Shown here: positions 1 to 64,000 of the stretch, one piece after another
Numbering within the stretch: position 1 is the stretch's first letter
Layout: every line of letters begins with the position of its first letter
Assembly: GCA_965204735.1 (NCBI GenBank)
Contig: OZ242008.1
Coordinates: 1,568,001 to 1,632,000 of the forward strand
DNA from: Longimicrobiales bacterium
GTDB lineage: Bacteria; Gemmatimonadota; Gemmatimonadetes; Longimicrobiales; Gaopeijiaceae
Length of the DNA stretch: 64,000 nt
Direction of reading: 5' to 3'
Position numbers and translations under genes: made by a program
Notes under the pieces: model-generated
The model's input: the letters and a program-made list of their open reading frames with translations, nothing else
The model's database searches: none
What the model was told of the DNA's origin: nothing

Positions 1-2
1 AA

Positions 3-695
3 CGCGTCCCCATCCTGGGAATCAACTTGGGAAACCTGGGCTTTCTCGCTTCCGTGGCCGCCGCCGAAGTGGAATCGGGCCTTCGGCGCGTCCTGCGGGG
101 CGAGTACGAGATCGAGAAGCGGCGAACCCTCGAGGCTGAAGTGCGCCCCGCGCGTCCAGCCCCGGCGGCGCAGCACCAACCGGCCGGCCGCGTCGCCGAC
201 CGATTCCCGACGGTCCAGCGCTTCACGGCGCTCAACGACGTGGTCGTCCACAAGGCCGGCGCCGCGCGCGTGACTCGCCTGGACCTGTGGGTCGGAGAAG
301 GCGAAGGTCGGCAGGAGATCGGCAGCTTTTCCGGCGACGGAGTCATCCTGGCCACGCCGACGGGCTCCACGGCGTACTCCCTTTCCGCCGGGGGGCCGAT
401 CGTGGTCCCGGAGCTCAACTGCTTCCTCGTCACGCCCATCCTTCCCCACACGCTGGCGGTCCGCCCCCTGGTCATGCCCGGCGACGAGGAGATCACCGTC
501 ACCATCCTGGACCGAGGCGAGCCTCTGCACCTCACCGTGGACGGCCGCGAGGGGACGGAGCTGCGGCCGACGGACCGAGTGGTGGTGCGGATGGGCCGCT
601 CCCAGCTCCGCTTGGTCCGCCTGCCGAACCACTCCTTCTTCGCGACCCTCCGGCGGAAGCTGAACTGGGCCGTCAACCCTCCTGAAGGCCACTGA
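3..695 (+). CDS. nadK: NAD(+) kinase, 5'-truncated by the window edge
   Basis: Frame open from position 3 (RVPILGINLGNLGFL). Motifs ALNDVVV, GDGVILATPTGSTAYSLSAGGPIV and TVDG; directly upstream of recN, the usual order. Confidence 0.95.
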   Translation, partial: RVPILGINLGNLGFLASVAAAEVESGLRRVLRGEYEIEKRRTLEAEVRPARPAPAAQHQPAGRVADRFPTVQRFTALNDVVVHKAGAARVTRLDLWVGEGEGRQEIGSFSGDGVILATPTGSTAYSLSAGGPIVVPELNCFLVTPILPHTLAVRPLVMPGDEEITVTILDRGEPLHLTVDGREGTELRPTDRVVVRMGRSQLRLVRLPNHSFFATLRRKLNWAVNPPEGH

Positions 696-729
696 CTCCA
701 CCCGCACCGTGCCACCATCCGCCTGACCC

Positions 730-2409
730 GTGATCGTCGAGTTGCGGATCCGCGACTTCGCGGTGATCGAGGAGCTGTCGGTGCCCCTGTCGCCGGGGCT
801 GAACGTGGTCACCGGCGAGACCGGGGCGGGGAAGTCCATCGTGGTGGACGCGCTGGGGCTGCTCGTGGGCGGTCGCGCGGCGTCTTCGTCGGTGCGCGCC
901 GGGCGGGAGAGGGCGGTGGTGGAAGGCGTGGTGGACATGAGCGGCCTCGACGGGGTCGCCCGTCGTCTGGCCGACCTGGGACTGGCCGGCGACGAGGAGC
1001 CGCACCTGCTTCTGCGCCGGGAGGTGCGGGCCGAGGGCCGGAGCCGAAGCTGGGTCAACGACTCGCCTGCGACCGCCGGCGCCCTTCGCAGCGTGGGCGA
1101 GGCGCTGGTGGACATTCACGGCCAGCACGAGCACCAGCGGCTCCTCGCGGGGGACTTTCAGCAGCAGGTCCTCGACGAGTTCGGCGGCTGCGCCGAGCTG
1201 GCCGACCGCGTGGCGGAAGCGTTCCGGCGCGCCGCCGAGCTGCGAAGGCGGCTGACCGGGGCCGAGTCTCGTCGCCGGGAGCTGGAGAGCCGAGCCGACT
1301 TTCTGCGCTTCCAGCTGGACGAGATCGAAGCCGCGAAGGTGGAGCCGGAGGAAGGGGAGCGGCTGCGCGTCGAGATCGCTCGCCTGGCCAACGCCGAGAC
1401 CCTGGCCCGGGAGAGCGGCGCCCTTCACGAACTCCTGCACGCGGGGGAGGGCGCCGTGGCCGACCGCTTGGCCGACGCGACGGCCCGAGTGCGCCGCATG
1501 GGCGAGACGGACCCGAGCCTGGCCGCGCTGGTCGCCGCGCTGGAGGACGCCTACCACCGGGTGACCGACGCCGCCGGCGAGCTGGCGGCCTACGGCGAAG
1601 GGATCGAGCACGACCCCGCCCGCCTGGAGCTCCTCCGGGAGCGCGACGCCCTCCTCCACGCGCTGAAGCGGAAGTACGGCGCCACCGTGGAGGACGTGAT
1701 CGCGACCGGCGAGGCCCTCCGGCGGGAGCTGGACGAGCTGAACGAGACCCAAGTGGACGCGGGCGCGCTGGCCCGGGATCTGGCGCAGGCCGACGCGGCC
1801 TGGAAGGACGCTGCCGAAGCCCTCTCGGCGCGGCGTCGCGAGGCGGCGGACCGCCTCTCCCAGGCTGCGAGCGCCCTCTTCCCCGGACTGGGATTGGAGG
1901 GCGGCCGCTTCCGCGTCCAGCTGGAGGAGCGCGGGGAGCCGTCGCCTCGAGGGCTGGAGCGGGTGCGCTTCACGGCCTCGATGAACCCGGGCTTCCCGCC
2001 GGGACCGTTGGCCAGGATCGCCTCGGGCGGGGAGCTCTCTCGGGTCATGCTCGCCCTCAAGTCTGTTCTGGCAGGAGTCGACGACGTGCCCGTCCTCGTG
2101 TTCGACGAGATCGACTCCGGCGTCGGCGGCGCCGTGGCGGCCCAGGTCGGCGATCGGCTTGCGGAAGTCGCCCAGGGGCGTCAAGTGCTCGTGGTCACCC
2201 ACTTGGCCCGGATCGCCGCCCGCGCGTCGAGCCACCTGCTGGTGGAGAAGGACGCCGGCGGAGGCCGCGCAAAGACCTCGCTGCGCCGGCTCGGGCGCGA
2301 GGACCGGGTCCGCGAAGTCGCGCGGATGCTGGGAGGCGACCCGGACTCGCCACCGTCGCTCCGCCACGCCCGAGAGCTGCTAGGCCCGTGCGTGCCTAGC
2401 CCAGCCTAG
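730..2409 (+). CDS. recN: DNA repair protein RecN
   Basis: Walker A TGETGAGKS, DIHGQHEHQ, signature ASGGELSRVMLALK, Walker B VFDEIDSG, VTHL; 559 aa. Confidence 0.97.
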   Translation: MIVELRIRDFAVIEELSVPLSPGLNVVTGETGAGKSIVVDALGLLVGGRAASSSVRAGRERAVVEGVVDMSGLDGVARRLADLGLAGDEEPHLLLRREVRAEGRSRSWVNDSPATAGALRSVGEALVDIHGQHEHQRLLAGDFQQQVLDEFGGCAELADRVAEAFRRAAELRRRLTGAESRRRELESRADFLRFQLDEIEAAKVEPEEGERLRVEIARLANAETLARESGALHELLHAGEGAVADRLADATARVRRMGETDPSLAALVAALEDAYHRVTDAAGELAAYGEGIEHDPARLELLRERDALLHALKRKYGATVEDVIATGEALRRELDELNETQVDAGALARDLAQADAAWKDAAEALSARRREAADRLSQAASALFPGLGLEGGRFRVQLEERGEPSPRGLERVRFTASMNPGFPPGPLARIASGGELSRVMLALKSVLAGVDDVPVLVFDEIDSGVGGAVAAQVGDRLAEVAQGRQVLVVTHLARIAARASSHLLVEKDAGGGRAKTSLRRLGREDRVREVARMLGGDPDSPPSLRHARELLGPCVPSPA

Positions 2410-2580
2410 CCCAGCCCATGGGTATGTCGGGCATGTGACGGCTCGCCGGGTCAGCGGTTCGCTGCTCGGCCGCCACTAGCCACCACCGGCTGGGCGAGCG
2501 TTGGGGTCAGCCCAGCGGTGCAGCCCCGGTCGTCTTTGTCCAGTGCCTGGAAAGCGACGGCTTGGCGTCGCCTTCGTCCA

Positions 2581-3657
2581 CTACCGCCCCTCCGCGTCGC
2601 CGTTGCCGGCCACGGCCAGGAACTCGTCGGCAGTGTCGCACTCCACGACCGCGTCCCCGACCCGCGCCAGCTGCTCGGCGCTCATGGAGCGCAGCTGCTC
2701 CTCCAGCCGTCGCGCCGTCTGGGCCCCGAACCGCCGCGAAGCCAGCAAGATCGCTCGGCCTTCCGCGCGCCCCCGTTCGAGCCCCTGCTTGAGCCCCTGC
2801 TGGAGCCCCTGCTCCAGGCCCCGCTGCCGGTGGCCCTCCGCCCACTCCGCATAGGTCTGGCCCATCTCTTCCTCCTCCTTCGGTTGGATGATCTGCTCCA
2901 CGATGTCCTCACGTGCCTCTTCCGGCGCGCCCACCTTACGCAGCCGCTCGTCCGTCCAGTCTGCGAACGCCTGCCGCTCTGTAAGATAGTCCGGGCCGGC
3001 CCACTGCTCCGCCATGCTCTGGTGCACCGCCGGAAAGTTCGTCCACGGGTCCTCCTCCAGCGCCGCGACCCAGCCCAGCACGCTCTCCCTGGGAAGCAAC
3101 CCTTGCGCCAGCGCCGACCGCAAGTCAAGCAGCCCGTAGCCGTGAGTGGTCGCCAAGCCAGCGACCGCCCGCGCCACGACCGGCGACGGCTCCTCCCTGC
3201 TGGCCAGCCCGGCCAGCGTCGTCTCGGCCGTCCACGGCCGCGTGCCGGTGTAGACGACGAACGAGAGCACGAGGGGCATGGCGCCGTCGGGGTCGCGCTG
3301 GCGCTCGTGCGTGTGCAGCACCGTGTGGGCGGCCTCGCTGTAGCGCAGCGTCCTGAGGACCATGCCCGGATCGACGGAGGACTGGAACTCGAAGAGGAAG
3401 ACGGCGGATCGACCGTCCTTGAACCGGACGCGCCAAGCGCAGTCGCAGAGCCGGCGCCGCAGGTCGGGGCCGACGGTCTCGGTGGGGAAGGGATCGACGG
3501 CCAGCAGGTCGAGCTGGTCGGCCCAGCACTTGGCCGCCAAGTCGCGGATGAGGGCCACGACGGCAGCCACGGTGTTGAAGAGGCGCTTGTAGCTCTGGTC
3601 GTGGCGGCGGCGTTCCAGCGTGGTGAGAGAGGGCGGTTCGCTGGTGGAAGGGTCCAT
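2581..3657 (-). CDS. Rpn family (YhgA-like) recombination-promoting nuclease / putative transposase
   Basis: ATG at 3657. N-terminal HDQSYKRLF, RRRLCDCAW and FLFEFQSSVDPGMVLRTLRY (PD-(D/E)xK-like); C-terminal GLEQGLQQGLKQGLERGRAEG repeats followed by a DUF4351-like helical tail. Confidence 0.85.
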   Translation of the reverse strand: MDPSTSEPPSLTTLERRRHDQSYKRLFNTVAAVVALIRDLAAKCWADQLDLLAVDPFPTETVGPDLRRRLCDCAWRVRFKDGRSAVFLFEFQSSVDPGMVLRTLRYSEAAHTVLHTHERQRDPDGAMPLVLSFVVYTGTRPWTAETTLAGLASREEPSPVVARAVAGLATTHGYGLLDLRSALAQGLLPRESVLGWVAALEEDPWTNFPAVHQSMAEQWAGPDYLTERQAFADWTDERLRKVGAPEEAREDIVEQIIQPKEEEEMGQTYAEWAEGHRQRGLEQGLQQGLKQGLERGRAEGRAILLASRRFGAQTARRLEEQLRSMSAEQLARVGDAVVECDTADEFLAVAGNGDAEGR

Positions 3658-3860
3658 TGCGGCGGCTCCGTTGCGTCCGAGACGAGAGGCGCTTCGGAGG
3701 CGTCGCGGACGGAGTTCCCCCGAAGCTGGCCGGGACGGTCTCCGGCTCTGGCCCAAGGATCTCACCGTGCGTGCGCCATTTCCATGGCTGGATGGGACAG
3801 ATTTTTTTTCGTCTCTTCCGGGCTGGCCCCGGCGGCCCCCGGGCGTCGTCTGAATCCCTA

Positions 3861-5657
3861 TCAGCCGCCCCAGACTCCTACGTAGACCCGGAAGCCCGCC
3901 TCCAGGGAACCGGTCACCGGCACGCTGGTTCCGCTGCCCGCTACGACCTGCCGATAGACGGCCCGCACTTCGAAGGGCCGCCGCCGCGCGTCCTCCGGTT
4001 CCTGCCGGGCGCCCCTGCCGAATCCGGACCGCGGCGAGCCCAGCCGGCTGTAGACGATCCCCGCGACGACTCGGCCTGTCGAGGCGCCGCTTCCAGGCAC
4101 CAGGACGTTCGGGTCCAGAGCGGAGACGGGACCCGTGGACGGCTCGGGAGCGGCAGAGGAGCCGTCTCCCTCGATCGGGTCCGCCGCCCACAGCGCGAAG
4201 GAGTCCTCTCCCTTGCTGAAGTGCCGGTAGCCCGCCACCAGCGTGACGGCCCCGGCGATCCTGAACCATGGCGCGACCTCGGCGAAGAAGTAGTCGCCCG
4301 GGTTCCACTCCAGGCGGGCCAAGGTGGCTGCCGGTGCCATGGCGTAGCCCGGGTCGAACACGCGCCGCTCGGTGATCCCGGGCAGCTGGACGCCGTAGCG
4401 CAGGTCGGTCCACAGCCCCAGCCGGTCCCGCCAGCTGCCGTTCAGCCAGCCCCGCACTTCCACGTCGGTCTGGCGGTCGCCCGAGCCCATGTCCAGGAAG
4501 TTGGCCGGATCGTCCTGCGTGCCGGTGGGGAGCCTGACCAGAGTCCCCGCGCCTGCGGTCAGCGTGTAGCCGGGCTCGGTCTTGTCGAGCCAGCGCGCGT
4601 CGGCGCGAAGCTCCAAGTCGCCCAGCATCCAAAGGGAGCGCCACCCCGCGAAGGGAAAGTTCCCCGCAGTGCCGTACGCCGGGATGGTCGCGAAGTCCTG
4701 CAGGTCCTCCGTCGAGAAGGGCGCGTCGGCGAGGGGCAGGGCGCCGGGCAAGGCTGCTCCTGCGGCTTGGAACGCCTCGGCGAACTCGGCCAGCCGCGCC
4801 CGCAGCGCCATGCCGGCCGCCGAGCCCGCCAACGGCGCCACCGGACTCCCGTACATGACGGACAGTGCCCGATGAAACGACCGCGACCCCGACAGGACGG
4901 CCGTCGCGTCCCGGCAGCTCGTGGACGTCGGGTCGGCCGCGCAGAGACCGGCCCGGTACGAGTCGTATCCGTCGACGGAGGCGTCCAGACGCGACAGGAA
5001 CCTGGAGACTTCGGCAGGGTCGTCGAGCGCCGGGCTGAACCCCGCGTTGGCGCTGGCCGAGTCCGAGGCGAAGTGGAAGACGAACTCGGTCTCGTTCCGA
5101 ACGAACGCCGCCGAGGCTCCGACGGAGAGCCAGTCGAACACTCCCACGTCCAGCGACACCGGCAGCCGCACCGAGTTCTTCTCGACCGACGAGGTCATCA
5201 CGCCCAGGCTGGCCGCGTAGTCCCCCCCGATCGCGTCGCGCACCGCCGCCTCGAACCCCGCCAGCGTGGGAAAGATCGCCGGACCCACGTCCCCGCTGAA
5301 GAAGCTCGCCAGAGAACGCGAACCGTCGCCTGCCACCGTCGCGCTCCTTGCCCCCGGCAAGCCGCCGTAGACGCTCGTGAACGACGAGTAGCCAGTGCCG
5401 AAGTCCAGCCGCACCATGCCGCGGGGGACCAGAGGCGGGTACGGCTCCTGGGCGGCCGACGGCGCGAAGGCCGGCGCGGCAACGGACAACGCCAAGGCGC
5501 CGGCAAGGACGGAAGCGGTACGGGTCAGGGCGAGAGCCAGCGTTGCGGGAAGTCGGATCGGCCTCTGCGGGAGCGTCGAGTCGATGGAGACGGAGGGCTG
5601 GGCCGTATCGGGCCGAAAGATAACCTTGACGGGCGCGGGCGATTTTCGTACCGTCAT
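3861..5657 (-). CDS. Hypothetical exported / outer-membrane protein (true start probably downstream of 5657)
   Basis: Long ORF with a signal-peptide-like segment (LAGALALSVAAPAFAPSAAQE), alternating beta-strand patterns and C-terminal AGFRVYVGVW. Confidence 0.6.
   Translation of the reverse strand: MTVRKSPAPVKVIFRPDTAQPSVSIDSTLPQRPIRLPATLALALTRTASVLAGALALSVAAPAFAPSAAQEPYPPLVPRGMVRLDFGTGYSSFTSVYGGLPGARSATVAGDGSRSLASFFSGDVGPAIFPTLAGFEAAVRDAIGGDYAASLGVMTSSVEKNSVRLPVSLDVGVFDWLSVGASAAFVRNETEFVFHFASDSASANAGFSPALDDPAEVSRFLSRLDASVDGYDSYRAGLCAADPTSTSCRDATAVLSGSRSFHRALSVMYGSPVAPLAGSAAGMALRARLAEFAEAFQAAGAALPGALPLADAPFSTEDLQDFATIPAYGTAGNFPFAGWRSLWMLGDLELRADARWLDKTEPGYTLTAGAGTLVRLPTGTQDDPANFLDMGSGDRQTDVEVRGWLNGSWRDRLGLWTDLRYGVQLPGITERRVFDPGYAMAPAATLARLEWNPGDYFFAEVAPWFRIAGAVTLVAGYRHFSKGEDSFALWAADPIEGDGSSAAPEPSTGPVSALDPNVLVPGSGASTGRVVAGIVYSRLGSPRSGFGRGARQEPEDARRRPFEVRAVYRQVVAGSGTSVPVTGSLEAGFRVYVGVWGG
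5626..5654 (+). promoter_or_regulatory. Putative sigma70 promoter for the tRNA pair
   Basis: TTGACG-N17-TACCGT about 95 nt upstream of tRNA-Gly. Confidence 0.4.
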
Positions 5658-5748
5658 ACCCCCGGCGCCGGCGCGCCAGCTCGGCCCGGGGATGCAAATC
5701 CATCTGGGATTCTGGGAGCCTAGCGGCCAGCGGGAATCCCAGCCCCAT

Positions 5749-5821
<73 letters not shown>

Positions 5822-5871
5822 CTTGCGAACAAAGGGGGCGGCGGCCGTTGCCGTGCGCCCCCTTTCGTGTC

Positions 5872-5943
5872 GGCGCCGTAGCCAAGTGGTAAGGCGGAGG
5901 TCTGCAAAACCTCTATTCGGCGGTTCGAATCCGCCCGGCGCCT
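5872..5943 (+). tRNA. tRNA-Cys(GCA)
   Basis: Acceptor stem GGCGCCG/CGGCGCC, AGCCAAGTGGTAAGGC, anticodon loop CTGCAAA, GGTTCGAATCC; CCA not encoded. Confidence 0.96.
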
Positions 5944-6017
5944 CTGCGATTCGGGCACCAGCCCAGATCTCCGGGGACTATTGCCGCCCCATGGGCACTC
6001 GCGCCGACAACGCCGCC

Positions 6018-6695
6018 ATGGCCTACATCCGACACGCCTTGCCGGAGGACGAGGGACCAGAGGCGGCGGCCCTTCGGGCGCGTCTCGCTGGACCAGGCGG
6101 GCTGGACCACATTCTGGCCGTCCACTCCCTGAACCCGCCGTCGCTGGAGCACCACTACGTCCTGTACAGCCACCTGATGCGGGGGCCGTCGCCGCTTTCC
6201 CGCGCCCAGCGCGAGATGATCGCCGTCGCGGTGTCGGCCGAGAACGACTGCTTCTACTGAATCAACCACCACGGGGCGGGTCTCCGTCGGCTGGCAGGCG
6301 TCGAGTTCGCCAAAGCTCTTGCCCGGGGGCGGCGGCCTGCATCTCTGGACGCGCGGGACGTCGCCATGCTGGCGTACGCCGTCAAGCTCACCCGCGACCC
6401 CGGCGGCATGACCGCCGGCGACGTCGAGACCCTTCGCCGGGCGGGCTTCGACGACCCGGCGATCCTGGACATCTGCCAAGTGACGGCGTACTACGCCTAC
6501 GTGAACCGCCTGGCCGACGGCCTGGGGGTCGAGCTGGAGGAGCGCTGGTGCCCGGAGGAGCTGGTGCTGTCCCGCAGCGAGTTCGAAGCGATCCGAGCCG
6601 AGAAGCGCGTACCCCGGGTGGAGCAGACCGGCAACTTGGGCTCCCCTCCGCGACGCCCTTCCGCCGTGCAGCCGACAGCGCCAGCGACCTCGTGA
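6018..6695 (+). CDS. AhpD/carboxymuconolactone-decarboxylase-like peroxidase-related protein, predicted selenoprotein (in-frame TGA 6258-6260 = Sec, motif CFYU)
   Basis: Two ORF-track fragments share one frame and are separated only by TGA at the second Cys position of the CxxC motif (REMIAVAVSAENDCFY*INHH...LAYAVKLT...YVNRLADGLG). A SECIS-like hairpin follows. Confidence 0.85.
6261..6290 (+). promoter_or_regulatory. Putative bacterial SECIS element
   Basis: Stem ACGGGG (6271-6276) / CTCCGT (6282-6287) with loop CGGGT; GCGGGTCT starts 15 nt after the TGA. Confidence 0.7.
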
Positions 6696-8284
6696 TCGTC
6701 CTGGACGGCTGCGGGCTTGATCTGGCCCAGATCGAAGCCGTTGCCTGCGAGCGGGCCGCCGTTCGGCTCGACGAAGACGCAAGGGCGCAAGTGCGTCGCT
6801 CCCGCGCCACCTTGGAACGGCTGCTGGAGGAGGACGTTCGCGTGTACGGGGTCACCACCGGCTTCGGGCGATTGGCCGACGTGGCGGTTGCCCGCGACGA
6901 CCAGCGCGCCCTGCAACGGAACTTGGTGCGAAGCCACGCGGCCGGGACGGGACGCCCGCTCTCGGTCGAAGAAGTCCGAGCGGTTCTGGTCCTCCGCGCC
7001 AACGCGCTGGCCCGGGGCCACTCGGGCGTGCGGCTCGTGGTGGTGGAGCGGCTGATCGAGATGCTCAACCGCGGCGTCCACCCGGTCGTGCCGGAGATCG
7101 GGTCGGTGGGCGCCAGCGGCGACTTGGCCCCCCTGGCCCACGTGGCTCTGGCGCTCACGGGCGAGGGCAGGGCCCAAGGACCGGACGGCGAAGCCGAAGC
7201 GGCCGAAGTGCTGGCGGAGGCCGGCATCGCGCCCCTGGAGCTGGCCGAGAAGGAGGGAGTCGCCCTCGTCAACGGCACCCAGGCGACAACGGCCGTGGGC
7301 GCCCTCGCCCTGCGGCGCTTTGCCCGCGCCCTTGACGCGGCGGACGTGGCGGGGGCCGCCAGCCTGGAAGGGCTCATGGGCACGCCCGACGCCTTCCGCC
7401 CCGAGATTCACGCCGTCCGCCCCCACCCGGGCCAGGCGGCCAGCGCGGCTCGACTGTGGGAGCTCCTCCAGGACTCGGAGATCCGCGAGTCCCACCGCCA
7501 CGACGACCCCCGAGTGCAGGACGCGTACTCGCTCCGCTGCATGCCCCAGGTCCACGGGGCTGCCCGCGAAGCGCTGGAGTACGCGTCGCGGATCGTCGCC
7601 ACCGAAGCCAACTCCACCACCGACAACCCGCTGGTGCTGCCGGACGCCGCCGCCGAACCGGCGCCGACCGCCGGACCAACGCCCGCGGCCAAGCCGGAGC
7701 GCGCCCTGGGCGCGGTGCTGAGCGGCGGCAACTTCCATGCCCAGATCGTCGCCCAGTGCCTCGACCTGGCGGCGATCGCCGCCGCCGACGTGGCCTCGAT
7801 CTCCGAGCGCCGGACCGACCGTCTCCTCAACCCCGACCTCTCGGGGCTGCCGGCCTTCCTCACGCGCCGGCCCGGCGTCTGCTCCGGCTTCATGATCGCC
7901 CAGATCACCGCCGCCGACGCGCTGTCGGAGATGCGCGTACTGGCCACGCCCGCCAGCGTGGACTCGGTGCCGACCAGCGCCTCGCGCGAGGATCACGTCT
8001 CCATGGGAATGGCGGCGGCCCGCAAGTTCCGCCGAAGCATGGAGCTGCTGGAGACGGTGCTGGCAGTGGAGCTGCTGTGCGCCGCCCAGGCCGTCGAGTT
8101 CCACCGCCCGCTCCGGGCCGGTCGCGGGGTCGAAGAAGCCGTGGCGGCGGTGCGCCGGTGCTCGCCTCCGCTGGACGAGGACCGGTCGCTGGGCGACGAC
8201 TTGGAGGCGGTCGCCGAGATGCTTCGCGAAGGGGACTTCGCCGCCGCCCGGATCGAAGGAGAGACCGAAGGAGACAGCGCATGA
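6692..8284 (+). CDS. hutH: Histidine ammonia-lyase
   Basis: [21 protein letters not shown]-forming [36 protein letters not shown] start overlaps the upstream stop (GTGA). Confidence 0.95.
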
Positions 8285-9966
8285 CCAACGGGAACACGGC
8301 CGACACGGCGGCTGCGCCGGCTGCCCGCACCGTCCGCGCCCCCAGGGGCGCCGAGCTCCGGTGCAAGGGCTGGACTCAAGAGGCGGCCCTTCGGATGCTC
8401 ATGAACAACCTGGACCCGGACGTCGCCGAGAACCCCGACGAGCTGGTGGTCTACGGCGGGACCGGCAAGGCGGCGCGGAGCTGGGCCGCCTTCGACGCCA
8501 TCGTCGCCGCGCTCCGGGAGCTGGAGGACGACGAGACGCTGCTCGTCCAGTCCGGCAAGCCCGTGGGCGTCTTCCGCACCCACCGCCACGCGCCCCGGGT
8601 CCTCATCGCCAACGCCAACTTGGTGGGCCGATGGGCGACCTGGGACCACTTCCACCAGCTGGAGCGCGCAGGGCTGACGATGTACGGGCAGATGACCGCC
8701 GGCTCGTGGATATACATCGGCACCCAGGGCATCCTTCAAGGCACCTACGAGACCTTCGGCGCAATGGCCCGGACCCACTTCGACGGCTCGCTGGCGGGGC
8801 GGTGGATACTCACGGGCGGGATGGGGGGAATGGGCGGCGCACAGCCCCTGGCCGCCACGATGAACGGCGCGGCGGTGCTGGTGGTGGAGGTGGACCCTCG
8901 ACGGATCCGCCGGCGGATCGAGACCCGCTACTGCCAGCGCATGACGGCCGACCTGGACGAAGCCCTGCGGTGGATCGGGTCGGCGACTCGCGACGGCCGC
9001 GCCCTTTCGGTCGGGCTGGCCGGCAACTGCGCCGAAGTGCTGCCCGCCCTGCTGGAGCGGGGCGCCACGCCGGATGTCGTCACGGACCAGACCTCGGCCC
9101 ACGACCCCTTGAGCTACATTCCGGCGGGCTGCACCGTCGCCGAAGCCGCCGCGCTCCGCGAGAGCGACCCGGAGGAGTACCGGAAACGGTCGACGGCGTC
9201 GATCCGGACGCACTGCGAAGCAATCGTCGAGATGTCGCGCCGGGGCGCCGTGGCCGTGGACTACGGCAACAACTTGCGGGGCTGCGCCAAGGAGGCGGGC
9301 TTCGCAGAGGCGTTCTCGTATCCCGGGTTCGTGCCGGCGTACGTGCGGCCGCTCTTCTGCCAGGGGAAGGGACCGTTCCGCTGGGCGGCCCTCTCCGGCG
9401 ACCCTGCCGACATCCACCGCACCGACGACCTGGCGCTGGAGCTCTTCCCCGAGGACGACCACCTGGGGCGCTGGATACGCCTGGCTCGGGAGCAGGTCGC
9501 GTTCCAGGGGCTTCCGGCACGGATCTGCTGGCTGGGGCAGGGCGAGCGCGCCCGCTTCGGGGTCGCGCTCAACGACTTGGTGGCCCGAGGCGAGGTGGGC
9601 GCGCCGATCGTCATCGGCCGCGACCACCTGGACACGGGCTCGGTGGCGTCGCCGTACCGGGAGACGGAGGCGATGCGCGACGGCACCGACGCCGTGGCCG
9701 ACTGGCCCGTCCTGAACGCGCTGCTGAACACGGCTTCGGGCGCGAGCTGGGTGTCCTTCCACCACGGCGGCGGCGTGGGGATCGGCGACTCCCTCCACGC
9801 CGGACAGGTCTTGGTGGCCGACGGGACCCCGGAGATGGCCCTGCGGATCGAGCGCGTCCTGACCAACGACCCTGGAATCGGCGTCGCCCGCCACGCCGAC
9901 GCGGGCTACGCGGAGGCGGTCGCGACGGCTCGCGCCGCCGGGATCAAGCTCCCAATGGGCTCGTAG
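8281..9966 (+). CDS. hutU: Urocanate hydratase
   Basis: [48 protein letters not shown]. Confidence 0.98.
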
Positions 9967-9972
9967 TGCTCC

Positions 9973-11601
9973 CTATGGGCCCGAAGGGTTCGTGACCGGC
10001 CCCAGTCGCCGCGCGGCCTTGCCGAACGCCCGGGCGATCTCCTCCTCCCGCGGATGCCGGCCGTCCTCGATCACCTGGACGCCGCCCACGAAGACGTGCC
10101 GCACGGGGCTGTCGGTTCCCGAGAACACCCACGAGTCCAGCACGGCGCGCCCGTCGCGCCCCACCAGCGCCGGATGGTCCGCGTCGAGGACCACGAAGTC
10201 GGCCCTCCGTCCCACCGTCGCCTGCCCTCCGTCCCACGCCAGCGCTTGGGCGCCGTGGCGCCAAGCCCGATCCAGCAACGCGCCGCCCGGCCCGGCAAGA
10301 ACGTTCCGGCCCGACGCCGCCGAGTCCGGCGCCCCCTCGTGCGCCGCCGTGCTTCGGGTCCGCAGGACCAGCCGCTGGCCGTAGTCCAGCAGTCGGAGCT
10401 CCTCCACGGGGCTGCGGGAGACGTGACTGTCGGTCCCGATCCCGAACCGCCCTCCGCAGCCGACGAAGGACGCAAGCGGGAAGAGCCCGTCGCCCAGGTT
10501 GGCCTCGGTCGTGGGGCACAATCCGACCACGGCCCGGCTCGCGGCGATCCCCCGCACCTCGGAGTCGGCGACGCGGGTGGCGTGGACCAGACACCAGCGG
10601 TCGTCCACCGGCGCGTTGTCCAGCAGCCACTCGACGGGGCGAGCGCCCCTGGCCGCCAGGCACTCGCGCACCTCCCGCTCCTGCTCCGCGACGTGAATAT
10701 GCACGGGCGACCGACCGGCGCGCGGCGCTCCGAGCGATCTTCGGCGGGGCGAACGCCCGCCCTGCATCTGCGCCCCAGGCGACTCGCGGCCGGACGACGG
10801 GCCGCCACCCTCGCTCGCAGGTGCCACGGGCGACGGGGCAGTTCGCGATGGCGACTCTCGACTGGACGACGGGCCGCCGCCCTCGCTGCTCTCCAGGAAG
10901 TCGGCGATCCGCGCGAACGACTCGCTGGACACTGCGCGCAAGCTGTGGACCGCCCATCCCAGGCGTCGTCCGGCCCGGTCGTGGTCGGAGCGACTGCCCT
11001 CGCCGGCGCCGCCCAAGTCGGGACCGAGGGCCTCCCGCAGGCGCACGACCCCTTCCAACTCCATCTGGAAGCGCCGCTGTCCCTCCTTGAGCGGCTCCGC
11101 GGCGAACCCCCCCGTCTCGTACACGACGGGCATGTGGACAAGCCCGATCCCGGCCTGGGTCGCCGCCCGAAGTATGCGCCGGCTCGTCTCCGCCTCGTCG
11201 TCGTACGCGCCGCCGCCGGGCGGGCGGTGCAGGTAGTGGAACTCGCCCACGCAGGTGAAGCCGGCCTTCAGCATCTCGACGTACAGCTGGGCGGCGACCG
11301 CTTCGATGTCGTCGGGCGAGATCCTCTCCAGAAAGCGGTACATGACTTCGCGCCAGCGCCAGAACGAACTTGTCCGGCGACCAGTTCTCCCGCCGCCCTC
11401 CGCCAACCCGGCCATCGCCCGCTGGAAGGCGTGGCTGTGAACGTTCGGCACGCCGGGAACCGTCCACCCCGGGATCCGGGCGCTGCCGTCGCCCCCGTCG
11501 GCGGGCGCCCGCGAGCGGATCCGGCCCTCTTCGTCTACCCGGACCAGGACGTCGCGCCGCCACCGGCCGCCCTCCAGCAGCCGGTCGAAGCGGAGGATCA
11601 A
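9973..11601 (-). CDS. hutF: Formimidoylglutamate deiminase
   Basis: PNVHSHAFQRAMAGLAE, FWRWREVMYRF, EFHYLH, HSLRAV, HIHVAEQ, CPTTEANLGDG; carries a low-complexity insertion. Confidence 0.93.
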   Translation of the reverse strand: MILRFDRLLEGGRWRRDVLVRVDEEGRIRSRAPADGGDGSARIPGWTVPGVPNVHSHAFQRAMAGLAEGGGRTGRRTSSFWRWREVMYRFLERISPDDIEAVAAQLYVEMLKAGFTCVGEFHYLHRPPGGGAYDDEAETSRRILRAATQAGIGLVHMPVVYETGGFAAEPLKEGQRRFQMELEGVVRLREALGPDLGGAGEGSRSDHDRAGRRLGWAVHSLRAVSSESFARIADFLESSEGGGPSSSRESPSRTAPSPVAPASEGGGPSSGRESPGAQMQGGRSPRRRSLGAPRAGRSPVHIHVAEQEREVRECLAARGARPVEWLLDNAPVDDRWCLVHATRVADSEVRGIAASRAVVGLCPTTEANLGDGLFPLASFVGCGGRFGIGTDSHVSRSPVEELRLLDYGQRLVLRTRSTAAHEGAPDSAASGRNVLAGPGGALLDRAWRHGAQALAWDGGQATVGRRADFVVLDADHPALVGRDGRAVLDSWVFSGTDSPVRHVFVGGVQVIEDGRHPREEEIARAFGKAARRLGPVTNPSGP

Positions 11602-11670
11602 GGACGGCGAGCCCGTTCCCCTGCCGTAGGCCGTAGAGGGTCGACCTGGTACGACCAGTGGAGCGAGCCG

Positions 11671-13050
11671 TCAGCCGCCGCGGCGACGAGCCGGCTTTCG
11701 GGTTGGCTTGCCCTTGGGCGGCGGCGGACGACGAGCGGGCCGAACCTTGGGCGCAGGGCGCTTGGCCGGTGCCGGTCGGGCTTTGGGCGGCGACCTGCGA
11801 GGCGCGGGCCGAACCTTGGTCGATGGCCGCCCCGCAGGTGAGGGTCGGGCCCTTGCTGTGGGCCTGGTGCCCACCGCCGGAGTCGGGCGAGTCCGGGCCG
11901 TCGGACGAGTCCGGGCAGTCGGACGAGTCCGGGCAGTTGGCCGGTTCCGACTCGGCGCCTCCGGTCGCACTGCTGGCCGAGTTCGTGCGGTCGGCCGGGG
12001 ATGTGCGGCTGGCCGGGGACGCGCGGTCGGCCTGGTCCGCGCCTCCGGCCGAGTTCGCGCAGTCGGTCGGGTTCGCGCCTCCGGCCGAGTTCGTGCGGTC
12101 GGCCGAGTTCGCGCAGTCGGTCGGGTCCGCGCCTCCGGCCGAGTTCGCGCAGTCGGTCGGGTCCGCGCCTCCGGCCGAGTCCGCGCGGTCGGTCGGGTCC
12201 GCGCCTCCGGCCGAGTCCGCACCGTCGGCCTGGTCCGCGCCTCTGGCCTGGTCCGCGCCGTCGGCCGTGCTTGCGGCGTCTGGGCGCCGATGCGGCTCCG
12301 GGGCCGGGCTCGTCTGGTGGCCGTGTCCTCCGGCCTGGCCCGGCGGCCGGTCTCGGGCTGGAGCACATCCCTTCCGACGTCCCTGGGCACCGCTTTGGAA
12401 ACGGGCCGCTCGGGGCCGTTGTCCGTCACGTAGACCCTCGGATCGACCTTGTAGCGGGGACCGAACAGGGGCGATCGGCGCACCGCTCGGCCCGCCCCCG
12501 GGTGGACATCCCTGACCGCGTACCGACGGTAGCCGTACCCTGGACGGTAGTCGTAGTCGTACTCCCACCCGCTCCAGCGGCCGTAGTCCCACCAGCCGAC
12601 GGGTCCCCACAGATGCCGACGCGAGATCCGCCCGAAGCCGAAGCTGAAGGAGGGCCCCCACCAGATGCTCGGACCGCGGAACCAGAAACCCGACACCGGC
12701 GGCCGGACGTAATGCGACCATCGCCCGAAGCCGCCCCATGAGCATCCCATCCGGGGGCCGGTCCACGGATCGAACCATGGGTCGTGCCAGAAGGGGTCGT
12801 GCCAGAAGGGATCGTAGAGGTCGTCCCAGCAGCTCGAGTGGACGAACGCCGGATCGACCCGGTACCAGTGGCCGTGGGCGCCAGTGCTCCAGTACCCGAG
12901 GGAAAGCCCCCACACCGAATGTCCCAGGCCGCCGTTGGCCGCCAGCTCGATTCCCGACGTCGCGTGGTCGGCGACTTGGGCCGCCGCCGGCGTCGCCGCT
13001 GGAGCGAGCAGCGAGCACGTCGCCAGCATGATCCTTGCCCTGTGCCTCAT
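11671..13050 (-). CDS. Hypothetical exported protein with W/Y/G-rich core and Arg-rich RPTART/RPEART repeat tail
   Basis: ATG at 13050 preceded by GGAGG; signal peptide MRHRARIMLATCSLLAPAATPAAA; hexapeptide repeats in the C-terminal half. Confidence 0.65.
   Translation of the reverse strand: MRHRARIMLATCSLLAPAATPAAAQVADHATSGIELAANGGLGHSVWGLSLGYWSTGAHGHWYRVDPAFVHSSCWDDLYDPFWHDPFWHDPWFDPWTGPRMGCSWGGFGRWSHYVRPPVSGFWFRGPSIWWGPSFSFGFGRISRRHLWGPVGWWDYGRWSGWEYDYDYRPGYGYRRYAVRDVHPGAGRAVRRSPLFGPRYKVDPRVYVTDNGPERPVSKAVPRDVGRDVLQPETGRRARPEDTATRRARPRSRIGAQTPQARPTARTRPEARTRPTVRTRPEARTRPTARTRPEARTRPTARTRPEARTRPTARTRPTARTRPEARTRPTARTRPEARTRPTARPRPAAHPRPTARTRPAVRPEAPSRNRPTARTRPTARTRPTARTRPTPAVGTRPTARARPSPAGRPSTKVRPAPRRSPPKARPAPAKRPAPKVRPARRPPPPKGKPTRKPARRRGG
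11880..12270. repeat. 18-bp coding tandem repeats (RPTART/RPEART)
   Basis: Recurrent units such as GCGCCTCCGGCCGAGTTC and GCGCAGTCGGTCGGGTCC. Confidence 0.85.
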
Positions 13051-13511
13051 GCGATCACCCTCCGTTCCCCTGTGTGAACGAGTCCGACGTCGCACGAAAT
13101 GACTGCAATAAACGTGCCAACAGCAACGCGCCGAGTCAAGGCAAGCCCCTCGGTCGTCGGAGCCGGTTCCACCGTCGCCGGGCTTGGCTCCCCTGTCCAT
13201 TTTCTGCGACAGCATCTGACCTGTTTCTTGGACACCCGGCGGACAACCGACGACGAGGCCAAGGCCCTTCGCGCCGACGCCCTTCGCCTCCCTCTCCTTC
13301 CCTCCGCCCTTGCCAACGGCGCGCAGAACGTCAACCTTGTTGCATGCTGTTCGCGCCAGCCGGTGTGGAAACCCGGCGGCGCCTGCATGGACGCCTCGGT
13401 TCAAGTCTACCGCTGTTCGTTGCGACTGTTGCGACCCACGGCCAGACGCCGGCCCGACGGCGGAACTCGCTTCATTTTCGTCAGCACTCAGCCGGAAAAG
13501 CGCAGAAGATC

Positions 13512-15272
13512 GTGAGCGATCAGCCTCTCCCGACATCCCAAGACCTCGATACGCAAGCCCGGACGGAAGCGGCGCCGCTCGACCGGGCTCCGACTGTCGA
13601 CCGGCCCGAGACGGACCAAGCTCCGGCCGCCGACCAAGCTCCAGTGCCGGAACGCACTCCGGCGGCCAGCCAGGCTCCAACGGCCGATCCGGCGGCCAGC
13701 CAGGCTCCAGCGGCTCCGGTGCCCGACCAAGCTTCAGTCGCGGAACGCATTCCGGCGGCCGACCGGGCTCAAGCGGTCGATCTGGCGGCCAGCCAAGCGC
13801 CGATGGCCAGCCAGGCTCCAACGGCCGATCCGGCGCCCGACCAGGCTCCCACGGCCAGCCAGGCTCCCACGACCGACCCGGCTCCCACGCCCGACCAGGC
13901 TCCCACGGCCGACCAAGCTCCGGCCACCACCCAAGCCCCAACAGCCGACCCGGCGTCCGCGGGCCAAGCCGCCTCCGCAGGCCCGCCGCCCATGGGCGGT
14001 CCGAACGAGCCGAGCGGTCGTCCCGCCAGCCGTCGCAGGCGGAGGGCCCGGGGCAGGGGCCGTCGGCGCAGGGGCCGCAGAAGCCCGGACGGGCCTGGGT
14101 CGAAGGTCTCGCCCGCCGAGCCCGAGGAGCGGCAGCCGGGGCAGTACCTGGGGGTCCTGGAGGTCCTGGGACGAGGGTCGGGCTTCATCCGCCGTCCCGA
14201 CGACGGGTACGTGCCCGGCAACGACGACGTCTACGTCGGCTCGCGCCTAATCCACCGCTTCGGCCTGCGGACCGGCGACGAGCTCTCGGGGACCGCGGGC
14301 CGCCGGCCGCGCAACGGGAAGAACCCCCCGCTCCAGTTCCTGGACGAGGTGAACGGCGGCCCCCCCGAGGAGGCTGCCAAGCGCCTCGACTTCAACCGCT
14401 TGAGCGCCATGCACCCCAAGGAGCAGCTCAAGCTGGAGTGCGGCCGAAGCTTCGCCGGCGAACCCGACATGACGAACCGGGTGATCGACTTGTTCTGCCC
14501 GCTGGGGAAGGGTCAGCGCGCACTGATCGTGGCCCCGGCCAAGGCGGGGAAGACCACGGTCCTCCAAGCCGTCGCCGAAGGGATCGTCAGCAACCACCCG
14601 GAGTGCGAGCTGATGATCCTCCTGGTGGACGAGCGCCCCGAGGAGGTCACGGAGATGGAGGCGTGCGGCTTCGGAGAGGTGATCGCGTCCACCTTCGACC
14701 TGACCCCGGAGCGTCACTGCAACGTGGCCGAGATGACGCTGGAGCGCGCGCGGCGACGGGTGGAGGCGGGCAAGGACGTGGTGATCATCCTCGACTCGAT
14801 CACCCGCCTGGCCCGTGCCCACAACACCGTGGAGGAGGGGAGCGGCCGGACCCTCTCCGGCGGGCTCGACGCCAACTCCCTCGAGAAGCCCAAGCGCTTT
14901 CTGGGGAGCGCCCGGCTGATCAAGGAGGAGCAGGGGGGCGGCTCCCTCACGATCATCGCCACGGCCCTGGTGGACACGGGCTCCCGGATGGACCAAGTGA
15001 TCTTCGAGGAGTTCAAGGGGACCGGAAACAGCGAGCTGGTCCTGAGCCGCGAGCTGGCGGACCGGCGGATCTTTCCCGCAATCGACATCAAGTCGTCCGC
15101 CACTCGGAAGGAGGAGCTGCTGCTCTCCCACCCGGCCCTCGTCGTTTCCCGAGCAATGCGGCGCCAGCTCTCCAGCTCCTTTCCCGCCGAGGCGATGGAC
15201 GAGCTGCTGCGGGTCATGCGCCAGACCGGCTCCAACGACGAGCTGATCGAAGTGGCGAGGGAGCGGCTGTAG
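13512..15272 (+). CDS. rho: Transcription termination factor Rho with long low-complexity N-terminal extension
   Basis: GVLEV..GSGFIR, DDVYV, FGLRTGD, PLGKGQRALIVAPAKAGKT, LLVDERPEEVT, LDSITRLARA, EEFKGTGNSEL; start inferred at GTG 13512. Confidence 0.93.
   Translation: MSDQPLPTSQDLDTQARTEAAPLDRAPTVDRPETDQAPAADQAPVPERTPAASQAPTADPAASQAPAAPVPDQASVAERIPAADRAQAVDLAASQAPMASQAPTADPAPDQAPTASQAPTTDPAPTPDQAPTADQAPATTQAPTADPASAGQAASAGPPPMGGPNEPSGRPASRRRRRARGRGRRRRGRRSPDGPGSKVSPAEPEERQPGQYLGVLEVLGRGSGFIRRPDDGYVPGNDDVYVGSRLIHRFGLRTGDELSGTAGRRPRNGKNPPLQFLDEVNGGPPEEAAKRLDFNRLSAMHPKEQLKLECGRSFAGEPDMTNRVIDLFCPLGKGQRALIVAPAKAGKTTVLQAVAEGIVSNHPECELMILLVDERPEEVTEMEACGFGEVIASTFDLTPERHCNVAEMTLERARRRVEAGKDVVIILDSITRLARAHNTVEEGSGRTLSGGLDANSLEKPKRFLGSARLIKEEQGGGSLTIIATALVDTGSRMDQVIFEEFKGTGNSELVLSRELADRRIFPAIDIKSSATRKEELLLSHPALVVSRAMRRQLSSSFPAEAMDELLRVMRQTGSNDELIEVARERL
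13590..13960. repeat. Imperfect coding repeats (QAPTAD/ASQAP) in the Rho N-terminus
   Basis: Repeated CCAGGCTCC(C/A)ACGGCC-type units. Confidence 0.75.
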
Positions 15273-15297
15273 GCCAAAAGCCGTCCGCGGACGCCGG

Positions 15298-15897
15298 CTA
15301 TCGCGACTCGGCCGCGCCCTTCAGCCGCCGCAGGCTCTCTTCCAGCTGCCTCCCCTGGGAGTTCTCCATACCCAGGGCCGTCCATCCCATCAACGGGTTC
15401 CGTCCCAGGTCGGCCCGCTCGGTCCACTCCACGGTCGAACCGCCGGGCCGCGCGGCGACGGTCAGCGTTCCCTCGAAGCGGATCGCGCCGTCCTCCACCT
15501 CGACCAAGTAGCCGACGCTCCGGGGCGGGTCGGCGGCCACGATGGCGAGGAAGCCCGAGCCCATCCGGGGATCGTCCCAAGTACGACGCGCCCCAGGACC
15601 GGACGACGGTCCCTCGACGCGGGACTCGACTTCTCCCCAGGGCGTCCACTCGGCCCAGGCTTCCAGGTCGTTCAGCAGAGGGAAGACGGCTTCCGGCGCC
15701 GCGTCGATCTCGACGGAGCGAGCGACCTCCACCGTTCCGGGCAGAAGGAAGCCCGTAGCCAGGAACGCGGTCAGCAGCAGCGCCAGCGCGCCAAGGACCC
15801 GGGCCGCCCACCGAGCCGGAGAGGCCGCGCCGCCTCGGTGCCTCGGACCGCCCGACCCTGCGCCGAAGGAGGGCGCCCCCGCTCCGCCGGTCAGCAC
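15298..15897 (-). CDS. SRPBCC (polyketide cyclase/dehydrase-like) family protein with N-terminal membrane anchor
   Basis: VARSVEIDAAPEAVFPLLNDLEAWAEWTPW...GPGARRTW...LEESLRRLK; GTG start overlaps the end of the arylesterase gene. Confidence 0.85.
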   Translation of the reverse strand: MLTGGAGAPSFGAGSGGPRHRGGAASPARWAARVLGALALLLTAFLATGFLLPGTVEVARSVEIDAAPEAVFPLLNDLEAWAEWTPWGEVESRVEGPSSGPGARRTWDDPRMGSGFLAIVAADPPRSVGYLVEVEDGAIRFEGTLTVAARPGGSTVEWTERADLGRNPLMGWTALGMENSQGRQLEESLRRLKGAAESR

Positions 15898-16697
15898 GCC
15901 CCGTCCGCCTCGCAGCGCGCCGCCAGCCACTCGGCCAAGCCGGACCACACCACGGCCGCCACGGCCTCGTGGCCCTCGGCGTTGGGGTGGATGCCGTCGG
16001 ACTGGTTGAGTTCGGGGACCGCCGCGACGCCCTCCAGCAGGAACGGCACGAAGTGCGCGCCCGACTCGGCGACGACCTGCCGGTAGGCGTCCCGAAAGGC
16101 GTCGGTGTAGAGGGGACCCAGGTTCGGCGGCGCCTCCATTCCCGCAACCACGATCCCGGCTTCCGGCCGGTGCCGGCGCGTCTCCCGGACGATCCACTCG
16201 AGGTTCTCGCGGAGCGCGTCGGGACTGCGGCCCCGGAGCCCGTCGTTGGCGCCCATCTCCACGAAGAGGGCCGCCAGCGCGTCGCCGTGGAGCTCCAGCA
16301 GCCCCGGCAGGCGGGTCCGCCCTCCGGCGGAGGTGTCGCCGCTGACGCCGGCGTTGACGACTTGGTACCGCCATCCGGCCTCGGCCATGCGGACGCCGAG
16401 GCGGGCGGGGTAGGCCAGCTCCGGGTCGTCCAGGCCGTAGCCGGCGGTGAGGCTGGTGCCCAGGAACACGATCCGAGGACCGGCGGTCGCCGCCTCCCGG
16501 ACTGTACCGGACGCCGCGCCTTCGACAGCTTCAGATGTTTCGGCGACGTCGGTCCGGCCCGGAGGGTTGGGGTCGGCGCACCCTCCGCTTCCGCCCCCCA
16601 GCGCGAGCCCAGCCGCGAAGACGAGGACGCTTCTGGCCCACCCAACGAAGCACGCCGCCGCCGGCTCGGCGCTCGCCGAGACCCCGGCGCGCCCCAT
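15891..16697 (-). CDS. tesA: Arylesterase / GDSL lipase (TesA-like)
   Basis: FLGTSLTAGYG, NAGVSGDTSAGG, GANDGLRG, DGIHPN; start uncertain. Confidence 0.85.
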   Translation of the reverse strand: MGRAGVSASAEPAAACFVGWARSVLVFAAGLALGGGSGGCADPNPPGRTDVAETSEAVEGAASGTVREAATAGPRIVFLGTSLTAGYGLDDPELAYPARLGVRMAEAGWRYQVVNAGVSGDTSAGGRTRLPGLLELHGDALAALFVEMGANDGLRGRSPDALRENLEWIVRETRRHRPEAGIVVAGMEAPPNLGPLYTDAFRDAYRQVVAESGAHFVPFLLEGVAAVPELNQSDGIHPNAEGHEAVAAVVWSGLAEWLAARCEADGAC

Positions 16698-17370
16698 GAT
16701 CGAGGCCCAGGGGCTTTCCAGAACCTTCATGAGCGGCGGCAGGCCCCTGAAGGTGCTGCACGAAGTGGACCTGGCGATCGAGGCTCGGGCCTTCGTGGCG
16801 GTCGTGGGTCCGTCGGGAAGCGGTAAGACGACACTGCTGGGTCTCCTTGCGGGACTGGACCGTCCCACGACGGGCAAGGTCCTGCTGGACGGCCGCGACG
16901 TCCACGCTCTCACGGAAGATCAACGGGCTCGCTTCCGGGTCAACCGGATCGGCTTCGTCTTCCAGACGTTCCACCTCCTGCCGACGCTGACCGCGCTGGA
17001 GAACGTGCTGGTCCCCCTCGAGCTGGCCGGACGCGACCGCCTGCCCGACGGCTCCGGGGCCAGGGAGCGCGCCGCCGCTCTGCTGGAGCGGGTGGGACTG
17101 GCCGACCGCGCGACCCACTACCCGGTCCAGCTCTCGGGCGGCGAGCGGCAGCGGGTCGCCCTGGCCCGAGCCTTCGCCAACCAGCCGCGCATCCTCTTCG
17201 CCGACGAGCCCACCGGCAACCTGGACGCGCAGACCGGCGCCCGCGTCGCCGCCCTGATGCAGGAGCTGAACCGCGACGCCGGCACGACCCTCGTGCTGGT
17301 CACCCACGACCTGGAGCTGGCCGCCCGCGCCGGACGCGTGATCCGGCTGGCCGGCGGCCGGATCGAGTAG
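16696..17370 (+). CDS. ABC transporter ATP-binding protein (YbbA/LolD-like)
   Basis: GPSGSGKTT, LSGGERQRVALARA, FADEPTGNLD, VTHD. Confidence 0.93.
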   Translation: MIEAQGLSRTFMSGGRPLKVLHEVDLAIEARAFVAVVGPSGSGKTTLLGLLAGLDRPTTGKVLLDGRDVHALTEDQRARFRVNRIGFVFQTFHLLPTLTALENVLVPLELAGRDRLPDGSGARERAAALLERVGLADRATHYPVQLSGGERQRVALARAFANQPRILFADEPTGNLDAQTGARVAALMQELNRDAGTTLVLVTHDLELAARAGRVIRLAGGRIE

Positions 17371-17377
17371 CCGGGAG

Positions 17378-20053
17378 ATGGCGCCCTTCCCGCTGCGGAT
17401 GGCCTCTCGGGAGTGGAGGCACGCGCTGCGCAGGCTGGGCGTGTACATGGCGTCGATCACCGTGGGGGTCGCGGCGCTGGTCGCCCTTCACTCCTTCCGG
17501 GACGACGTGGTGCGGTCGATCCACGCCGAGAACCGCTCTCTGCTGGGGGCCGACGCCCGGCTGAGCGGCAACCGACCGGCGCCGGACTCGGTGCAGGTCG
17601 TGGTGGACTCGCTGGTCGCGCTGGGGGCCGACGCCGCCAGGGTCACCAGCTTGATCTCGATGGCGCTGGCCGAGGAGAGCGGACGGACGCGGCTCGTTCA
17701 GGCCCGGGGCGTGGAGCCGGGCTTCCCCTTCTACGGCGAAGTGGCCACCGACCCGCCGGGGCTCTGGGGCGAGCTGGCCGCTCCCGCCGACGCGCCCGCC
17801 GCCTCCGACGAAGCCGCCCTGTCCGAGTCCGCCCTTCCCGAGGCCACGCCTAGCGGCGACCGCCCCCTCGCGCTGGTGGACCCGTCGCTCCTGGCGCAGC
17901 TGGACATGGAGGTGGGGCAGGGGATTCGCCTGGGCGCCGTGGAGTTCGAGGTGGCCGGCACGGTGGACGGGCTCCCCACCGACATCGGCTTCCAGACGGC
18001 CGTCGGCCCCCGGGTCTTCGTGGCCTTCCATCTCCTCGAAGCGACGGGGCTCCTGGCCCGGGGCAGCCTGGCGCGCCACCACGTCTACCTGCGGCTCCCG
18101 GCGGGAGTGGACCCCGACGAAGTCGAGGAAGCCCGCGAGGACGTGTTGCGGGCCACCGGCATCTGGATGCGGACTCCGGAGGAGCAGGCCCGCTCCCTGA
18201 CGCGCTCCGCGGACTTCCTGGCCGACTTCCTGTCGCTCGTGGGCTTGGCGGCGCTCTTGCTGGGCGGCGTGGGCGTGGGCAGCGCCGTGGCCGTGTACGT
18301 CCGAGGAAAGCTGGACGCGGTGGCGCTGCTTCGCTGCCTGGGGGCGACCCGGCGACAGGTCTTCGCCACGTACCTGCTCCAAGCCGCCGCGATGGGGTTC
18401 CTGGGATCGGCGGTGGGCGTTGCGGGCGGAGTGGCCGCCCAGAGGTGGCTGCCGATGCTGATCCGGGACGTTCTTCCGGTGCCCGTCGCGGCGTCCGTCT
18501 CCTTCGGGTCGGTGGCCTTCGGCCTGCTTCTGGGCACCTGGGTGGCCGTCGTGTTCGCGCTGATCCCCCTCCTCACGGTGCGCAGGGTCTCTCCCCTTCA
18601 AGCCCTCCGTCACGTCGCCGAGGCGCCGCCCCGGGCGGACCCGGCCCGATGGGGCGCCGTCGCCGCCGTCGCCGTCACGGTCCTGGCGCTCACCCTCTTC
18701 GAGGCGCCCTCGCCGGTCGCGGGCTTGGCGTTCGCGACGGCGCTCGCCGCTGTGGCCGGCGTCCTGTGGAGCGTGGCCTGGGGGCTCGCCTGGGCCACCC
18801 GGCGGTTCTTTCCGCGCCGCGCCGCCTACACCGTTCGGCAAGGAGTCGCCAACCTCTTCCGCCCTGGCAACCAGACGGTAGCCGTCACGCTGGCTCTCGG
18901 CTTCGGCGTGCTTGTGGTGGGGGTGATCGTGCAGCTGCAGCGCAACTTGGTTCGCGAACTGTCCTTCGACCAAGGCCCCGACGGCTTCAACATGCTGGTC
19001 TTCGACGTGCAGCCGGACCAGGAGGACGGAGTGCGGGCGCTCCTGGAGGCCAGGGCCGGGGGCGACGCGACGCCGGTGCCCGTCGTGACCGCCCGGATCG
19101 CCGCCGTGAAGGGCCGAGCCGTCGAGGACATCCTGGCCGACAGCGCACGCGAGAACCGGCCGCCCCGCTGGGTCCTGCGGCAAGAGCACCGAGCCACCTA
19201 CCGCGGGGAGCTGAGGGCCAACGAGACGATCCTGGCGGGCGAGTGGTGGCACGGAGCCTTCGGCGACTCCGCGGGCGCGCCCGCCCGGGCTGGACGCCTT
19301 CCCGGAGCCGCTTCGGACGCCGCCGCGGGCGCGCCCGCCCGGGTCTCGGTCGAGGAAGAGCTGGCCGAGGACCTGCGGGTGGGCGTGGGCGACGAGATCA
19401 CGTGGATGGTGGGCGGCGTGGAGTACCCGTCGGTCGTAGCCAACGTGAGGGACGTGGACTGGGCTGGGTTCGACGCCAACTTCCTGGCGGTCTTCGAGCC
19501 GGGAGCGATGGAGGACGCGCCCCGAACCACCGTCTTCCCCGCCAACATGCCGCATGAAGAGGCGAGGCTGGCGTTTCAGGAAGAGCTGGTCCGGCGCTAC
19601 CCCAACGTGTCCGCGCTGGACCTCTTCACCGTGCGCGCGACGGTGGAGGCGATTCTCTCCCGGGTCGTGGCCGCGATCCGCATCCTGGCCGGGCTGTGCA
19701 CGGTGGCGGGGCTCGTGGTGATGGCCGGGTCGATGGCCTCGACCCGCGCGCAGCGCCGTCTGGAAGGCGCCCTCCTCCGCACGCTGGGCGCTCGCTTCCG
19801 CCAAGTGCGCCGCATCCTGCTGAGCGAGTACGCGGCGCTGGGCGCCCTGGCGGCCCTGGCCGGAGGCGTCCTGTCGCTGGCCGCCAGCTGGCTCCTGGCG
19901 GCGGGGCTCTTCGGAATCCCCTACCGGCCTGCGACGGGCGCGGCGGCGGCGCTCTGGCTGGCGGTGGTGGGGCTCGTGGTCCTGGCGGGCGCCGTCGGCG
20001 GACGGGGTCCGGCCCGAAGCGGTCCGCTGGCGGTGCTGCGAGAGGCCGAATAG
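17378..20053 (+). CDS. ABC transporter permease (YbbP/FtsX-like)
   Basis: 891 aa, two FtsX-like membrane blocks (LLRCLGATRRQV; LLRTLGARFRQV); follows the ATPase, divergent from tesA. Confidence 0.9.
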   Translation: MAPFPLRMASREWRHALRRLGVYMASITVGVAALVALHSFRDDVVRSIHAENRSLLGADARLSGNRPAPDSVQVVVDSLVALGADAARVTSLISMALAEESGRTRLVQARGVEPGFPFYGEVATDPPGLWGELAAPADAPAASDEAALSESALPEATPSGDRPLALVDPSLLAQLDMEVGQGIRLGAVEFEVAGTVDGLPTDIGFQTAVGPRVFVAFHLLEATGLLARGSLARHHVYLRLPAGVDPDEVEEAREDVLRATGIWMRTPEEQARSLTRSADFLADFLSLVGLAALLLGGVGVGSAVAVYVRGKLDAVALLRCLGATRRQVFATYLLQAAAMGFLGSAVGVAGGVAAQRWLPMLIRDVLPVPVAASVSFGSVAFGLLLGTWVAVVFALIPLLTVRRVSPLQALRHVAEAPPRADPARWGAVAAVAVTVLALTLFEAPSPVAGLAFATALAAVAGVLWSVAWGLAWATRRFFPRRAAYTVRQGVANLFRPGNQTVAVTLALGFGVLVVGVIVQLQRNLVRELSFDQGPDGFNMLVFDVQPDQEDGVRALLEARAGGDATPVPVVTARIAAVKGRAVEDILADSARENRPPRWVLRQEHRATYRGELRANETILAGEWWHGAFGDSAGAPARAGRLPGAASDAAAGAPARVSVEEELAEDLRVGVGDEITWMVGGVEYPSVVANVRDVDWAGFDANFLAVFEPGAMEDAPRTTVFPANMPHEEARLAFQEELVRRYPNVSALDLFTVRATVEAILSRVVAAIRILAGLCTVAGLVVMAGSMASTRAQRRLEGALLRTLGARFRQVRRILLSEYAALGALAALAGGVLSLAASWLLAAGLFGIPYRPATGAAAALWLAVVGLVVLAGAVGGRGPARSGPLAVLREAE

Positions 20054-20087
20054 CCGTCCGCCCGTCCCTCCGACGCCGCCATTAAAT

Positions 20088-20128
20088 GCAACGGCGGGAC
20101 GCCCCCGAAGGAACGCCCCGCCAGTTGC
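20088..20128 (-). terminator. Stem-loop, probable terminator between convergent genes
   Basis: Minus strand GCAACTGGCGGGGCGTTCC-TTCG-GGGGCGTCCCGCCGTTGC followed by ATTT; cUUCGg tetraloop. Confidence 0.6.
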
Positions 20129-20159
20129 CGCGGCGCCGAAGGCCGCTCTTCCCGGCTTC

Positions 20160-20675
20160 CTACTGGATGCCGGCCACCCCCCACCTCGTCCGCAGATGGG
20201 TCCGCTCTTCCTCTTCGATGAGCGGAGAGTTCGCGAGCAGCTGGGCCCTGCTCAGCAGCCCGTGGGCCCGGTTGCCCCGGCCCTGGTTGCCCGCGACCCA
20301 GGCCGCGTCGGTGAAGGCGTTCGCCGCCACGATCACGTCGCCGCGGGCGAGCGCCAGCTGTCCGGCGCTCTCGAAGTCGCGAACCGCCCGCTGCTCGTCT
20401 CCCTCGTAGAAGGAGAGGCGCGCAGCCAGCAGGAGGTTCTCGACGGCCGCCGGGTCCGCCGGCGAGCGGAACTCGGCCGCGCGCCGCAGCAGCGAAGCGG
20501 CGCGGTCCCAGTTGCCCGGCTCCGCCAGGTAGCCCTGAGCCTTGGTCTCGAGGCGCACGGCCTCGTCGGTGTCGATCTCGTTGGCCTCGGTCTGGGCCGA
20601 GAGGCCGGGGGCGGCGGCGACCGCCGCCACGAGCACTGCCAGGGCGACGCGCGCCCCGTTGGTGAAGGTCTTCAT
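20160..20675 (-). CDS. Hypothetical secreted helical (TPR-like) protein
   Basis: AGGAG upstream of ATG; signal peptide MKTFTNGARVALAVLVAAVAAAPGLSA; Ala-rich helical repeats. Confidence 0.75.
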   Translation of the reverse strand: MKTFTNGARVALAVLVAAVAAAPGLSAQTEANEIDTDEAVRLETKAQGYLAEPGNWDRAASLLRRAAEFRSPADPAAVENLLLAARLSFYEGDEQRAVRDFESAGQLALARGDVIVAANAFTDAAWVAGNQGRGNRAHGLLSRAQLLANSPLIEEEERTHLRTRWGVAGIQ

Positions 20676-20833
20676 CTATGTGTTCTCCTGGATAGGATGG
20701 AGAGAATCGAGAGGGGAGCGTTCCCCCTCGTGCAAGGTGATACGCCGGAAGGCCGAAATGGTTTCATGCGGGCTCCGGGCGAGTGCTTCGGGCCGCCGAC
20801 CCGTCCCCGTGCGCGCCTGCCCGTCCCCCGCGC

Positions 20834-21994
20834 CTACCCGAAGAACGCCCGCAGCCGCTCCACGGCCCGCTCGAGCGTGGCGGTCCGCTTGCAGAAGGCA
20901 AAGCGCACCAAGCCGCGTCCGTCCTCGGGGCGGTCGAAGAAGCACGAGCCCGGAACCGGCGCCACCCCGCACTCCTTGGCCATCCATCGGCTGAAGGCCA
21001 CGTCGTCCATTGCGCTGTGGCCGGAGAACCCGGCCAGGACGTAGTACGCCCCTTGGGGCTTGGCGCACTCGAAGCCCGTCTCGGCCAGCCCTGCGTGGAG
21101 CACGTCCCGGCGCTCGGCGTACTCCCGCTTCATCCCCTCGTAGTACTCCGGTCCCAAGCCGTTAAGCCCGGCGGCGCAGGCCTCCTGCAACGGCGCGGGG
21201 GCGCCGACGGTGAGGAAGTCGTGCACCTTGCGAATCGCGGAGGTCAGGGCGGGCGGCGCCACGATCGTTCCGATCCTCCATCCCGTCACGCTGAAGGTCT
21301 TGGACAGCCCGGAGACGACCACGGTTCGGTCGCGCATCCCCGGCAACGTCGCAAGGGGAACGTGGCGGCCCTCGTAGAGGATGTGCTCGTAGATCTCGTC
21401 GGTCACCGCCAGCACGTCGTGCTCCCGGCACAGCCGCGCGACCGCCTCCAACTCCTCGCCGTCGAAGACTCGGCCCGTCGGGTTGTTGGGCGTGTTGACG
21501 ACGATCGCCCGCGTCCGCTCGGTCACCAAGCCCCGGAGGCGCTCCGGGTCCAGGCGGAAGTCGGGCGGCGCCAGGGTCAGGTGGACGGGCTTGGCGCCGC
21601 AGAGCACGGCGTCGGGACCGTAGTTCTCGTAGAAGGGCTCCAGCACGATCACCTCGTCGCCCGGATCGACGAGCGCCAGCATCACCGCCGCCATGCCCTC
21701 GGTGGCGCCGCAGGTGACCGTGATCTCCCGGTCCTCGTCCACCTCCATCCCGTACCACTCCCGATACTTGCGCGCCAGCGCGGCGCGGAGCGATGGAGTC
21801 CCCCAGGTGACCGCGTACTGGTTCACGTCCTCCTGGATCGCCCGGCAGGCGGCGTCCTTGAGGAGCTGCGGCGCGGGGAAGTCCGGGAAGCCCTGCGCCA
21901 AGTTGACCGCGCCGTGCTCGCGGGCGACCCGGGTCATGTCGCGGATGAGGGACTCGGTGAACGAGCGGGTGCGCCGTGCCGTGCGATGGCTCAT
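20834..21994 (-). CDS. PLP-dependent class I/II aminotransferase
   Basis: VNLAQGFPDF, TCGATE, NTPNNPTG, DEIYEH, SKTFSVTGWRIG; ATG at 21994. Confidence 0.95.
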   Translation of the reverse strand: MSHRTARRTRSFTESLIRDMTRVAREHGAVNLAQGFPDFPAPQLLKDAACRAIQEDVNQYAVTWGTPSLRAALARKYREWYGMEVDEDREITVTCGATEGMAAVMLALVDPGDEVIVLEPFYENYGPDAVLCGAKPVHLTLAPPDFRLDPERLRGLVTERTRAIVVNTPNNPTGRVFDGEELEAVARLCREHDVLAVTDEIYEHILYEGRHVPLATLPGMRDRTVVVSGLSKTFSVTGWRIGTIVAPPALTSAIRKVHDFLTVGAPAPLQEACAAGLNGLGPEYYEGMKREYAERRDVLHAGLAETGFECAKPQGAYYVLAGFSGHSAMDDVAFSRWMAKECGVAPVPGSCFFDRPEDGRGLVRFAFCKRTATLERAVERLRAFFG

Positions 21995-22096
21995 GGGTCG
22001 GGGCCGAGGGGAGGTGGAGATGCGAGGAGGGCGAGAGTCGGATCGTCGATCGACCGCGTTCGAGGGGCCGAGCCGCGCCCGCCCCAATTCCCAGGT

Positions 22097-22149
22097 CCGA
22101 TGTCCCACCTGAGCATGCCGACGTCCCATCTGAGCATAACGTATTGACA
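22097..22149 (+). promoter_or_regulatory. Tandem 20-bp direct repeat (21-bp period) next to a TTGACA box
   Basis: CCGATGTCCCACCTGAGCAT (22097-22116), CCGACGTCCCATCTGAGCAT (22118-22137), TTGACA at 22144-22149; -10 element weak. Confidence 0.5.
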
Positions 22150-22245
22150 GGCTCTCGCGGCGGAAACTCAATTGCCCCACCAAGGCCCGTCCGAAGCCTT
22201 TGGCGCGCCTTGGTCCGGAGCCCTCGCGACCAGAAGGAGGCACCC

Positions 22246-23703
22246 ATTTCCGCGTCGAGACCCACTTACCGCGAAGCCCTGGACCGTCTCGTCAGATGCG
22301 CTGTGGTTCATCAGGGCGCCGAGTCCCTTGCGGACTTGGCAGGCCTGAGCTTCGAGTCGCTGCTTCGCCAGTCGGGCCTTGAAGAGGTGGCCGGGGAGAT
22401 CAAGCTGACGCCCCCTCCTGTCGGGGCTCTCTTCGCCGAGGCCCTGAACGCCGTGGACGACCGCAGGCGCGTGGTGGCGCTCAAGCGGACCTACGCCCGC
22501 GACCCGGAGAAGCTGGAGGAGCTGGGCCGCGAGTTCGGCGTGAGCCGGGAGCGGGCCCGGCAGTTGGAAGTGGGACTCCGCCATATGCTGAAGGAAGAGA
22601 TCGGAGACGCGATGGCGGCGGCGGCCCGATGGCTGCGGCGCTCCGTCGGTTCCGCGGCGGAGACGGAGGAGTTCGACGACGCGATCGCGATGCTCGTGGG
22701 CGACGCGCCCGAGGAGGTCCGTTCCGCCGCCGAGGTCGCCGTGATGCAGGTCGCCGACTACCACCGCCTCGAGTCGGGCGTGGGCGACACCGAGTTTCGC
22801 GAGCTGGTGGACCGCGTCCAGAACATGACGGCCCGCTTCGCCAACGCGGCCGGGGTGGTGGACGAGGAGCAGCTGATGGAGGCGGTGGGCGGAGCGCCGC
22901 GGTGGGAGTTGGTCGTGCGCAACGCCGGGCTGGCGCGCATCGGCGAGTACTTGGCCGTTCGCGACACCCGGCGAGCCAGGGTCTTCGTGGCCCTGGAGAA
23001 GCTGGGCGAGCCCGTCACGAGGCCCTGCTTGGCGAAGGCCGCCGGGCTGGCGGACAACACGACGCTGTCGAGCCTGCTCTCGTCGGATCGGCTCTTCGTG
23101 CGCCTCACCAAGGACAAGTGGGGGCTCCGGGAGTGGACCGACAACCCTTACGAAGGCGTGGTCGCCGAGATCGTGAAGCGCATTGCGAGGGCCGGGGGCG
23201 AGATCGCCGTCGAGGAGCTCCTGGAGGAGATTCCGATGCAGTTCGACGTGTTGCCGGCCACCGTCAGGAACTACCTGGGCACCCGGAAGTTCCAGACCCG
23301 CGACGGCATGGTGCGGGTGGTGCCCTCGCCCGACGCCCCCTCCCAGCCGCTTTCGAAGGCGCGGGACGTGGTGTGGACCCCCGACGGCGAGCCGGCGATC
23401 CATCTCGTGGTCGGCGCCCACCACTTGAAGGGCAACAGCCAGAAGGTGTCGATGGCCGTGGCCCAGCGCTTCGGCGTCGGCCCGGACGGCTCCGCCAAGA
23501 TCCCCTTCGCCGACCCCGCCGGCGTGGACGACGCCTCCTTGATCTGGCGCTCCTACGACCCCAACGGCCCGGAGATGGGCCGCCTCCGGGAGGCCATGAA
23601 GGCCGTCGGCGCCGGCCCCGGCGACCTGGTCACGGTGATCCTCCGCACCGACGGATTGCGAATGGCGCTGGGGGACGCGGGGGCGGTGGGGCGCGACCAC
23701 TAA
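22246..23703 (+). CDS. Sigma70 region-4-like HTH protein with winged-HTH (HARE-HTH / RNAP delta-like) segments
   Basis: KLEELGREFGVSRERARQLE matches the sigma4 HTH pattern; FVRLTKDKWGLREW resembles the HARE-HTH wing. Start inferred at in-frame ATT after AAGGAGG. Confidence 0.7.
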   Translation: MSASRPTYREALDRLVRCAVVHQGAESLADLAGLSFESLLRQSGLEEVAGEIKLTPPPVGALFAEALNAVDDRRRVVALKRTYARDPEKLEELGREFGVSRERARQLEVGLRHMLKEEIGDAMAAAARWLRRSVGSAAETEEFDDAIAMLVGDAPEEVRSAAEVAVMQVADYHRLESGVGDTEFRELVDRVQNMTARFANAAGVVDEEQLMEAVGGAPRWELVVRNAGLARIGEYLAVRDTRRARVFVALEKLGEPVTRPCLAKAAGLADNTTLSSLLSSDRLFVRLTKDKWGLREWTDNPYEGVVAEIVKRIARAGGEIAVEELLEEIPMQFDVLPATVRNYLGTRKFQTRDGMVRVVPSPDAPSQPLSKARDVVWTPDGEPAIHLVVGAHHLKGNSQKVSMAVAQRFGVGPDGSAKIPFADPAGVDDASLIWRSYDPNGPEMGRLREAMKAVGAGPGDLVTVILRTDGLRMALGDAGAVGRDH

Positions 23704-23743
23704 AGTCCATGTCGCTTGGGTTCGCCGCTTGGCGTCTCCCTCT

Positions 23744-23962
23744 TCAGCGTGGCAGCGGACGGATGCCGACGAACTCCTTGGGCTTGTCGTCGTCGAACTG
23801 CGGGCAGTCCAACAAGAACACCGAGCTCGAGCCCGTGGCTTCAAACCCGTAGCCACGTACGAGCTGCGGGTCCAACCACTGACCACAAGACCTGCCGGTT
23901 ATCACTACCCGCCTGTCCTTCGGATACCTGTCCAGTTCCTTGATCAGCTCGCGAACCGTCAT
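23744..23962 (-). CDS. Small hypothetical protein, phage-like N-terminus
   Basis: MTVRELIKELDRYPKDRRVVI; purine-rich GAAAGAAGAGAG upstream of ATG 23962. Confidence 0.6.
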   Translation of the reverse strand: MTVRELIKELDRYPKDRRVVITGRSCGQWLDPQLVRGYGFEATGSSSVFLLDCPQFDDDKPKEFVGIRPLPR

Positions 23963-24086
23963 GATCTCTCTTCTTTCCGGGGGGTGTTGGGAGCCCAACG
24001 ACTCCGCGCTCGCTACCCTGCGGCAACAGGTGTTGATTGATACTGTCGACTAATCTGGCTTGCTGGCAAGATACTCCAGGGGCGTG

Positions 24087-25025
24087 TCAGGCAGCAGTCC
24101 TCGGCGGAGCGCGAAAGACCTCGCGCCAATGCCATTCGACGAACACCGGGGACGGCGCACGGCCCTGCGTGAGCGGTCGGCGAAGCGGCTTTCCGTGCAG
24201 GTCGACCAGCAAGTTGGCCGACCGACTCGTGCCGCCGACGTGAAGAGAGACGAGCACGTGCGTGTTCCCGTCAGAGTGTTCCAACCCGAGCGCCCCGCGG
24301 TCCAGCGCCTTGTGATGAAGGACGCAGAGCGCGAGCCCGTTTGCCACTTCGTCCGGGCCGGCATGGGAATGCCACTTGATGTGGGCCGCCTCCAAGCCGA
24401 AGACCTGCTCGTTCAGCCGAATGTCGTGGCCGCAGATCGCGCATCGTCGCCCGTACTCCCGCAACACCCGCTCCCTGAAAGTTCCGTCGCGGGATTCTCG
24501 AACCCTCTGAGCCTGTCGAGACCACGGAATGTGGTCAGTTCGCAGAAAGCCCCACTCCCGCGGGAGTCCCACGGCATCCAAGATGTCGTCGTGCAGCGAT
24601 GGCGGGAAGTGAGTGGCCAGCAGTCCTTGAGCGACGTTCGCCACGAGGCGGGGATCAGACTGAAGGACCGCGTGGATTCCTTCGGGGAAGCCCCCGCGGA
24701 CGCCACGCTCCCTCATCTCCTTGGACTTCAGGTCTCCGCTTGCGGTGATGGACAGCTTCGAGTCGCCCGGTATGTCCCAGAGGCCGTCCGCACGCAGTCT
24801 GCCGAAGGGGAACTCCGGGTGCGTCGCAACACGTGGCGGGCCGAACTCCCGCAGTAGCTTGGCCAACCGTTCGTCAACATCGGCGTAGGAGACGAGCCTT
24901 TCGCGGCCGTCCGCAACGCGCCCCAGGGCCAGTAGGAGAAGGAGCGGCTTGTGGGGCGCCCGCGTGCCACGCCACTTCCCCGTCCTGATGTTGGAGACGA
25001 GATGGAGGACTTGGTCGCGAGTCAT
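24087..25025 (-). CDS. HNH endonuclease with N-terminal sulfur-binding-like domain (putative phosphorothioate-dependent type IV restriction enzyme)
   Basis: RAPHKPLLLLLALG and FPFGRLRADGLW in the N-terminus; CAICG...EAAHIKWH...NGLALCVLHHKALD HNH core. Confidence 0.85.
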   Translation of the reverse strand: MTRDQVLHLVSNIRTGKWRGTRAPHKPLLLLLALGRVADGRERLVSYADVDERLAKLLREFGPPRVATHPEFPFGRLRADGLWDIPGDSKLSITASGDLKSKEMRERGVRGGFPEGIHAVLQSDPRLVANVAQGLLATHFPPSLHDDILDAVGLPREWGFLRTDHIPWSRQAQRVRESRDGTFRERVLREYGRRCAICGHDIRLNEQVFGLEAAHIKWHSHAGPDEVANGLALCVLHHKALDRGALGLEHSDGNTHVLVSLHVGGTSRSANLLVDLHGKPLRRPLTQGRAPSPVFVEWHWREVFRAPPRTAA

Positions 25026-25410
25026 TTGGCCAACACGAGGGAAAAGGAGGCGGGAGAATACCCGACCAATACTACGCCGTCTCCCGCACTATAGCAAGCG
25101 TTGCGGCTCCTGAACAAGGAGGGCGCTACCGCGACTGTTGTTCGGCATGTTGGTTGCTGCCCAACCGAACCTGCCGTTGCCACAGCGATGCCCTGTGTGT
25201 TTGCCCAGGAAACGCGAGATCAATCGGCATCCCGCCCGCCACTCACATATTGGCTGGGTTGATGAACAATGCAAGTACGCACTGCGCGAACTGTGTGCGC
25301 GCGGCACCGAGTCGCCGCAACACGAAGTCCTGGCAAAGCGGGGCTCACGTCGCCATACTCCAGTCGTAGGTAGGTAGGTAATCCGCGCACTCCAAAACGA
25401 GGAGCCAGGA

Positions 25411-25701
25411 ATGACGAATGACCTGTACGTGGCCGTCTACCGAGCGATCCCGGTACCAAAGCTGTCCGAGGATCCCGACTTTCGCGAGACCCGAGAGTGG
25501 TTGGACGAGAGAGTCGGGACGATGTGGGAGGTCATCCACCACCCCGAGGCCGGGTGGGTTGGAGCGGTCGACGAAACCGGCGAGACACGCTTCGTCGCTC
25601 GATCGGGCGAATGGATCATTGTGGCGCCCACCGGACGAATCGAGGTGAGAAACGAGAACTACGTGCGGGGCTACCTGTCCGCGGTCCGGCACGAATACTA
25701 G
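25411..25701 (+). CDS. Small hypothetical protein
   Basis: GAGGAG and AGGA upstream of ATG; 96 aa with globular composition. Confidence 0.65.
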   Translation: MTNDLYVAVYRAIPVPKLSEDPDFRETREWLDERVGTMWEVIHHPEAGWVGAVDETGETRFVARSGEWIIVAPTGRIEVRNENYVRGYLSAVRHEY

Positions 25702-25790
25702 CGAGCGGCGGCTTATTGGCCAAGCTCAGCGCGGCGCGGGCAAGAGACATGCGGCGGCAAGCATGACCAAGCAGCGCTCGTGCCCCGTCG

Positions 25791-27838
25791 GGGCCTTGAC
25801 AGCGGTGCGACATTCACGCCCTTGGTCACTACCGGAGGACCTGGAGGTCCCACGCGTTTCAGAGTGGAGGCAAGCTGAAGTGACAACAGCAGACTTTGAG
25901 CGGGCACTGAGGAGTTTCGTCGACGACGCCTCGGAGCTGAATGTCCCCGATGGGAGAATTCGGGTGGAGATCCGCAATGAAGTCGTCGAGGCCAACCTGG
26001 ACAACTCGTCAGGGCTCCCGCACGTGATCGAGGATGGGGACTGTGTTCCTGCGGCAAGATGGCTCACAAGGCGCGTCGTGCGTCTCCAGCTGCTTGCCGA
26101 CCGGATTCTCTCCCATGTGGAGGCCGAACCGCTTTTCGTAGACCCTTCGGGCAGGATGTTGGACCGGAGCGGGAGTGTGCCTACGGGTGAGGAGCAGCAG
26201 ATCGACCGCGTCAGCGAGATGCTGTTGCGGTCATTGAAAGGAAGCGACGAGGCCACGACCGTGCACTATCTTACGTCCGGGCCCGGCGGTGGCATGACCA
26301 CATTGATCAACATGACGGCCCGACGCCAAGCTCTGAAGTTCAAGCGGAAGGAAGCCGACTGGTTGCTGTTGCCCATCAGCCTCCGGAAACGGTCTTTTCT
26401 GAACTTCGACGAGATCGTGCTGGTGGAGTTGGCCAATAGACTTCATTTTCACTTGCCGTACTACGACGCCGTCATCGAGCTCACGAAGATGGGCGTGGTG
26501 GTTCCCGCGCTCGACGGATTCGAGGACATGTTGATCGGACGGTCCGTAGGTGGGGCGACATCGGCCCTGGGCCACCTGATTCACGATCTGGATTCACGCG
26601 GCTCACTCTTGGTTGCAGCGCGGAAGGCCCACTTCGAGTATTCCGACTTGGAGACACAGGCGAAGCTGGTGCAACCCCTCTCCGAGCACAGGGTCAAGTA
26701 CGTGCGCACCGAAATCAGCCCGTGGAGTCGTCGGCAGTTCGTGGACTACGCACAGAGGCGGGGGCTGCATGACGGCAGGCCAATCCACGCCGGGGTCGAG
26801 GGCTGCGTGGGCGCTGATCATCCCTTGCTGACGCGACCGGTCATGGTGAGCCGGGTGCTCGACGCTGCCGGGAACGGGCTGTTGGACGGCCTGCTGACGA
26901 AGTGGCGCGACGACCCGGGTGACTACTTTCGACACATCGTGCACTCCATCGTCGCACGGGGGGCGTGGGCGGGGTCGATGTTCACTGTGGATGAGCATCA
27001 CCGATTGCTGGCGAGCATCGCGAAGGAGATGTGGCTGACCTCCACCAATCTGTTTCGTCGCGACTACCTGGAGTCCATCGCCCAGGAGTTCGCGCTCGGA
27101 TGCGGCAAGAATTGGGATGCCATCCGCCAGCTTCGAACGGAAATCACGCAACACCCCCTGATTGCCGCGCAGGGGCAACGTTATGCATTCGTCCATGACG
27201 ACTTCAGGAGACACTACTTGGGCGAGGCGCTCGGGCCTGTCCTTGTGTCGCCGTCCGACGGGCGGGAAGGCCTTGTCGAGTTCATGCACAAGGGCGTGCT
27301 GTCGAGTCGCGCAGCGGACTCGGCGGTGGATGCGGCGAAGCGGCAGGGCGTCGACATGCGGAGCGTTCTGGGGCTACTGCAAGGACTTGCGGTCTGCGCC
27401 CCCCGAATGTCGTACACCTTGGAGAACGCGGGGGCGTTGGCGCTGCGATGCCTGGAGTTGATCTACGACCAAGCTGTGGTCGAGTTGTCGAGTTTCGTAT
27501 TTCCAGAAGATGGACTTATGGGGCGCCGGCTCGAAGCGGTGTCGTTCAGAGAGTGTCGGTTTCACGGCACTTCGCTCAGAGGTGCGCAGATCGGCGGGTG
27601 TCGATTCACGGACTGTACGATGCTCGGCCTGGAGTGGCCTAGAGGGTTCGTCGCGAACGGTGCGGTGATTCGGGGCGGAAGCGTGGCAAGCGTCGTCGTT
27701 GCGGGAGGTGACGGCGTTCGCGTGCCGGCAGATGTCGCCGAGTTGCTTGCGCATGCAGGATTTCGGGTGGAAGCACCGGCTGACAAGATGGGCTCGCCGG
27801 CCGAACGGCCCGGTGGACATCAAGGGCCTTGACAGCGG
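25791..27838. repeat. 15-bp perfect direct repeats bracketing the NTPase gene
   Basis: GGGCCTTGACAGCGG at 25791-25805 and 27824-27838, each followed by YGCG. Confidence 0.75.
25880..27832 (+). CDS. NACHT/STAND-like P-loop NTPase with C-terminal pentapeptide-like repeats; Walker A Lys replaced by Met
   Basis: GGAGG then GTG at 25880; YLTSGPGGGMTT (Walker A-like), VVPALDGFED (Walker B), LLTRPV, YAFVHDDFRRHY, FRECRFHGTSLRGAQIGGCRFTDC. Confidence 0.75.
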   Translation: MTTADFERALRSFVDDASELNVPDGRIRVEIRNEVVEANLDNSSGLPHVIEDGDCVPAARWLTRRVVRLQLLADRILSHVEAEPLFVDPSGRMLDRSGSVPTGEEQQIDRVSEMLLRSLKGSDEATTVHYLTSGPGGGMTTLINMTARRQALKFKRKEADWLLLPISLRKRSFLNFDEIVLVELANRLHFHLPYYDAVIELTKMGVVVPALDGFEDMLIGRSVGGATSALGHLIHDLDSRGSLLVAARKAHFEYSDLETQAKLVQPLSEHRVKYVRTEISPWSRRQFVDYAQRRGLHDGRPIHAGVEGCVGADHPLLTRPVMVSRVLDAAGNGLLDGLLTKWRDDPGDYFRHIVHSIVARGAWAGSMFTVDEHHRLLASIAKEMWLTSTNLFRRDYLESIAQEFALGCGKNWDAIRQLRTEITQHPLIAAQGQRYAFVHDDFRRHYLGEALGPVLVSPSDGREGLVEFMHKGVLSSRAADSAVDAAKRQGVDMRSVLGLLQGLAVCAPRMSYTLENAGALALRCLELIYDQAVVELSSFVFPEDGLMGRRLEAVSFRECRFHGTSLRGAQIGGCRFTDCTMLGLEWPRGFVANGAVIRGGSVASVVVAGGDGVRVPADVAELLAHAGFRVEAPADKMGSPAERPGGHQGP

Positions 27839-27892
27839 CGCGGTGCTTCGAGGTCCATAGCATCTGCCGGAGGCAGTGGAGGACGAGCGGGG

Positions 27893-27921
27893 TTGACTTC
27901 CCGAGTCGCTCCGCTTAAGCT
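27893..27921 (+). promoter_or_regulatory. Putative sigma70 promoter of the DUF262 pair
   Basis: TTGACT-N17-TAAGCT. Confidence 0.55.
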
Positions 27922-27964
27922 GTCTCCAACGTCGCCTGCCTGTCCCGTGATCATGGACTGCGCC

Positions 27965-29050
27965 ATGCTACAAGCTACAGACGTGCCAGATGTTCTGCCG
28001 CCGGATGTGGACGATCCCCGCGATGACGACGAGGAACTTGGAGACACCCTTCGCTACGCGATCACAAGCTACGGGGCGGACATGCTTGTTGACGGCATGG
28101 TTCGACGTTTGAGTAATGGAGACATCTTCGTACCCAGCTTCCAGCGCAACTACGTGTGGAGTCAGAGACAGGCGTCCAGGTTCCTGGAGTCTTTGCTCCT
28201 TGGCCTGCCGGTACCGGGCATCTTCCTGTTCAGGGAACCTCACAGCAGGAAGCTCATGGTCGTTGACGGCCAACAAAGGCTGGCTACGCTGCAGAGATTC
28301 TATGCCGGGGTATTCAATGGCAAGAAGTTCGTTCTCACGGGCGTCTCCGAGGAGCTGTCCGGTCTGGGCTACAATGGCCTCAATGCCAATTACAGGCGCG
28401 AACTCGACGATGCCATCATTCACGCAACAATTTTTGAGCAGCTTGAGCCGGACGATGATCGGAGCTCGGTGTATTCCGTGTTCGAAAGGCTAAACACAGG
28501 CGGGAGCCAGCTTCACCCCCAGGAGATCAGGGCTTGTGTATACCACGGCAGGCTCAACGACTTGTTGTCCAAGCTGGCTGGGGAGGAGTCGTGGAAGGTG
28601 TTGTATCGGTCCAGAAACGACAGAAAGAAGGACGAAGAGATCATACTCAGGTTTCTGGCGCTGCTTTATTCCATGGATTCTTACGAACGCCCCATGAAGC
28701 AGTTCTTGAATGACTTCATGGAGAAGCACATGAACCTGGACGACGAACGGTACAGGGCGTTCGCCGACAGCTTCAGGATGGTGACGAGCACGATCGCAGA
28801 ATATCTCGGGCCGGAAGCACTTAGGCCCCAGAGGAACCTCAATGTCTCGGTTGCCGATGCCGTGATGGTGGGACTAGCACGGCGTCTCCGTCGGGGACCG
28901 ATTTCGGACAAGGAGGCGCTTGTGGAGGCGCACATAGAGCTCATGCGGCGACTTGAAGAGGAAGAGCTGTACAAGTCGGGAACCACGAACAAGGACCGTG
29001 TACATAGGCGAATTCAGATCGCCGTCGCGACGTATGGAGGTGTCGCATGA
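27965..29050 (+). CDS. DUF262 (ParB/Srx-like, GmrS/SspE N-terminal type) domain protein
   Basis: PSFQRNYVWS, ESLLLGLPVP, VVDGQQRL, FERLNTGG; alternative ATG at 27953. Confidence 0.9.
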   Translation: MLQATDVPDVLPPDVDDPRDDDEELGDTLRYAITSYGADMLVDGMVRRLSNGDIFVPSFQRNYVWSQRQASRFLESLLLGLPVPGIFLFREPHSRKLMVVDGQQRLATLQRFYAGVFNGKKFVLTGVSEELSGLGYNGLNANYRRELDDAIIHATIFEQLEPDDDRSSVYSVFERLNTGGSQLHPQEIRACVYHGRLNDLLSKLAGEESWKVLYRSRNDRKKDEEIILRFLALLYSMDSYERPMKQFLNDFMEKHMNLDDERYRAFADSFRMVTSTIAEYLGPEALRPQRNLNVSVADAVMVGLARRLRRGPISDKEALVEAHIELMRRLEEEELYKSGTTNKDRVHRRIQIAVATYGGVA

Positions 29051-30210
29051 CTTTCAGGGACAACCAACGGTTGGAAGTGGCGTTCAACGGGCTGCGCGGG
29101 GAGGCGGAGCATGGAGGGCAAGCCGAAGTGACAGCAGAAGACTTTGATCACGTGCTGGGGAGTTGCGTCGACGATCCACGGGAAGGCGACGACGAGGCCG
29201 GCACGCCCGATCCCGGATTGGTGATGAGCTACGCCGCGAACATGACGGTGGAGTCGTTGGTCGAGCGGCTGGACGGGGGCGACATCTTCATACCGTCCGT
29301 CGGTTCGGGCTGCGTCTGGTCCATGGCGCGGGCGTCCAGGCTCGTGGAGTCGTTGCTGCTCGGCCTCCCGGTGCCGAACATCTACCTGTTCCGAGAACAC
29401 GAGTCGGGCCGGCACATGGTCTTGGACGGCCGGCAGAGGTTGCTGGCCATGGAAGGCTTCCTTCACGGCAGCCTTTGCGGAAGCGACTTCCGCTTGACTG
29501 GCGTCTGCGAGGGGCTCATGGGGAAGAGCTACGCCGACATGCACCGCCTTGAGCAGCGGCAGCTCGACAAGGTGCTGATCACTGTGACGGTTGTGCATCA
29601 ACCGAAGTCCGAGGTCAGCCGAAGCCCGGTCCTGTCGGTGTTCGAGAGGCTGAACAAGGGTACGGGCGGGCTGTCTTCCCACGAGATGCGGGCGGCGGTG
29701 TACGAGGGGTCGCTGAACAGAGTGCTGTCGGAGCTGTCCGCAAGCCCATGCTGGCAGGAGGTCTACGGACGGGAGAACGACAGGATGGCCAGTCAGGAGC
29801 TGATCCTTCGGTTTCTCGCGCTGTTCTGGTCGCTTTCGGCCTACAGACGGCCGATGAAGCACTTTCTCGACACCTTCATGGAAGAACATCGGGACCTCGA
29901 TCGCCGGACGGAACTCCTGTTCCGGAAGTGCTTCGACAGGAGCGTCGCCACCGTCGCCGAAGCGCTTGAGCCGGACGCCCTCAGGCCGGAGGGCAGGATG
30001 AGCGTGCCGCTTGCCGACGCGGTATTGGTCGGCTTGGCACGCAGACGGGAACAGGGACCAATACGAGATCGAGAGGGACTGCGGGCGGCGCACCGGCGGC
30101 TGGTGTCGCGGCTGCGGAAGGAGCATCTGTGCAAGGGCGAAGCGACCGACGCCAGTCGGCTTGAAAAGCGAATCGCCATTGCGCAGGAAGAGTTCGGAGG
30201 CGTCGAGTGA
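29047..30210 (+). CDS. DUF262 paralog with degenerate motifs
   Basis: Colinear with the upstream gene; PSVGSGCVWS replaces FQR, DGRQR replaces DGQQR, FERLNKGT; ATGA overlap. Confidence 0.85.
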   Translation: MTFRDNQRLEVAFNGLRGEAEHGGQAEVTAEDFDHVLGSCVDDPREGDDEAGTPDPGLVMSYAANMTVESLVERLDGGDIFIPSVGSGCVWSMARASRLVESLLLGLPVPNIYLFREHESGRHMVLDGRQRLLAMEGFLHGSLCGSDFRLTGVCEGLMGKSYADMHRLEQRQLDKVLITVTVVHQPKSEVSRSPVLSVFERLNKGTGGLSSHEMRAAVYEGSLNRVLSELSASPCWQEVYGRENDRMASQELILRFLALFWSLSAYRRPMKHFLDTFMEEHRDLDRRTELLFRKCFDRSVATVAEALEPDALRPEGRMSVPLADAVLVGLARRREQGPIRDREGLRAAHRRLVSRLRKEHLCKGEATDASRLEKRIAIAQEEFGGVE

Positions 30211-30253
30211 GCATTCGAGCTGACCAAGAACCAGCACCTACCACGGAGAACCG

Positions 30254-33200
30254 ATGAGACACGACCACGCCAGCCTCCTTCCGACGGGGCTTCTGGCAGC
30301 GGCTGCGCTCCTGCCACTCCCGCTTCTCGCCCAGTCCCCGCCCCAGCCCGCCCCCGCCGACTTCGCCCCCATGACGGCCCGGAGCATCGGGCCGGCGGGC
30401 ATGAGCGGGCGCGTCTCGGACGTGGCCGTCAACCTCCAGGACCCGACGACGATCTACGTGGGCGCGGCCACCGGCGGCGTGTGGCGTTCCCGCGACGGAG
30501 GGCTCACCTGGCGCCCGGTGTTCGACGAGCAGCCGGTGCTGGGGATCGGCGCAGTGGCGGTCTCGGCCTCCAACCCGGACGTGGTGTGGGCGGGAACCGG
30601 GGAAGGGAACCCGCGCAACTCGGCGGGCGTCGGCAACGGCGTCTACCGGAGCCTCGACGGGGGCGACACCTGGCGGCACATGGGGCTGGAACGGTCGGAG
30701 CGCATCCACCGCATCGTCGTGCACCCCGACGACCCGCGCACGGTGTACGTCGGCGCCATGGGACCGGCGTGGAGCGACGGGGAGGAGCGCGGCGTCTACA
30801 AGACCACCGACGGCGGCGAGAGCTGGGAGCGCGTGCTGTACATGGACCAGGGCACGGGGATCGGGGACCTGGTGATGGACCCGGCGAACCCCGACAAGCT
30901 CTTTGCGGCGATGTGGTCGTTTCGGCGCTGGCCGTGGTTCTTCCGTTCGGGCGGATCGGGAAGCGGGCTCTTCGTCACCCACGACGGCGGCGCAAGCTGG
31001 AAGCGCCTGGGGCCGGAGGACGGGCTGCCGCCGGGCGAGCTGGGGCGGATCGGCGTCGCGGTCTCGCGCTCGAACCCGGACGTGGCGTACGCGCTGGTGG
31101 AAGCCGAACGGAGCGAGCTCCTGCGCTCCGACGACGGGGGCGCCCGCTGGCGGACAGTCAGCGACCGACGGGGCATCGCGCCCAGACCCTTCTACTACGC
31201 CGACCTGCGGGTCGACCCGACCAACGAGAACCGGCTCTACAGCCTTCACAGCGCGATTCAGGTGAGCGAGGACGCGGGGCGCACGTTCCGCACGGTGGTG
31301 CCCAGCCAGACGATCCACGGGGACGTGCACGAGCTCTGGATGCACCCCGACGACAGCCGCTTCATGATCCTGGGCGAGGACGGCGGGATCGCCTTCACCT
31401 ACGACCGCGGCGACAACTGGCGCTTCGTCGAGAACTTGCCGCTGGCCCAGTTCTACCATGTCGCCGTGGACATGGACACGCCCTTCAACGTCTACGGCGG
31501 CCTGCAGGACAACGGCTCCTGGTTCGGTCCCATGACGGTGTGGGCCCAGCGGGGGATCATGAACCTGCACTGGACCCGCGTCGGCAGCGGCGACGGCTTC
31601 GCCACCATGACCGACTTCGGCGACGGCCGCTTCGGCTATTCCCTTGCCCAGGGCGGCCGCCTGGTGCGCTTCGACAAGACGACGGGCAACCGACGTGACG
31701 TCACCCCCGTGCACCCGGACGGCGAGACCCTGCGCTTCAGCTGGAACGCGGCGCTCGCCGTCGATCCCTTCGACTCCACCACGATCTACCTGGGCTCCCA
31801 GTTCGTGCACCGCTCGCGGGACCGGGGCGCCTCGTGGGAGATCGTCTCGCCCGACCTGACCACCAACGACCCCGAGAAGCAGCGCCACGCCGAGAGCGGC
31901 GGCCTCACCATCGACGCCTCCGGCGCGGAAGCCCACACGACGATCTTGAGCATCGCCCCCAGTCCCGTGGAGCGGGGTCTGATCTGGGTCGCCACCGACG
32001 ACGGCGCCGTGCAGCTCACGCGCAACGACGGCGCCGACTGGACCAGCGTGGGCGATCGGGTTCCCGGCGTGCCCCTGGCGACCTGGGCGCCCCACGTGGA
32101 GCCGTCCAAGCACGACCCGGCCGCCGCCTACGTGGTCTACGACGACCATCGACGCGGCAACTGGACGCCCTACGCCTACCGCACGGAGGACTACGGACAG
32201 AGCTGGGAGGCGCTGGGCGTGGGAGACGGCGGCGTGGGCCGGGCCGGCGGCATCGGCGTTCACGAAGAGGCCGGCGGCGGCGTGTGGGGCTTCGTCCACG
32301 TGATCGAGGAGGACCCGGTGGAGCCCAACCTGCTCTTCCTCGGCACCGAGTTCGGCCTGTACGTGAGCTTGGACCGGGGCGCGTCGTGGATGGAGTGGCG
32401 GAACGGGCTTCCCCCGGCGCCGGTCCGAGGGCTGGTGGTTCACCCCCGCGACCACGACCTGGTGGTGGCGACCCACGGCCGCGCAGCCTACGTGATCGAC
32501 GACGTGCGTCCCCTCCGGGCGCTGGCCGCCGACCCCTCGGCCGCCGGCGACACGCTGCGGGTCTTCCCGCCCGCTCCCGCCGTCCAGTACGTGGAGGCCG
32601 AGGCCCAGGGCTACCGCTCGACGGGCCACGCCATGTTCATGGGCGACAGAAGACCCTACGGCGCGCTCCTCCACTACTGGATGGGCGACGGATCGCCCGC
32701 CCCAGCCCTGGCCGACTCGACCGCGACCGCCCGAGCCGACGCCCCGGACCGCTCCGACCCCTCGGCAGGCGACGGCGCCCCGGCAGGCAACGGCGCCCAG
32801 GCAGGCAACGGCACCCAGGCAGGCAACGGCACCCCGGACGACTCCAGCCCCTCGGCAAGCGCCCAAGTCACGATCCTGGACGACGCCGGCGAGGTGGTCC
32901 GCACCCTCTCCGGCACCGCCGACCGAGGCCTCAACCGGGTCGTTTGGGACTTGCGCATGGCCCTTCCGAGCGACGACGGCGAAGGCGGCCCCGCGGGTCC
33001 GTGGGTCCTGCCCGGTCGCTACGCCGTTCGCGTCGAGGCGGCAGGCCATCTCGCCGAAGGCAGCGTCCAGGTCGTCGGCGACCCCCGCCTGGAGATCTCC
33101 GTCGCCGACCGCCGAGCGCGCATCGCCGTCCAGCTGGAGGCCGCCCGATGGACGTCGGACGCCGCCCGGGCAAGCGACCGGCTCGACGACGTGATCGAAG

Positions 33201-33562
33201 CCGTGGACCAAGTGCTGGCCTCGCTGCCTGCCGAGGATGAGTCCTCGTCCGCGCTGCGCCAGCAGGGCAGGGAGCTCCTCGACGAGCTGACGGTGCTCGA
33301 CGAGCGTCTCTTCACCGGTCCCGACTGCCAGGGCGGCTGCGGCCGAAACACGGTGGCCGGCCGCGTGCGCGCCCCCCTGCGCAAGCTGAACAGCGCCCTG
33401 GGCGCCCCGACCCCCACCGACCGCTTGGCCATGGCCCACGCCGAAGCCGCCCTGGAGGAGCTCCTGGACGCGGTCGCCGTCGCAATGGCCGGCCCCGTGG
33501 AGGCGTTCCGGCAGGCCCTCGTGGCCGCAGGCTACACGCCGTTGCCGCCGGCGGGGAGCTGA
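30254..33562 (+). CDS. Secreted BNR/Asp-box (sortilin/VPS10-like) beta-propeller glycosyl hydrolase-like protein
   Basis: Signal peptide, RSIGPAGMSGR, many SxDGGxTW Asp-boxes, YGGLQDNG, SPDLTTND, ATHGR. Confidence 0.88.
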   Translation: MRHDHASLLPTGLLAAAALLPLPLLAQSPPQPAPADFAPMTARSIGPAGMSGRVSDVAVNLQDPTTIYVGAATGGVWRSRDGGLTWRPVFDEQPVLGIGAVAVSASNPDVVWAGTGEGNPRNSAGVGNGVYRSLDGGDTWRHMGLERSERIHRIVVHPDDPRTVYVGAMGPAWSDGEERGVYKTTDGGESWERVLYMDQGTGIGDLVMDPANPDKLFAAMWSFRRWPWFFRSGGSGSGLFVTHDGGASWKRLGPEDGLPPGELGRIGVAVSRSNPDVAYALVEAERSELLRSDDGGARWRTVSDRRGIAPRPFYYADLRVDPTNENRLYSLHSAIQVSEDAGRTFRTVVPSQTIHGDVHELWMHPDDSRFMILGEDGGIAFTYDRGDNWRFVENLPLAQFYHVAVDMDTPFNVYGGLQDNGSWFGPMTVWAQRGIMNLHWTRVGSGDGFATMTDFGDGRFGYSLAQGGRLVRFDKTTGNRRDVTPVHPDGETLRFSWNAALAVDPFDSTTIYLGSQFVHRSRDRGASWEIVSPDLTTNDPEKQRHAESGGLTIDASGAEAHTTILSIAPSPVERGLIWVATDDGAVQLTRNDGADWTSVGDRVPGVPLATWAPHVEPSKHDPAAAYVVYDDHRRGNWTPYAYRTEDYGQSWEALGVGDGGVGRAGGIGVHEEAGGGVWGFVHVIEEDPVEPNLLFLGTEFGLYVSLDRGASWMEWRNGLPPAPVRGLVVHPRDHDLVVATHGRAAYVIDDVRPLRALAADPSAAGDTLRVFPPAPAVQYVEAEAQGYRSTGHAMFMGDRRPYGALLHYWMGDGSPAPALADSTATARADAPDRSDPSAGDGAPAGNGAQAGNGTQAGNGTPDDSSPSASAQVTILDDAGEVVRTLSGTADRGLNRVVWDLRMALPSDDGEGGPAGPWVLPGRYAVRVEAAGHLAEGSVQVVGDPRLEISVADRRARIAVQLEAARWTSDAARASDRLDDVIEAVDQVLASLPAEDESSSALRQQGRELLDELTVLDERLFTGPDCQGGCGRNTVAGRVRAPLRKLNSALGAPTPTDRLAMAHAEAALEELLDAVAVAMAGPVEAFRQALVAAGYTPLPPAGS

Positions 33563-33606
33563 GCGAATCCTTCGCACCACGCTTCGGCTTGCCCGGAAGT
33601 AGCGGG

Positions 33607-35550
33607 ATGAAAGCAGACATCCAGCTCAATTCGAATCAGCGCAGGGCCGTGGAGTGGGACGAGGGCCCCATGCTGGTCCTGGCGGGACCTGGGTCGGGGA
33701 AGACCCTTGTACTGACCAGACGCATCGCTCGGTTGATACAAGAGAGTCCTCAGCGGCGCTTCGGAGTGCTCGGATTGACGTTCACGGCACAGGCGGCCGA
33801 CGAGATGCGTGTTCGCGTGGCCCAGATGCTCGGTCGCGAGGACCGCAGAGCCCGCCTGTCCACCTTCCATTCCTTCGCCGCGAGAGTACTGCGCCAGCAC
33901 GGCAGCCACTTGGGCCTGCGTCCGAACTTTCGGCTGCTGGCCGATCCAGACCGTGTTGGAGCACTCTCCAAGGTCGCACGGACCCATGGCATCCGGGAGA
34001 TGCCCGGCAGCGACTACGGTCTGCGTCGCATCCTCGAGACAATCGACCATCTTTACCGAGAGGCTTGCGACTGGGAAGAGGCCGTCGACCGGTTTCCGTT
34101 GCGGGGGTCCGCCAAGGATTGGGCCGCCCCGATCTACTCTGCGTACGTAGACTCTCTGGTGCGCAACAACCACCTCGACGTCGGCGCCCTTCTCGTCTGC
34201 TGCATCCGGCTCTTCCGGAAACGCCCGCAGATCGCCGAGTTCTATCGCAAGGTGTATCCGTTTGCATGCGTGGACGAATACCAAGATACGAATCGGGCGC
34301 AGGACCTGCTCCTTAGGCTCGTTTATGGAGATCAACGATCCAACTTGTTTGTCGTTGCAGACGACGACCAAACGATATTCCAGTGGAACGGCGCCGAGTC
34401 GGGGCGCGTTTGGGATCTGGCGCAGCGCTACCGAATGAAGGTGATTCAGCTGCCGGAAAGCTACCGATGTCCACCCCAAGTAGTCGATGTGGCAAACAGC
34501 CTGATTCGTGGCTACTCGCAACCGCGTGCGCAGCAAATGATCGTCAAGGAGCCCATGGCGGCGTCGCGTGCGCGCAGCCAGCCCGGCACCGTGGTGGCAA
34601 GACGGTTCAGCGATCACGAAGACGAGACGGCTTGGATAGCCCAGGACATTTCGAATCGGTCTTCGAATCCAGGAAGCTGCGTGGTGCTGGCACGGTACGC
34701 GACGCTGGCGAGGACCGCTGCCGAAGCGCTGACCAATGCCGGGGTGGATTCGTACCTGGGCAGCCGAAAGGACGAATTCGTGTCTGCGCGAGTCGGGTTC
34801 GGTCACGCCGCGCTGAAGTTGGCGAACGCGCCCAACGACGGCGGGCAGCTGTCGCGACTGTGCAACGCGTTCGCGGTCCTGACCGGGGAACGGGTTCGCT
34901 CGGGCGAGGCGGAAGCCGCAAGCAGCCTCCAGGGCGGTTCGCTGCTGGGCGGATTCGTCGAGGCGGCCGCCACCGGCGCCGGCGCGTCGGGAAGGTCGAT
35001 CCTGCGGCTTCTGCGGGGGAGTCTTGTCGACGCCTTGGACTACCGGGCCTTCGTAGACGCAGTGTTCCAATGGAAGCCCCACGAAGCAGACTCCGTCGCG
35101 GGAGTCCTGGACACGGCTGAAGAAGAAGAGGAGCGGCGCGTGTGGAGGGCGATCGAGCGGAAGGCCCAGGCGAGACTCGGCACGACGCCGACGCTCGGTC
35201 AACTGATCTACGAATTCGACGTGCGCTCCAAGACGCCCCCGCCAACCGACGAGCAGGTTCAGTGCCTGACGGTCCACGGCGCGAAGGGCAAGGAGTTCAA
35301 GCACGTCTACGTCGTGGGCCTTGCGGAAGGCGTGCTGCCTTCGTACCAGGCGACGAGACTCGACGGCGACTCGGTCGCGGGCCGACGCGCCATGGACGAA
35401 GAACGCAGAATCTGCTTCGTGGCGGTCACCAGAGCCAGAGCGAGTGCCACCTTGACCTACGCCGACACCTACTTCGGTCGGCGGAAGAAGCCCTCGCGGT
35501 TCCTGACGGAGATGGGGGCTGGTCGGCAACTCTGGCGCAGCTTATTGTGA
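33607..35550 (+). CDS. UvrD/Rep superfamily 1 helicase
   Basis: LAGPGSGKT, LTFT, TFHSF, VDEYQD, ADDDQTIFQWNGA, SYRCP, TVHGAKGKEF, EERRICFVAVTRA. Confidence 0.93.
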   Translation: MKADIQLNSNQRRAVEWDEGPMLVLAGPGSGKTLVLTRRIARLIQESPQRRFGVLGLTFTAQAADEMRVRVAQMLGREDRRARLSTFHSFAARVLRQHGSHLGLRPNFRLLADPDRVGALSKVARTHGIREMPGSDYGLRRILETIDHLYREACDWEEAVDRFPLRGSAKDWAAPIYSAYVDSLVRNNHLDVGALLVCCIRLFRKRPQIAEFYRKVYPFACVDEYQDTNRAQDLLLRLVYGDQRSNLFVVADDDQTIFQWNGAESGRVWDLAQRYRMKVIQLPESYRCPPQVVDVANSLIRGYSQPRAQQMIVKEPMAASRARSQPGTVVARRFSDHEDETAWIAQDISNRSSNPGSCVVLARYATLARTAAEALTNAGVDSYLGSRKDEFVSARVGFGHAALKLANAPNDGGQLSRLCNAFAVLTGERVRSGEAEAASSLQGGSLLGGFVEAAATGAGASGRSILRLLRGSLVDALDYRAFVDAVFQWKPHEADSVAGVLDTAEEEEERRVWRAIERKAQARLGTTPTLGQLIYEFDVRSKTPPPTDEQVQCLTVHGAKGKEFKHVYVVGLAEGVLPSYQATRLDGDSVAGRRAMDEERRICFVAVTRARASATLTYADTYFGRRKKPSRFLTEMGAGRQLWRSLL

Positions 35551-35622
35551 TATAGGCGCGAATCGGAAATAATCGGACCTGTTATTCAAGTCAGCGACAA
35601 TAGCAGAGGGAGACCGGATCCA

Positions 35623-36795
35623 GTGGAGCGAGGCGCGACCGGCCAGTACGAGACCACGGTGGCCGCGGGCGAGCGCGTCCGCGCCTTCGTGCCAGCGCCG
35701 CTGCCTCCCCGGCCCCGCCTGGACCTGCGGGGGCCGCTCGAACGGCGGCTGGAGTCCGCAAGCCTCGCGCTCGGTCGGCTGGACAGCGTCTCGGCCGTCC
35801 TCGCCCACGCCGACAACTTGGTCTACTCGTACGTCCGCAAGGAAGCCGTGCTCTCTTCGCAGATCGAGGGGATCCGGTCTTCGCTTTCCGATCTCCTGTT
35901 CTTCGAGAGGGGAGGCGCGGTCCGATTCTCCCGCGACGACGTGGAAGAGGTCGCCACCTGCGTCGCGGCCACCGACCACGGCCTTCGCCGGCTTGCGGGC
36001 GGCCTTCCTCTGTCCAACCGCTTGATCCGGGAAGTGCACGGCGTCCTCTTCTCGCATGAGCGAGGTGCCGGAGCGACCCCCGGCGAGTTTCGGCGCTCCC
36101 AGAACTGGCTCGGCGGCTACAGGCCCGGCGCCGCCGTCTTCGTGCCGCCGCCCCACACCAAGGTGCGGGAGTGCATGGCGGACCTGGAGCGCTTCCTTCA
36201 CGACGATGCGGACGGGCTGCCCAAGCTGGTCAAGGCCGGGCTCGCCCACGTCCAGTTCGAGACCATTCACCCATTTCTGGACGGCAACGGTCGCGTCGGA
36301 CGCCTCCTCGTCACGCTCTTCCTCATCAATGCCGGCGTGCTGCAGCAGCCGCTCTTGTTCCCGAGCCTCTTCCTGAAGCGCCACCGGCAGGAGTACTACA
36401 GGTTGCTCGACCAAGTGCGGCGGACGGGCGACTGGGAGGCGTGGCTGGCGTTCTTCCTCGAAGGAGTGGAATCCACCGCGGAAGGTGCGGTCGCGACCGC
36501 CCAGGAACTCGTTCGGGTTTTTCGGCACGACCAGGAACGAATCGACGCCGAGGCTGGACGCAAGGCGTCGTCGGCGCGGCGGGTGCACGGAGCGCTCCAG
36601 GCGCGGGTCGTCGTTTCTCTCGGCGAAGCGGCGCGCCGCACCGGTCTGACGTTCCAAACGGTCTCGCGGGCAATGGACCTGCTGGTCGACTATGGCATCG
36701 CGCGGGAAGTCACCGGGGGTTCGCGCAACCGTCTGTACGCCTACCAAGAGTACTTGGCAGTCCTCGACAGGGGAGTTGAAGGGCCGCCGGGCTGA
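35623..36795 (+). CDS. Fic family protein (N-terminal inhibitory motif, C-terminal HTH)
   Basis: EAVLSSQIEG, PGEFRRSQNW, HPFLDGNGRVGR. Confidence 0.93.
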   Translation: MERGATGQYETTVAAGERVRAFVPAPLPPRPRLDLRGPLERRLESASLALGRLDSVSAVLAHADNLVYSYVRKEAVLSSQIEGIRSSLSDLLFFERGGAVRFSRDDVEEVATCVAATDHGLRRLAGGLPLSNRLIREVHGVLFSHERGAGATPGEFRRSQNWLGGYRPGAAVFVPPPHTKVRECMADLERFLHDDADGLPKLVKAGLAHVQFETIHPFLDGNGRVGRLLVTLFLINAGVLQQPLLFPSLFLKRHRQEYYRLLDQVRRTGDWEAWLAFFLEGVESTAEGAVATAQELVRVFRHDQERIDAEAGRKASSARRVHGALQARVVVSLGEAARRTGLTFQTVSRAMDLLVDYGIAREVTGGSRNRLYAYQEYLAVLDRGVEGPPG

Positions 36796-36849
36796 ACGCT
36801 TGCCGGACGGGACGACCGACGGAGGACGAGCGAGCCGCCGCTTGTCGAA

Positions 36850-38340
36850 CTACAGCTGCTTGTGGACCACCGCCAGCCCCTCGATCACAGCCTGGTCGAA
36901 CCACTCCACGAAGCGGTCGGCCACTGCTTCCTCTTCTTCCTTGTAGTTGACCTGAAACGACTCCTCCGTAAGCGGAACGATGTTGCTTGCGGGGTAGACG
37001 TAGTCCCCCTCCAGGTCCTTCTCGTAGATGCAGACCGAGCCAACCAGCACGCCCCTGTACTCCTGACCGAGCCCGTGAAGCGAAAAGAGAACCTCGAACC
37101 GTGCTTCGGTCTCCATGACCAATCGCGCCCAAGCGTGGTAGGAGCTCATGCCGGCGAAGTACCCCAGCCCCTTGGCCGCTTCGACGACCTGGTAGCGGAA
37201 CCAGTGCGACTTCTCGTCGCCTGCCCTGTTGCGGTCGGCAAAGAACTTGAACGGTCGGCCCGGCGGCGCCGACGGACCCAGCGCCGACTCCAGCTGCTTC
37301 GCGAGTTCGTTCAGCTTGTTCGCCGCAATGTCCTGAAGCGGCTCGGCCAACTCCTTGGCCCGGTCCCACTCGCTCGCCAGTTCCGTCCGCCGTCTCTCGA
37401 AGGTGTCGCGCATGGCGGCGATCAAGGCGTCCTTGCTGGACGCGTCCTGCCTTGCCTGGGCGGCGGCGCCCAACGCGTCCACGAACGCCTTCTTCTCGAC
37501 CTGGGCGAACAGGCGGACGAGCGGTCGCAAGTCGCCCCCGTCCGCAGCCTTCAAGGCGTCGATGTAGACGTCTCGCTGGTCGTCCGTGATCACCAGAGGG
37601 AACCATTCGGCCTTCAGCAGCACAAGCGTCGCCAGCGCCCGAGCCACCCGGCCGTTGCCGTCCTGGAACGGATGGATCTGGGCGAACCGGTGGTGCAGCC
37701 AGGCGGCCTGGACTTCGGGAGCCACGTCGTCCGCCTCGTGGCGGCGGTGCATCTCGATCAACCGGTCCATCTCCGAGGCCACCTGCTCGGGCGGACAGTA
37801 CTCGTGCACCCTTCCGTCGGTCTCTCGCGGGCTGTTGGGCCGCTCCTTGTAGGCGCCCCTTCGGAGCGGAACCTTGACTTGGCGACCCATGGAGTCGATG
37901 GCGTCCACAGTGCCCTGGTGCTCCGTAAGCACGGCGTGCAGCTCCTTGACGTACGACGTTCCCAGCTCCCGACTCGACGCCACGAAGTCGAAGAGTCCGG
38001 TCACCGCGTCGTGCTGGTCGCGGATCACTTGAATGACGTGTTCCGGATCTCCATTGGTCGACCTGTGCGAGATCAAGCTGGCGTACAATCCCCTTTCCAC
38101 CAGCAGCTCCGTAATCCCGCGGTCCAGCGTGTACAAGCGCTCGATGAGTCCCGTCTCGACGGCCCATCGCCGCAGCAGCCGCTTGTTGAACTCCTTGACG
38201 GCGTCGGAGGCCTCGAGCTCGGCCTTCTGCTCCAGCCACACGGGGCGCAAGGCTTGCAGATCGTTTCGCGCCAGTTCCTCGTGGCCGGCGGGAAGATCGG
38301 CGATGGGGCTCCATCGGTGCGCGAGTTCGGAGTGCGGCAT
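36850..38340 (-). CDS. Fic family protein with uncharacterised C-terminal domain
   Basis: ATG at 38340; WAVETGLIER, HPFQDGNGRVAR. Confidence 0.9.
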   Translation of the reverse strand: MPHSELAHRWSPIADLPAGHEELARNDLQALRPVWLEQKAELEASDAVKEFNKRLLRRWAVETGLIERLYTLDRGITELLVERGLYASLISHRSTNGDPEHVIQVIRDQHDAVTGLFDFVASSRELGTSYVKELHAVLTEHQGTVDAIDSMGRQVKVPLRRGAYKERPNSPRETDGRVHEYCPPEQVASEMDRLIEMHRRHEADDVAPEVQAAWLHHRFAQIHPFQDGNGRVARALATLVLLKAEWFPLVITDDQRDVYIDALKAADGGDLRPLVRLFAQVEKKAFVDALGAAAQARQDASSKDALIAAMRDTFERRRTELASEWDRAKELAEPLQDIAANKLNELAKQLESALGPSAPPGRPFKFFADRNRAGDEKSHWFRYQVVEAAKGLGYFAGMSSYHAWARLVMETEARFEVLFSLHGLGQEYRGVLVGSVCIYEKDLEGDYVYPASNIVPLTEESFQVNYKEEEEAVADRFVEWFDQAVIEGLAVVHKQL

Positions 38341-38454
38341 CGGTTGTCTTCTCCATGAGGACAGGTCGCTCGCCAGGCAACGACCCCTCAATATATCGCA
38401 CGGCGCCCGCCCCCGTTGAGCCCGATGCGACGCTACAATGGGAGCAAGCGCGAA

Positions 38455-38597
38455 CCTGCCAAAACGGCAGACCTCGGAGCCCCGCCACGACGAAGCCTGC
38501 CAAAATGGCAGGGACCTCGGAGCCCGCCACGACGAAAACCTGCCAAAATGGCAGACATGGGAAGCGACACCCGATGAAGAACCTGCCAAAACGGCAG
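38455..38597. repeat. Four palindromic CCTGCCAAAAYGGCAG repeats at 41-43 bp period
   Basis: Copies at 38455, 38496, 38539 and 38582. Confidence 0.9.
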
Positions 38598-39821
38598 GAA
38601 CGAAGCCGGTCGGAGCGCTGGACCGTTCTCGCGCTCCTCGCTCTGGCGGAGCTCCTCGGCATGTCGCTCTGGTTCACCGCGTCGGCGGTGTCGGCGGAGC
38701 TGGGCGCGCACTGGGAGCTCTCGCAGACCCAGGTCGGGTGGCTCGCGACTGCCGTGAACCTCGGGTTCGTGGCCGGAACCGCCGTGGCTGCCGTGCTCAA
38801 CTTGGCCGACGTCGTCCGCTCCCGGGTCTACTTCGCCTGGTCCGCCGTGCTCGCCGCCGGCGCCAACGCCGCGCTGCTGCTCGCGCCTGGGTTCGGCGAG
38901 GCGGCGGCGTGCCGGTTCGCGACTGGCTTCCTCCTGGCCGGCGTCTACCCGCCGGCGATCAAGATGGCCGCCACTTGGTTCCGTTCGGCCCGGGGTCTGG
39001 CGGTCGGAACGCTGGTGGGCGCCCTGACCGTGGGGAAGGCCGCCCCGTACCTGCTCGACGCGCTGCCCGCCGCCGGCCCCGAGACGGTGGTGCTGGGAGC
39101 ATCCGTCGCCGCACTCGTCGCCGCCGGGCTCGTCGGGCTCCTCTACCGCGACGGGCCGTACCGGTTCTCCCGCAGCCCCTTCTCGTGGGGCCTGGTGGGC
39201 AAGGTCGCGCGCCATCGGGAGACTCGCCTGGCCACCGCGGGCTACCTGGGCCACATGTGGGAGCTCTACGCCATGTGGGCTTGGGTCCCGGCGTTCCTGG
39301 CGGCTTCGGCGGAAGCCTCGGCGTCGTCGGCCGGCGGCCCGTCGGCCGTCCACGGAAGCGTCGCGGCCAAGCTGGCCGGGTTCGCCGCCGTCGCCGCCGG
39401 CGGGTTGGGATGCGTCTGGGGCGGATGGGCTGCCGACCGCACCAGCCGGGCACGGGTGGTCGTGGCGTCGATGGCGGTCAGCGGCCTCTGTTCGCTGGGG
39501 ATCGGCCTGCTCTTCGGGCGGGCGTTCCCGCTGGTGGCCGCGGTCGCGGTGGCGTGGGGCTTCTTCGTCGTGGCCGACTCGGCGCAGTTCAGCACGATGG
39601 TGACCGAAACGGCGCCACACGACGCGGTGGGCACGGCGGTCACGCTCCAGACCTGCCTGGGGTTCCTCCTGGCCACCGTCACTATCCAGATCGTGCCGGT
39701 CGTCGCCGAGATCGTAGGATGGAGGTGGGCGTTTCCGGTGCTCGCGCTAGGCCCGGCCGCCGGAATCGCCGCGATCAGGCGGCTTGCCGGCGCTCCCGTC
39801 GCACCGCCGACCGGGACATGA
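38574..39821 (+). CDS. MFS transporter
   Basis: About 12 hydrophobic segments; LLGMSLWF, GVYPPAIK, GYLGHMWELYAMW, ADSAQFS. Confidence 0.9.
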   Translation: MKNLPKRQERSRSERWTVLALLALAELLGMSLWFTASAVSAELGAHWELSQTQVGWLATAVNLGFVAGTAVAAVLNLADVVRSRVYFAWSAVLAAGANAALLLAPGFGEAAACRFATGFLLAGVYPPAIKMAATWFRSARGLAVGTLVGALTVGKAAPYLLDALPAAGPETVVLGASVAALVAAGLVGLLYRDGPYRFSRSPFSWGLVGKVARHRETRLATAGYLGHMWELYAMWAWVPAFLAASAEASASSAGGPSAVHGSVAAKLAGFAAVAAGGLGCVWGGWAADRTSRARVVVASMAVSGLCSLGIGLLFGRAFPLVAAVAVAWGFFVVADSAQFSTMVTETAPHDAVGTAVTLQTCLGFLLATVTIQIVPVVAEIVGWRWAFPVLALGPAAGIAAIRRLAGAPVAPPTGT

Positions 39822-39835
39822 AGCCGGGCAGCAGG
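39759..39835 (-). pseudogene. Internally deleted remnant of the ykvI-like gene (3' end fused to 5' end)
   Basis: 39759-39805 is identical to 41563-41609; 39802-39835 matches 42614-42647 with 3 mismatches. Confidence 0.75.
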
Positions 39836-40000
39836 AACCGGTGCCGCCAGCCTTCCAGAGCACTCCCGGCGGGGCCGGTTGCGTCTTCCCCTACGGGACG
39901 ACGTGGACACCTGCGGCGTGCGGCCACTTGTGGCCGGCGGAGGTGCGGCTATGTTTCTCCCCGCCCCCATTGTCCAACCTCCCAAACCCACGGAGGGAAG

Positions 40001-40522
40001 ATGACGTACATCATAGGCCAGGGGTCCTGCGAGGACCCGAGGTCGCTCGACCTGCAGACCCAGAGAAAGTGGAGGATTCCAAACGAGCTCCGGCCGGAAC
40101 TGCCGCTCGCCGCAAGAATGGAGGCCATCAAAATCGTCACCGAGAAGTATCCTTCGGCTCGTGCGCTCTCCAGTAGCGGCCAATACAACTGCGCAGGCTT
40201 GGTCTTCGGTTCCAGGCGTGTCGCAATTGATGTCGAGCACGCCGAAAAGATACTGCGCGACGACGGGTATGCTGAGCTGGACTGGTTTGACCGGGGCACA
40301 TGGGACACAGGCGATGTGGTCGTGTACCGAGACGCGAAGCGCGAGCTGTCCCATGTCGCTGTGGTTCATTCTGTAACGCCGGACCCTGTTGCAAGGAGCC
40401 ACACGGTTACTGTAGTAAGCGCTTGGGGACAGAGCGGCGAGTACTGCCACGAAATGGGAAACGTCTCACCACTGCTGGGAACACCCCGGCAGGTCTGGTC
40501 GAAGAGGTTGATCCGTGATTGA
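40001..40522 (+). CDS. Hypothetical protein, papain/NlpC-like Cys-His peptidase fold candidate
   Basis: GGAGG upstream of ATG; YNCAGLVF...GDVVVY...SHVAVV...SAWG...H; lower GC than the flanks. Confidence 0.7.
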   Translation: MTYIIGQGSCEDPRSLDLQTQRKWRIPNELRPELPLAARMEAIKIVTEKYPSARALSSSGQYNCAGLVFGSRRVAIDVEHAEKILRDDGYAELDWFDRGTWDTGDVVVYRDAKRELSHVAVVHSVTPDPVARSHTVTVVSAWGQSGEYCHEMGNVSPLLGTPRQVWSKRLIRD

Positions 40523-41078
40523 CTCCACGTTGCTGGCCAACATCGAGAGCTCGGAAAAGGCAGTTGCCTGGGGCGTGGTTGGGTCTAGGCGCAAACTAGA
40601 TGCCGCTGTTCTGACCGACTCCGACGTAAGGGAGCTCTTGAACGCACTTCGTGATCAGCCAGCCGCCCGGCGACAGCTTGTCACTAGGATCGGGAGCTTG
40701 GCGACCATAGGCGGCAGCCCCGAGTACCTTCACCGATACGACCTCGCAATCTTTGCGTATCTGCGCGCACTTGACGTCTTGGATCCCGACCTCGCTGCCG
40801 TAGCAGCGCTTAGGGTGGCAACGTTGAGCAATGTCTGGTGGTCTCGACCCCTTGCGTTACGTATTCGCGTGCCGTCGCACACTCATTCGCCAGACGCGGC
40901 CAACATGAACGAAATCCATGGGGTGCCCCCTGTCGGATCCACCAAGTGCTCATCCGATGTCGTCAGTACACCAAGTGTTGTCTATCCGGATTCGCTTCCC
41001 ACCCATCAATTGATTGCAGGCGTTGTATACAATAGTGACGCGGAGAGCACTAGCAGCACAATTCAGGCAGATTGCTAA
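40515..41078 (+). CDS. Hypothetical protein
   Basis: GTG overlaps the previous stop; helical N-terminal part and S/T/V-rich C-terminal tail; lower GC. Confidence 0.7.
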   Translation: MIDSTLLANIESSEKAVAWGVVGSRRKLDAAVLTDSDVRELLNALRDQPAARRQLVTRIGSLATIGGSPEYLHRYDLAIFAYLRALDVLDPDLAAVAALRVATLSNVWWSRPLALRIRVPSHTHSPDAANMNEIHGVPPVGSTKCSSDVVSTPSVVYPDSLPTHQLIAGVVYNSDAESTSSTIQADC

Positions 41079-41522
41079 ATGGCGCGTCACTGGTGGTCGA
41101 CTTTTTCCAGCTTTGCCACGATCGATCAAGAGACTAACAATGTATCGGCAATAGACTTGATCGAAATGCTGCGGGTGCCTCCCCCACCCGATACCGACAA
41201 GCCGTTGTCAATAGTGATGCGCAGCGTAGTGGTATCCCTCTGGAGTCGCACGGACTCGAACGTACCGGAGCGCTCGCTTGGTCGGGCGAGATGGATGGAT
41301 GCAACCGGCCAGGAACTAGGAAGCTTTGTCTATGAGATCGACCTCCAGAATCATGAGAGGTCACGAATTCGCTTGAATCTCAACGCGATTCCTATTCGCG
41401 ATACAGGCACCTACCAATGGCAGATATCATGCGCTCACATAGATGCGCCTGATGAGTGGCAAGTTGTCGCTTGTCTGCCAGTGCAAGTGGTCTTTGACGA
41501 CCAAGCAGAGATCGCAACGTAG
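41079..41522 (+). CDS. Hypothetical beta-rich protein (DUF6941-like)
   Basis: ATG immediately after TAA; ATIDQETNNVSAID...VVVSLW...GTYQWQI pattern. Confidence 0.65.
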   Translation: MARHWWSTFSSFATIDQETNNVSAIDLIEMLRVPPPPDTDKPLSIVMRSVVVSLWSRTDSNVPERSLGRARWMDATGQELGSFVYEIDLQNHERSRIRLNLNAIPIRDTGTYQWQISCAHIDAPDEWQVVACLPVQVVFDDQAEIAT

Positions 41523-41578
41523 ACGACTGGTGGCGAATTGCGGACTTTCGTTCCCGCGATCAGCCGGAATCGCCGCGA

Positions 41579-42670
41579 TCAGGCGGCTTGCCGGCGCTCC
41601 CGTCGCACCAAGTATGCGCCCCACGTCAGGACCGGCACGATGAACACCACCCACCATCCGTACGTGATGTAGCCGTATCCACGGGCGACCAGCGCCGTCA
41701 GTCCGAACTGGGCGATCAGCGCGCCCAGCGTCAGCACGCCCAGGGCCGACGTCGCCCGGAGCCCTGCCGACAGCTCTCGGCCCCGGTCCCCGGCGGCGCG
41801 GGCGATGCGCTCGTTGAGGGCGTGGATCATCCCGGCGCCGGTCTCCACCAACGTGCCGAAGAGCATGACCTGGAACGCGATCTGGAACGGACGGGAACCG
41901 ATCAGCTCCAGCATGTGGTTCACCGGCACTTCCTCGCCGAGAATGCCCGGATGCTCGCCCGCGATCGCCACGAAGAAGAGGAGGGCGGGGACCATCGCGA
42001 TCGGACCGGTCAGCAGGCCGGCGACGAAGGTGTCCCTGCGGCTGCGGTGATGGCGGATCGTGATCAGTACCGCCGGCAGCACGCCCAGGTTGTAGCCCGC
42101 GTAGCGCAGGCCGTCCCAGAGCCAGCTCCCCTCGACCGTCCGGGCGGCGAAGGACTCGCCGATCTGGGGGCCGAAGCGGCTCGCGCACCACACGAAGAAG
42201 ACGAAGTAGACCAGGTACAGCACGCCCGACCAGCTGGAGAACGCCCTCTCGATGACCTCGTTTCCCCCGAAGACCAGGAGACCTACCAGCGCCATGATCC
42301 CCACGACGCCGACCAAGTAGGGGAGCCCGAACGTCTCCTGCAGGATCGACCCCGCCGAAGCGGCGATGACCGCAAGCACCAGCATCATCATCGTGACGTA
42401 CAGGACCTCGAAGAGGAACCACCAGCGACCCAGGAGCAGCTGGAAGAAGCTCCTGTACTCGAACGCCTTGAACGTCCGAGCGAACTCGTAGGCGGCGGTG
42501 CAGACGACGCTCCACACCACCGTGGACACGCCCATCGCCAGCAGCCCGCCGGCGGGCCCGTGGGACAGGAAGTACTCCGCCAGCTCCCTCCCGGTCCCGT
42601 ACCCGCCGGCGATCACCACCGACTGGAACATGAAGCCGGGCAGCAGGTAGCGTCGCATGGCGTTCGTCAC
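41579..42670 (-). CDS. YkvI-family membrane protein
   Basis: FQSVVIAGGYGTGRELAEYF, YAGYN, many hydrophobic segments. Confidence 0.85.
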   Translation of the reverse strand: MTNAMRRYLLPGFMFQSVVIAGGYGTGRELAEYFLSHGPAGGLLAMGVSTVVWSVVCTAAYEFARTFKAFEYRSFFQLLLGRWWFLFEVLYVTMMMLVLAVIAASAGSILQETFGLPYLVGVVGIMALVGLLVFGGNEVIERAFSSWSGVLYLVYFVFFVWCASRFGPQIGESFAARTVEGSWLWDGLRYAGYNLGVLPAVLITIRHHRSRRDTFVAGLLTGPIAMVPALLFFVAIAGEHPGILGEEVPVNHMLELIGSRPFQIAFQVMLFGTLVETGAGMIHALNERIARAAGDRGRELSAGLRATSALGVLTLGALIAQFGLTALVARGYGYITYGWWVVFIVPVLTWGAYLVRRERRQAA

Positions 42671-42791
42671 CGGCTGTCCTCCTTGGGGGGCTGGCGGCGT
42701 CGCGGGGCGGCGAACCGGCCGCGGTCGACGGGAGGCAAGCTACGGAGCGCGTGCGGCCGACGCCACGCCGCCCCCGCCGCCCCTTCGGGCT

Positions 42792-44132
42792 TCAAGACGT
42801 CGACTCGAAGAACAGCCCCTTGGGCACGAAGGCGCTGTGCAGCGCCTCCCGGTCCCCGGCACCCACGCCCGCCCGAGTCGCCGCCTCGCGCCAGCGCGCC
42901 CGCACCACGGCGACGATCCGATCAAGCGCCGCCTCCGCCTCTTCCCGCCCCATCAGGAAGCGAGCCGCGCCGGCGACCAGGTTCTCCCTCCCGGCCCGAC
43001 GGCCCTCGGGGCCGCAGACCATGGACAATTCGCGCTCCATCGAGTAGGCGGGGGAAGGGTTGAGGTCGTAGGCGGGCGCGAGGCGCCACGAGCGCCCTCG
43101 GGCCAGAATCGCATGGTTGCGCGGGTGGTCGTCCAGGTTGGAGACGGCGGCGTTGAAGCACATCCGGGCGAAGAGCTCCTTCAGGTCCTCTGTCGGCTGG
43201 GCGCTGACGCGCCGGAGCTCGTCGGCCAGGGCCAGGTAGGACCAGCGTTCGCGACCCGTCGGCGAATCGTCGCTGCGGAGCAGGGTCAGCGCGCTGGCCA
43301 TGCGGTGTCGAAGCCAGCCCCCTCCCTCGCCGGAGCGCTCCCGGTCGAAGCGGCGCACCAGCAGCACGTCCCGGTTGCCGGCGCGCTCGATCCGACTCTC
43401 CGCCGCCCGAATGCCGCACTCCCGGGCCAGGAGCAGCATCGCATGCTCGGCCCTGGGCTCGTTCCACCGATCCCGCGGGCGGCTGAACTTGGCCAGCCAA
43501 AGGGCGTCGCCGTCCTCGACGACCGCCTTCGGCCGGGCGCCGCCCATCGACGTGCCCTCGTCGAAGATCGCGTGGGCGAGAGTCGCGGCCCGGTCGCTGC
43601 CCGGCTTCCCGTGGTCCGAGCTCGCGCCAGCCCGACACTCGCCGGCCGCACCCGCGCCGACCGCCCGTCCTCCGCCCTCGCCGGCCGCCAGTGCGTCCGC
43701 TGCGGCCTGGAGCGCCGCCAGCGCCACCGGGGCCGCAAACCGAAGACGCGGCGAAGGCGGTTCCACCGAGGGGCCGAACCCAAGGGCGCCGGCCCGGTCG
43801 TCGGGTCCTTCCATCAGGTACTCGAACTCGTCCAGCCGCGCGCGGCCCAGCCGCCGCTCGATCAGCAGCCGTCCCCAGTAGTCGGGCATGGAATCGCGCA
43901 CGGCGCCGAAGAAGCCGCCCATGCGACCCGTCAGGTAAAGGCGGTCCGCCAACCGAAGCTCCACCGGATCGAGTTCGACCGCTTCCGACCTCTCCAGGTA
44001 GCTGCGCCCGTACACGAACTCGCCGCTCGCCGCTCCGCCGGGGCCGCCCCGCAGCCGGAACCGCCCCGCCGTCGTGAACTCCGCGTCGCCCGGCAGCACG
44101 ACGTAGACGTAGCAGCTTCGGTCGGAGGCCAT
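42792..44132 (-). CDS. HipA-family kinase toxin
   Basis: DSMPDYWGR, DRAGALGF, GTSMGGARPKA, LVRRFDR, NLDDHPRNH, LAPAYD. Confidence 0.92.
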   Translation of the reverse strand: MASDRSCYVYVVLPGDAEFTTAGRFRLRGGPGGAASGEFVYGRSYLERSEAVELDPVELRLADRLYLTGRMGGFFGAVRDSMPDYWGRLLIERRLGRARLDEFEYLMEGPDDRAGALGFGPSVEPPSPRLRFAAPVALAALQAAADALAAGEGGGRAVGAGAAGECRAGASSDHGKPGSDRAATLAHAIFDEGTSMGGARPKAVVEDGDALWLAKFSRPRDRWNEPRAEHAMLLLARECGIRAAESRIERAGNRDVLLVRRFDRERSGEGGGWLRHRMASALTLLRSDDSPTGRERWSYLALADELRRVSAQPTEDLKELFARMCFNAAVSNLDDHPRNHAILARGRSWRLAPAYDLNPSPAYSMERELSMVCGPEGRRAGRENLVAGAARFLMGREEAEAALDRIVAVVRARWREAATRAGVGAGDREALHSAFVPKGLFFESTS

Positions 44133-44471
44133 TCAGAAGTCGTTGTCCAGCTGCCCCCGGCGAACTCGCTGGGGCAGGGCCGTCCGCTCCAGCGCCTTGC
44201 CCGCTTCGTCGCGCTCCGGGGCTCCCAGCTCGCAAGCGTGGTCCAGCAGCCCCATGGCCCACAGCGCCGCGAAGTAGGCGGCGGCCGAAGCGCCGGGCTT
44301 GCCGCGCTCCACGTCGGCGACGGTGAAGCGGGAGACGCCCATCCGCTCGGCCAGGTCCTCGAGCCGAAGGCGGCGGCGGAGGCGAGCCGTGCGGATGTTG
44401 CCGCCCAAGGTGCGCAGGGCCTCCTCGACGGCCGCCGGCGGCTGCGTGGTGAGCAAGCTTCGTTTCGACAT
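44133..44471 (-). CDS. XRE/HipB-like HTH antitoxin
   Basis: LGGNIRTARLRR...LAERMGVSRFTVADVERG; abuts the hipA-like gene. Confidence 0.9.
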   Translation of the reverse strand: MSKRSLLTTQPPAAVEEALRTLGGNIRTARLRRRLRLEDLAERMGVSRFTVADVERGKPGASAAAYFAALWAMGLLDHACELGAPERDEAGKALERTALPQRVRRGQLDNDF

Positions 44472-44638
44472 GTGGAATAAATATAGCGCAAAGTTGGATT
44501 GCGTTGATTTTGATCAACAGTTAGGGCTGGGCAGTCAAGGTCCATTGGGGGTGCCGCCCAAGCGGTTCGGGCGGGCCTTGGGACCTTCCCACGCCAGCCC
44601 CAGCCTAGGCGGTGCCGCCAAGCGATTCGGGCGTGCCG

Positions 44639-46507
44639 CTAACGACCCCGCTCCCGCACGCCTCTGGGCGCCACCCGCGCTTCTGCCCGGGCCAGCCCCC
44701 AGTCCACCGTCAGGGCCATGGCGGCCGCCGGAACCGCGCCGGAGAGGATCATCACCGGGTCGGCGAGGGCCAGCCCGGCCACGATCGGGTCGCCCAGTCC
44801 GCCTCCGCCGACGAAGGCGGCCAAGGTGGCGGTTCCCACGTTGATCACCGCGGCCGTGCGCACTCCGGCCATGACCACCGGCGCCGCCAAGGGCAGGCGG
44901 ATGCGCAGCAGCAGCTGCGCTTCGGTCATTCCCAGCGCGCGTCCGGCCTCCACGGCGCCCGGCGCGGCCTCCACGATCCCGGTGTAGGTGTTGCGCAGGA
45001 TCGGCAGGAGCGAGTAGAGGAAGAGCGCGGCCGCGGCGGGCGTCGCGCCGATCCCGAAGAGGGGGATCATGAAGGCGAGCAGCGCGATTCCCGGGATCGT
45101 CTGAAGAAGGCCGGCGGCTCGAATCGCGCTTTCGGCGAAGGAACGCCGGCGCTCCAGCGCCACGCCGGCGGGAAGTGCGACCAGCGCTGCCGCTCCCAGG
45201 GAGACGAGGACCAGGAGCAGGTGGCGAGCCGCCTGTCTGCCCAGCTCCGCCCGATGGCTCCACATGTGGGCGGGCAACGCGCTCACGGAGCGGGAGGGGC
45301 GGGGGACCGTCGGGCGGGAGGTCTCGGGGTCGGCGCCGCTTCGCGCGTCCGGGCCGGCGTTGCCGGCGAGGTCGCCGTCGGGAGCCGAGTCCGCGCCGCC
45401 CGTCGCCCCGAGGCCGATCTCGACCAGCAGTTCCCGGGCCGCCTGGGCCGGGGTGGCTCCCGCCAGCTCGACCCTTTCGTTCGCTCGCCGCATGACGGCC
45501 TCGTCGATCCGTCCAGCCAAGCGCGAGAGGAGCAGCGTGGCCTCGGGCCGCTCCTCGTAGAAGCGGCGGCTGGCCAACGGCGCGGCGTCGTAGGGAGGGA
45601 AGAAGCCCAGGTCGTCGGTCATCACCGCCAAGTCGTAGCGGGCCACGGCGCCGTCGGTGGAGTAGGCGTCGATCACGTCCACTTCGCCTTCGGCAAGCGC
45701 TTGGTACTTGACCGCCTGGAGGAGGTTCCGCACGTCCCGAAACTCCATCCCGTCGTAGGCTTCGGTCAGGCCCAGCAGGCCGTCGGCACGACCCGCGAAG
45801 TCGGGCGAGAAGCCCGCGGAGAGCCGGGGAGCGATCCTTGCCAGCCCCGACAGCGTGCGGACTCCCAGGGAGTCGGCCGCGCGGCGGCGCATCGCCACTG
45901 CGTAGTTGTTGGCGAACCCCAGGGGCGGCAGCCAGCGGGCGCCCCAACGGGCCAGGAAGGCGTCGCTGACCCGTCGGAAGACCGCCGCCGATCCGCCGGA
46001 CGAGCTCTCGGCCAGCACGGCCGCCAGCCCCGTCCCCGTGTACTCGGGGTAGACGTCGATCTCGCTTCGGGCGAGCGCCTGCAACGCCACCTCCGTCGTG
46101 CCCAGTCCCAGCCGCCGGTCCACCACGTGTCCCCGAGCCTCCAGCAGCTGGGCGAAGACCTCCGCGAGCACGTAGGACTCGGCGAAGGGCTTGGAGGCGA
46201 CCACGATCGGCCGCGCCTGGGCCGCCGCCATCGAAGGCAGAAGGACCGCGGCGCAGCAGCCGAGCACCACGCGCCAGCCTCGCCTCGGCAGGGCGCCCCG
46301 CCTGGGCGGCTTCCGACGTCGGGGCAGGCCCGTTCGCCCAGGCAAGCCGGAAGACCTCCGCCGGCCGCGCCCCGTCCCCGGTCCACGACGCCGAGTCACG
46401 CCGTCGCCCGCGCCTTCGACACGACGCCGAGTCACGCCGTCGCCCCCGCCTTCGACATGACGCCGAATCACGCCGTCGCCCCCGCCTTCGACACGATGCA
46501 GAATCAC
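44639..46507 (-). CDS. Glycine betaine/osmoprotectant-type ABC transporter, fused substrate-binding protein + permease
   Basis: VASKPFAESYVLAE, YPEYTGTG, LGFANNY, DAYSTDG, FFPPYDA, LQTIPGIALL, EAGRALGMT. Start is one of four repeated GTG sites (46507 to 46399). Confidence 0.9.
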   Translation of the reverse strand: MILHRVEGGGDGVIRRHVEGGGDGVTRRRVEGAGDGVTRRRGPGTGRGRRRSSGLPGRTGLPRRRKPPRRGALPRRGWRVVLGCCAAVLLPSMAAAQARPIVVASKPFAESYVLAEVFAQLLEARGHVVDRRLGLGTTEVALQALARSEIDVYPEYTGTGLAAVLAESSSGGSAAVFRRVSDAFLARWGARWLPPLGFANNYAVAMRRRAADSLGVRTLSGLARIAPRLSAGFSPDFAGRADGLLGLTEAYDGMEFRDVRNLLQAVKYQALAEGEVDVIDAYSTDGAVARYDLAVMTDDLGFFPPYDAAPLASRRFYEERPEATLLLSRLAGRIDEAVMRRANERVELAGATPAQAARELLVEIGLGATGGADSAPDGDLAGNAGPDARSGADPETSRPTVPRPSRSVSALPAHMWSHRAELGRQAARHLLLVLVSLGAAALVALPAGVALERRRSFAESAIRAAGLLQTIPGIALLAFMIPLFGIGATPAAAALFLYSLLPILRNTYTGIVEAAPGAVEAGRALGMTEAQLLLRIRLPLAAPVVMAGVRTAAVINVGTATLAAFVGGGGLGDPIVAGLALADPVMILSGAVPAAAMALTVDWGLARAEARVAPRGVRERGR

Positions 46508-46527
46508 GCCGTCGCCCCCGCCTTCGA
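46385..46527. repeat. 36-bp tandem repeats duplicating the ATPase stop / permease start junction
   Basis: Four copies of TCACGCCGTCGCCC(C/G)CGCCTTCGA. Confidence 0.85.
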
Positions 46528-47253
46528 GAGGAGCTCCGCGGCGTACCCTCGGCCCTGCGCGGCCTCTTGCCGGGCCCGAACGGACAGCTCTGCCGCGGCC
46601 GCCTCCAGCACGATCCGTCCGGCCCGCATGACGGCGATCCGCGTGGCCACCCGCAGCGCCTCCGCCAGGTCGTGGGTCACGAAGACGGCGGTTGCGCCCG
46701 CCGACCGGCGAAGCGCCAGGAACGCCTCCTGGGCGTCGAAGCGGGTGACCGCGTCCAGCGCGCCGAAGGGCTCGTCCATGAGGAGGACGTCGGGATCGGC
46801 GGCGACGGCGCGGGAGATGGCGACCCTCTGCCGCTGCCCTCCCGAGAGCTCCCGGGGGTACCGGTCGCCGAAGATCGCCGGGTCGAGTCCGGCGGCCGCC
46901 AGGGCGTTGCGTCCGCGCTCCTCCGCGTCGTCCATGCCTCGAAGAGACGGGACCAGGGCGGCGTTGGCCAAGCAGGTCCAGTGGGGGATCAGCCCGCCGT
47001 CCTGCTGCACGTAGCCGATGGAGCGGCGGAGGGCCACCGGGTCCAGCGAGGATGCCAGCTCGCCCCGCACCCGCACCTCTCCGGCGTCCAGCGCCGTCAG
47101 CCCGTTGATCGTGCGCAGCAGGGTGGTCTTCCCCGAGCCGCTCTCGCCCACCAGGGCCATGCAGCTGCCGGCGTCCACGCGCAAGCTGGCGCCGTCCAGC
47201 GCGGTGGCGTCGCCGTAGCGCTTGACCGCGCCGTCGATCTTGATCAGGGCCAC
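46504..47253 (-). CDS. Osmoprotectant-type ABC transporter ATP-binding protein
   Basis: GESGSGKTT, IGYVQQDGGLIPHWT, LSGGQRQRV, MDEPFGALD, FVTHD. Confidence 0.92.
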   Translation of the reverse strand: MALIKIDGAVKRYGDATALDGASLRVDAGSCMALVGESGSGKTTLLRTINGLTALDAGEVRVRGELASSLDPVALRRSIGYVQQDGGLIPHWTCLANAALVPSLRGMDDAEERGRNALAAAGLDPAIFGDRYPRELSGGQRQRVAISRAVAADPDVLLMDEPFGALDAVTRFDAQEAFLALRRSAGATAVFVTHDLAEALRVATRIAVMRAGRIVLEAAAAELSVRARQEAAQGRGYAAELLSKAGATA

Positions 47254-48386
47254 GGCGCGCCCTCCCGCAGGGCCCAGGCCAGCACCTCCGGCTCCACGTT
47301 CCCCCCGGACACCAGGGCCACCACGACATCGCCCGGCTCGACCGCCACCCGCCCATGCATCACCGCGGCCACGGCCGCCGCGCCCGACGGCTCGGCCACC
47401 ACCTTCGCCCGGGTCGCCAGAAGGCGCATGGCCGAGGCGATCTCGTCGTCCGAGACCAACGTCACGTCCTCCACGAACTCCCGCACGTACCGAAAGGTCA
47501 GCTCGCCGGCCATGGGCGCCGCCAAGCCGTCCGCCACGGTGTCCACGGCGTCCAAGCGGACAGCCCGCCCCGCGTCCAGGCTCCTCCGCATCGCCGGGGC
47601 GCCTTCGGGCTCGACGCCGACGACGCGGTGGCCGGAGGTGCCGTCCCCCGTTCCCACGCCGCCGTCCTCCGCTCCCGGTCCGGAATCCCCCGTTCCCGGT
47701 CCGGAATCCCCCGTTCCCGGTCCGGAATCCCCCGTTCCCAGTCCACCGTCCCCCATTCCCAGTCCACCGTCCCCCGCTCCCAGGCCGCCGTCCTCCGTCG
47801 CGGGCCGGCAAGCCGCCAGGGCCCCGGCGATCCCCGCGATCTGGCCGCCGCCGCCCACGGGCACCACCACCACGGCCGGCCCCGGCACCTCCTCGGCCAG
47901 CTCGAGTCCCGTGGAGCCGTGCCCCGCGATCACTTCCTCCGCGTCGAACGGATGGAGGAAGACGAGACCCTCGTCGCGCGCCAGCCGATCGGCCTTGCGG
48001 AAGGCGTCCGCCGCCGTTCCGTGAAGGATCACCTCCGCGCCGTACCCCTGCGCCGCCTCCACCTTGATCGGCGCCGCCGCCTGCGGCATCACGACCACGG
48101 CCCGGACGCCGGCCTTCCCGGCCGCCCACGCCACCGCCTGGGCGTGGTTGCCGGCGGAGACCGTGACCACCCCCCGCGCCCGCTCCTCCGGCGCCAGCGC
48201 GGCCACCGCGTTCAGCGCCCCCCGCACCTTGAACGATCCCGTCTTCTGCAGGTTCTCGCACTTCAGGAAGGCGCGGGTCCCGGTCGCGTCGCCCAACGTG
48301 CGGAACGAGAGCAGGGGGGTGCGGTGCACCAGGGGGACGATCCGACGGCGCGCTTCCTCGTACTCTCGTCGCCCAAGCCAAGCCAT
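47244..48386 (-). CDS. PLP-dependent threonine/serine dehydratase family protein
   Basis: LKCENLQKTGSFKVRGA, SAGNHAQA, VPVGGGG, AEPSGAA, SGGN; GTGDSGP repeat insertion. Confidence 0.92.
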   Translation of the reverse strand: MAWLGRREYEEARRRIVPLVHRTPLLSFRTLGDATGTRAFLKCENLQKTGSFKVRGALNAVAALAPEERARGVVTVSAGNHAQAVAWAAGKAGVRAVVVMPQAAAPIKVEAAQGYGAEVILHGTAADAFRKADRLARDEGLVFLHPFDAEEVIAGHGSTGLELAEEVPGPAVVVVPVGGGGQIAGIAGALAACRPATEDGGLGAGDGGLGMGDGGLGTGDSGPGTGDSGPGTGDSGPGAEDGGVGTGDGTSGHRVVGVEPEGAPAMRRSLDAGRAVRLDAVDTVADGLAAPMAGELTFRYVREFVEDVTLVSDDEIASAMRLLATRAKVVAEPSGAAAVAAVMHGRVAVEPGDVVVALVSGGNVEPEVLAWALREGAPWP

Positions 48387-48448
48387 GCCGCCCTCCGTGG
48401 TTCGATACCGCTCCGTCGCCCTTCGTCGCAGGGGCGCCCTCCGGGCGA

Positions 48449-48477
48449 TTGATATTGTCCGCCCGACTGGCTAACTT
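48449..48477 (+). promoter_or_regulatory. Putative sigma70 promoter of the TonB-dependent receptor
   Basis: TTGATA-N17-TAACTT. Confidence 0.5.
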
Positions 48478-48563
48478 CGGGCCGAGACGCTGGTACGGGA
48501 ACGTCCCGAAGCCCAGCCCCGGCGTCGCGGCCTCACTTCACCAGCAAGCCAGGACGATACAAC

Positions 48564-51239
48564 ATGGCCTTCGCATCGCGGCTGATCCGCTTCTTCTGCC
48601 TCGCGACCCTTCTCGCCCTCCCGGTCGCGTCGGCCCACGCCCAGCAGGGCACGATCTCGGGGCGGGTGGTCGACGCCGAGACCGGCGAGCCCGTGGCGGG
48701 CGCCGCCGTCGAACTCCTGGGGCAGGCGGGGCAGGCCGAAACCGACGCCGCCGGCGAGTTCAGCGTGGCGGTGGCCTCGGCCTCGGGCGCGCACACCGTG
48801 GTCGTCACGATGATCGGCTACGAGACGGCCCGCGTGGACGACGTGCGCACGACGCAGAGCGTGGAGGTCTCGCTGCGCTCCCGGGCCCTGGTGCTCAACC
48901 CGGTCGTGGTCACGGCGTCTCGACGCCAGGAGAAGGCCCTGGAGGCTCCGGCGTCGATCTCGGTCGTCTCCAGCGACGAGATCGAGCGCACGATCGTCCC
49001 GACGCCGGCCGAGAACCTGAAGGGGCTGGCGGGAGTCGACATGGTCCAGACCGGGATCACCCAAAGCAACATCGTGGCTCGGGGGTTCAACAACGTCTTC
49101 TCGGGCACGCTGCTCACCATCGTGGACAACCGGTACGCGCGCATTCCGTCCCTGCGCTTCAACGCCCACAACATGATCCCGGTCACCGACCTGGACATCG
49201 ACCGGATCGAGGTCTCCCTGGGGCCGGGCGCCGCCCTCTACGGCCCCAACGCCGCGTCGGGCGTCATGCACATCATCACCGCGTCGCCGATCGACCGACC
49301 GGGCTCGTCCTTCTCGGTGGCCGGCGGCGAGCGCTCCGTCTTCCACGGCCAGCTCCGCACTGCCCACTCCCTGGCCGACGGCGCCTTCGGCTTCAAGGTC
49401 TCGGCCCAGTACTTCCGCGGCAACGACTTCGAGTACACGGATCCGGAGGAGCCTTCGACCGTGGAGCGGGACTTCCTCAACGCGCGCTGGTCCGCCGACG
49501 CCCGCATGGACTTCCGCTTCGCCGGCGACGCCGAGCTCGTCTTCAACGGCGGCGTCAACACGGCGGTGAAGAGCATCGAGCTCACGGGGATCGGCGCGGC
49601 CCAGGCCGACGGATGGGGCAACCGGTACTTCCAGGCCCGGTTCAGCAAGGGACGCCTCTTCGCCCAGGCGTTCCTGAACCAGACCGACTCGGGGACGGAC
49701 ACCTACCTCTTCCGCACCGGCGAAGGCGTGGTGGACCAGTCCCGGGCCATGGCCGTCCAGGCCCAGTACGGCTTCAACCTGGGCGACTTCCAGAGCTTCA
49801 CCTACGGGGTGGACTGGCAGCGGACCGAACCCCGCACCGGAGGCACGATCACCGGCCGCAACGAAGACGACGACCTCATCAGCGAGGTGGGCGCCTACGT
49901 GCACTCGGAGACGGCCCTGGGCGAGAAGGTGGACTTCGTGGCCGCGGTTCGCGTGGACGACCACAGCCGTCTGGCGAACCCGAACATCTCGCCCCGAGCG
50001 GCGCTGGTCTTGAAGCCGTCGGAAGACCAGACCTTCCGCCTCACCTTCAACCGGGCGTTCGGAACGCCCACTTCCAACAACCTCTTCCTGGACATCGTGG
50101 CGGCCCGGTCCGAGATCATCCCGGGAGTGCTCTCCTACGACGTGCGCGCGCTGGGCGTGCCCTCCGGCGGCTTCACCTTCAACAACGAGTGCCCTGGCGG
50201 CCACCTGTCGATGTGCATGTACTCTCCCCTTGCCCCGGGGCAGCAGCTGCCGGCGAACGCCGCGGTGTTCTACGACGCGCTTCTGCAAAACCTTGCCAGG
50301 GACCCCCAGCTGGCGGCCCTCGCGCCGGCGCTCGCAAACCCGGGCAGCAGGCCGACGGACCCCGCCATCAACACCGTGTTCCGCCGCCTCAACCAAGCCG
50401 CCGAACCCGGAGAGCCCCTCTTCGTCCTGGACGACTCCAAGCCGGCCTCCATCGCCGATCTCCGGTCCACGATCCACAACACCTACGAGGTGGGCTACAA
50501 GGGCTTCCTCGGCGACCGACTTCTCTTGGCCGCCGACCTCTGGTACGCGGACGTCAAGGACTTCGTGGGTCCGTTGCGGGTCGAGACCCTCAACGTCTTC
50601 TTCGAGCCGACTTCCCTGAAGGCCTTCCTGGACAGCCGGCTGGCCGGCCTCGTTGCGGCGGGAGTGCTGGACGCGGCCACGGCGGCGGGGACCGCCGGTC
50701 TGATCGCCGGGCTGGCGGCTCAGATACCGGTGGGCTCGGTCGTGCCCGACCAAGTCCAGTCCTCGGACTTCATCGTGACTTACCGCAACTTCGGAGAGGT
50801 CGACTACTGGGGCGCCGACTTTGCCGCCCAGTTCTTGGCGTCGGACCGCGTGCGGATCAACGGCTCCTACTCGCATCAGAGCCAGGAGTGCTTCGACTTC
50901 AACGAGGACGGCAACTGCAGGAGCGCCGACGACATCGCCCTGAACGCTCCGAACCACAAGGGCTCGGTGGGCGTGACCTTCGACGACCGCGCGGCGGGCT
51001 TCTCCCTCAGCGCGCGCATGCGCATGAGCGCCGGCTTCCCCATGAACTCGGGCGTGTACGTGGGCGACGTGGACGGCTACACGGTCGTGGACGCGGGTTT
51101 GAGCTACCGCCTCCCCTTCCAGCCCAACGCGAGCGTTTCCCTGAGCGCGAGCAACCTCCTCAACAACCTGCACCAGGAGTTCATCGGCGCTCCCGAGCTG
51201 GGCCGTCTCGTGCTGGCTCGGGTGCGGTTCGACTTCTGA
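48564..51239 (+). CDS. TonB-dependent receptor with N-terminal carboxypeptidase-regulatory-like domain
   Basis: Signal peptide, GTISGRVVD, VVVTASR, IDRIEVSLGPGAALYG, C-terminal RVRFDF. Confidence 0.93.
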   Translation: MAFASRLIRFFCLATLLALPVASAHAQQGTISGRVVDAETGEPVAGAAVELLGQAGQAETDAAGEFSVAVASASGAHTVVVTMIGYETARVDDVRTTQSVEVSLRSRALVLNPVVVTASRRQEKALEAPASISVVSSDEIERTIVPTPAENLKGLAGVDMVQTGITQSNIVARGFNNVFSGTLLTIVDNRYARIPSLRFNAHNMIPVTDLDIDRIEVSLGPGAALYGPNAASGVMHIITASPIDRPGSSFSVAGGERSVFHGQLRTAHSLADGAFGFKVSAQYFRGNDFEYTDPEEPSTVERDFLNARWSADARMDFRFAGDAELVFNGGVNTAVKSIELTGIGAAQADGWGNRYFQARFSKGRLFAQAFLNQTDSGTDTYLFRTGEGVVDQSRAMAVQAQYGFNLGDFQSFTYGVDWQRTEPRTGGTITGRNEDDDLISEVGAYVHSETALGEKVDFVAAVRVDDHSRLANPNISPRAALVLKPSEDQTFRLTFNRAFGTPTSNNLFLDIVAARSEIIPGVLSYDVRALGVPSGGFTFNNECPGGHLSMCMYSPLAPGQQLPANAAVFYDALLQNLARDPQLAALAPALANPGSRPTDPAINTVFRRLNQAAEPGEPLFVLDDSKPASIADLRSTIHNTYEVGYKGFLGDRLLLAADLWYADVKDFVGPLRVETLNVFFEPTSLKAFLDSRLAGLVAAGVLDAATAAGTAGLIAGLAAQIPVGSVVPDQVQSSDFIVTYRNFGEVDYWGADFAAQFLASDRVRINGSYSHQSQECFDFNEDGNCRSADDIALNAPNHKGSVGVTFDDRAAGFSLSARMRMSAGFPMNSGVYVGDVDGYTVVDAGLSYRLPFQPNASVSLSASNLLNNLHQEFIGAPELGRLVLARVRFDF

Positions 51240-51305
51240 CCGCCCCGCCGGCCCGAGGCCGGCAACTGCGACGCGCGCGCGACGACAGGCCTTGACTCGC
51301 GAGCC

Positions 51306-51767
51306 ATGACCCGTCGGCGCAAGAGGCAGCGCCAGGAGCGTATCCTCGAGCTGGTCAAGGACCACCGAGTCCCCAGCCAAGAGGCGCTTCGCGACCTCCT
51401 CGTGCGGGCCGACTTCGAGGTCGCCCAGGCCACTCTCTCGCGGGACATCCGCGACCTTCGGCTGGTGAAGGTTCCCGTCGCCGGCGGCAAGTCCTACTAC
51501 ACGCTCCCGGAGGAGTGGGAACAGAAGCCGCCGCTGGAGTCGGTGCTGTCGGCCCTCTACGTCTCGGCCGAGGTGGTCGGGAACTTGGCCGTCGTGCGGA
51601 CGCTCAGCGGGGCGGCCCAGGCAGTGGCGTCGGGGATCGACTGGGAGGAGTTCGAAGGGCTGGCGGGCACCATCGCCGGAGACGACACGGTCCTTCTGGT
51701 CCTCAAGGACCCGGAGGCCGCCGTCGCCGTCGTCGCCGAGATCGAGGCCTTGGCCGGGCGCAGCTGA
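51306..51767 (+). CDS. argR: Arginine repressor
   Basis: SQEAL, QATLSRDIRDL, GTIAGDDT. Confidence 0.95.
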   Translation: MTRRRKRQRQERILELVKDHRVPSQEALRDLLVRADFEVAQATLSRDIRDLRLVKVPVAGGKSYYTLPEEWEQKPPLESVLSALYVSAEVVGNLAVVRTLSGAAQAVASGIDWEEFEGLAGTIAGDDTVLLVLKDPEAAVAVVAEIEALAGRS

Positions 51768-51813
51768 CCCCGGCGAGCGTTCCGGGCGGGGAAGTCGTGC
51801 TTTCGTCGGCCCG

Positions 51814-51876
51814 TTGACCCCTGGCGCCTATATGCATATTATTCCACTTGCAGCGGTTATTCCTTCATTCATGCAT
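51814..51876 (+). promoter_or_regulatory. argGH promoter with probable ARG-box operator
   Basis: TTGACC-N17-TATTAT (51814-51842), overlapped by an AT-rich stretch with ATGCAT half-sites at both ends. Confidence 0.65.
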
Positions 51877-51902
51877 CGGCAACACAACGGGAGAGGCGAG
51901 CG

Positions 51903-53228
51903 ATGAAGGTCGTTCTCGGATACTCGGGAGGGCTGGACACCTCGGTGATCGTGCCTTGGCTTCGGGAGAACCACGGGGCCGAAGTCGTCTGCATGGCGGC
52001 GGACGTGGGCCAGCAGGGCGGGGTGGAGCACTTGGCGGCGAAGGCGCTCGCCACGGGGGCTTCCGCGTTCTTCGGCGAGGACCTGAAGGACGCCTTCGTG
52101 TCGGAGTACGTGCTGCCTGTGCTCCGGGCCGGCGCCGTCTACAGTCGCAAGTACCTGCTGGGCACTGCGATGGCGCGTCCGCTGATCGCCCGCCGGATGG
52201 TGGAGATCGCCCGGAGCACCGGCGCCGACGCCGTGGCCCACGGATGCACCGGCAAGGGGAACGACCAGCTCCGCTTCGAGCTCTCCTTTGCGGCGCTGGC
52301 GCCCGACCTTGAAGTGGTGGCCCCTTGGCGGGTGTGGGAGATCGCTTCGCGCGAGGACGCCCTGGCCTTCGCTCGGGCCCGGGGGATATCACTGGACGTG
52401 GACGAAGGGAAGCTCTACTCGCGAGACGAGAACCTGTGGCACACCAGCCACGAGGGCGGCCCCCTGGAGGACCCGGCCAACGCGCCGAGCCCCGACGTCT
52501 TCACCCGCACCTGCGATCCGGCCGAAGCTCCCGACCGGCCTCGGGATCTGGAGGTCTCCTTCGAGGCCGGCGTGCCTGTGGCCTTGGACGGTCGGCCCAT
52601 CGGGCTCCTGGCGCTCCTGGAAGCGCTCAATCGCGCGGGCGCGGAGCACGGAGTGGGCAGGGCCGACGTGATCGAGGACCGAGTCGTGGGCATCAAGTCC
52701 CGGGGCGTGTACGAGACTCCGGGGGGGACGATACTGCTGACGGCGCTTCAGGAGCTGGAGCAGATGGTCCTTTCCCGGAGGGCGCTCTCGCTGAAGGACG
52801 AGCTGGCGCCCCGATACGCCGACGTCGTCTACGAAGGCCGCTGGTGGACTCCGGAGCGGAAGGCGCTGGACGCCATGGTGGACTCGCTGATGGAGCCCGT
52901 CACCGGGAGCGTGCGGCTGCGCCTCTTCAAGGGAAGCGCGAGCGTGACCGCCCGGACCAGCCCCACGTCGTTGTACGACCTGGATCTGGCCTCGTTCGGC
53001 GCATCCGAAGGGTACGACCACTCCGATTCGTCGGGGTTCGTCAAGCTGTACGGGTTGCCGTTGCGCGCGGTGGCGGCCCAGCAGGGGACGGAGTTGCGGG
53101 CGACGGGCGGCCGCAAGGGTTCGGCGGCCGGCGCAGGCGCGACGGGGGGCGCGGGCTGGAGCGAGTCGTCGGCGTCGCCGGCCGGCTCCCAAGGGACGGC
53201 ATCGGCAGGACGCGGCCTTCCCCGGTGA
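51903..53228 (+). CDS. argG: Argininosuccinate synthase
   Basis: YSGGLDTS, HGCTGKGNDQ, YSRDENLWHTSHEG, GIKSRGVYETPG. Confidence 0.97.
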   Translation: MKVVLGYSGGLDTSVIVPWLRENHGAEVVCMAADVGQQGGVEHLAAKALATGASAFFGEDLKDAFVSEYVLPVLRAGAVYSRKYLLGTAMARPLIARRMVEIARSTGADAVAHGCTGKGNDQLRFELSFAALAPDLEVVAPWRVWEIASREDALAFARARGISLDVDEGKLYSRDENLWHTSHEGGPLEDPANAPSPDVFTRTCDPAEAPDRPRDLEVSFEAGVPVALDGRPIGLLALLEALNRAGAEHGVGRADVIEDRVVGIKSRGVYETPGGTILLTALQELEQMVLSRRALSLKDELAPRYADVVYEGRWWTPERKALDAMVDSLMEPVTGSVRLRLFKGSASVTARTSPTSLYDLDLASFGASEGYDHSDSSGFVKLYGLPLRAVAAQQGTELRATGGRKGSAAGAGATGGAGWSESSASPAGSQGTASAGRGLPR

Positions 53229-54646
53229 GCCACGCCCTTTGGGGCGGCCGCTTCGACGGCGAGCTTGCCGCCGAGATGGGACCGCTGAACCGGTCTCTGG
53301 ATGTGGACTGGCGGCTCTGGCGTCACGACGTTCGGGGCAGTCGCGCCTGGGCCCGGGGGCTGGAGCGGGCGGGGGTGCTCTCTCCTGACGAAGCCGCGCA
53401 GATCGACCGGGGGCTGGTCCAGGTGGCGGAACGGCTGGAAGCGCTTCCGGGGCCGGCGGGACTTCCCGACGAGGACGTCCACACCGTCGTCGAGCGGCTC
53501 CTTACCGAGATCGTCGGACCGGTCGGGGGCAAGCTCCACACGGGCCGCTCCCGCAACGACCAAGTCGCCACGGACTTCCGCATGTGGGGCACGGAAGCGG
53601 TCGCCGAGCTGCACGGCCAGGTCGTCGAGCTGGCGGAGGCGCTGGCCGCCAAGGCTCGGGCGACGAGGGACGTGGTCATGCCGGCCTACACCCACCTGCA
53701 GCAGGCCCAGCCGACGCCGGTCGCCCACTGGCTGCTCTCCCGCGCGTGGCCGCTGGTCCGCGACGCGAAGCACTTGGGGGCCGTGGCCGACGAGTGCGCC
53801 GTGCTGCCGCTGGGCTCGGGAGCGGTGGCGGGCTGTCCCTTCGACGTGGACCGGGAGGCGCTGGCCGCCGAGCTGGGGTTCTCGACCGTGTCGGAGAACT
53901 CGATCGATGCGGTGTCGGACCGGGACTGGGCCGCCAAGCTGGTGTTCGCGGCGGCGCTGACCGGTGTGCACCTCTCCCAGCTGGCCGAGGACCTGGTGGT
54001 GTTCTCCAGCGCCGAGTTCGGGTTCGTGCGGATCGGGGGCGGCTTCGCCACGGGCTCGTCGCTGATGCCCCAGAAGCGGAACCCGGACGTGGCCGAGCTG
54101 GCCAGGGGAAAGTCGGGGCGCCTGATCGGCAATGTGACGGCCGTGCTTGCCGTGCTGAAGGGGCTTCCCACGGGCTACAACCGGGACTTGCAGGAGGACA
54201 AGGAAGCGGTCTTCGACTCGGTGGACACCCTGGCGGTCGCGCTCCCGGCGATGACGGGGGCGGTCGCGGAGCTGGGAGTGGTGCGCGAGCGGCTGGCAGG
54301 CGCGCTGGGGGCCGGCGTTCACGCCACCGACCTGGCCGAGCACCTGGTGCGGCGCGGCGTGCCCTTCCGGGAGAGCCATCACGCGGTGGGAGCGCTGGTT
54401 CGGGTTGCGGAGGCGTCGGGCCGGGAGCTGAACGAGCTGGGGATCGACGAGCTGCGAAGAGGTCATCCCGCATTCGGCGACGAAGCGACGGCGGTCTTCG
54501 ATCCGGTTGCTTCGGCGGAGTCCCGGGCGGTCCGCGGGGGCACCGCCGCCGCAGCCGTGGACGCCCAGCTGGAGGCGCTGGCGAAGGCGCTGGGGGCGGA
54601 GTCCAGCGGACTGGCGTCGGCGCGCTCGATCTCGGAGACGGGGTAG
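53225..54646 (+). CDS. argH: Argininosuccinate lyase
   Basis: LWGGRF, KLHTGRSRNDQ, TGSSLMPQKRNPD, YNRDLQEDK; GTGA overlap with argG. Confidence 0.97.
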   Translation: MSHALWGGRFDGELAAEMGPLNRSLDVDWRLWRHDVRGSRAWARGLERAGVLSPDEAAQIDRGLVQVAERLEALPGPAGLPDEDVHTVVERLLTEIVGPVGGKLHTGRSRNDQVATDFRMWGTEAVAELHGQVVELAEALAAKARATRDVVMPAYTHLQQAQPTPVAHWLLSRAWPLVRDAKHLGAVADECAVLPLGSGAVAGCPFDVDREALAAELGFSTVSENSIDAVSDRDWAAKLVFAAALTGVHLSQLAEDLVVFSSAEFGFVRIGGGFATGSSLMPQKRNPDVAELARGKSGRLIGNVTAVLAVLKGLPTGYNRDLQEDKEAVFDSVDTLAVALPAMTGAVAELGVVRERLAGALGAGVHATDLAEHLVRRGVPFRESHHAVGALVRVAEASGRELNELGIDELRRGHPAFGDEATAVFDPVASAESRAVRGGTAAAAVDAQLEALAKALGAESSGLASARSISETG

Positions 54647-54699
54647 GCCGGGAAGGCCCGGGGCCGAGCAGTCGCCGGAACGGCCCGCCGGCCGGGGCC

Positions 54700-54882
54700 G
54701 CCGCAAGCGCGCTCGAGCCGTTCTGTGGTCGTCGTCACCAGATCGAGTCGGCCCAGCGTGACCGACACGAGGGAGCCGCAAGCGCGCCCGAACCGTCCTG
54801 TGGTCGTCGCGCCCAAGCCCAGGACGCCGCCCCCGCCTACTCCAGAGGCCGCAAGCGCGGTCGAGCCGTCCTGTGGTCGTCG
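54700..54882. repeat. Three imperfect 35-bp repeats separated by unique 40- and 38-bp spacers
   Basis: GCCGCAAGCGCGSYCGARCCGTYCTGTGGTCGTCG at 54700, 54775 and 54848. Confidence 0.85.
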
Positions 54883-54909
54883 CGGCGGCTTCGGAGTAGG
54901 TTGTCGCCC

Positions 54910-56805
54910 ATGACATCCCTTCGGGCGCCGGCGGGCGCGGGATGGTACTGGCATTGGGGCGCCCCGGCCGCGGCCTGCCTGGGCTTTCTCGCGGCAGCCG
55001 GCTTGGCCGCGGCTTGGCTGTCGAGCGCCGAGGACCGACTCGGGCGGTTCGCGCTCTCCGCCGCGGCCTTTTCGGCGACGCTGCTGCTCTCTTGGGTCGT
55101 CGCCGGCCCTGGACACCCGTCGATCTCGGCCTCCGCTGCGCAGAGTGCACGCGACCGCGCCGTCCATGCCGTCCTGGCGACGGCCGTCGTCTCGACAGCC
55201 GTGGTCGCCGCTGCCTATCTGCTGGACGGACCGCTGGTCCTGGACGAGCAGAAGTCGATCATCGACTACGGCGTTCAGCCTCTCGCCGCGATCGCCGCTT
55301 CGTACGACGACCCGAACAACCATGTGCTGCACACGCTCCTGCTCCGGGTGGCGTATCGGTTCGGCGGGACGAGCCTGGTCGTCCTTCGACAGCCCGCGTT
55401 CTTGTCGTTCTGTCTTCTTCTTCCCGCGCTGTGGTGGTTCGCGCGGCAAGAGTACGGACCGACGGCGGCCGTGTTCGCCACCGCCTTCACGGGCATGTCG
55501 CCGATGCTTGTGGAGTACGCCACCGTCGCCAGGGGGTACACGATCCTGCTGCTCCTCTTCATGGCGGCGCTGCTGTGCGGACGGGTCCTGGTGCGCAAGC
55601 CGGACAGCAGGGCGCTGTGGGCCACGTGGGCCGCGGCGGTCGCCCTCGGCTTCTTCACGATGCCGCTGATGGTGCTTCCCGCCCTGACCGCCGTGGCCTG
55701 GATGCTCTTGGTTCGCTGGCGGGAGGGCGGGCGCGCGGCAGTGGGGCCCTTTGCCGTCAAGACGGCGGTCTGGTCGGTCGTGGCCCTTGCCGGCACGGGA
55801 GTCCTGTACGCGCCGATCATCGCCGCCGAGGGCATCCAGGGCGTGCACGCAACCCTCGTGGTCGAGGGCGAGTACGCGGTCGCCGCGTCCGCTTCGCTGC
55901 TCCTGCATCCGTTCGAGGTCTGGGACGACTGGCACTTCAAGCACCCCAGCTGGGCAAAGGGAGTCCTGTGGGCGCTGGTCGTCGTCGGCGCCGCGGTCCC
56001 GGGCCGCGGCTCGAGGCCGCGGGTGGGAGTGCTGCTGCTGGCGACGGGGCTCGCCACGGCTCTGCTGATGGCGACAAGACCGTTCATGCTGACGCCGCGC
56101 CTGGCGCTCTGGATGGCGCCGTTGGTCATGGTCGCGGCCGGGGTTGGCGCGGCGTCTGTCCTGGAAGGCGCTCTCGACCGCGCGGGAGCCCGTTGGCCGC
56201 GGGTCGCCGCCGCGCCGGGCCGGCGCATTGCGACCTGCGCCGCCGCGGCGCTGGTCGCGGGCGTCCTTGCCGTGTGGTCCGTGCAGCCAGTCCGATTGCT
56301 GGGATGGTCTCCCAAGGCTCGGTGGCGCGTCCACCCCATGGCGTTCGCCACCGCCGAGCGGATGGAGCCCGGCGATCACTTCGCCACCTACAGCTGGGTG
56401 GCCAACTTCGCGGTGATCCGAGTGCGGGAGCGCCTCCGAATCGACAGCGACGCAGGCTTCTACCATCCCCTGGGAACGCCCGAAGAACGTTGGTCGGTAC
56501 ACCGCGTGTCCGCCCGCCGCGGAACGAGCGCCGACCCCGGCGGCCCCTCGCCCGATCCCGCCGACCCGCCGCCCGACCCCGCCGACTCCCCGCCCGATCC
56601 CGCCGACCCCCGGCGGGCGCCCGAAGGCCCCGCGGAAGGCCGCCTCTTCGTGATGTACCCGAGGGACCCCGACGACGCCGACAGATCATTCGCCAGCGAG
56701 TTCGTGGATGCGCATCCGTCCGACCACGAGCTGGTCGCCGCCTTCGACGGCGGACTCGTCTACATGCTGAAGGAGTGGACCAAGCGCCCACGGCGGCTGC
56801 GCTGA
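54910..56805 (+). CDS. Multi-pass membrane GT-C (ArnT/PMT-like) glycosyltransferase candidate
   Basis: LDE, YDDPNNHVLHTLL, LRQPA and ARGY motifs with many hydrophobic segments. Confidence 0.75.
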   Translation: MTSLRAPAGAGWYWHWGAPAAACLGFLAAAGLAAAWLSSAEDRLGRFALSAAAFSATLLLSWVVAGPGHPSISASAAQSARDRAVHAVLATAVVSTAVVAAAYLLDGPLVLDEQKSIIDYGVQPLAAIAASYDDPNNHVLHTLLLRVAYRFGGTSLVVLRQPAFLSFCLLLPALWWFARQEYGPTAAVFATAFTGMSPMLVEYATVARGYTILLLLFMAALLCGRVLVRKPDSRALWATWAAAVALGFFTMPLMVLPALTAVAWMLLVRWREGGRAAVGPFAVKTAVWSVVALAGTGVLYAPIIAAEGIQGVHATLVVEGEYAVAASASLLLHPFEVWDDWHFKHPSWAKGVLWALVVVGAAVPGRGSRPRVGVLLLATGLATALLMATRPFMLTPRLALWMAPLVMVAAGVGAASVLEGALDRAGARWPRVAAAPGRRIATCAAAALVAGVLAVWSVQPVRLLGWSPKARWRVHPMAFATAERMEPGDHFATYSWVANFAVIRVRERLRIDSDAGFYHPLGTPEERWSVHRVSARRGTSADPGGPSPDPADPPPDPADSPPDPADPRRAPEGPAEGRLFVMYPRDPDDADRSFASEFVDAHPSDHELVAAFDGGLVYMLKEWTKRPRRLR

Positions 56806-56827
56806 CCGCCGCTCGTCTTCCCTCCCT

Positions 56828-59800
56828 CTACCGCCGGATGCCCGCCGCCGCGCTGGACGGGTTCTCTTCGGCAGGCCGCTCCCGCACCAGAGGCCGCTGC
56901 TCAGGGTGCACTTCGTCCAGCGTCGTGCCGTCGTAGAGGCGGCCGTCCTTCATGACGTAGCGGATGTCCACGGTGCTGCGCAGGTCGTCGAGCGGGTTCG
57001 AGTTGAGGACGACGATGTCGGCGAACTTCCCCTCCTCGATGCTGCCCAGCTGGTCGCCGAAGCCGATCGCCTCGGCGCCCAGGATCGTGGCCGCGCGCAG
57101 CATGTCGTGGCTGGACGCGCCTCCCGCCGCCATCGCCCACAGCTCCCAGTGGTAGCCCAGGCCCTGAAGCTGCCCGTGGCTGCCCACGCCCATGCGCGCG
57201 CCGGATTCCAGCATCTTCTTGACGAACTCGGCGTGGCGCGGGAAGACGTGCTCCTCTTCCAGGAACCAGCCGGCTTGGCCGGGACTGCCGCCGCCGCCGG
57301 GGCCGCGCCGCCGCGCTCGCGCGTCGATGTTTCCTTCGGGCACGAAGACGTTCAGCTTCGGGTCGTCGTGGACGTCTTCCGTGGCGTAGAACCAGTTCTC
57401 GCCGAACGGTCCTCCGTACGAGACCAGCAGCGTGGGGGAGTTCGTGGTCTCCGACTCCTTGAAGAGCTCCACCACGTCGGAGTAGATCGGGGCGATGGGC
57501 AGGTTGTGCTCGATCCCCGGGTAGCCGTCGATGGCGTGGGTCATGTCGATCTTGAAGTCCAGCCCGCCTTCGGTGGTCGGCATGAGCTCCAGCTCCTTGG
57601 CCGCCTGGATGATCCACTGGCGCTGCTGCCGGCGTCCGGTCATGTACATCTTCAGCGTCTTCGTGTCGTAGTACTGCGAGTAGCGCCGAAGGATCGACTT
57701 GGCGTGGTCGGCGTCGCGGACATTCTCGGAGAGGAAGACGCCGGGGCCGGTCGAGTAGATGCGTGGTCCGGTCATCCCGCCGGTCCGCACCCGGTCCGTG
57801 TAGCTGAGGATGTCGGTGGTGGCGGTCTGGGGGTCCCGGGTCGTGGTGACGCCGTAGGACAGCGTCGCCAAGTACTGCCACACCTCCTCCGGGTGGATTT
57901 CGGGGATCAGCCACATGGCGTGGTAGTGGGTGTCCACGAATCCGGGCACCAACGTCTTGCCGGAGACGTCGAGCACGACGGCGCTGTCGGGCACATCCAC
58001 CGAGTCGGCCGCGCCCACCGCGGCGATGCGGTTGTCGACGACCAGGACCACGCCGTTCTCGATCACGTGGGGCGCGCCCGTCGTGTCGTCGGGCGCCTCG
58101 GCCATCGTCACGATTCGGCCGCCGGTCAGCGCCAGCGTCCCCCGGGGCACGTCCCGCGGCATCTCGACTTCGATCGCGCGCTCAACCGCTTCGTAGCTCT
58201 CGGTAGTGTCGGCCAGGACCTCGTCGTCGCCTTCCCGAACGGCCGCGGCCTTGGCGGCCACCTCTTCCGCCGCCTTGCGGATGGAGTCGGCCCGGGCCGC
58301 CAGCGAGTCCGCCACGACCTGCACCGAGTCGGCCTGGAGCCGACGGATCTCCGCCTCCAGCTCCTCGGGCGCCTCCTCGTCCTCGCCTTCGATGCTGTCG
58401 GCCTCGGCCCGCTTCTCCTTCAGCGTGTCCGAAACCGCCGCCGCCCGCGCCCGCAGCAGCGCCCGAGCGTGGGCGGTCTCCTCTTCCTCGGCCTCCTCGG
58501 CCTCCACGTGCTCCAGGTCGTAGGTGAAGAAGACGTTCCCCATCGCCCAGTGAAGCGCGTTCCCGTCGGGCGCCCACGAGGGGAACTCGCCGCCCACGTC
58601 GGTGAGCTTCCGGATCGGCACCGGCGACGCGGCCAGGTTCATCAGCGTGATGGTGGGGGGCGTCGCGCCCACTTCCGCCATCTCCACGACGTAGATGTCG
58701 CGCCCGAACTGGACGAACGCCCGATCGCCCTCGGGCGACACGACCACCAATCCGGCCGGTGCGGGTCCGCCGCTGGGTTCGGCGGGGTCGTCGACGGTCC
58801 CGGCGTCCGCGTCGGTGCCGCTGGGAGCCCCGCCGCCGTTCCAGAGGTCCGCGCCGTCGCGGCTTGCCGACGCCGCCGTCGGATCGGCTCCCAGCCGCCA
58901 CGGAAAGACGCGACGAGGCAGGAACTCCCACTCCCGGTGCGGACTGCCGACCCCCCGCAGTCCTTGCCGGCCCCGAATTACCAAGTGGCGCTTCACGTCG
59001 GTGCCGTCCCAGCGGAACGACACGAGCCCCTCGACGGGGCTGTACGCGTATATCCGGTCGGGCTCGTCCGCCGCGAAGTGGGCCACGTCCCGGGTCCCCG
59101 TCGGCGAGATCACCTCGGCCTCGGCCGGGGCCGCGCCGGCAGAGGGCACCCACACGAACTCGGCGCCGATCGGACCGAAGAAGATGCCGGTGGCTTCCTT
59201 CAGCTCCCGAGCGGCGCCCCGGCTCGCCACGACCCGCGACCCGTCGGGAGACCAGGCGACGTTGTAGTACAGCGCTGCCGTGGCGGTCAGCCGCTCCGGC
59301 TCGCCCCCGTCCGCCGGGACCTTCATGACGTGGCCGCCGTCCGCGTCGTCCCACGTCGCGTAGGCGATCCACTGCCCGTCCGGGGACCATTGGGGGTGGA
59401 ACTCGCCCACGTCGGCGTTGGTGAGGCGTCGGGCCTCGCCGTCGGGGAGGTCCTTCACCCACAGGCGGTCGAAGGCGGTGAAGGCGACGCGCTCGCCGCT
59501 CGGGGCCGCCACCGGCGAGCGGATCTGGCTGGCGACGACCATGGCGGTGGTGTCGATCTGGTAGGCGAACTTGACCTCGGGGCCGATCCCCAGCTCGACC
59601 TCGGCCTCGAAGGGGATCTCGGCGGGGTCGCTGCCGTCCATGGGGACGCTCCAGATCTTGCCGCCGTACGAGACGACGACGGCCGACCCGTCGGGGAGGA
59701 AGGAGTAGCCGGGCAGCAGGTCCAGCGGCGCCCGCGACTCCTGCTCGTCCCGCTGCACGGGGTAGGCCAGCCACTCCTCGTCGCCGGTCTCCAGGTCGCG

Positions 59801-60607
59801 CTTCCGCAGCCCCGTGTCGGCGTTGTAGCGGGTGCCGTAGACGAGCCAGCGGCCGTCGGGCGAGATCGCGGGGCGCATGGCGGAGCCGTAGCGGGAGGTC
59901 ACGAGGTCGTGGACGCCGGTTTCGCGGTCGTACCGGTAGAGCTGGTAGCGCGGCAAGGTGGCGTTGTACTGCCAGTCGCCGAAGCCGCCGGCGTACCACA
60001 CGTGGCGGCCGTCCGGGCTGAGTGCCGCTCCCACCATCTTGAGGTTGCCGGGGGTCTGCCCCAGCGAGAGGGCCGAGCCCCGCTCCACGTGGTAGAGCCC
60101 CAACTTGGCGGCGCCGCCCAGCGAGCCTGCGCGGCTGGCGACGATGTAGTCGCCGTCGGGCGTCCACTCGGGGGAGAGCATGAGGCCCCCGCCGCCCACC
60201 CGGGTCGTGTCCGTCTTGTCGAGGCGCATCGTCCATATGGCGTCGTCGCCGCTCCGGTCGGAGATGAACGCGACGGACTCGCCGTCGGGGCTGAAGCGGG
60301 GCTGGACGTCGTAGGCCATCCCCGTCAGGAGGGGCGACGCCTTCCCGCCGGTCGCGGGCATGGTGTACAAGTCGCCCAGCAGGTCGAAGACGATCGTCTG
60401 GCCGTCGGGGCTCACGTCCAGGGAGATCCAGGTCCCCTCGGTGGCCGTGAACTCCGCCGTGCGCGCGCTGGGAAGGGGCAGGGGGTTCTCTCGGCCTCGG
60501 CCTCCGGGCGGCCCCTGGGCCTTCGCCGCCGCGGGGACGACGGCCGGGAGCGCCAGCAGGGCCAGCAGGAACGCGGTCCGGGAGCGGCTCTGCGCCGGGG
60601 CTCTCAT
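56828..60607 (-). CDS. Secreted PD40/WD40 propeller + amidohydrolase protein
   Basis: Signal peptide after ATG 60607; EGTWISLDVSPDG, repeated SPDG, PGFVDTHYH, GSHGQLQGLG, GSIEEGKFAD. Confidence 0.9.
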   Translation of the reverse strand: MRAPAQSRSRTAFLLALLALPAVVPAAAKAQGPPGGRGRENPLPLPSARTAEFTATEGTWISLDVSPDGQTIVFDLLGDLYTMPATGGKASPLLTGMAYDVQPRFSPDGESVAFISDRSGDDAIWTMRLDKTDTTRVGGGGLMLSPEWTPDGDYIVASRAGSLGGAAKLGLYHVERGSALSLGQTPGNLKMVGAALSPDGRHVWYAGGFGDWQYNATLPRYQLYRYDRETGVHDLVTSRYGSAMRPAISPDGRWLVYGTRYNADTGLRKRDLETGDEEWLAYPVQRDEQESRAPLDLLPGYSFLPDGSAVVVSYGGKIWSVPMDGSDPAEIPFEAEVELGIGPEVKFAYQIDTTAMVVASQIRSPVAAPSGERVAFTAFDRLWVKDLPDGEARRLTNADVGEFHPQWSPDGQWIAYATWDDADGGHVMKVPADGGEPERLTATAALYYNVAWSPDGSRVVASRGAARELKEATGIFFGPIGAEFVWVPSAGAAPAEAEVISPTGTRDVAHFAADEPDRIYAYSPVEGLVSFRWDGTDVKRHLVIRGRQGLRGVGSPHREWEFLPRRVFPWRLGADPTAASASRDGADLWNGGGAPSGTDADAGTVDDPAEPSGGPAPAGLVVVSPEGDRAFVQFGRDIYVVEMAEVGATPPTITLMNLAASPVPIRKLTDVGGEFPSWAPDGNALHWAMGNVFFTYDLEHVEAEEAEEEETAHARALLRARAAAVSDTLKEKRAEADSIEGEDEEAPEELEAEIRRLQADSVQVVADSLAARADSIRKAAEEVAAKAAAVREGDDEVLADTTESYEAVERAIEVEMPRDVPRGTLALTGGRIVTMAEAPDDTTGAPHVIENGVVLVVDNRIAAVGAADSVDVPDSAVVLDVSGKTLVPGFVDTHYHAMWLIPEIHPEEVWQYLATLSYGVTTTRDPQTATTDILSYTDRVRTGGMTGPRIYSTGPGVFLSENVRDADHAKSILRRYSQYYDTKTLKMYMTGRRQQRQWIIQAAKELELMPTTEGGLDFKIDMTHAIDGYPGIEHNLPIAPIYSDVVELFKESETTNSPTLLVSYGGPFGENWFYATEDVHDDPKLNVFVPEGNIDARARRRGPGGGGSPGQAGWFLEEEHVFPRHAEFVKKMLESGARMGVGSHGQLQGLGYHWELWAMAAGGASSHDMLRAATILGAEAIGFGDQLGSIEEGKFADIVVLNSNPLDDLRSTVDIRYVMKDGRLYDGTTLDEVHPEQRPLVRERPAEENPSSAAAGIRR

Positions 60608-63600
60608 CGGCCCTCTCCCGAGGCGCCGGCCCGGCCGTCGCGGCTGGGGTTCCCCGCCTCCGGGCTCTCTGCTTCCCCGGCGTCCGCCTGACGGATGCCC
60701 GCCCGCACGTTCGGGGCCGTGTTCCGCCACGGCTCCGGCGGGGCGGGGCGCTGCCTCGGCCACAGCTCGTCCAGCGTGTCGCCGTCGTAGAGCCTTCCGT
60801 TCATCATCACCTTGTCCACGGTGTTGGTGTTGCGGATGTCGTCCAGGGGGTTCGCGTCGAGGACCACCAGGTCGGCCAGCTTGCCCGGCTCCACCGAACC
60901 CAGGTCCCGGCCCAGCCCGATCGCCTCTGCGCCCATGATCGTGGCGGCCCGGAGCGCCACGTGCTCGTCCATGCCGCCGCTCTGGAGCGCCCACAGCTCC
61001 CAGTGGTACCCCAGGCCCTGAAGCTGCCCGTGACTGCCGACGCCGGTCTTGCCGCCGCCCTCGACCAGCTCCGCCAGCCAGCCCGAGTGCTTCCTGAAGG
61101 CGTACTCCTCGTCCATGAACCAGCCGCCTCGGCCCGGCCCGGAGGTCTGAAGGCGGCGCGCCTTCGTGTCCAGCTCGCGCTTCGGGGTGAAGTGGGTCAG
61201 CTTCTCGTCGCCGAAGACGTCTTCGTTCGTGTAGAAGTAGTTCTCGGCCCACGGACCGCCGTACGAGACCAGCAGCGTGGGCGAATTGACCGTGCCCGAC
61301 GCCGCGAAAAGCCGCACCACGTCGTCGTAGGCCGGCACGATGGGCATCGAGTGCTCGATCCCCGGGTAGCCGTCCATGGCGTGGGTCATGTTCAGCCGGT
61401 AGTCCAAGCCGCCCTCGGTGGTGGGCATCAGCTCCAGCTCCCGCGCCGCCATGATCAGCCACTGCCGCTGCCGACGGTTCCCCGACATGTACATCTTGAA
61501 CGTCTTCGTGTCGTAGTAGTCGCTGTACTTGCGCAGCACCTCGACGGCGTGCTCGTAGCTCCGCACCGCGTCGCCGGAGAATACGCCCGGGCCGGTGTGG
61601 TAGACTCGAGGACCGACCATCTTGCCGGCCCGCACCATGTCCTCGTACGAGAGCACGTCGGTGGTGGCGGTCTGGGGGTCGCGGGTGGTGGTGACCCCGT
61701 AGGCCAAGTTGGCTTGATAGAGCCACGGCCGCGCCCAGTGGAGGCCCCACAGGTTCCACATGTGGGCGTGGGTGTCCACGAACCCGGGCACGATCGTCTT
61801 GCCCGACACGTCGATCACCGTCGCGTCTTCGGGCACGGCGCCGGCGCCGGCGGACACCGATGCGATCCGGTTGTTCTCCACCACCACGTCGGCGTTCTCC
61901 ACGATCTCGTCGCCGTCCATGGTGATCACCCGGGCGCCCCGCAGCACGACCGTCCCTTGGGGGATGTCGCGCTCGGCGACGACGTCGATCCACTGCTCCG
62001 CAGGCTCGTACTCCAGGTCGCCCGCCCCCTCTTCCAAGTCGTAGGTGAAGAGCGCGTTGCCCAGGGACCAGGTGACGGTCCGCCCGCCGGCGCCCCACGC
62101 CGGGAACTCGCCGCCCAGCTCGTTGAGCTTGCGAACCGGCACGGCGGCGGAGTCGGGCTTGAAGACGTCGATCACCGGGAGCGTCGCCCCCAGGTCGGGC
62201 ACGGTCACCGCGTACACGTCCCGGCCGATGTAGGCCAGGGCCTGGTCTCCCTCCGGCGCCATCTGAACGATCCCGGCGCTGCGGCGGATCACGAACTCCC
62301 TGGGCTCGTCGTCGTTCTCGGCGAAGCGCTGGGGCATGACCAGGTCCGAGCTCTCGGAGTAGGCGTACCCCGGCGCCACGCTTCCGGCGTCCCGATCGAG
62401 GCGGGACCAGACCTGGAGGTGCAGCTTCCGGTCCGTGTCGTCCCAGCGGGCCGAGCCGAGGGCCAGCGTCCGGCGGGCCGGAGCCGGCGAGCCGGGAATC
62501 GGGTCCGCTTCCGCGAAGCCGTAGTAGTAGATGCGCTCCGGGTCGGCGGCGAAGTGGGGCAGCCGGCGTCCCGCGGTGGGGCCGATCACGGTGGCGTCGC
62601 CTCCGTCGGAGGGGATCCAGACGAACTCCGAGTCCACTCCTCCGATGAAGGGGTCGATCGCCTCCTGCAAGTGTCGTCGCGAGGCCCGGGTCGCCACGAT
62701 CCGCTCTCCGTCCGGCGACCAGGCGAGCTGCTGGTAGTAGGCCGGCGCCGTGGTCAGCGTGGTCGCGCTTCCTCCCTCGACCGGGACCCGGCGGACGTGT
62801 CCCTCGCCCGAGTCGTCGTCCCAGGTGACGTAGGCCACCCAGCGCCCGTCGGGCGACCACACGGGCTGGAACTCGCCCACCTCGTCGTCGGTCAGGCGTC
62901 GGGGCTCGGCGCTGGGCTCGTCGGGCGTCTCGGAGGCGGCGGCCAAGTCGGCCACGTACAGCCGGTCCAGCGCGGTGAAGGCGACCATCGAGCCGTCCGG
63001 CGAGGTCCGGGGGTCGCGGATCTGCTTGACGGTGAAGACGGGCGTGTCCTCGATGGGGTACTCGAACTCGACTTCGGGGCCGATGGCGACCTCCACGTCG
63101 GCCGTGAACGGAATCTCGGTCGCTTCCGAGCCGTCCACGGGGACCCGCCAGATCCGCCCGCCGTAGGAGACGACCAGCGCGTCGGAGTCGGGCGTGAAGG
63201 AGTAGCCCGGGAGCACGTCCATGTTGGCGGTGGACTCCTGGTCGTCCCGCTGCACCGGGTAGGCGAGCCAGCGCTCTTCGCCCGAAGCCAGTTCCCGCAG
63301 GCGGATGCCGGTGTCGGCGTCGTTCCGGGTTCCGTAGGCCAGCAGCCTGCCGTCGGGCGAGACCGCCGGGCGGAACGCCGACCCGTATCGGTTGCTCATG
63401 GGCGTGCGCGTGCCCGACTGCCGGTCGTACACCCAGATCTGGTACTGGGGAAAGATCGCGTTGTACTCCCACGTCCCCGACCGCTGGGCGTGCCAGACGT
63501 AGCGTCCGTCCGGGCTGACGGCGGGTCCCATGAGCCGCTGGCTGAACGAGGCGAAGGAGACGGGCTGACCCGGGGCGAGGGTCGGGCCGCCCACCATCTG

Positions 63601-64000
63601 CAGGCCGGTGCCGCCGTCCACGTGGTAGAGCCAGAGCTTCTCCAGGCCGAAACCGGACGCGGCGCGCGAGACCACCACGTACTTGCCGTCGGGCATCCAC
63701 TCGGGCGAGATGAAGCGGCTTCCGATCCCCTTGCTGAGCTGGGTCGGCTCGCCGCCGGCCGCCGGCATGAGCCAGACGTTGTTGTCGCCGCTTCGGTCCG
63801 ACACGAATACGAGCCGCTCGCCGTCGGGGCTGAAGCGGGGCTGCATGTCGTGGGGCAGGCCGCTGGTGAGGCGGGTCGCTTGGCCCCCCTCGGCCGGGAT
63901 CGTGTAGAGGTCCCCCAGCAGGTCGAAGGCGATCGTGCTCCCGTCGGGGCTCACGTCCAGGGAGATCCAGGTGCCCTCGGTGGCCGTGAAGCGCGCCCAG
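60604..64000 (-). CDS. PD40/WD40 propeller + amidohydrolase paralog, 5'-truncated by the window edge
   Basis: EGTWISLDVSPDG near the edge; PGFVDTHAH, GSHGQLQGLG, GSVEPGKLAD. Confidence 0.9.
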   Translation of the reverse strand, partial: WARFTATEGTWISLDVSPDGSTIAFDLLGDLYTIPAEGGQATRLTSGLPHDMQPRFSPDGERLVFVSDRSGDNNVWLMPAAGGEPTQLSKGIGSRFISPEWMPDGKYVVVSRAASGFGLEKLWLYHVDGGTGLQMVGGPTLAPGQPVSFASFSQRLMGPAVSPDGRYVWHAQRSGTWEYNAIFPQYQIWVYDRQSGTRTPMSNRYGSAFRPAVSPDGRLLAYGTRNDADTGIRLRELASGEERWLAYPVQRDDQESTANMDVLPGYSFTPDSDALVVSYGGRIWRVPVDGSEATEIPFTADVEVAIGPEVEFEYPIEDTPVFTVKQIRDPRTSPDGSMVAFTALDRLYVADLAAASETPDEPSAEPRRLTDDEVGEFQPVWSPDGRWVAYVTWDDDSGEGHVRRVPVEGGSATTLTTAPAYYQQLAWSPDGERIVATRASRRHLQEAIDPFIGGVDSEFVWIPSDGGDATVIGPTAGRRLPHFAADPERIYYYGFAEADPIPGSPAPARRTLALGSARWDDTDRKLHLQVWSRLDRDAGSVAPGYAYSESSDLVMPQRFAENDDEPREFVIRRSAGIVQMAPEGDQALAYIGRDVYAVTVPDLGATLPVIDVFKPDSAAVPVRKLNELGGEFPAWGAGGRTVTWSLGNALFTYDLEEGAGDLEYEPAEQWIDVVAERDIPQGTVVLRGARVITMDGDEIVENADVVVENNRIASVSAGAGAVPEDATVIDVSGKTIVPGFVDTHAHMWNLWGLHWARPWLYQANLAYGVTTTRDPQTATTDVLSYEDMVRAGKMVGPRVYHTGPGVFSGDAVRSYEHAVEVLRKYSDYYDTKTFKMYMSGNRRQRQWLIMAARELELMPTTEGGLDYRLNMTHAMDGYPGIEHSMPIVPAYDDVVRLFAASGTVNSPTLLVSYGGPWAENYFYTNEDVFGDEKLTHFTPKRELDTKARRLQTSGPGRGGWFMDEEYAFRKHSGWLAELVEGGGKTGVGSHGQLQGLGYHWELWALQSGGMDEHVALRAATIMGAEAIGLGRDLGSVEPGKLADLVVLDANPLDDIRNTNTVDKVMMNGRLYDGDTLDELWPRQRPAPPEPWRNTAPNVRAGIRQADAGEAESPEAGNPSRDGRAGASGEGR

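What the first reader, a model, noticed from the sequence alone, without database searches (positions are those of the whole stretch)
22097..30210. Candidate undescribed defence island themed on modified-DNA sensing
Seen: about 8 kb, mostly lower in GC than the flanks, between an aminotransferase and a BNR hydrolase. It encodes a sigma4/HARE-HTH-like protein, an SBD-HNH nuclease, two small phage-like ORFs, a NACHT-like NTPase and two DUF262 paralogs. No methylase, dnd/ssp gene or integrase is visible. Established: SBD-HNH enzymes cut phosphorothioated DNA, DUF262 is the NTPase/sensor module of GmrSD and SspE, and STAND NTPases are anti-phage sensors. Inference: this combination matches no named system I know.
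Basis: partly seen in the sequence, partly recalled or inferred. Interest (0 to 1): 0.75.

Follow-up and report, generated by a model that had tools for sequence, protein, structure and literature searches.

The report
Disarmed defence hotspot with dead paralogs
This stretch is a swap-in, swap-out cluster of separate anti-virus modules in which this strain lacks the toxic partner genes and carries two enzymes with mutated active-site motifs, so only one nuclease, predicted to cut sulfur-modified DNA, likely still works; it is not one new system.

Summary
All listed genes are real, and the layout is contiguous in independent samples. It is not one system. It is a genus-level hotspot (23704-30253, GC 0.62 vs 0.72) of independent modules.

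(1) SBD-HNH: intact member of the known phosphorothioate-DNA restriction family.
(2) DUF262a: the PD-T4-2 kind, not GmrSD/SspE. Its HEPN partner was deleted here; about 16 codons remain, and sister strains keep the gene.
(3) The NACHT belongs to a conserved NYN+NACHT operon (77 of 80 loci; this scan found the pair before on other DNA). Here NYN is missing and the Walker A lysine is Met.
(4) DUF262b is an old paralog lacking the FQR and DGQQR motifs.
(5) The sigma4 gene is host backbone, not cargo. Downstream GajB lacks GajA.

New here: the motif-dead DUF262 and NACHT form their own clades (down to 65% and 71% identity). They show relaxed but real purifying selection, and DUF262b appears to sit beside intact HEPN and NACHT in other strains. 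Slow decay under weak selection is likeliest (11 of 32 DUF262b records are broken); decoy or regulator roles are not excluded. The modified-DNA theme holds only for SBD-HNH.

The parts
22303..23703 (+). Backbone multi-domain DNA-binding protein: sigma4 HTH, winged helices, C-terminal B3/EcoRII-N-like fold; no nuclease domain found. The true start is probably about 20 codons further upstream. Not part of the low-GC insert.
   Evidence: 19 of 19 genomes of genus g71; usual neighbours: aminotransferase, MFS; GC3 0.93; Z 7-8, middling
23704..30253 (.). Variable low-GC insert (GC 0.618) between the sigma4 gene and the BNR gene; its content differs in each congener
23744..23962 (-). 72-aa ORF, unknown; only weak PHROG hits over its first 23 residues
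24087..25025 (-). SBD-HNH phosphorothioate-dependent restriction endonuclease; H25-K26 and F72-P73 sulfur-pocket equivalents and HNH motif intact; same site in G002 and G003
   Evidence: omega 0.06; PMC6224610 passages
25411..25701 (+). 96-aa ORF; homolog found only in G003 (56%) at the same site, among 200 family genomes
25880..27832 (+). Motif-dead NACHT/STAND-pentapeptide protein: Walker A GPGGGMT (relatives DAGEGKT), 10-aa deletion, about 100 aa shorter at the C-terminus; NYN partner absent
27947..29050 (+). DUF262a, PD-T4-2_A/NsnA-type, motifs FQR and DGQQR intact; orphaned by loss of HEPN
29047..29096 (+). 5' remnant (about 16 codons) of the HEPN_RiboL-PSP gene, fused in frame to DUF262b; sister strains hold 419 more bases here
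29112..29181 (+). Segment copied from the NACHT gene's ribosome-binding site and start (57 of 69 bases match 25865-25934; shuffled maximum score 35.5 vs 80)
   Evidence: (D5)
29128..30210 (+). DUF262b, motif-dead paralog (FQR to VGS, DGQQR to DGRQR), member of an old separate clade
30254..33562 (+). BNR/Vps10 beta-propeller protein, backbone flank
33607..35550 (+). Orphan Gabija GajB helicase; gajA, directly upstream in G003 and G008, is missing here, and no full-length match was found in the genome

Best explanation
The region is a defence hotspot made of independent cassettes, and this strain carries a disarmed version: the NYN, HEPN and GajA partner genes are missing, the NACHT and DUF262b have mutated NTP-binding motifs, and only the SBD-HNH nuclease likely still acts, predicted to cut incoming phosphorothioated DNA. 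Shown: gene content, the HEPN deletion, the motif changes, and independent assortment of modules. Inferred from families: SBD-HNH binds the backbone sulfur and cleaves nearby, which is safe because no dndC, dndD or DUF4007 gene was found in the genome. In relatives, DUF262+HEPN is PD-T4-2 and NYN+NACHT is a predicted sensor-RNase pair. Inferred: losing the toxic nuclease first removed the cost of each module; the leftover partners are probably still translated in an operon running into the BNR gene, so selection against misfolding and polarity slows their decay without needing catalysis.
For: Synteny: G001 has NYN+NACHT only; G002 has SBD-HNH, DUF262, HEPN; G003 has SBD-HNH, orf99, an AAA pair, NYN, NACHT, DUF262, HEPN, then gajA-gajB after BNR; G008 (another genus) has only a peptidase at the site. 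All 7 other genomes with a close DUF262 (of 300 searched) have PF18735 directly downstream (6 over cut-off, 1 partial call under it); G000 has none. Contigs from X13 and X15 hold 419 extra bases at 29096/29112, and X15 holds 3598 other bases in place of the dead NACHT; HEPN P0286 begins like the window's remnant. Walker A Lys is present in 116 of 116 other NACHT homologs; the window, its cluster representative P0148 and P0149 have Met, P0150 has Thr, and one partial protein lacks the region. The equivalent Lys is required in bNACHT01 (10.1101/2022.07.19.500537, passage). DGQQR is present in 109 of 112 active-type homologs and 0 of 28 DUF262b-clade records that cover it. Decay: 7 of 32 DUF262b records are truncated or split (two end at the same residue) and 4 of 32 lack a 32-aa core stretch. 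Constraint is relaxed: change ratio at invariant vs variable columns is 0.32-0.55 among dead copies vs about 0.05-0.18 among intact pairs.
Against: The dead copies are not neutral. Against a simulated neutral ratio near 1.0, observed ratios were 0.55 (p 0.001) and 0.32 (0 of 1000) for DUF262b and 0.46 (p 0.002) and 0.36 (p 0.01) for NACHT; the closest DUF262b pair was not significant (0.78, p 0.33). Branch omega was 0.09 and 0.14, not different from background, with omega=1 rejected (these branches include pre-inactivation history). 21 of 32 DUF262b records are full length across 35% divergence. By contig-length proxy, DUF262b rides with intact HEPN (11 of 11 HEPN records) and intact NACHT (13 of 15), so it is not just a by-product of disarming. 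Some truncations may be sequencing errors or contig ends. Expression is untested.
Confidence: 0.6

Rival explanations
1. The motif-dead DUF262b and NACHT are pseudoenzymes with a job: decoys that soak up phage-encoded inhibitors of the intact sensors, or dampers/spare antitoxins that restrain the HEPN or NYN RNase.
For: Each dead type is one clade on a long stem (DUF262b 100/100, stem 1.0; NACHT 100, stem 0.59, FastTree only). Purifying selection persists after the shared motif loss. DUF262b sits directly after an intact-length HEPN in X15/X13. A third DUF262 lost FQR independently and is fused to dead NACHT in P0149, so inactivation recurs at this site.
Against: 11 of 32 DUF262b records are broken or lack a core stretch. 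Dead and intact NACHT never share a contig length (0 overlaps among 12 dead and 15 intact records), so they look like alternative alleles, leaving no close sensor to protect; the genome's other NACHT is 25% identical. The clade was not found outside this lineage.
Confidence: 0.23
2. The window's remaining genes form a rewired working unit: dead NACHT and the DUF262a/b pair act as sensors or scaffolds feeding SBD-HNH or an effector elsewhere.
For: The HEPN-less layout is shared by runs of four studies at about 1-2% divergence. DUF262a and GajB keep their motifs and low omega. A single TGA separates NACHT and DUF262a in one frame, and NACHT-DUF262 fusions exist (P0149).
Against: SBD-HNH family enzymes act alone (PMC7461809 passages). 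No recurrence of the combination outside the genus. Low omega on long branches mostly reflects the time when partners were present.
Confidence: 0.09
3. One reading: a single conserved, undescribed system for sensing modified DNA.
For: SBD-HNH reads a DNA modification; DUF262 is linked to modified DNA in GmrSD, SspE and Dazbog (PMC10952713 passage); the sigma4 protein has a B3/EcoRII-N-like fold.
Against: Modules assort independently; 78 of 80 NACHT loci lack SBD-HNH, HEPN and the sigma4 gene; the sigma4 gene is backbone; two members are motif-dead.
Confidence: 0.04
4. The odd junctions are assembly errors.
For: The genome appears to be a metagenome assembly and has a 58-nt internal repeat.
Against: Independent contigs reproduce the junctions, and another assembly holds both the same HEPN-DUF262b fusion and the dead NACHT (P0132, P0269).
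Confidence: 0.01

Closest known systems
SBD-HNH phosphorothioate-dependent restriction endonucleases (EcoWI, SprMcrA; NCBIfam NF045808)
   Same: Above the curated cut-off; SBD matches solved SprMcrA/ScoMcrA domains (E 5e-14); HK and xP pocket residues and HNH motif present; no dndC or dndD found in the host.
   Different: Phe at the Tyr164 position and Arg at the Ala168 position (both variable per PMC6224610); sequence preference untested.
PD-T4-2 (DUF262 + PF18735 HEPN; PMC9519451, PMC10952713)
   Same: DUF262a hits PD-T4-2_A (E 2e-54); relatives and sister strains have the HEPN directly downstream.
   Different: HEPN deleted in the window; an extra motif-dead DUF262 follows, which I did not find described.
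Bacterial NACHT/NLR-related proteins (bNACHT; 10.1101/2022.07.19.500537)
   Same: STAND NTPase with the DGFEE Walker B signature and C-terminal pentapeptide repeats.
   Different: The family's effector is a separate NYN gene with a four-cysteine insert (77 of 80 loci; no PADLOC 2.0 hit); the window copy lacks NYN and the Walker A lysine.
Gabija (GajA + GajB)
   Same: GajB model hit at 669 bits; complete at this site in G003 and G008.
GmrSD / BrxU / SspE and Menshen
   Same: Share the DUF262 domain; NsnA is the best-scoring model.
   Different: No DUF1524 nuclease hit; no NsnB/NsnC follows. A Menshen-like operon lies elsewhere in the genome (L037).

Membership tests
SBD-HNH PT-dependent restriction endonuclease | SBD plus HNH architecture above the family cut-off | tested here: met
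SBD-HNH PT-dependent restriction endonuclease | Sulfur-pocket residues (H116, R/K117, P165 equivalents) | tested here: met
   H25, K26, P73; definition from PMC6224610 passages
SBD-HNH PT-dependent restriction endonuclease | Host lacks a matching PT modification cluster | tested here: inconclusive
   No dndC or dndD (genome 98% complete; no control over cut-off); DUF4007 search rang in no control either
SBD-HNH PT-dependent restriction endonuclease | PT-dependent cleavage | not testable with these tools
   needs an assay
PD-T4-2 | Stand-alone DUF262 protein with DGQQR | tested here: met
   DUF262a; not met by DUF262b
PD-T4-2 | Adjacent PF18735 HEPN gene | tested here: not met
   Only about 16 codons remain; none in the genome. 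Met in G002, G003 and by length in X13/X15.
GmrSD/BrxU/SspE | DUF1524 nuclease fused or adjacent | tested here: not met
   No such Pfam hit; proteins are about 360 aa
Menshen | NsnA followed by NsnB ATPase and NsnC | tested here: not met
   definition from PMC12065111 passages
bNACHT/STAND sensor | NACHT module with Walker B DGxDE/DGFEE | tested here: met
   LDGFED in the window; PF05729 over cut-off in family relatives, not in the window copy
bNACHT/STAND sensor | Walker A lysine | tested here: not met
   Met139
NYN+NACHT two-gene module | NYN gene directly upstream | tested here: not met
   No NYN or remnant in 25702-25879; met in 77 of 80 relatives
Gabija | gajA adjacent to gajB | tested here: not met
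HARE-HTH proteins | PF05066 domain | tested here: inconclusive
   3 of 26 homologs below cut-off, none for the window protein; a generic winged helix is seen

The most novel reading that the evidence does not exclude
This lineage repeatedly turns defence sensors into catalytically dead paralogs (two independent DUF262 inactivations and one NACHT) and keeps them under selection as decoys or dampers: PD-T4-2 here is a three-gene variant, DUF262-HEPN-dead DUF262, and armed and disarmed haplotypes of the hotspot coexist among sister strains.
Probability: 0.23. Interest if true: 0.7.

Novelty: new variant of a known kind. Interest (0 to 1): 0.4.

Why it matters
It shows how a defence island is taken apart: effector genes go first, and the partners persist as motif-dead proteins. 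It warns that odd gene combinations in one genome can be debris rather than new systems. If the dead paralogs prove to be decoys, bacteria would have an integrated-decoy strategy made by duplicating and blunting their own sensors, testable with a small PD-T4-2 construct. The intact NYN+NACHT operon of the relatives is the stronger candidate for a new system, but it is broken in this window and was already noted by this scan.

Tried and rejected
Complex prediction of DUF262b with the lineage's HEPN gave no verdict (score 0.00); it is not used either way. Scans for DUF262b-clade loci found nothing in metagenome contigs or genome contigs, and no further dead copy turned up in 300 family genomes, so the context of P0002 and P0005 rests on a contig-length proxy. 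No RNA holder was listed. The single-sequence fold of the sigma4 protein was unusable (pLDDT 39); Foldseek gave no match at E<=0.001; the Atlas hits were under 0.9, leads only. The search of protein representatives never ran. The promoter scan found 0 sites, and terminators were at chance level. No integrase was seen among the scanned proteins and no tRNA lies near the insert; a weak 35-nt inverted repeat (I4, 71%) was taken as chance. Pairwise dS between congeners is near saturation, so it was not used to date transfers. Strain SNP counts came from truncated lists (18 in DUF262a, 10 in NACHT, 2 in DUF262b) and are too few to use. A gajA 3' remnant at 33567-33606 is only weakly supported. Recent tandem duplication of DUF262a was rejected: the dead clade is not sister to it (base unresolved). 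No earlier scan note was found on look-alike stretches or dead DUF262 paralogs.
Full report
Observation. The low-GC part runs 23704-30253 (GC 0.618 vs 0.725 in both flanks). The layout is real: one contig of run X7 covers 21500-30821 with 124 differences, and X4, X9 and X10 contigs cross the DUF262a/b junction without gaps. Close homologs are titled Longimicrobiales, and four holder runs are labelled sponge metagenome, so the host is probably a sponge-associated member of that order (inference).

A hotspot, not a unit. The aminotransferase, sigma4 gene and BNR gene are syntenic in all three congeners, with different cargo between them. G001 has NYN and NACHT. G002 has SBD-HNH, an unknown ORF, DUF262 and HEPN. 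G003 has SBD-HNH, orf99, an 87-aa ORF with an AAA ATPase, NYN, NACHT, DUF262 and HEPN, with gajA-gajB after BNR. G008, from another genus, has only a peptidase at the site. The sigma4 gene has host-like codon use (GC3 0.93), occurs in 19 of 19 genomes of genus g71, and usually sits between the aminotransferase and an MFS gene. Its model (pLDDT 86) shows a sigma4 HTH, winged helices and a B3/EcoRII-N-like end at middling Z of 7-8. HARE-HTH is only hinted (3 of 26 homologs).

SBD-HNH. It passes NF045808 (295.9 vs 180 bits) and aligns with solved SBD structures. It keeps H25, K26 and P73, matching the pocket described in PMC6224610 (passages). No dndC or dndD was found in the 98% complete genome; the DUF4007 search was uninformative. 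SBD-HNH genes are rarely near dnd clusters and restrict PT-modified plasmids (PMC7461809 passages). Cleavage of incoming PT-DNA is inferred, not shown. A second family member lies elsewhere in the genome.

DUF262a is a PD-T4-2 half. The best PADLOC models are NsnA and PD-T4-2_A, far above SspE. PD-T4-2 combines DUF262 with PF18735 HEPN and lacks DUF1524 (PMC10952713 passages); its native anti-T4 role is in PMC9519451 (passages). All 7 other genomes with a close DUF262, of 300 searched, have PF18735 next to it (6 over cut-off). G000 has none. The first codons after DUF262a match the HEPN start of G003 (43 of 54 bases) and of P0286. Contigs of X13 and X15 carry 419 more bases at 29096/29112, the length of the missing gene. 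So the window strain lost HEPN by an in-frame deletion.

The NACHT is half of an NYN+NACHT operon. A scan of GTDB confirmed 164 relatives and returned the best 80. Of these, 77 have an NYN gene directly upstream: 75 co-directional and 2 divergent, with 64 full length; 2 lack it and 1 has no flank. The NYN keeps invariant aspartates and a four-cysteine insert. PADLOC 2.0 has no hit. Two literature searches for NYN with NACHT and one for NYN with STAND gave no description of the pair in the passages I read (PMC10853773, PMC8195603 and 10.1101/2022.07.19.500537). I saw PMC3710099 only as a listing and could not see the preprint's supplementary operon table. This scan reported the pair before on other genomes. 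In the window NYN is absent with no remnant, Walker A is GPGGGMT against Lys in 116 of 116 others, 10 residues are deleted and about 100 C-terminal residues are gone. An intact, 25%-identical pair lies elsewhere in G000. Only 1 of the 80 loci has SBD-HNH or HEPN within 5 kb, 2 have DUF262 and 2 the sigma4 gene.

Dead paralogs. DUF262b has orthologs at 90%, 75% and 65% identity that all lack FQR and alter DGQQR: 0 of 28 records covering the motif have DGQQR, against 109 of 112 active-type homologs. They form one clade (100/100) on a long stem that is not sister to DUF262a. In this species its start region was copied from the NACHT gene (57 of 69 bases). The dead NACHT likewise has relatives at 90% and 71% with the same lesions, one fused to a third DUF262 that lost FQR independently.

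Selection on the dead copies. Among dead copies, family-invariant columns change less than variable ones: 24/102 vs 68/159 and 11/102 vs 54/159 for DUF262b, 20/114 vs 144/380 for NACHT. A neutral simulation gives a ratio near 1.0 (p 0.002 or less), while the nearest DUF262b pair is not significant. Intact pairs are far more constrained (ratio about 0.05-0.18). A codon model of my own gave omega 0.09 and 0.14 on the dead branches, but these include earlier history. Against a lasting role, 7 of 32 DUF262b records are truncated or split and 4 of 32 lack a 32-residue core stretch (the deletion is also seen in X15).

Haplotypes, by proxy. Matching contig lengths (a proxy, not a map), all 11 records of the two expanded HEPN clusters and 13 of 15 intact-NACHT records share a length with a DUF262b record. 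Of 12 dead-NACHT records (one unrelated 45-aa member dropped), 9 share a length with DUF262b, 1 with HEPN and none with intact NACHT. X15 shows the armed form directly: 3598 other bases replace the dead NACHT. The HEPN search scored only 50 candidates and I expanded 2 of its 26 clusters, so HEPN absence is shown only for window-like strains. Downstream, gajB is orphaned in the same way.

Mechanism and verdict. Most likely the hotspot gains and loses cassettes. This haplotype dropped the toxic nucleases (loss shown; cost as the cause is inferred) and keeps one self-sufficient restriction enzyme, and the leftover proteins erode slowly because they are probably still translated (inferred; expression untested). 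The bolder reading, that dead paralogs are decoys or dampers, fits their age and their place beside intact HEPN, but not the broken alleles. Two searches for such decoys (listings and abstract starts only) showed no matching report. Verdict: new variant of known kinds, interest 0.4; 0.7 if the decoy reading (probability about 0.23) holds.

Noticed in passing
window 33607-44471: A second patchwork zone: orphan gajB, a SoFic-like gene (35623-36795, PADLOC E 9e-111), another Fic gene (36850-38340), three low-GC ORFs at 40001-41522 (first with a weak CHAP hit) and a HipA-HTH pair (42792-44471), interleaved with backbone MFS and membrane genes.
   Followed up: partly
L036:6841-10047 (G000 C1 about 9840-13050, minus strand): Intact NYN + NACHT pair in the same genome, 25% identical to the window's NACHT; a ready test candidate.
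   Followed up: partly
L037:6803-10783: Menshen-like operon (DUF262, AAA-DUF3696, 320-aa gene) next to a HARE-HTH-Mrr gene; the genome has 8 DUF262 matches in all.
   Followed up: partly
L010:8211-9178 and L009:11056-12009: In genus g1 the NYN gene is inverted (divergent from NACHT), unlike 75 co-directional cases; this decoupling may have preceded NYN loss.
   Followed up: no
P0149, P0275, P0176: Dead NACHT fused in frame to a half-degenerate third DUF262 in sister strains; in the window one TGA (27830-27832) separates NACHT from DUF262a in the same frame.
   Followed up: partly
window 22303-23703; L138-L158: A nuclease-free sigma4-wHTH-B3 protein is conserved (52-74% identity) in several genera of the family and is unexplained; distant longer homologs (frames of 700-1577 aa) exist in genus g6.
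   Followed up: partly
L010:6082-8174: G003 carries an 87-aa ORF plus a 610-aa AAA/OLD-like ATPase in the hotspot; four relatives (29-35%) lie elsewhere in G000.
   Followed up: no
L055-L134: The commonest further neighbours of NYN+NACHT loci look like type I restriction-modification subunits (clusters in 8, 7 and 5 of 80 loci; named from recalled sequence features, not scanned).
   Followed up: no
L136 (G000 C1 670538-671410): Second SBD-HNH family gene above the cut-off.
   Followed up: no
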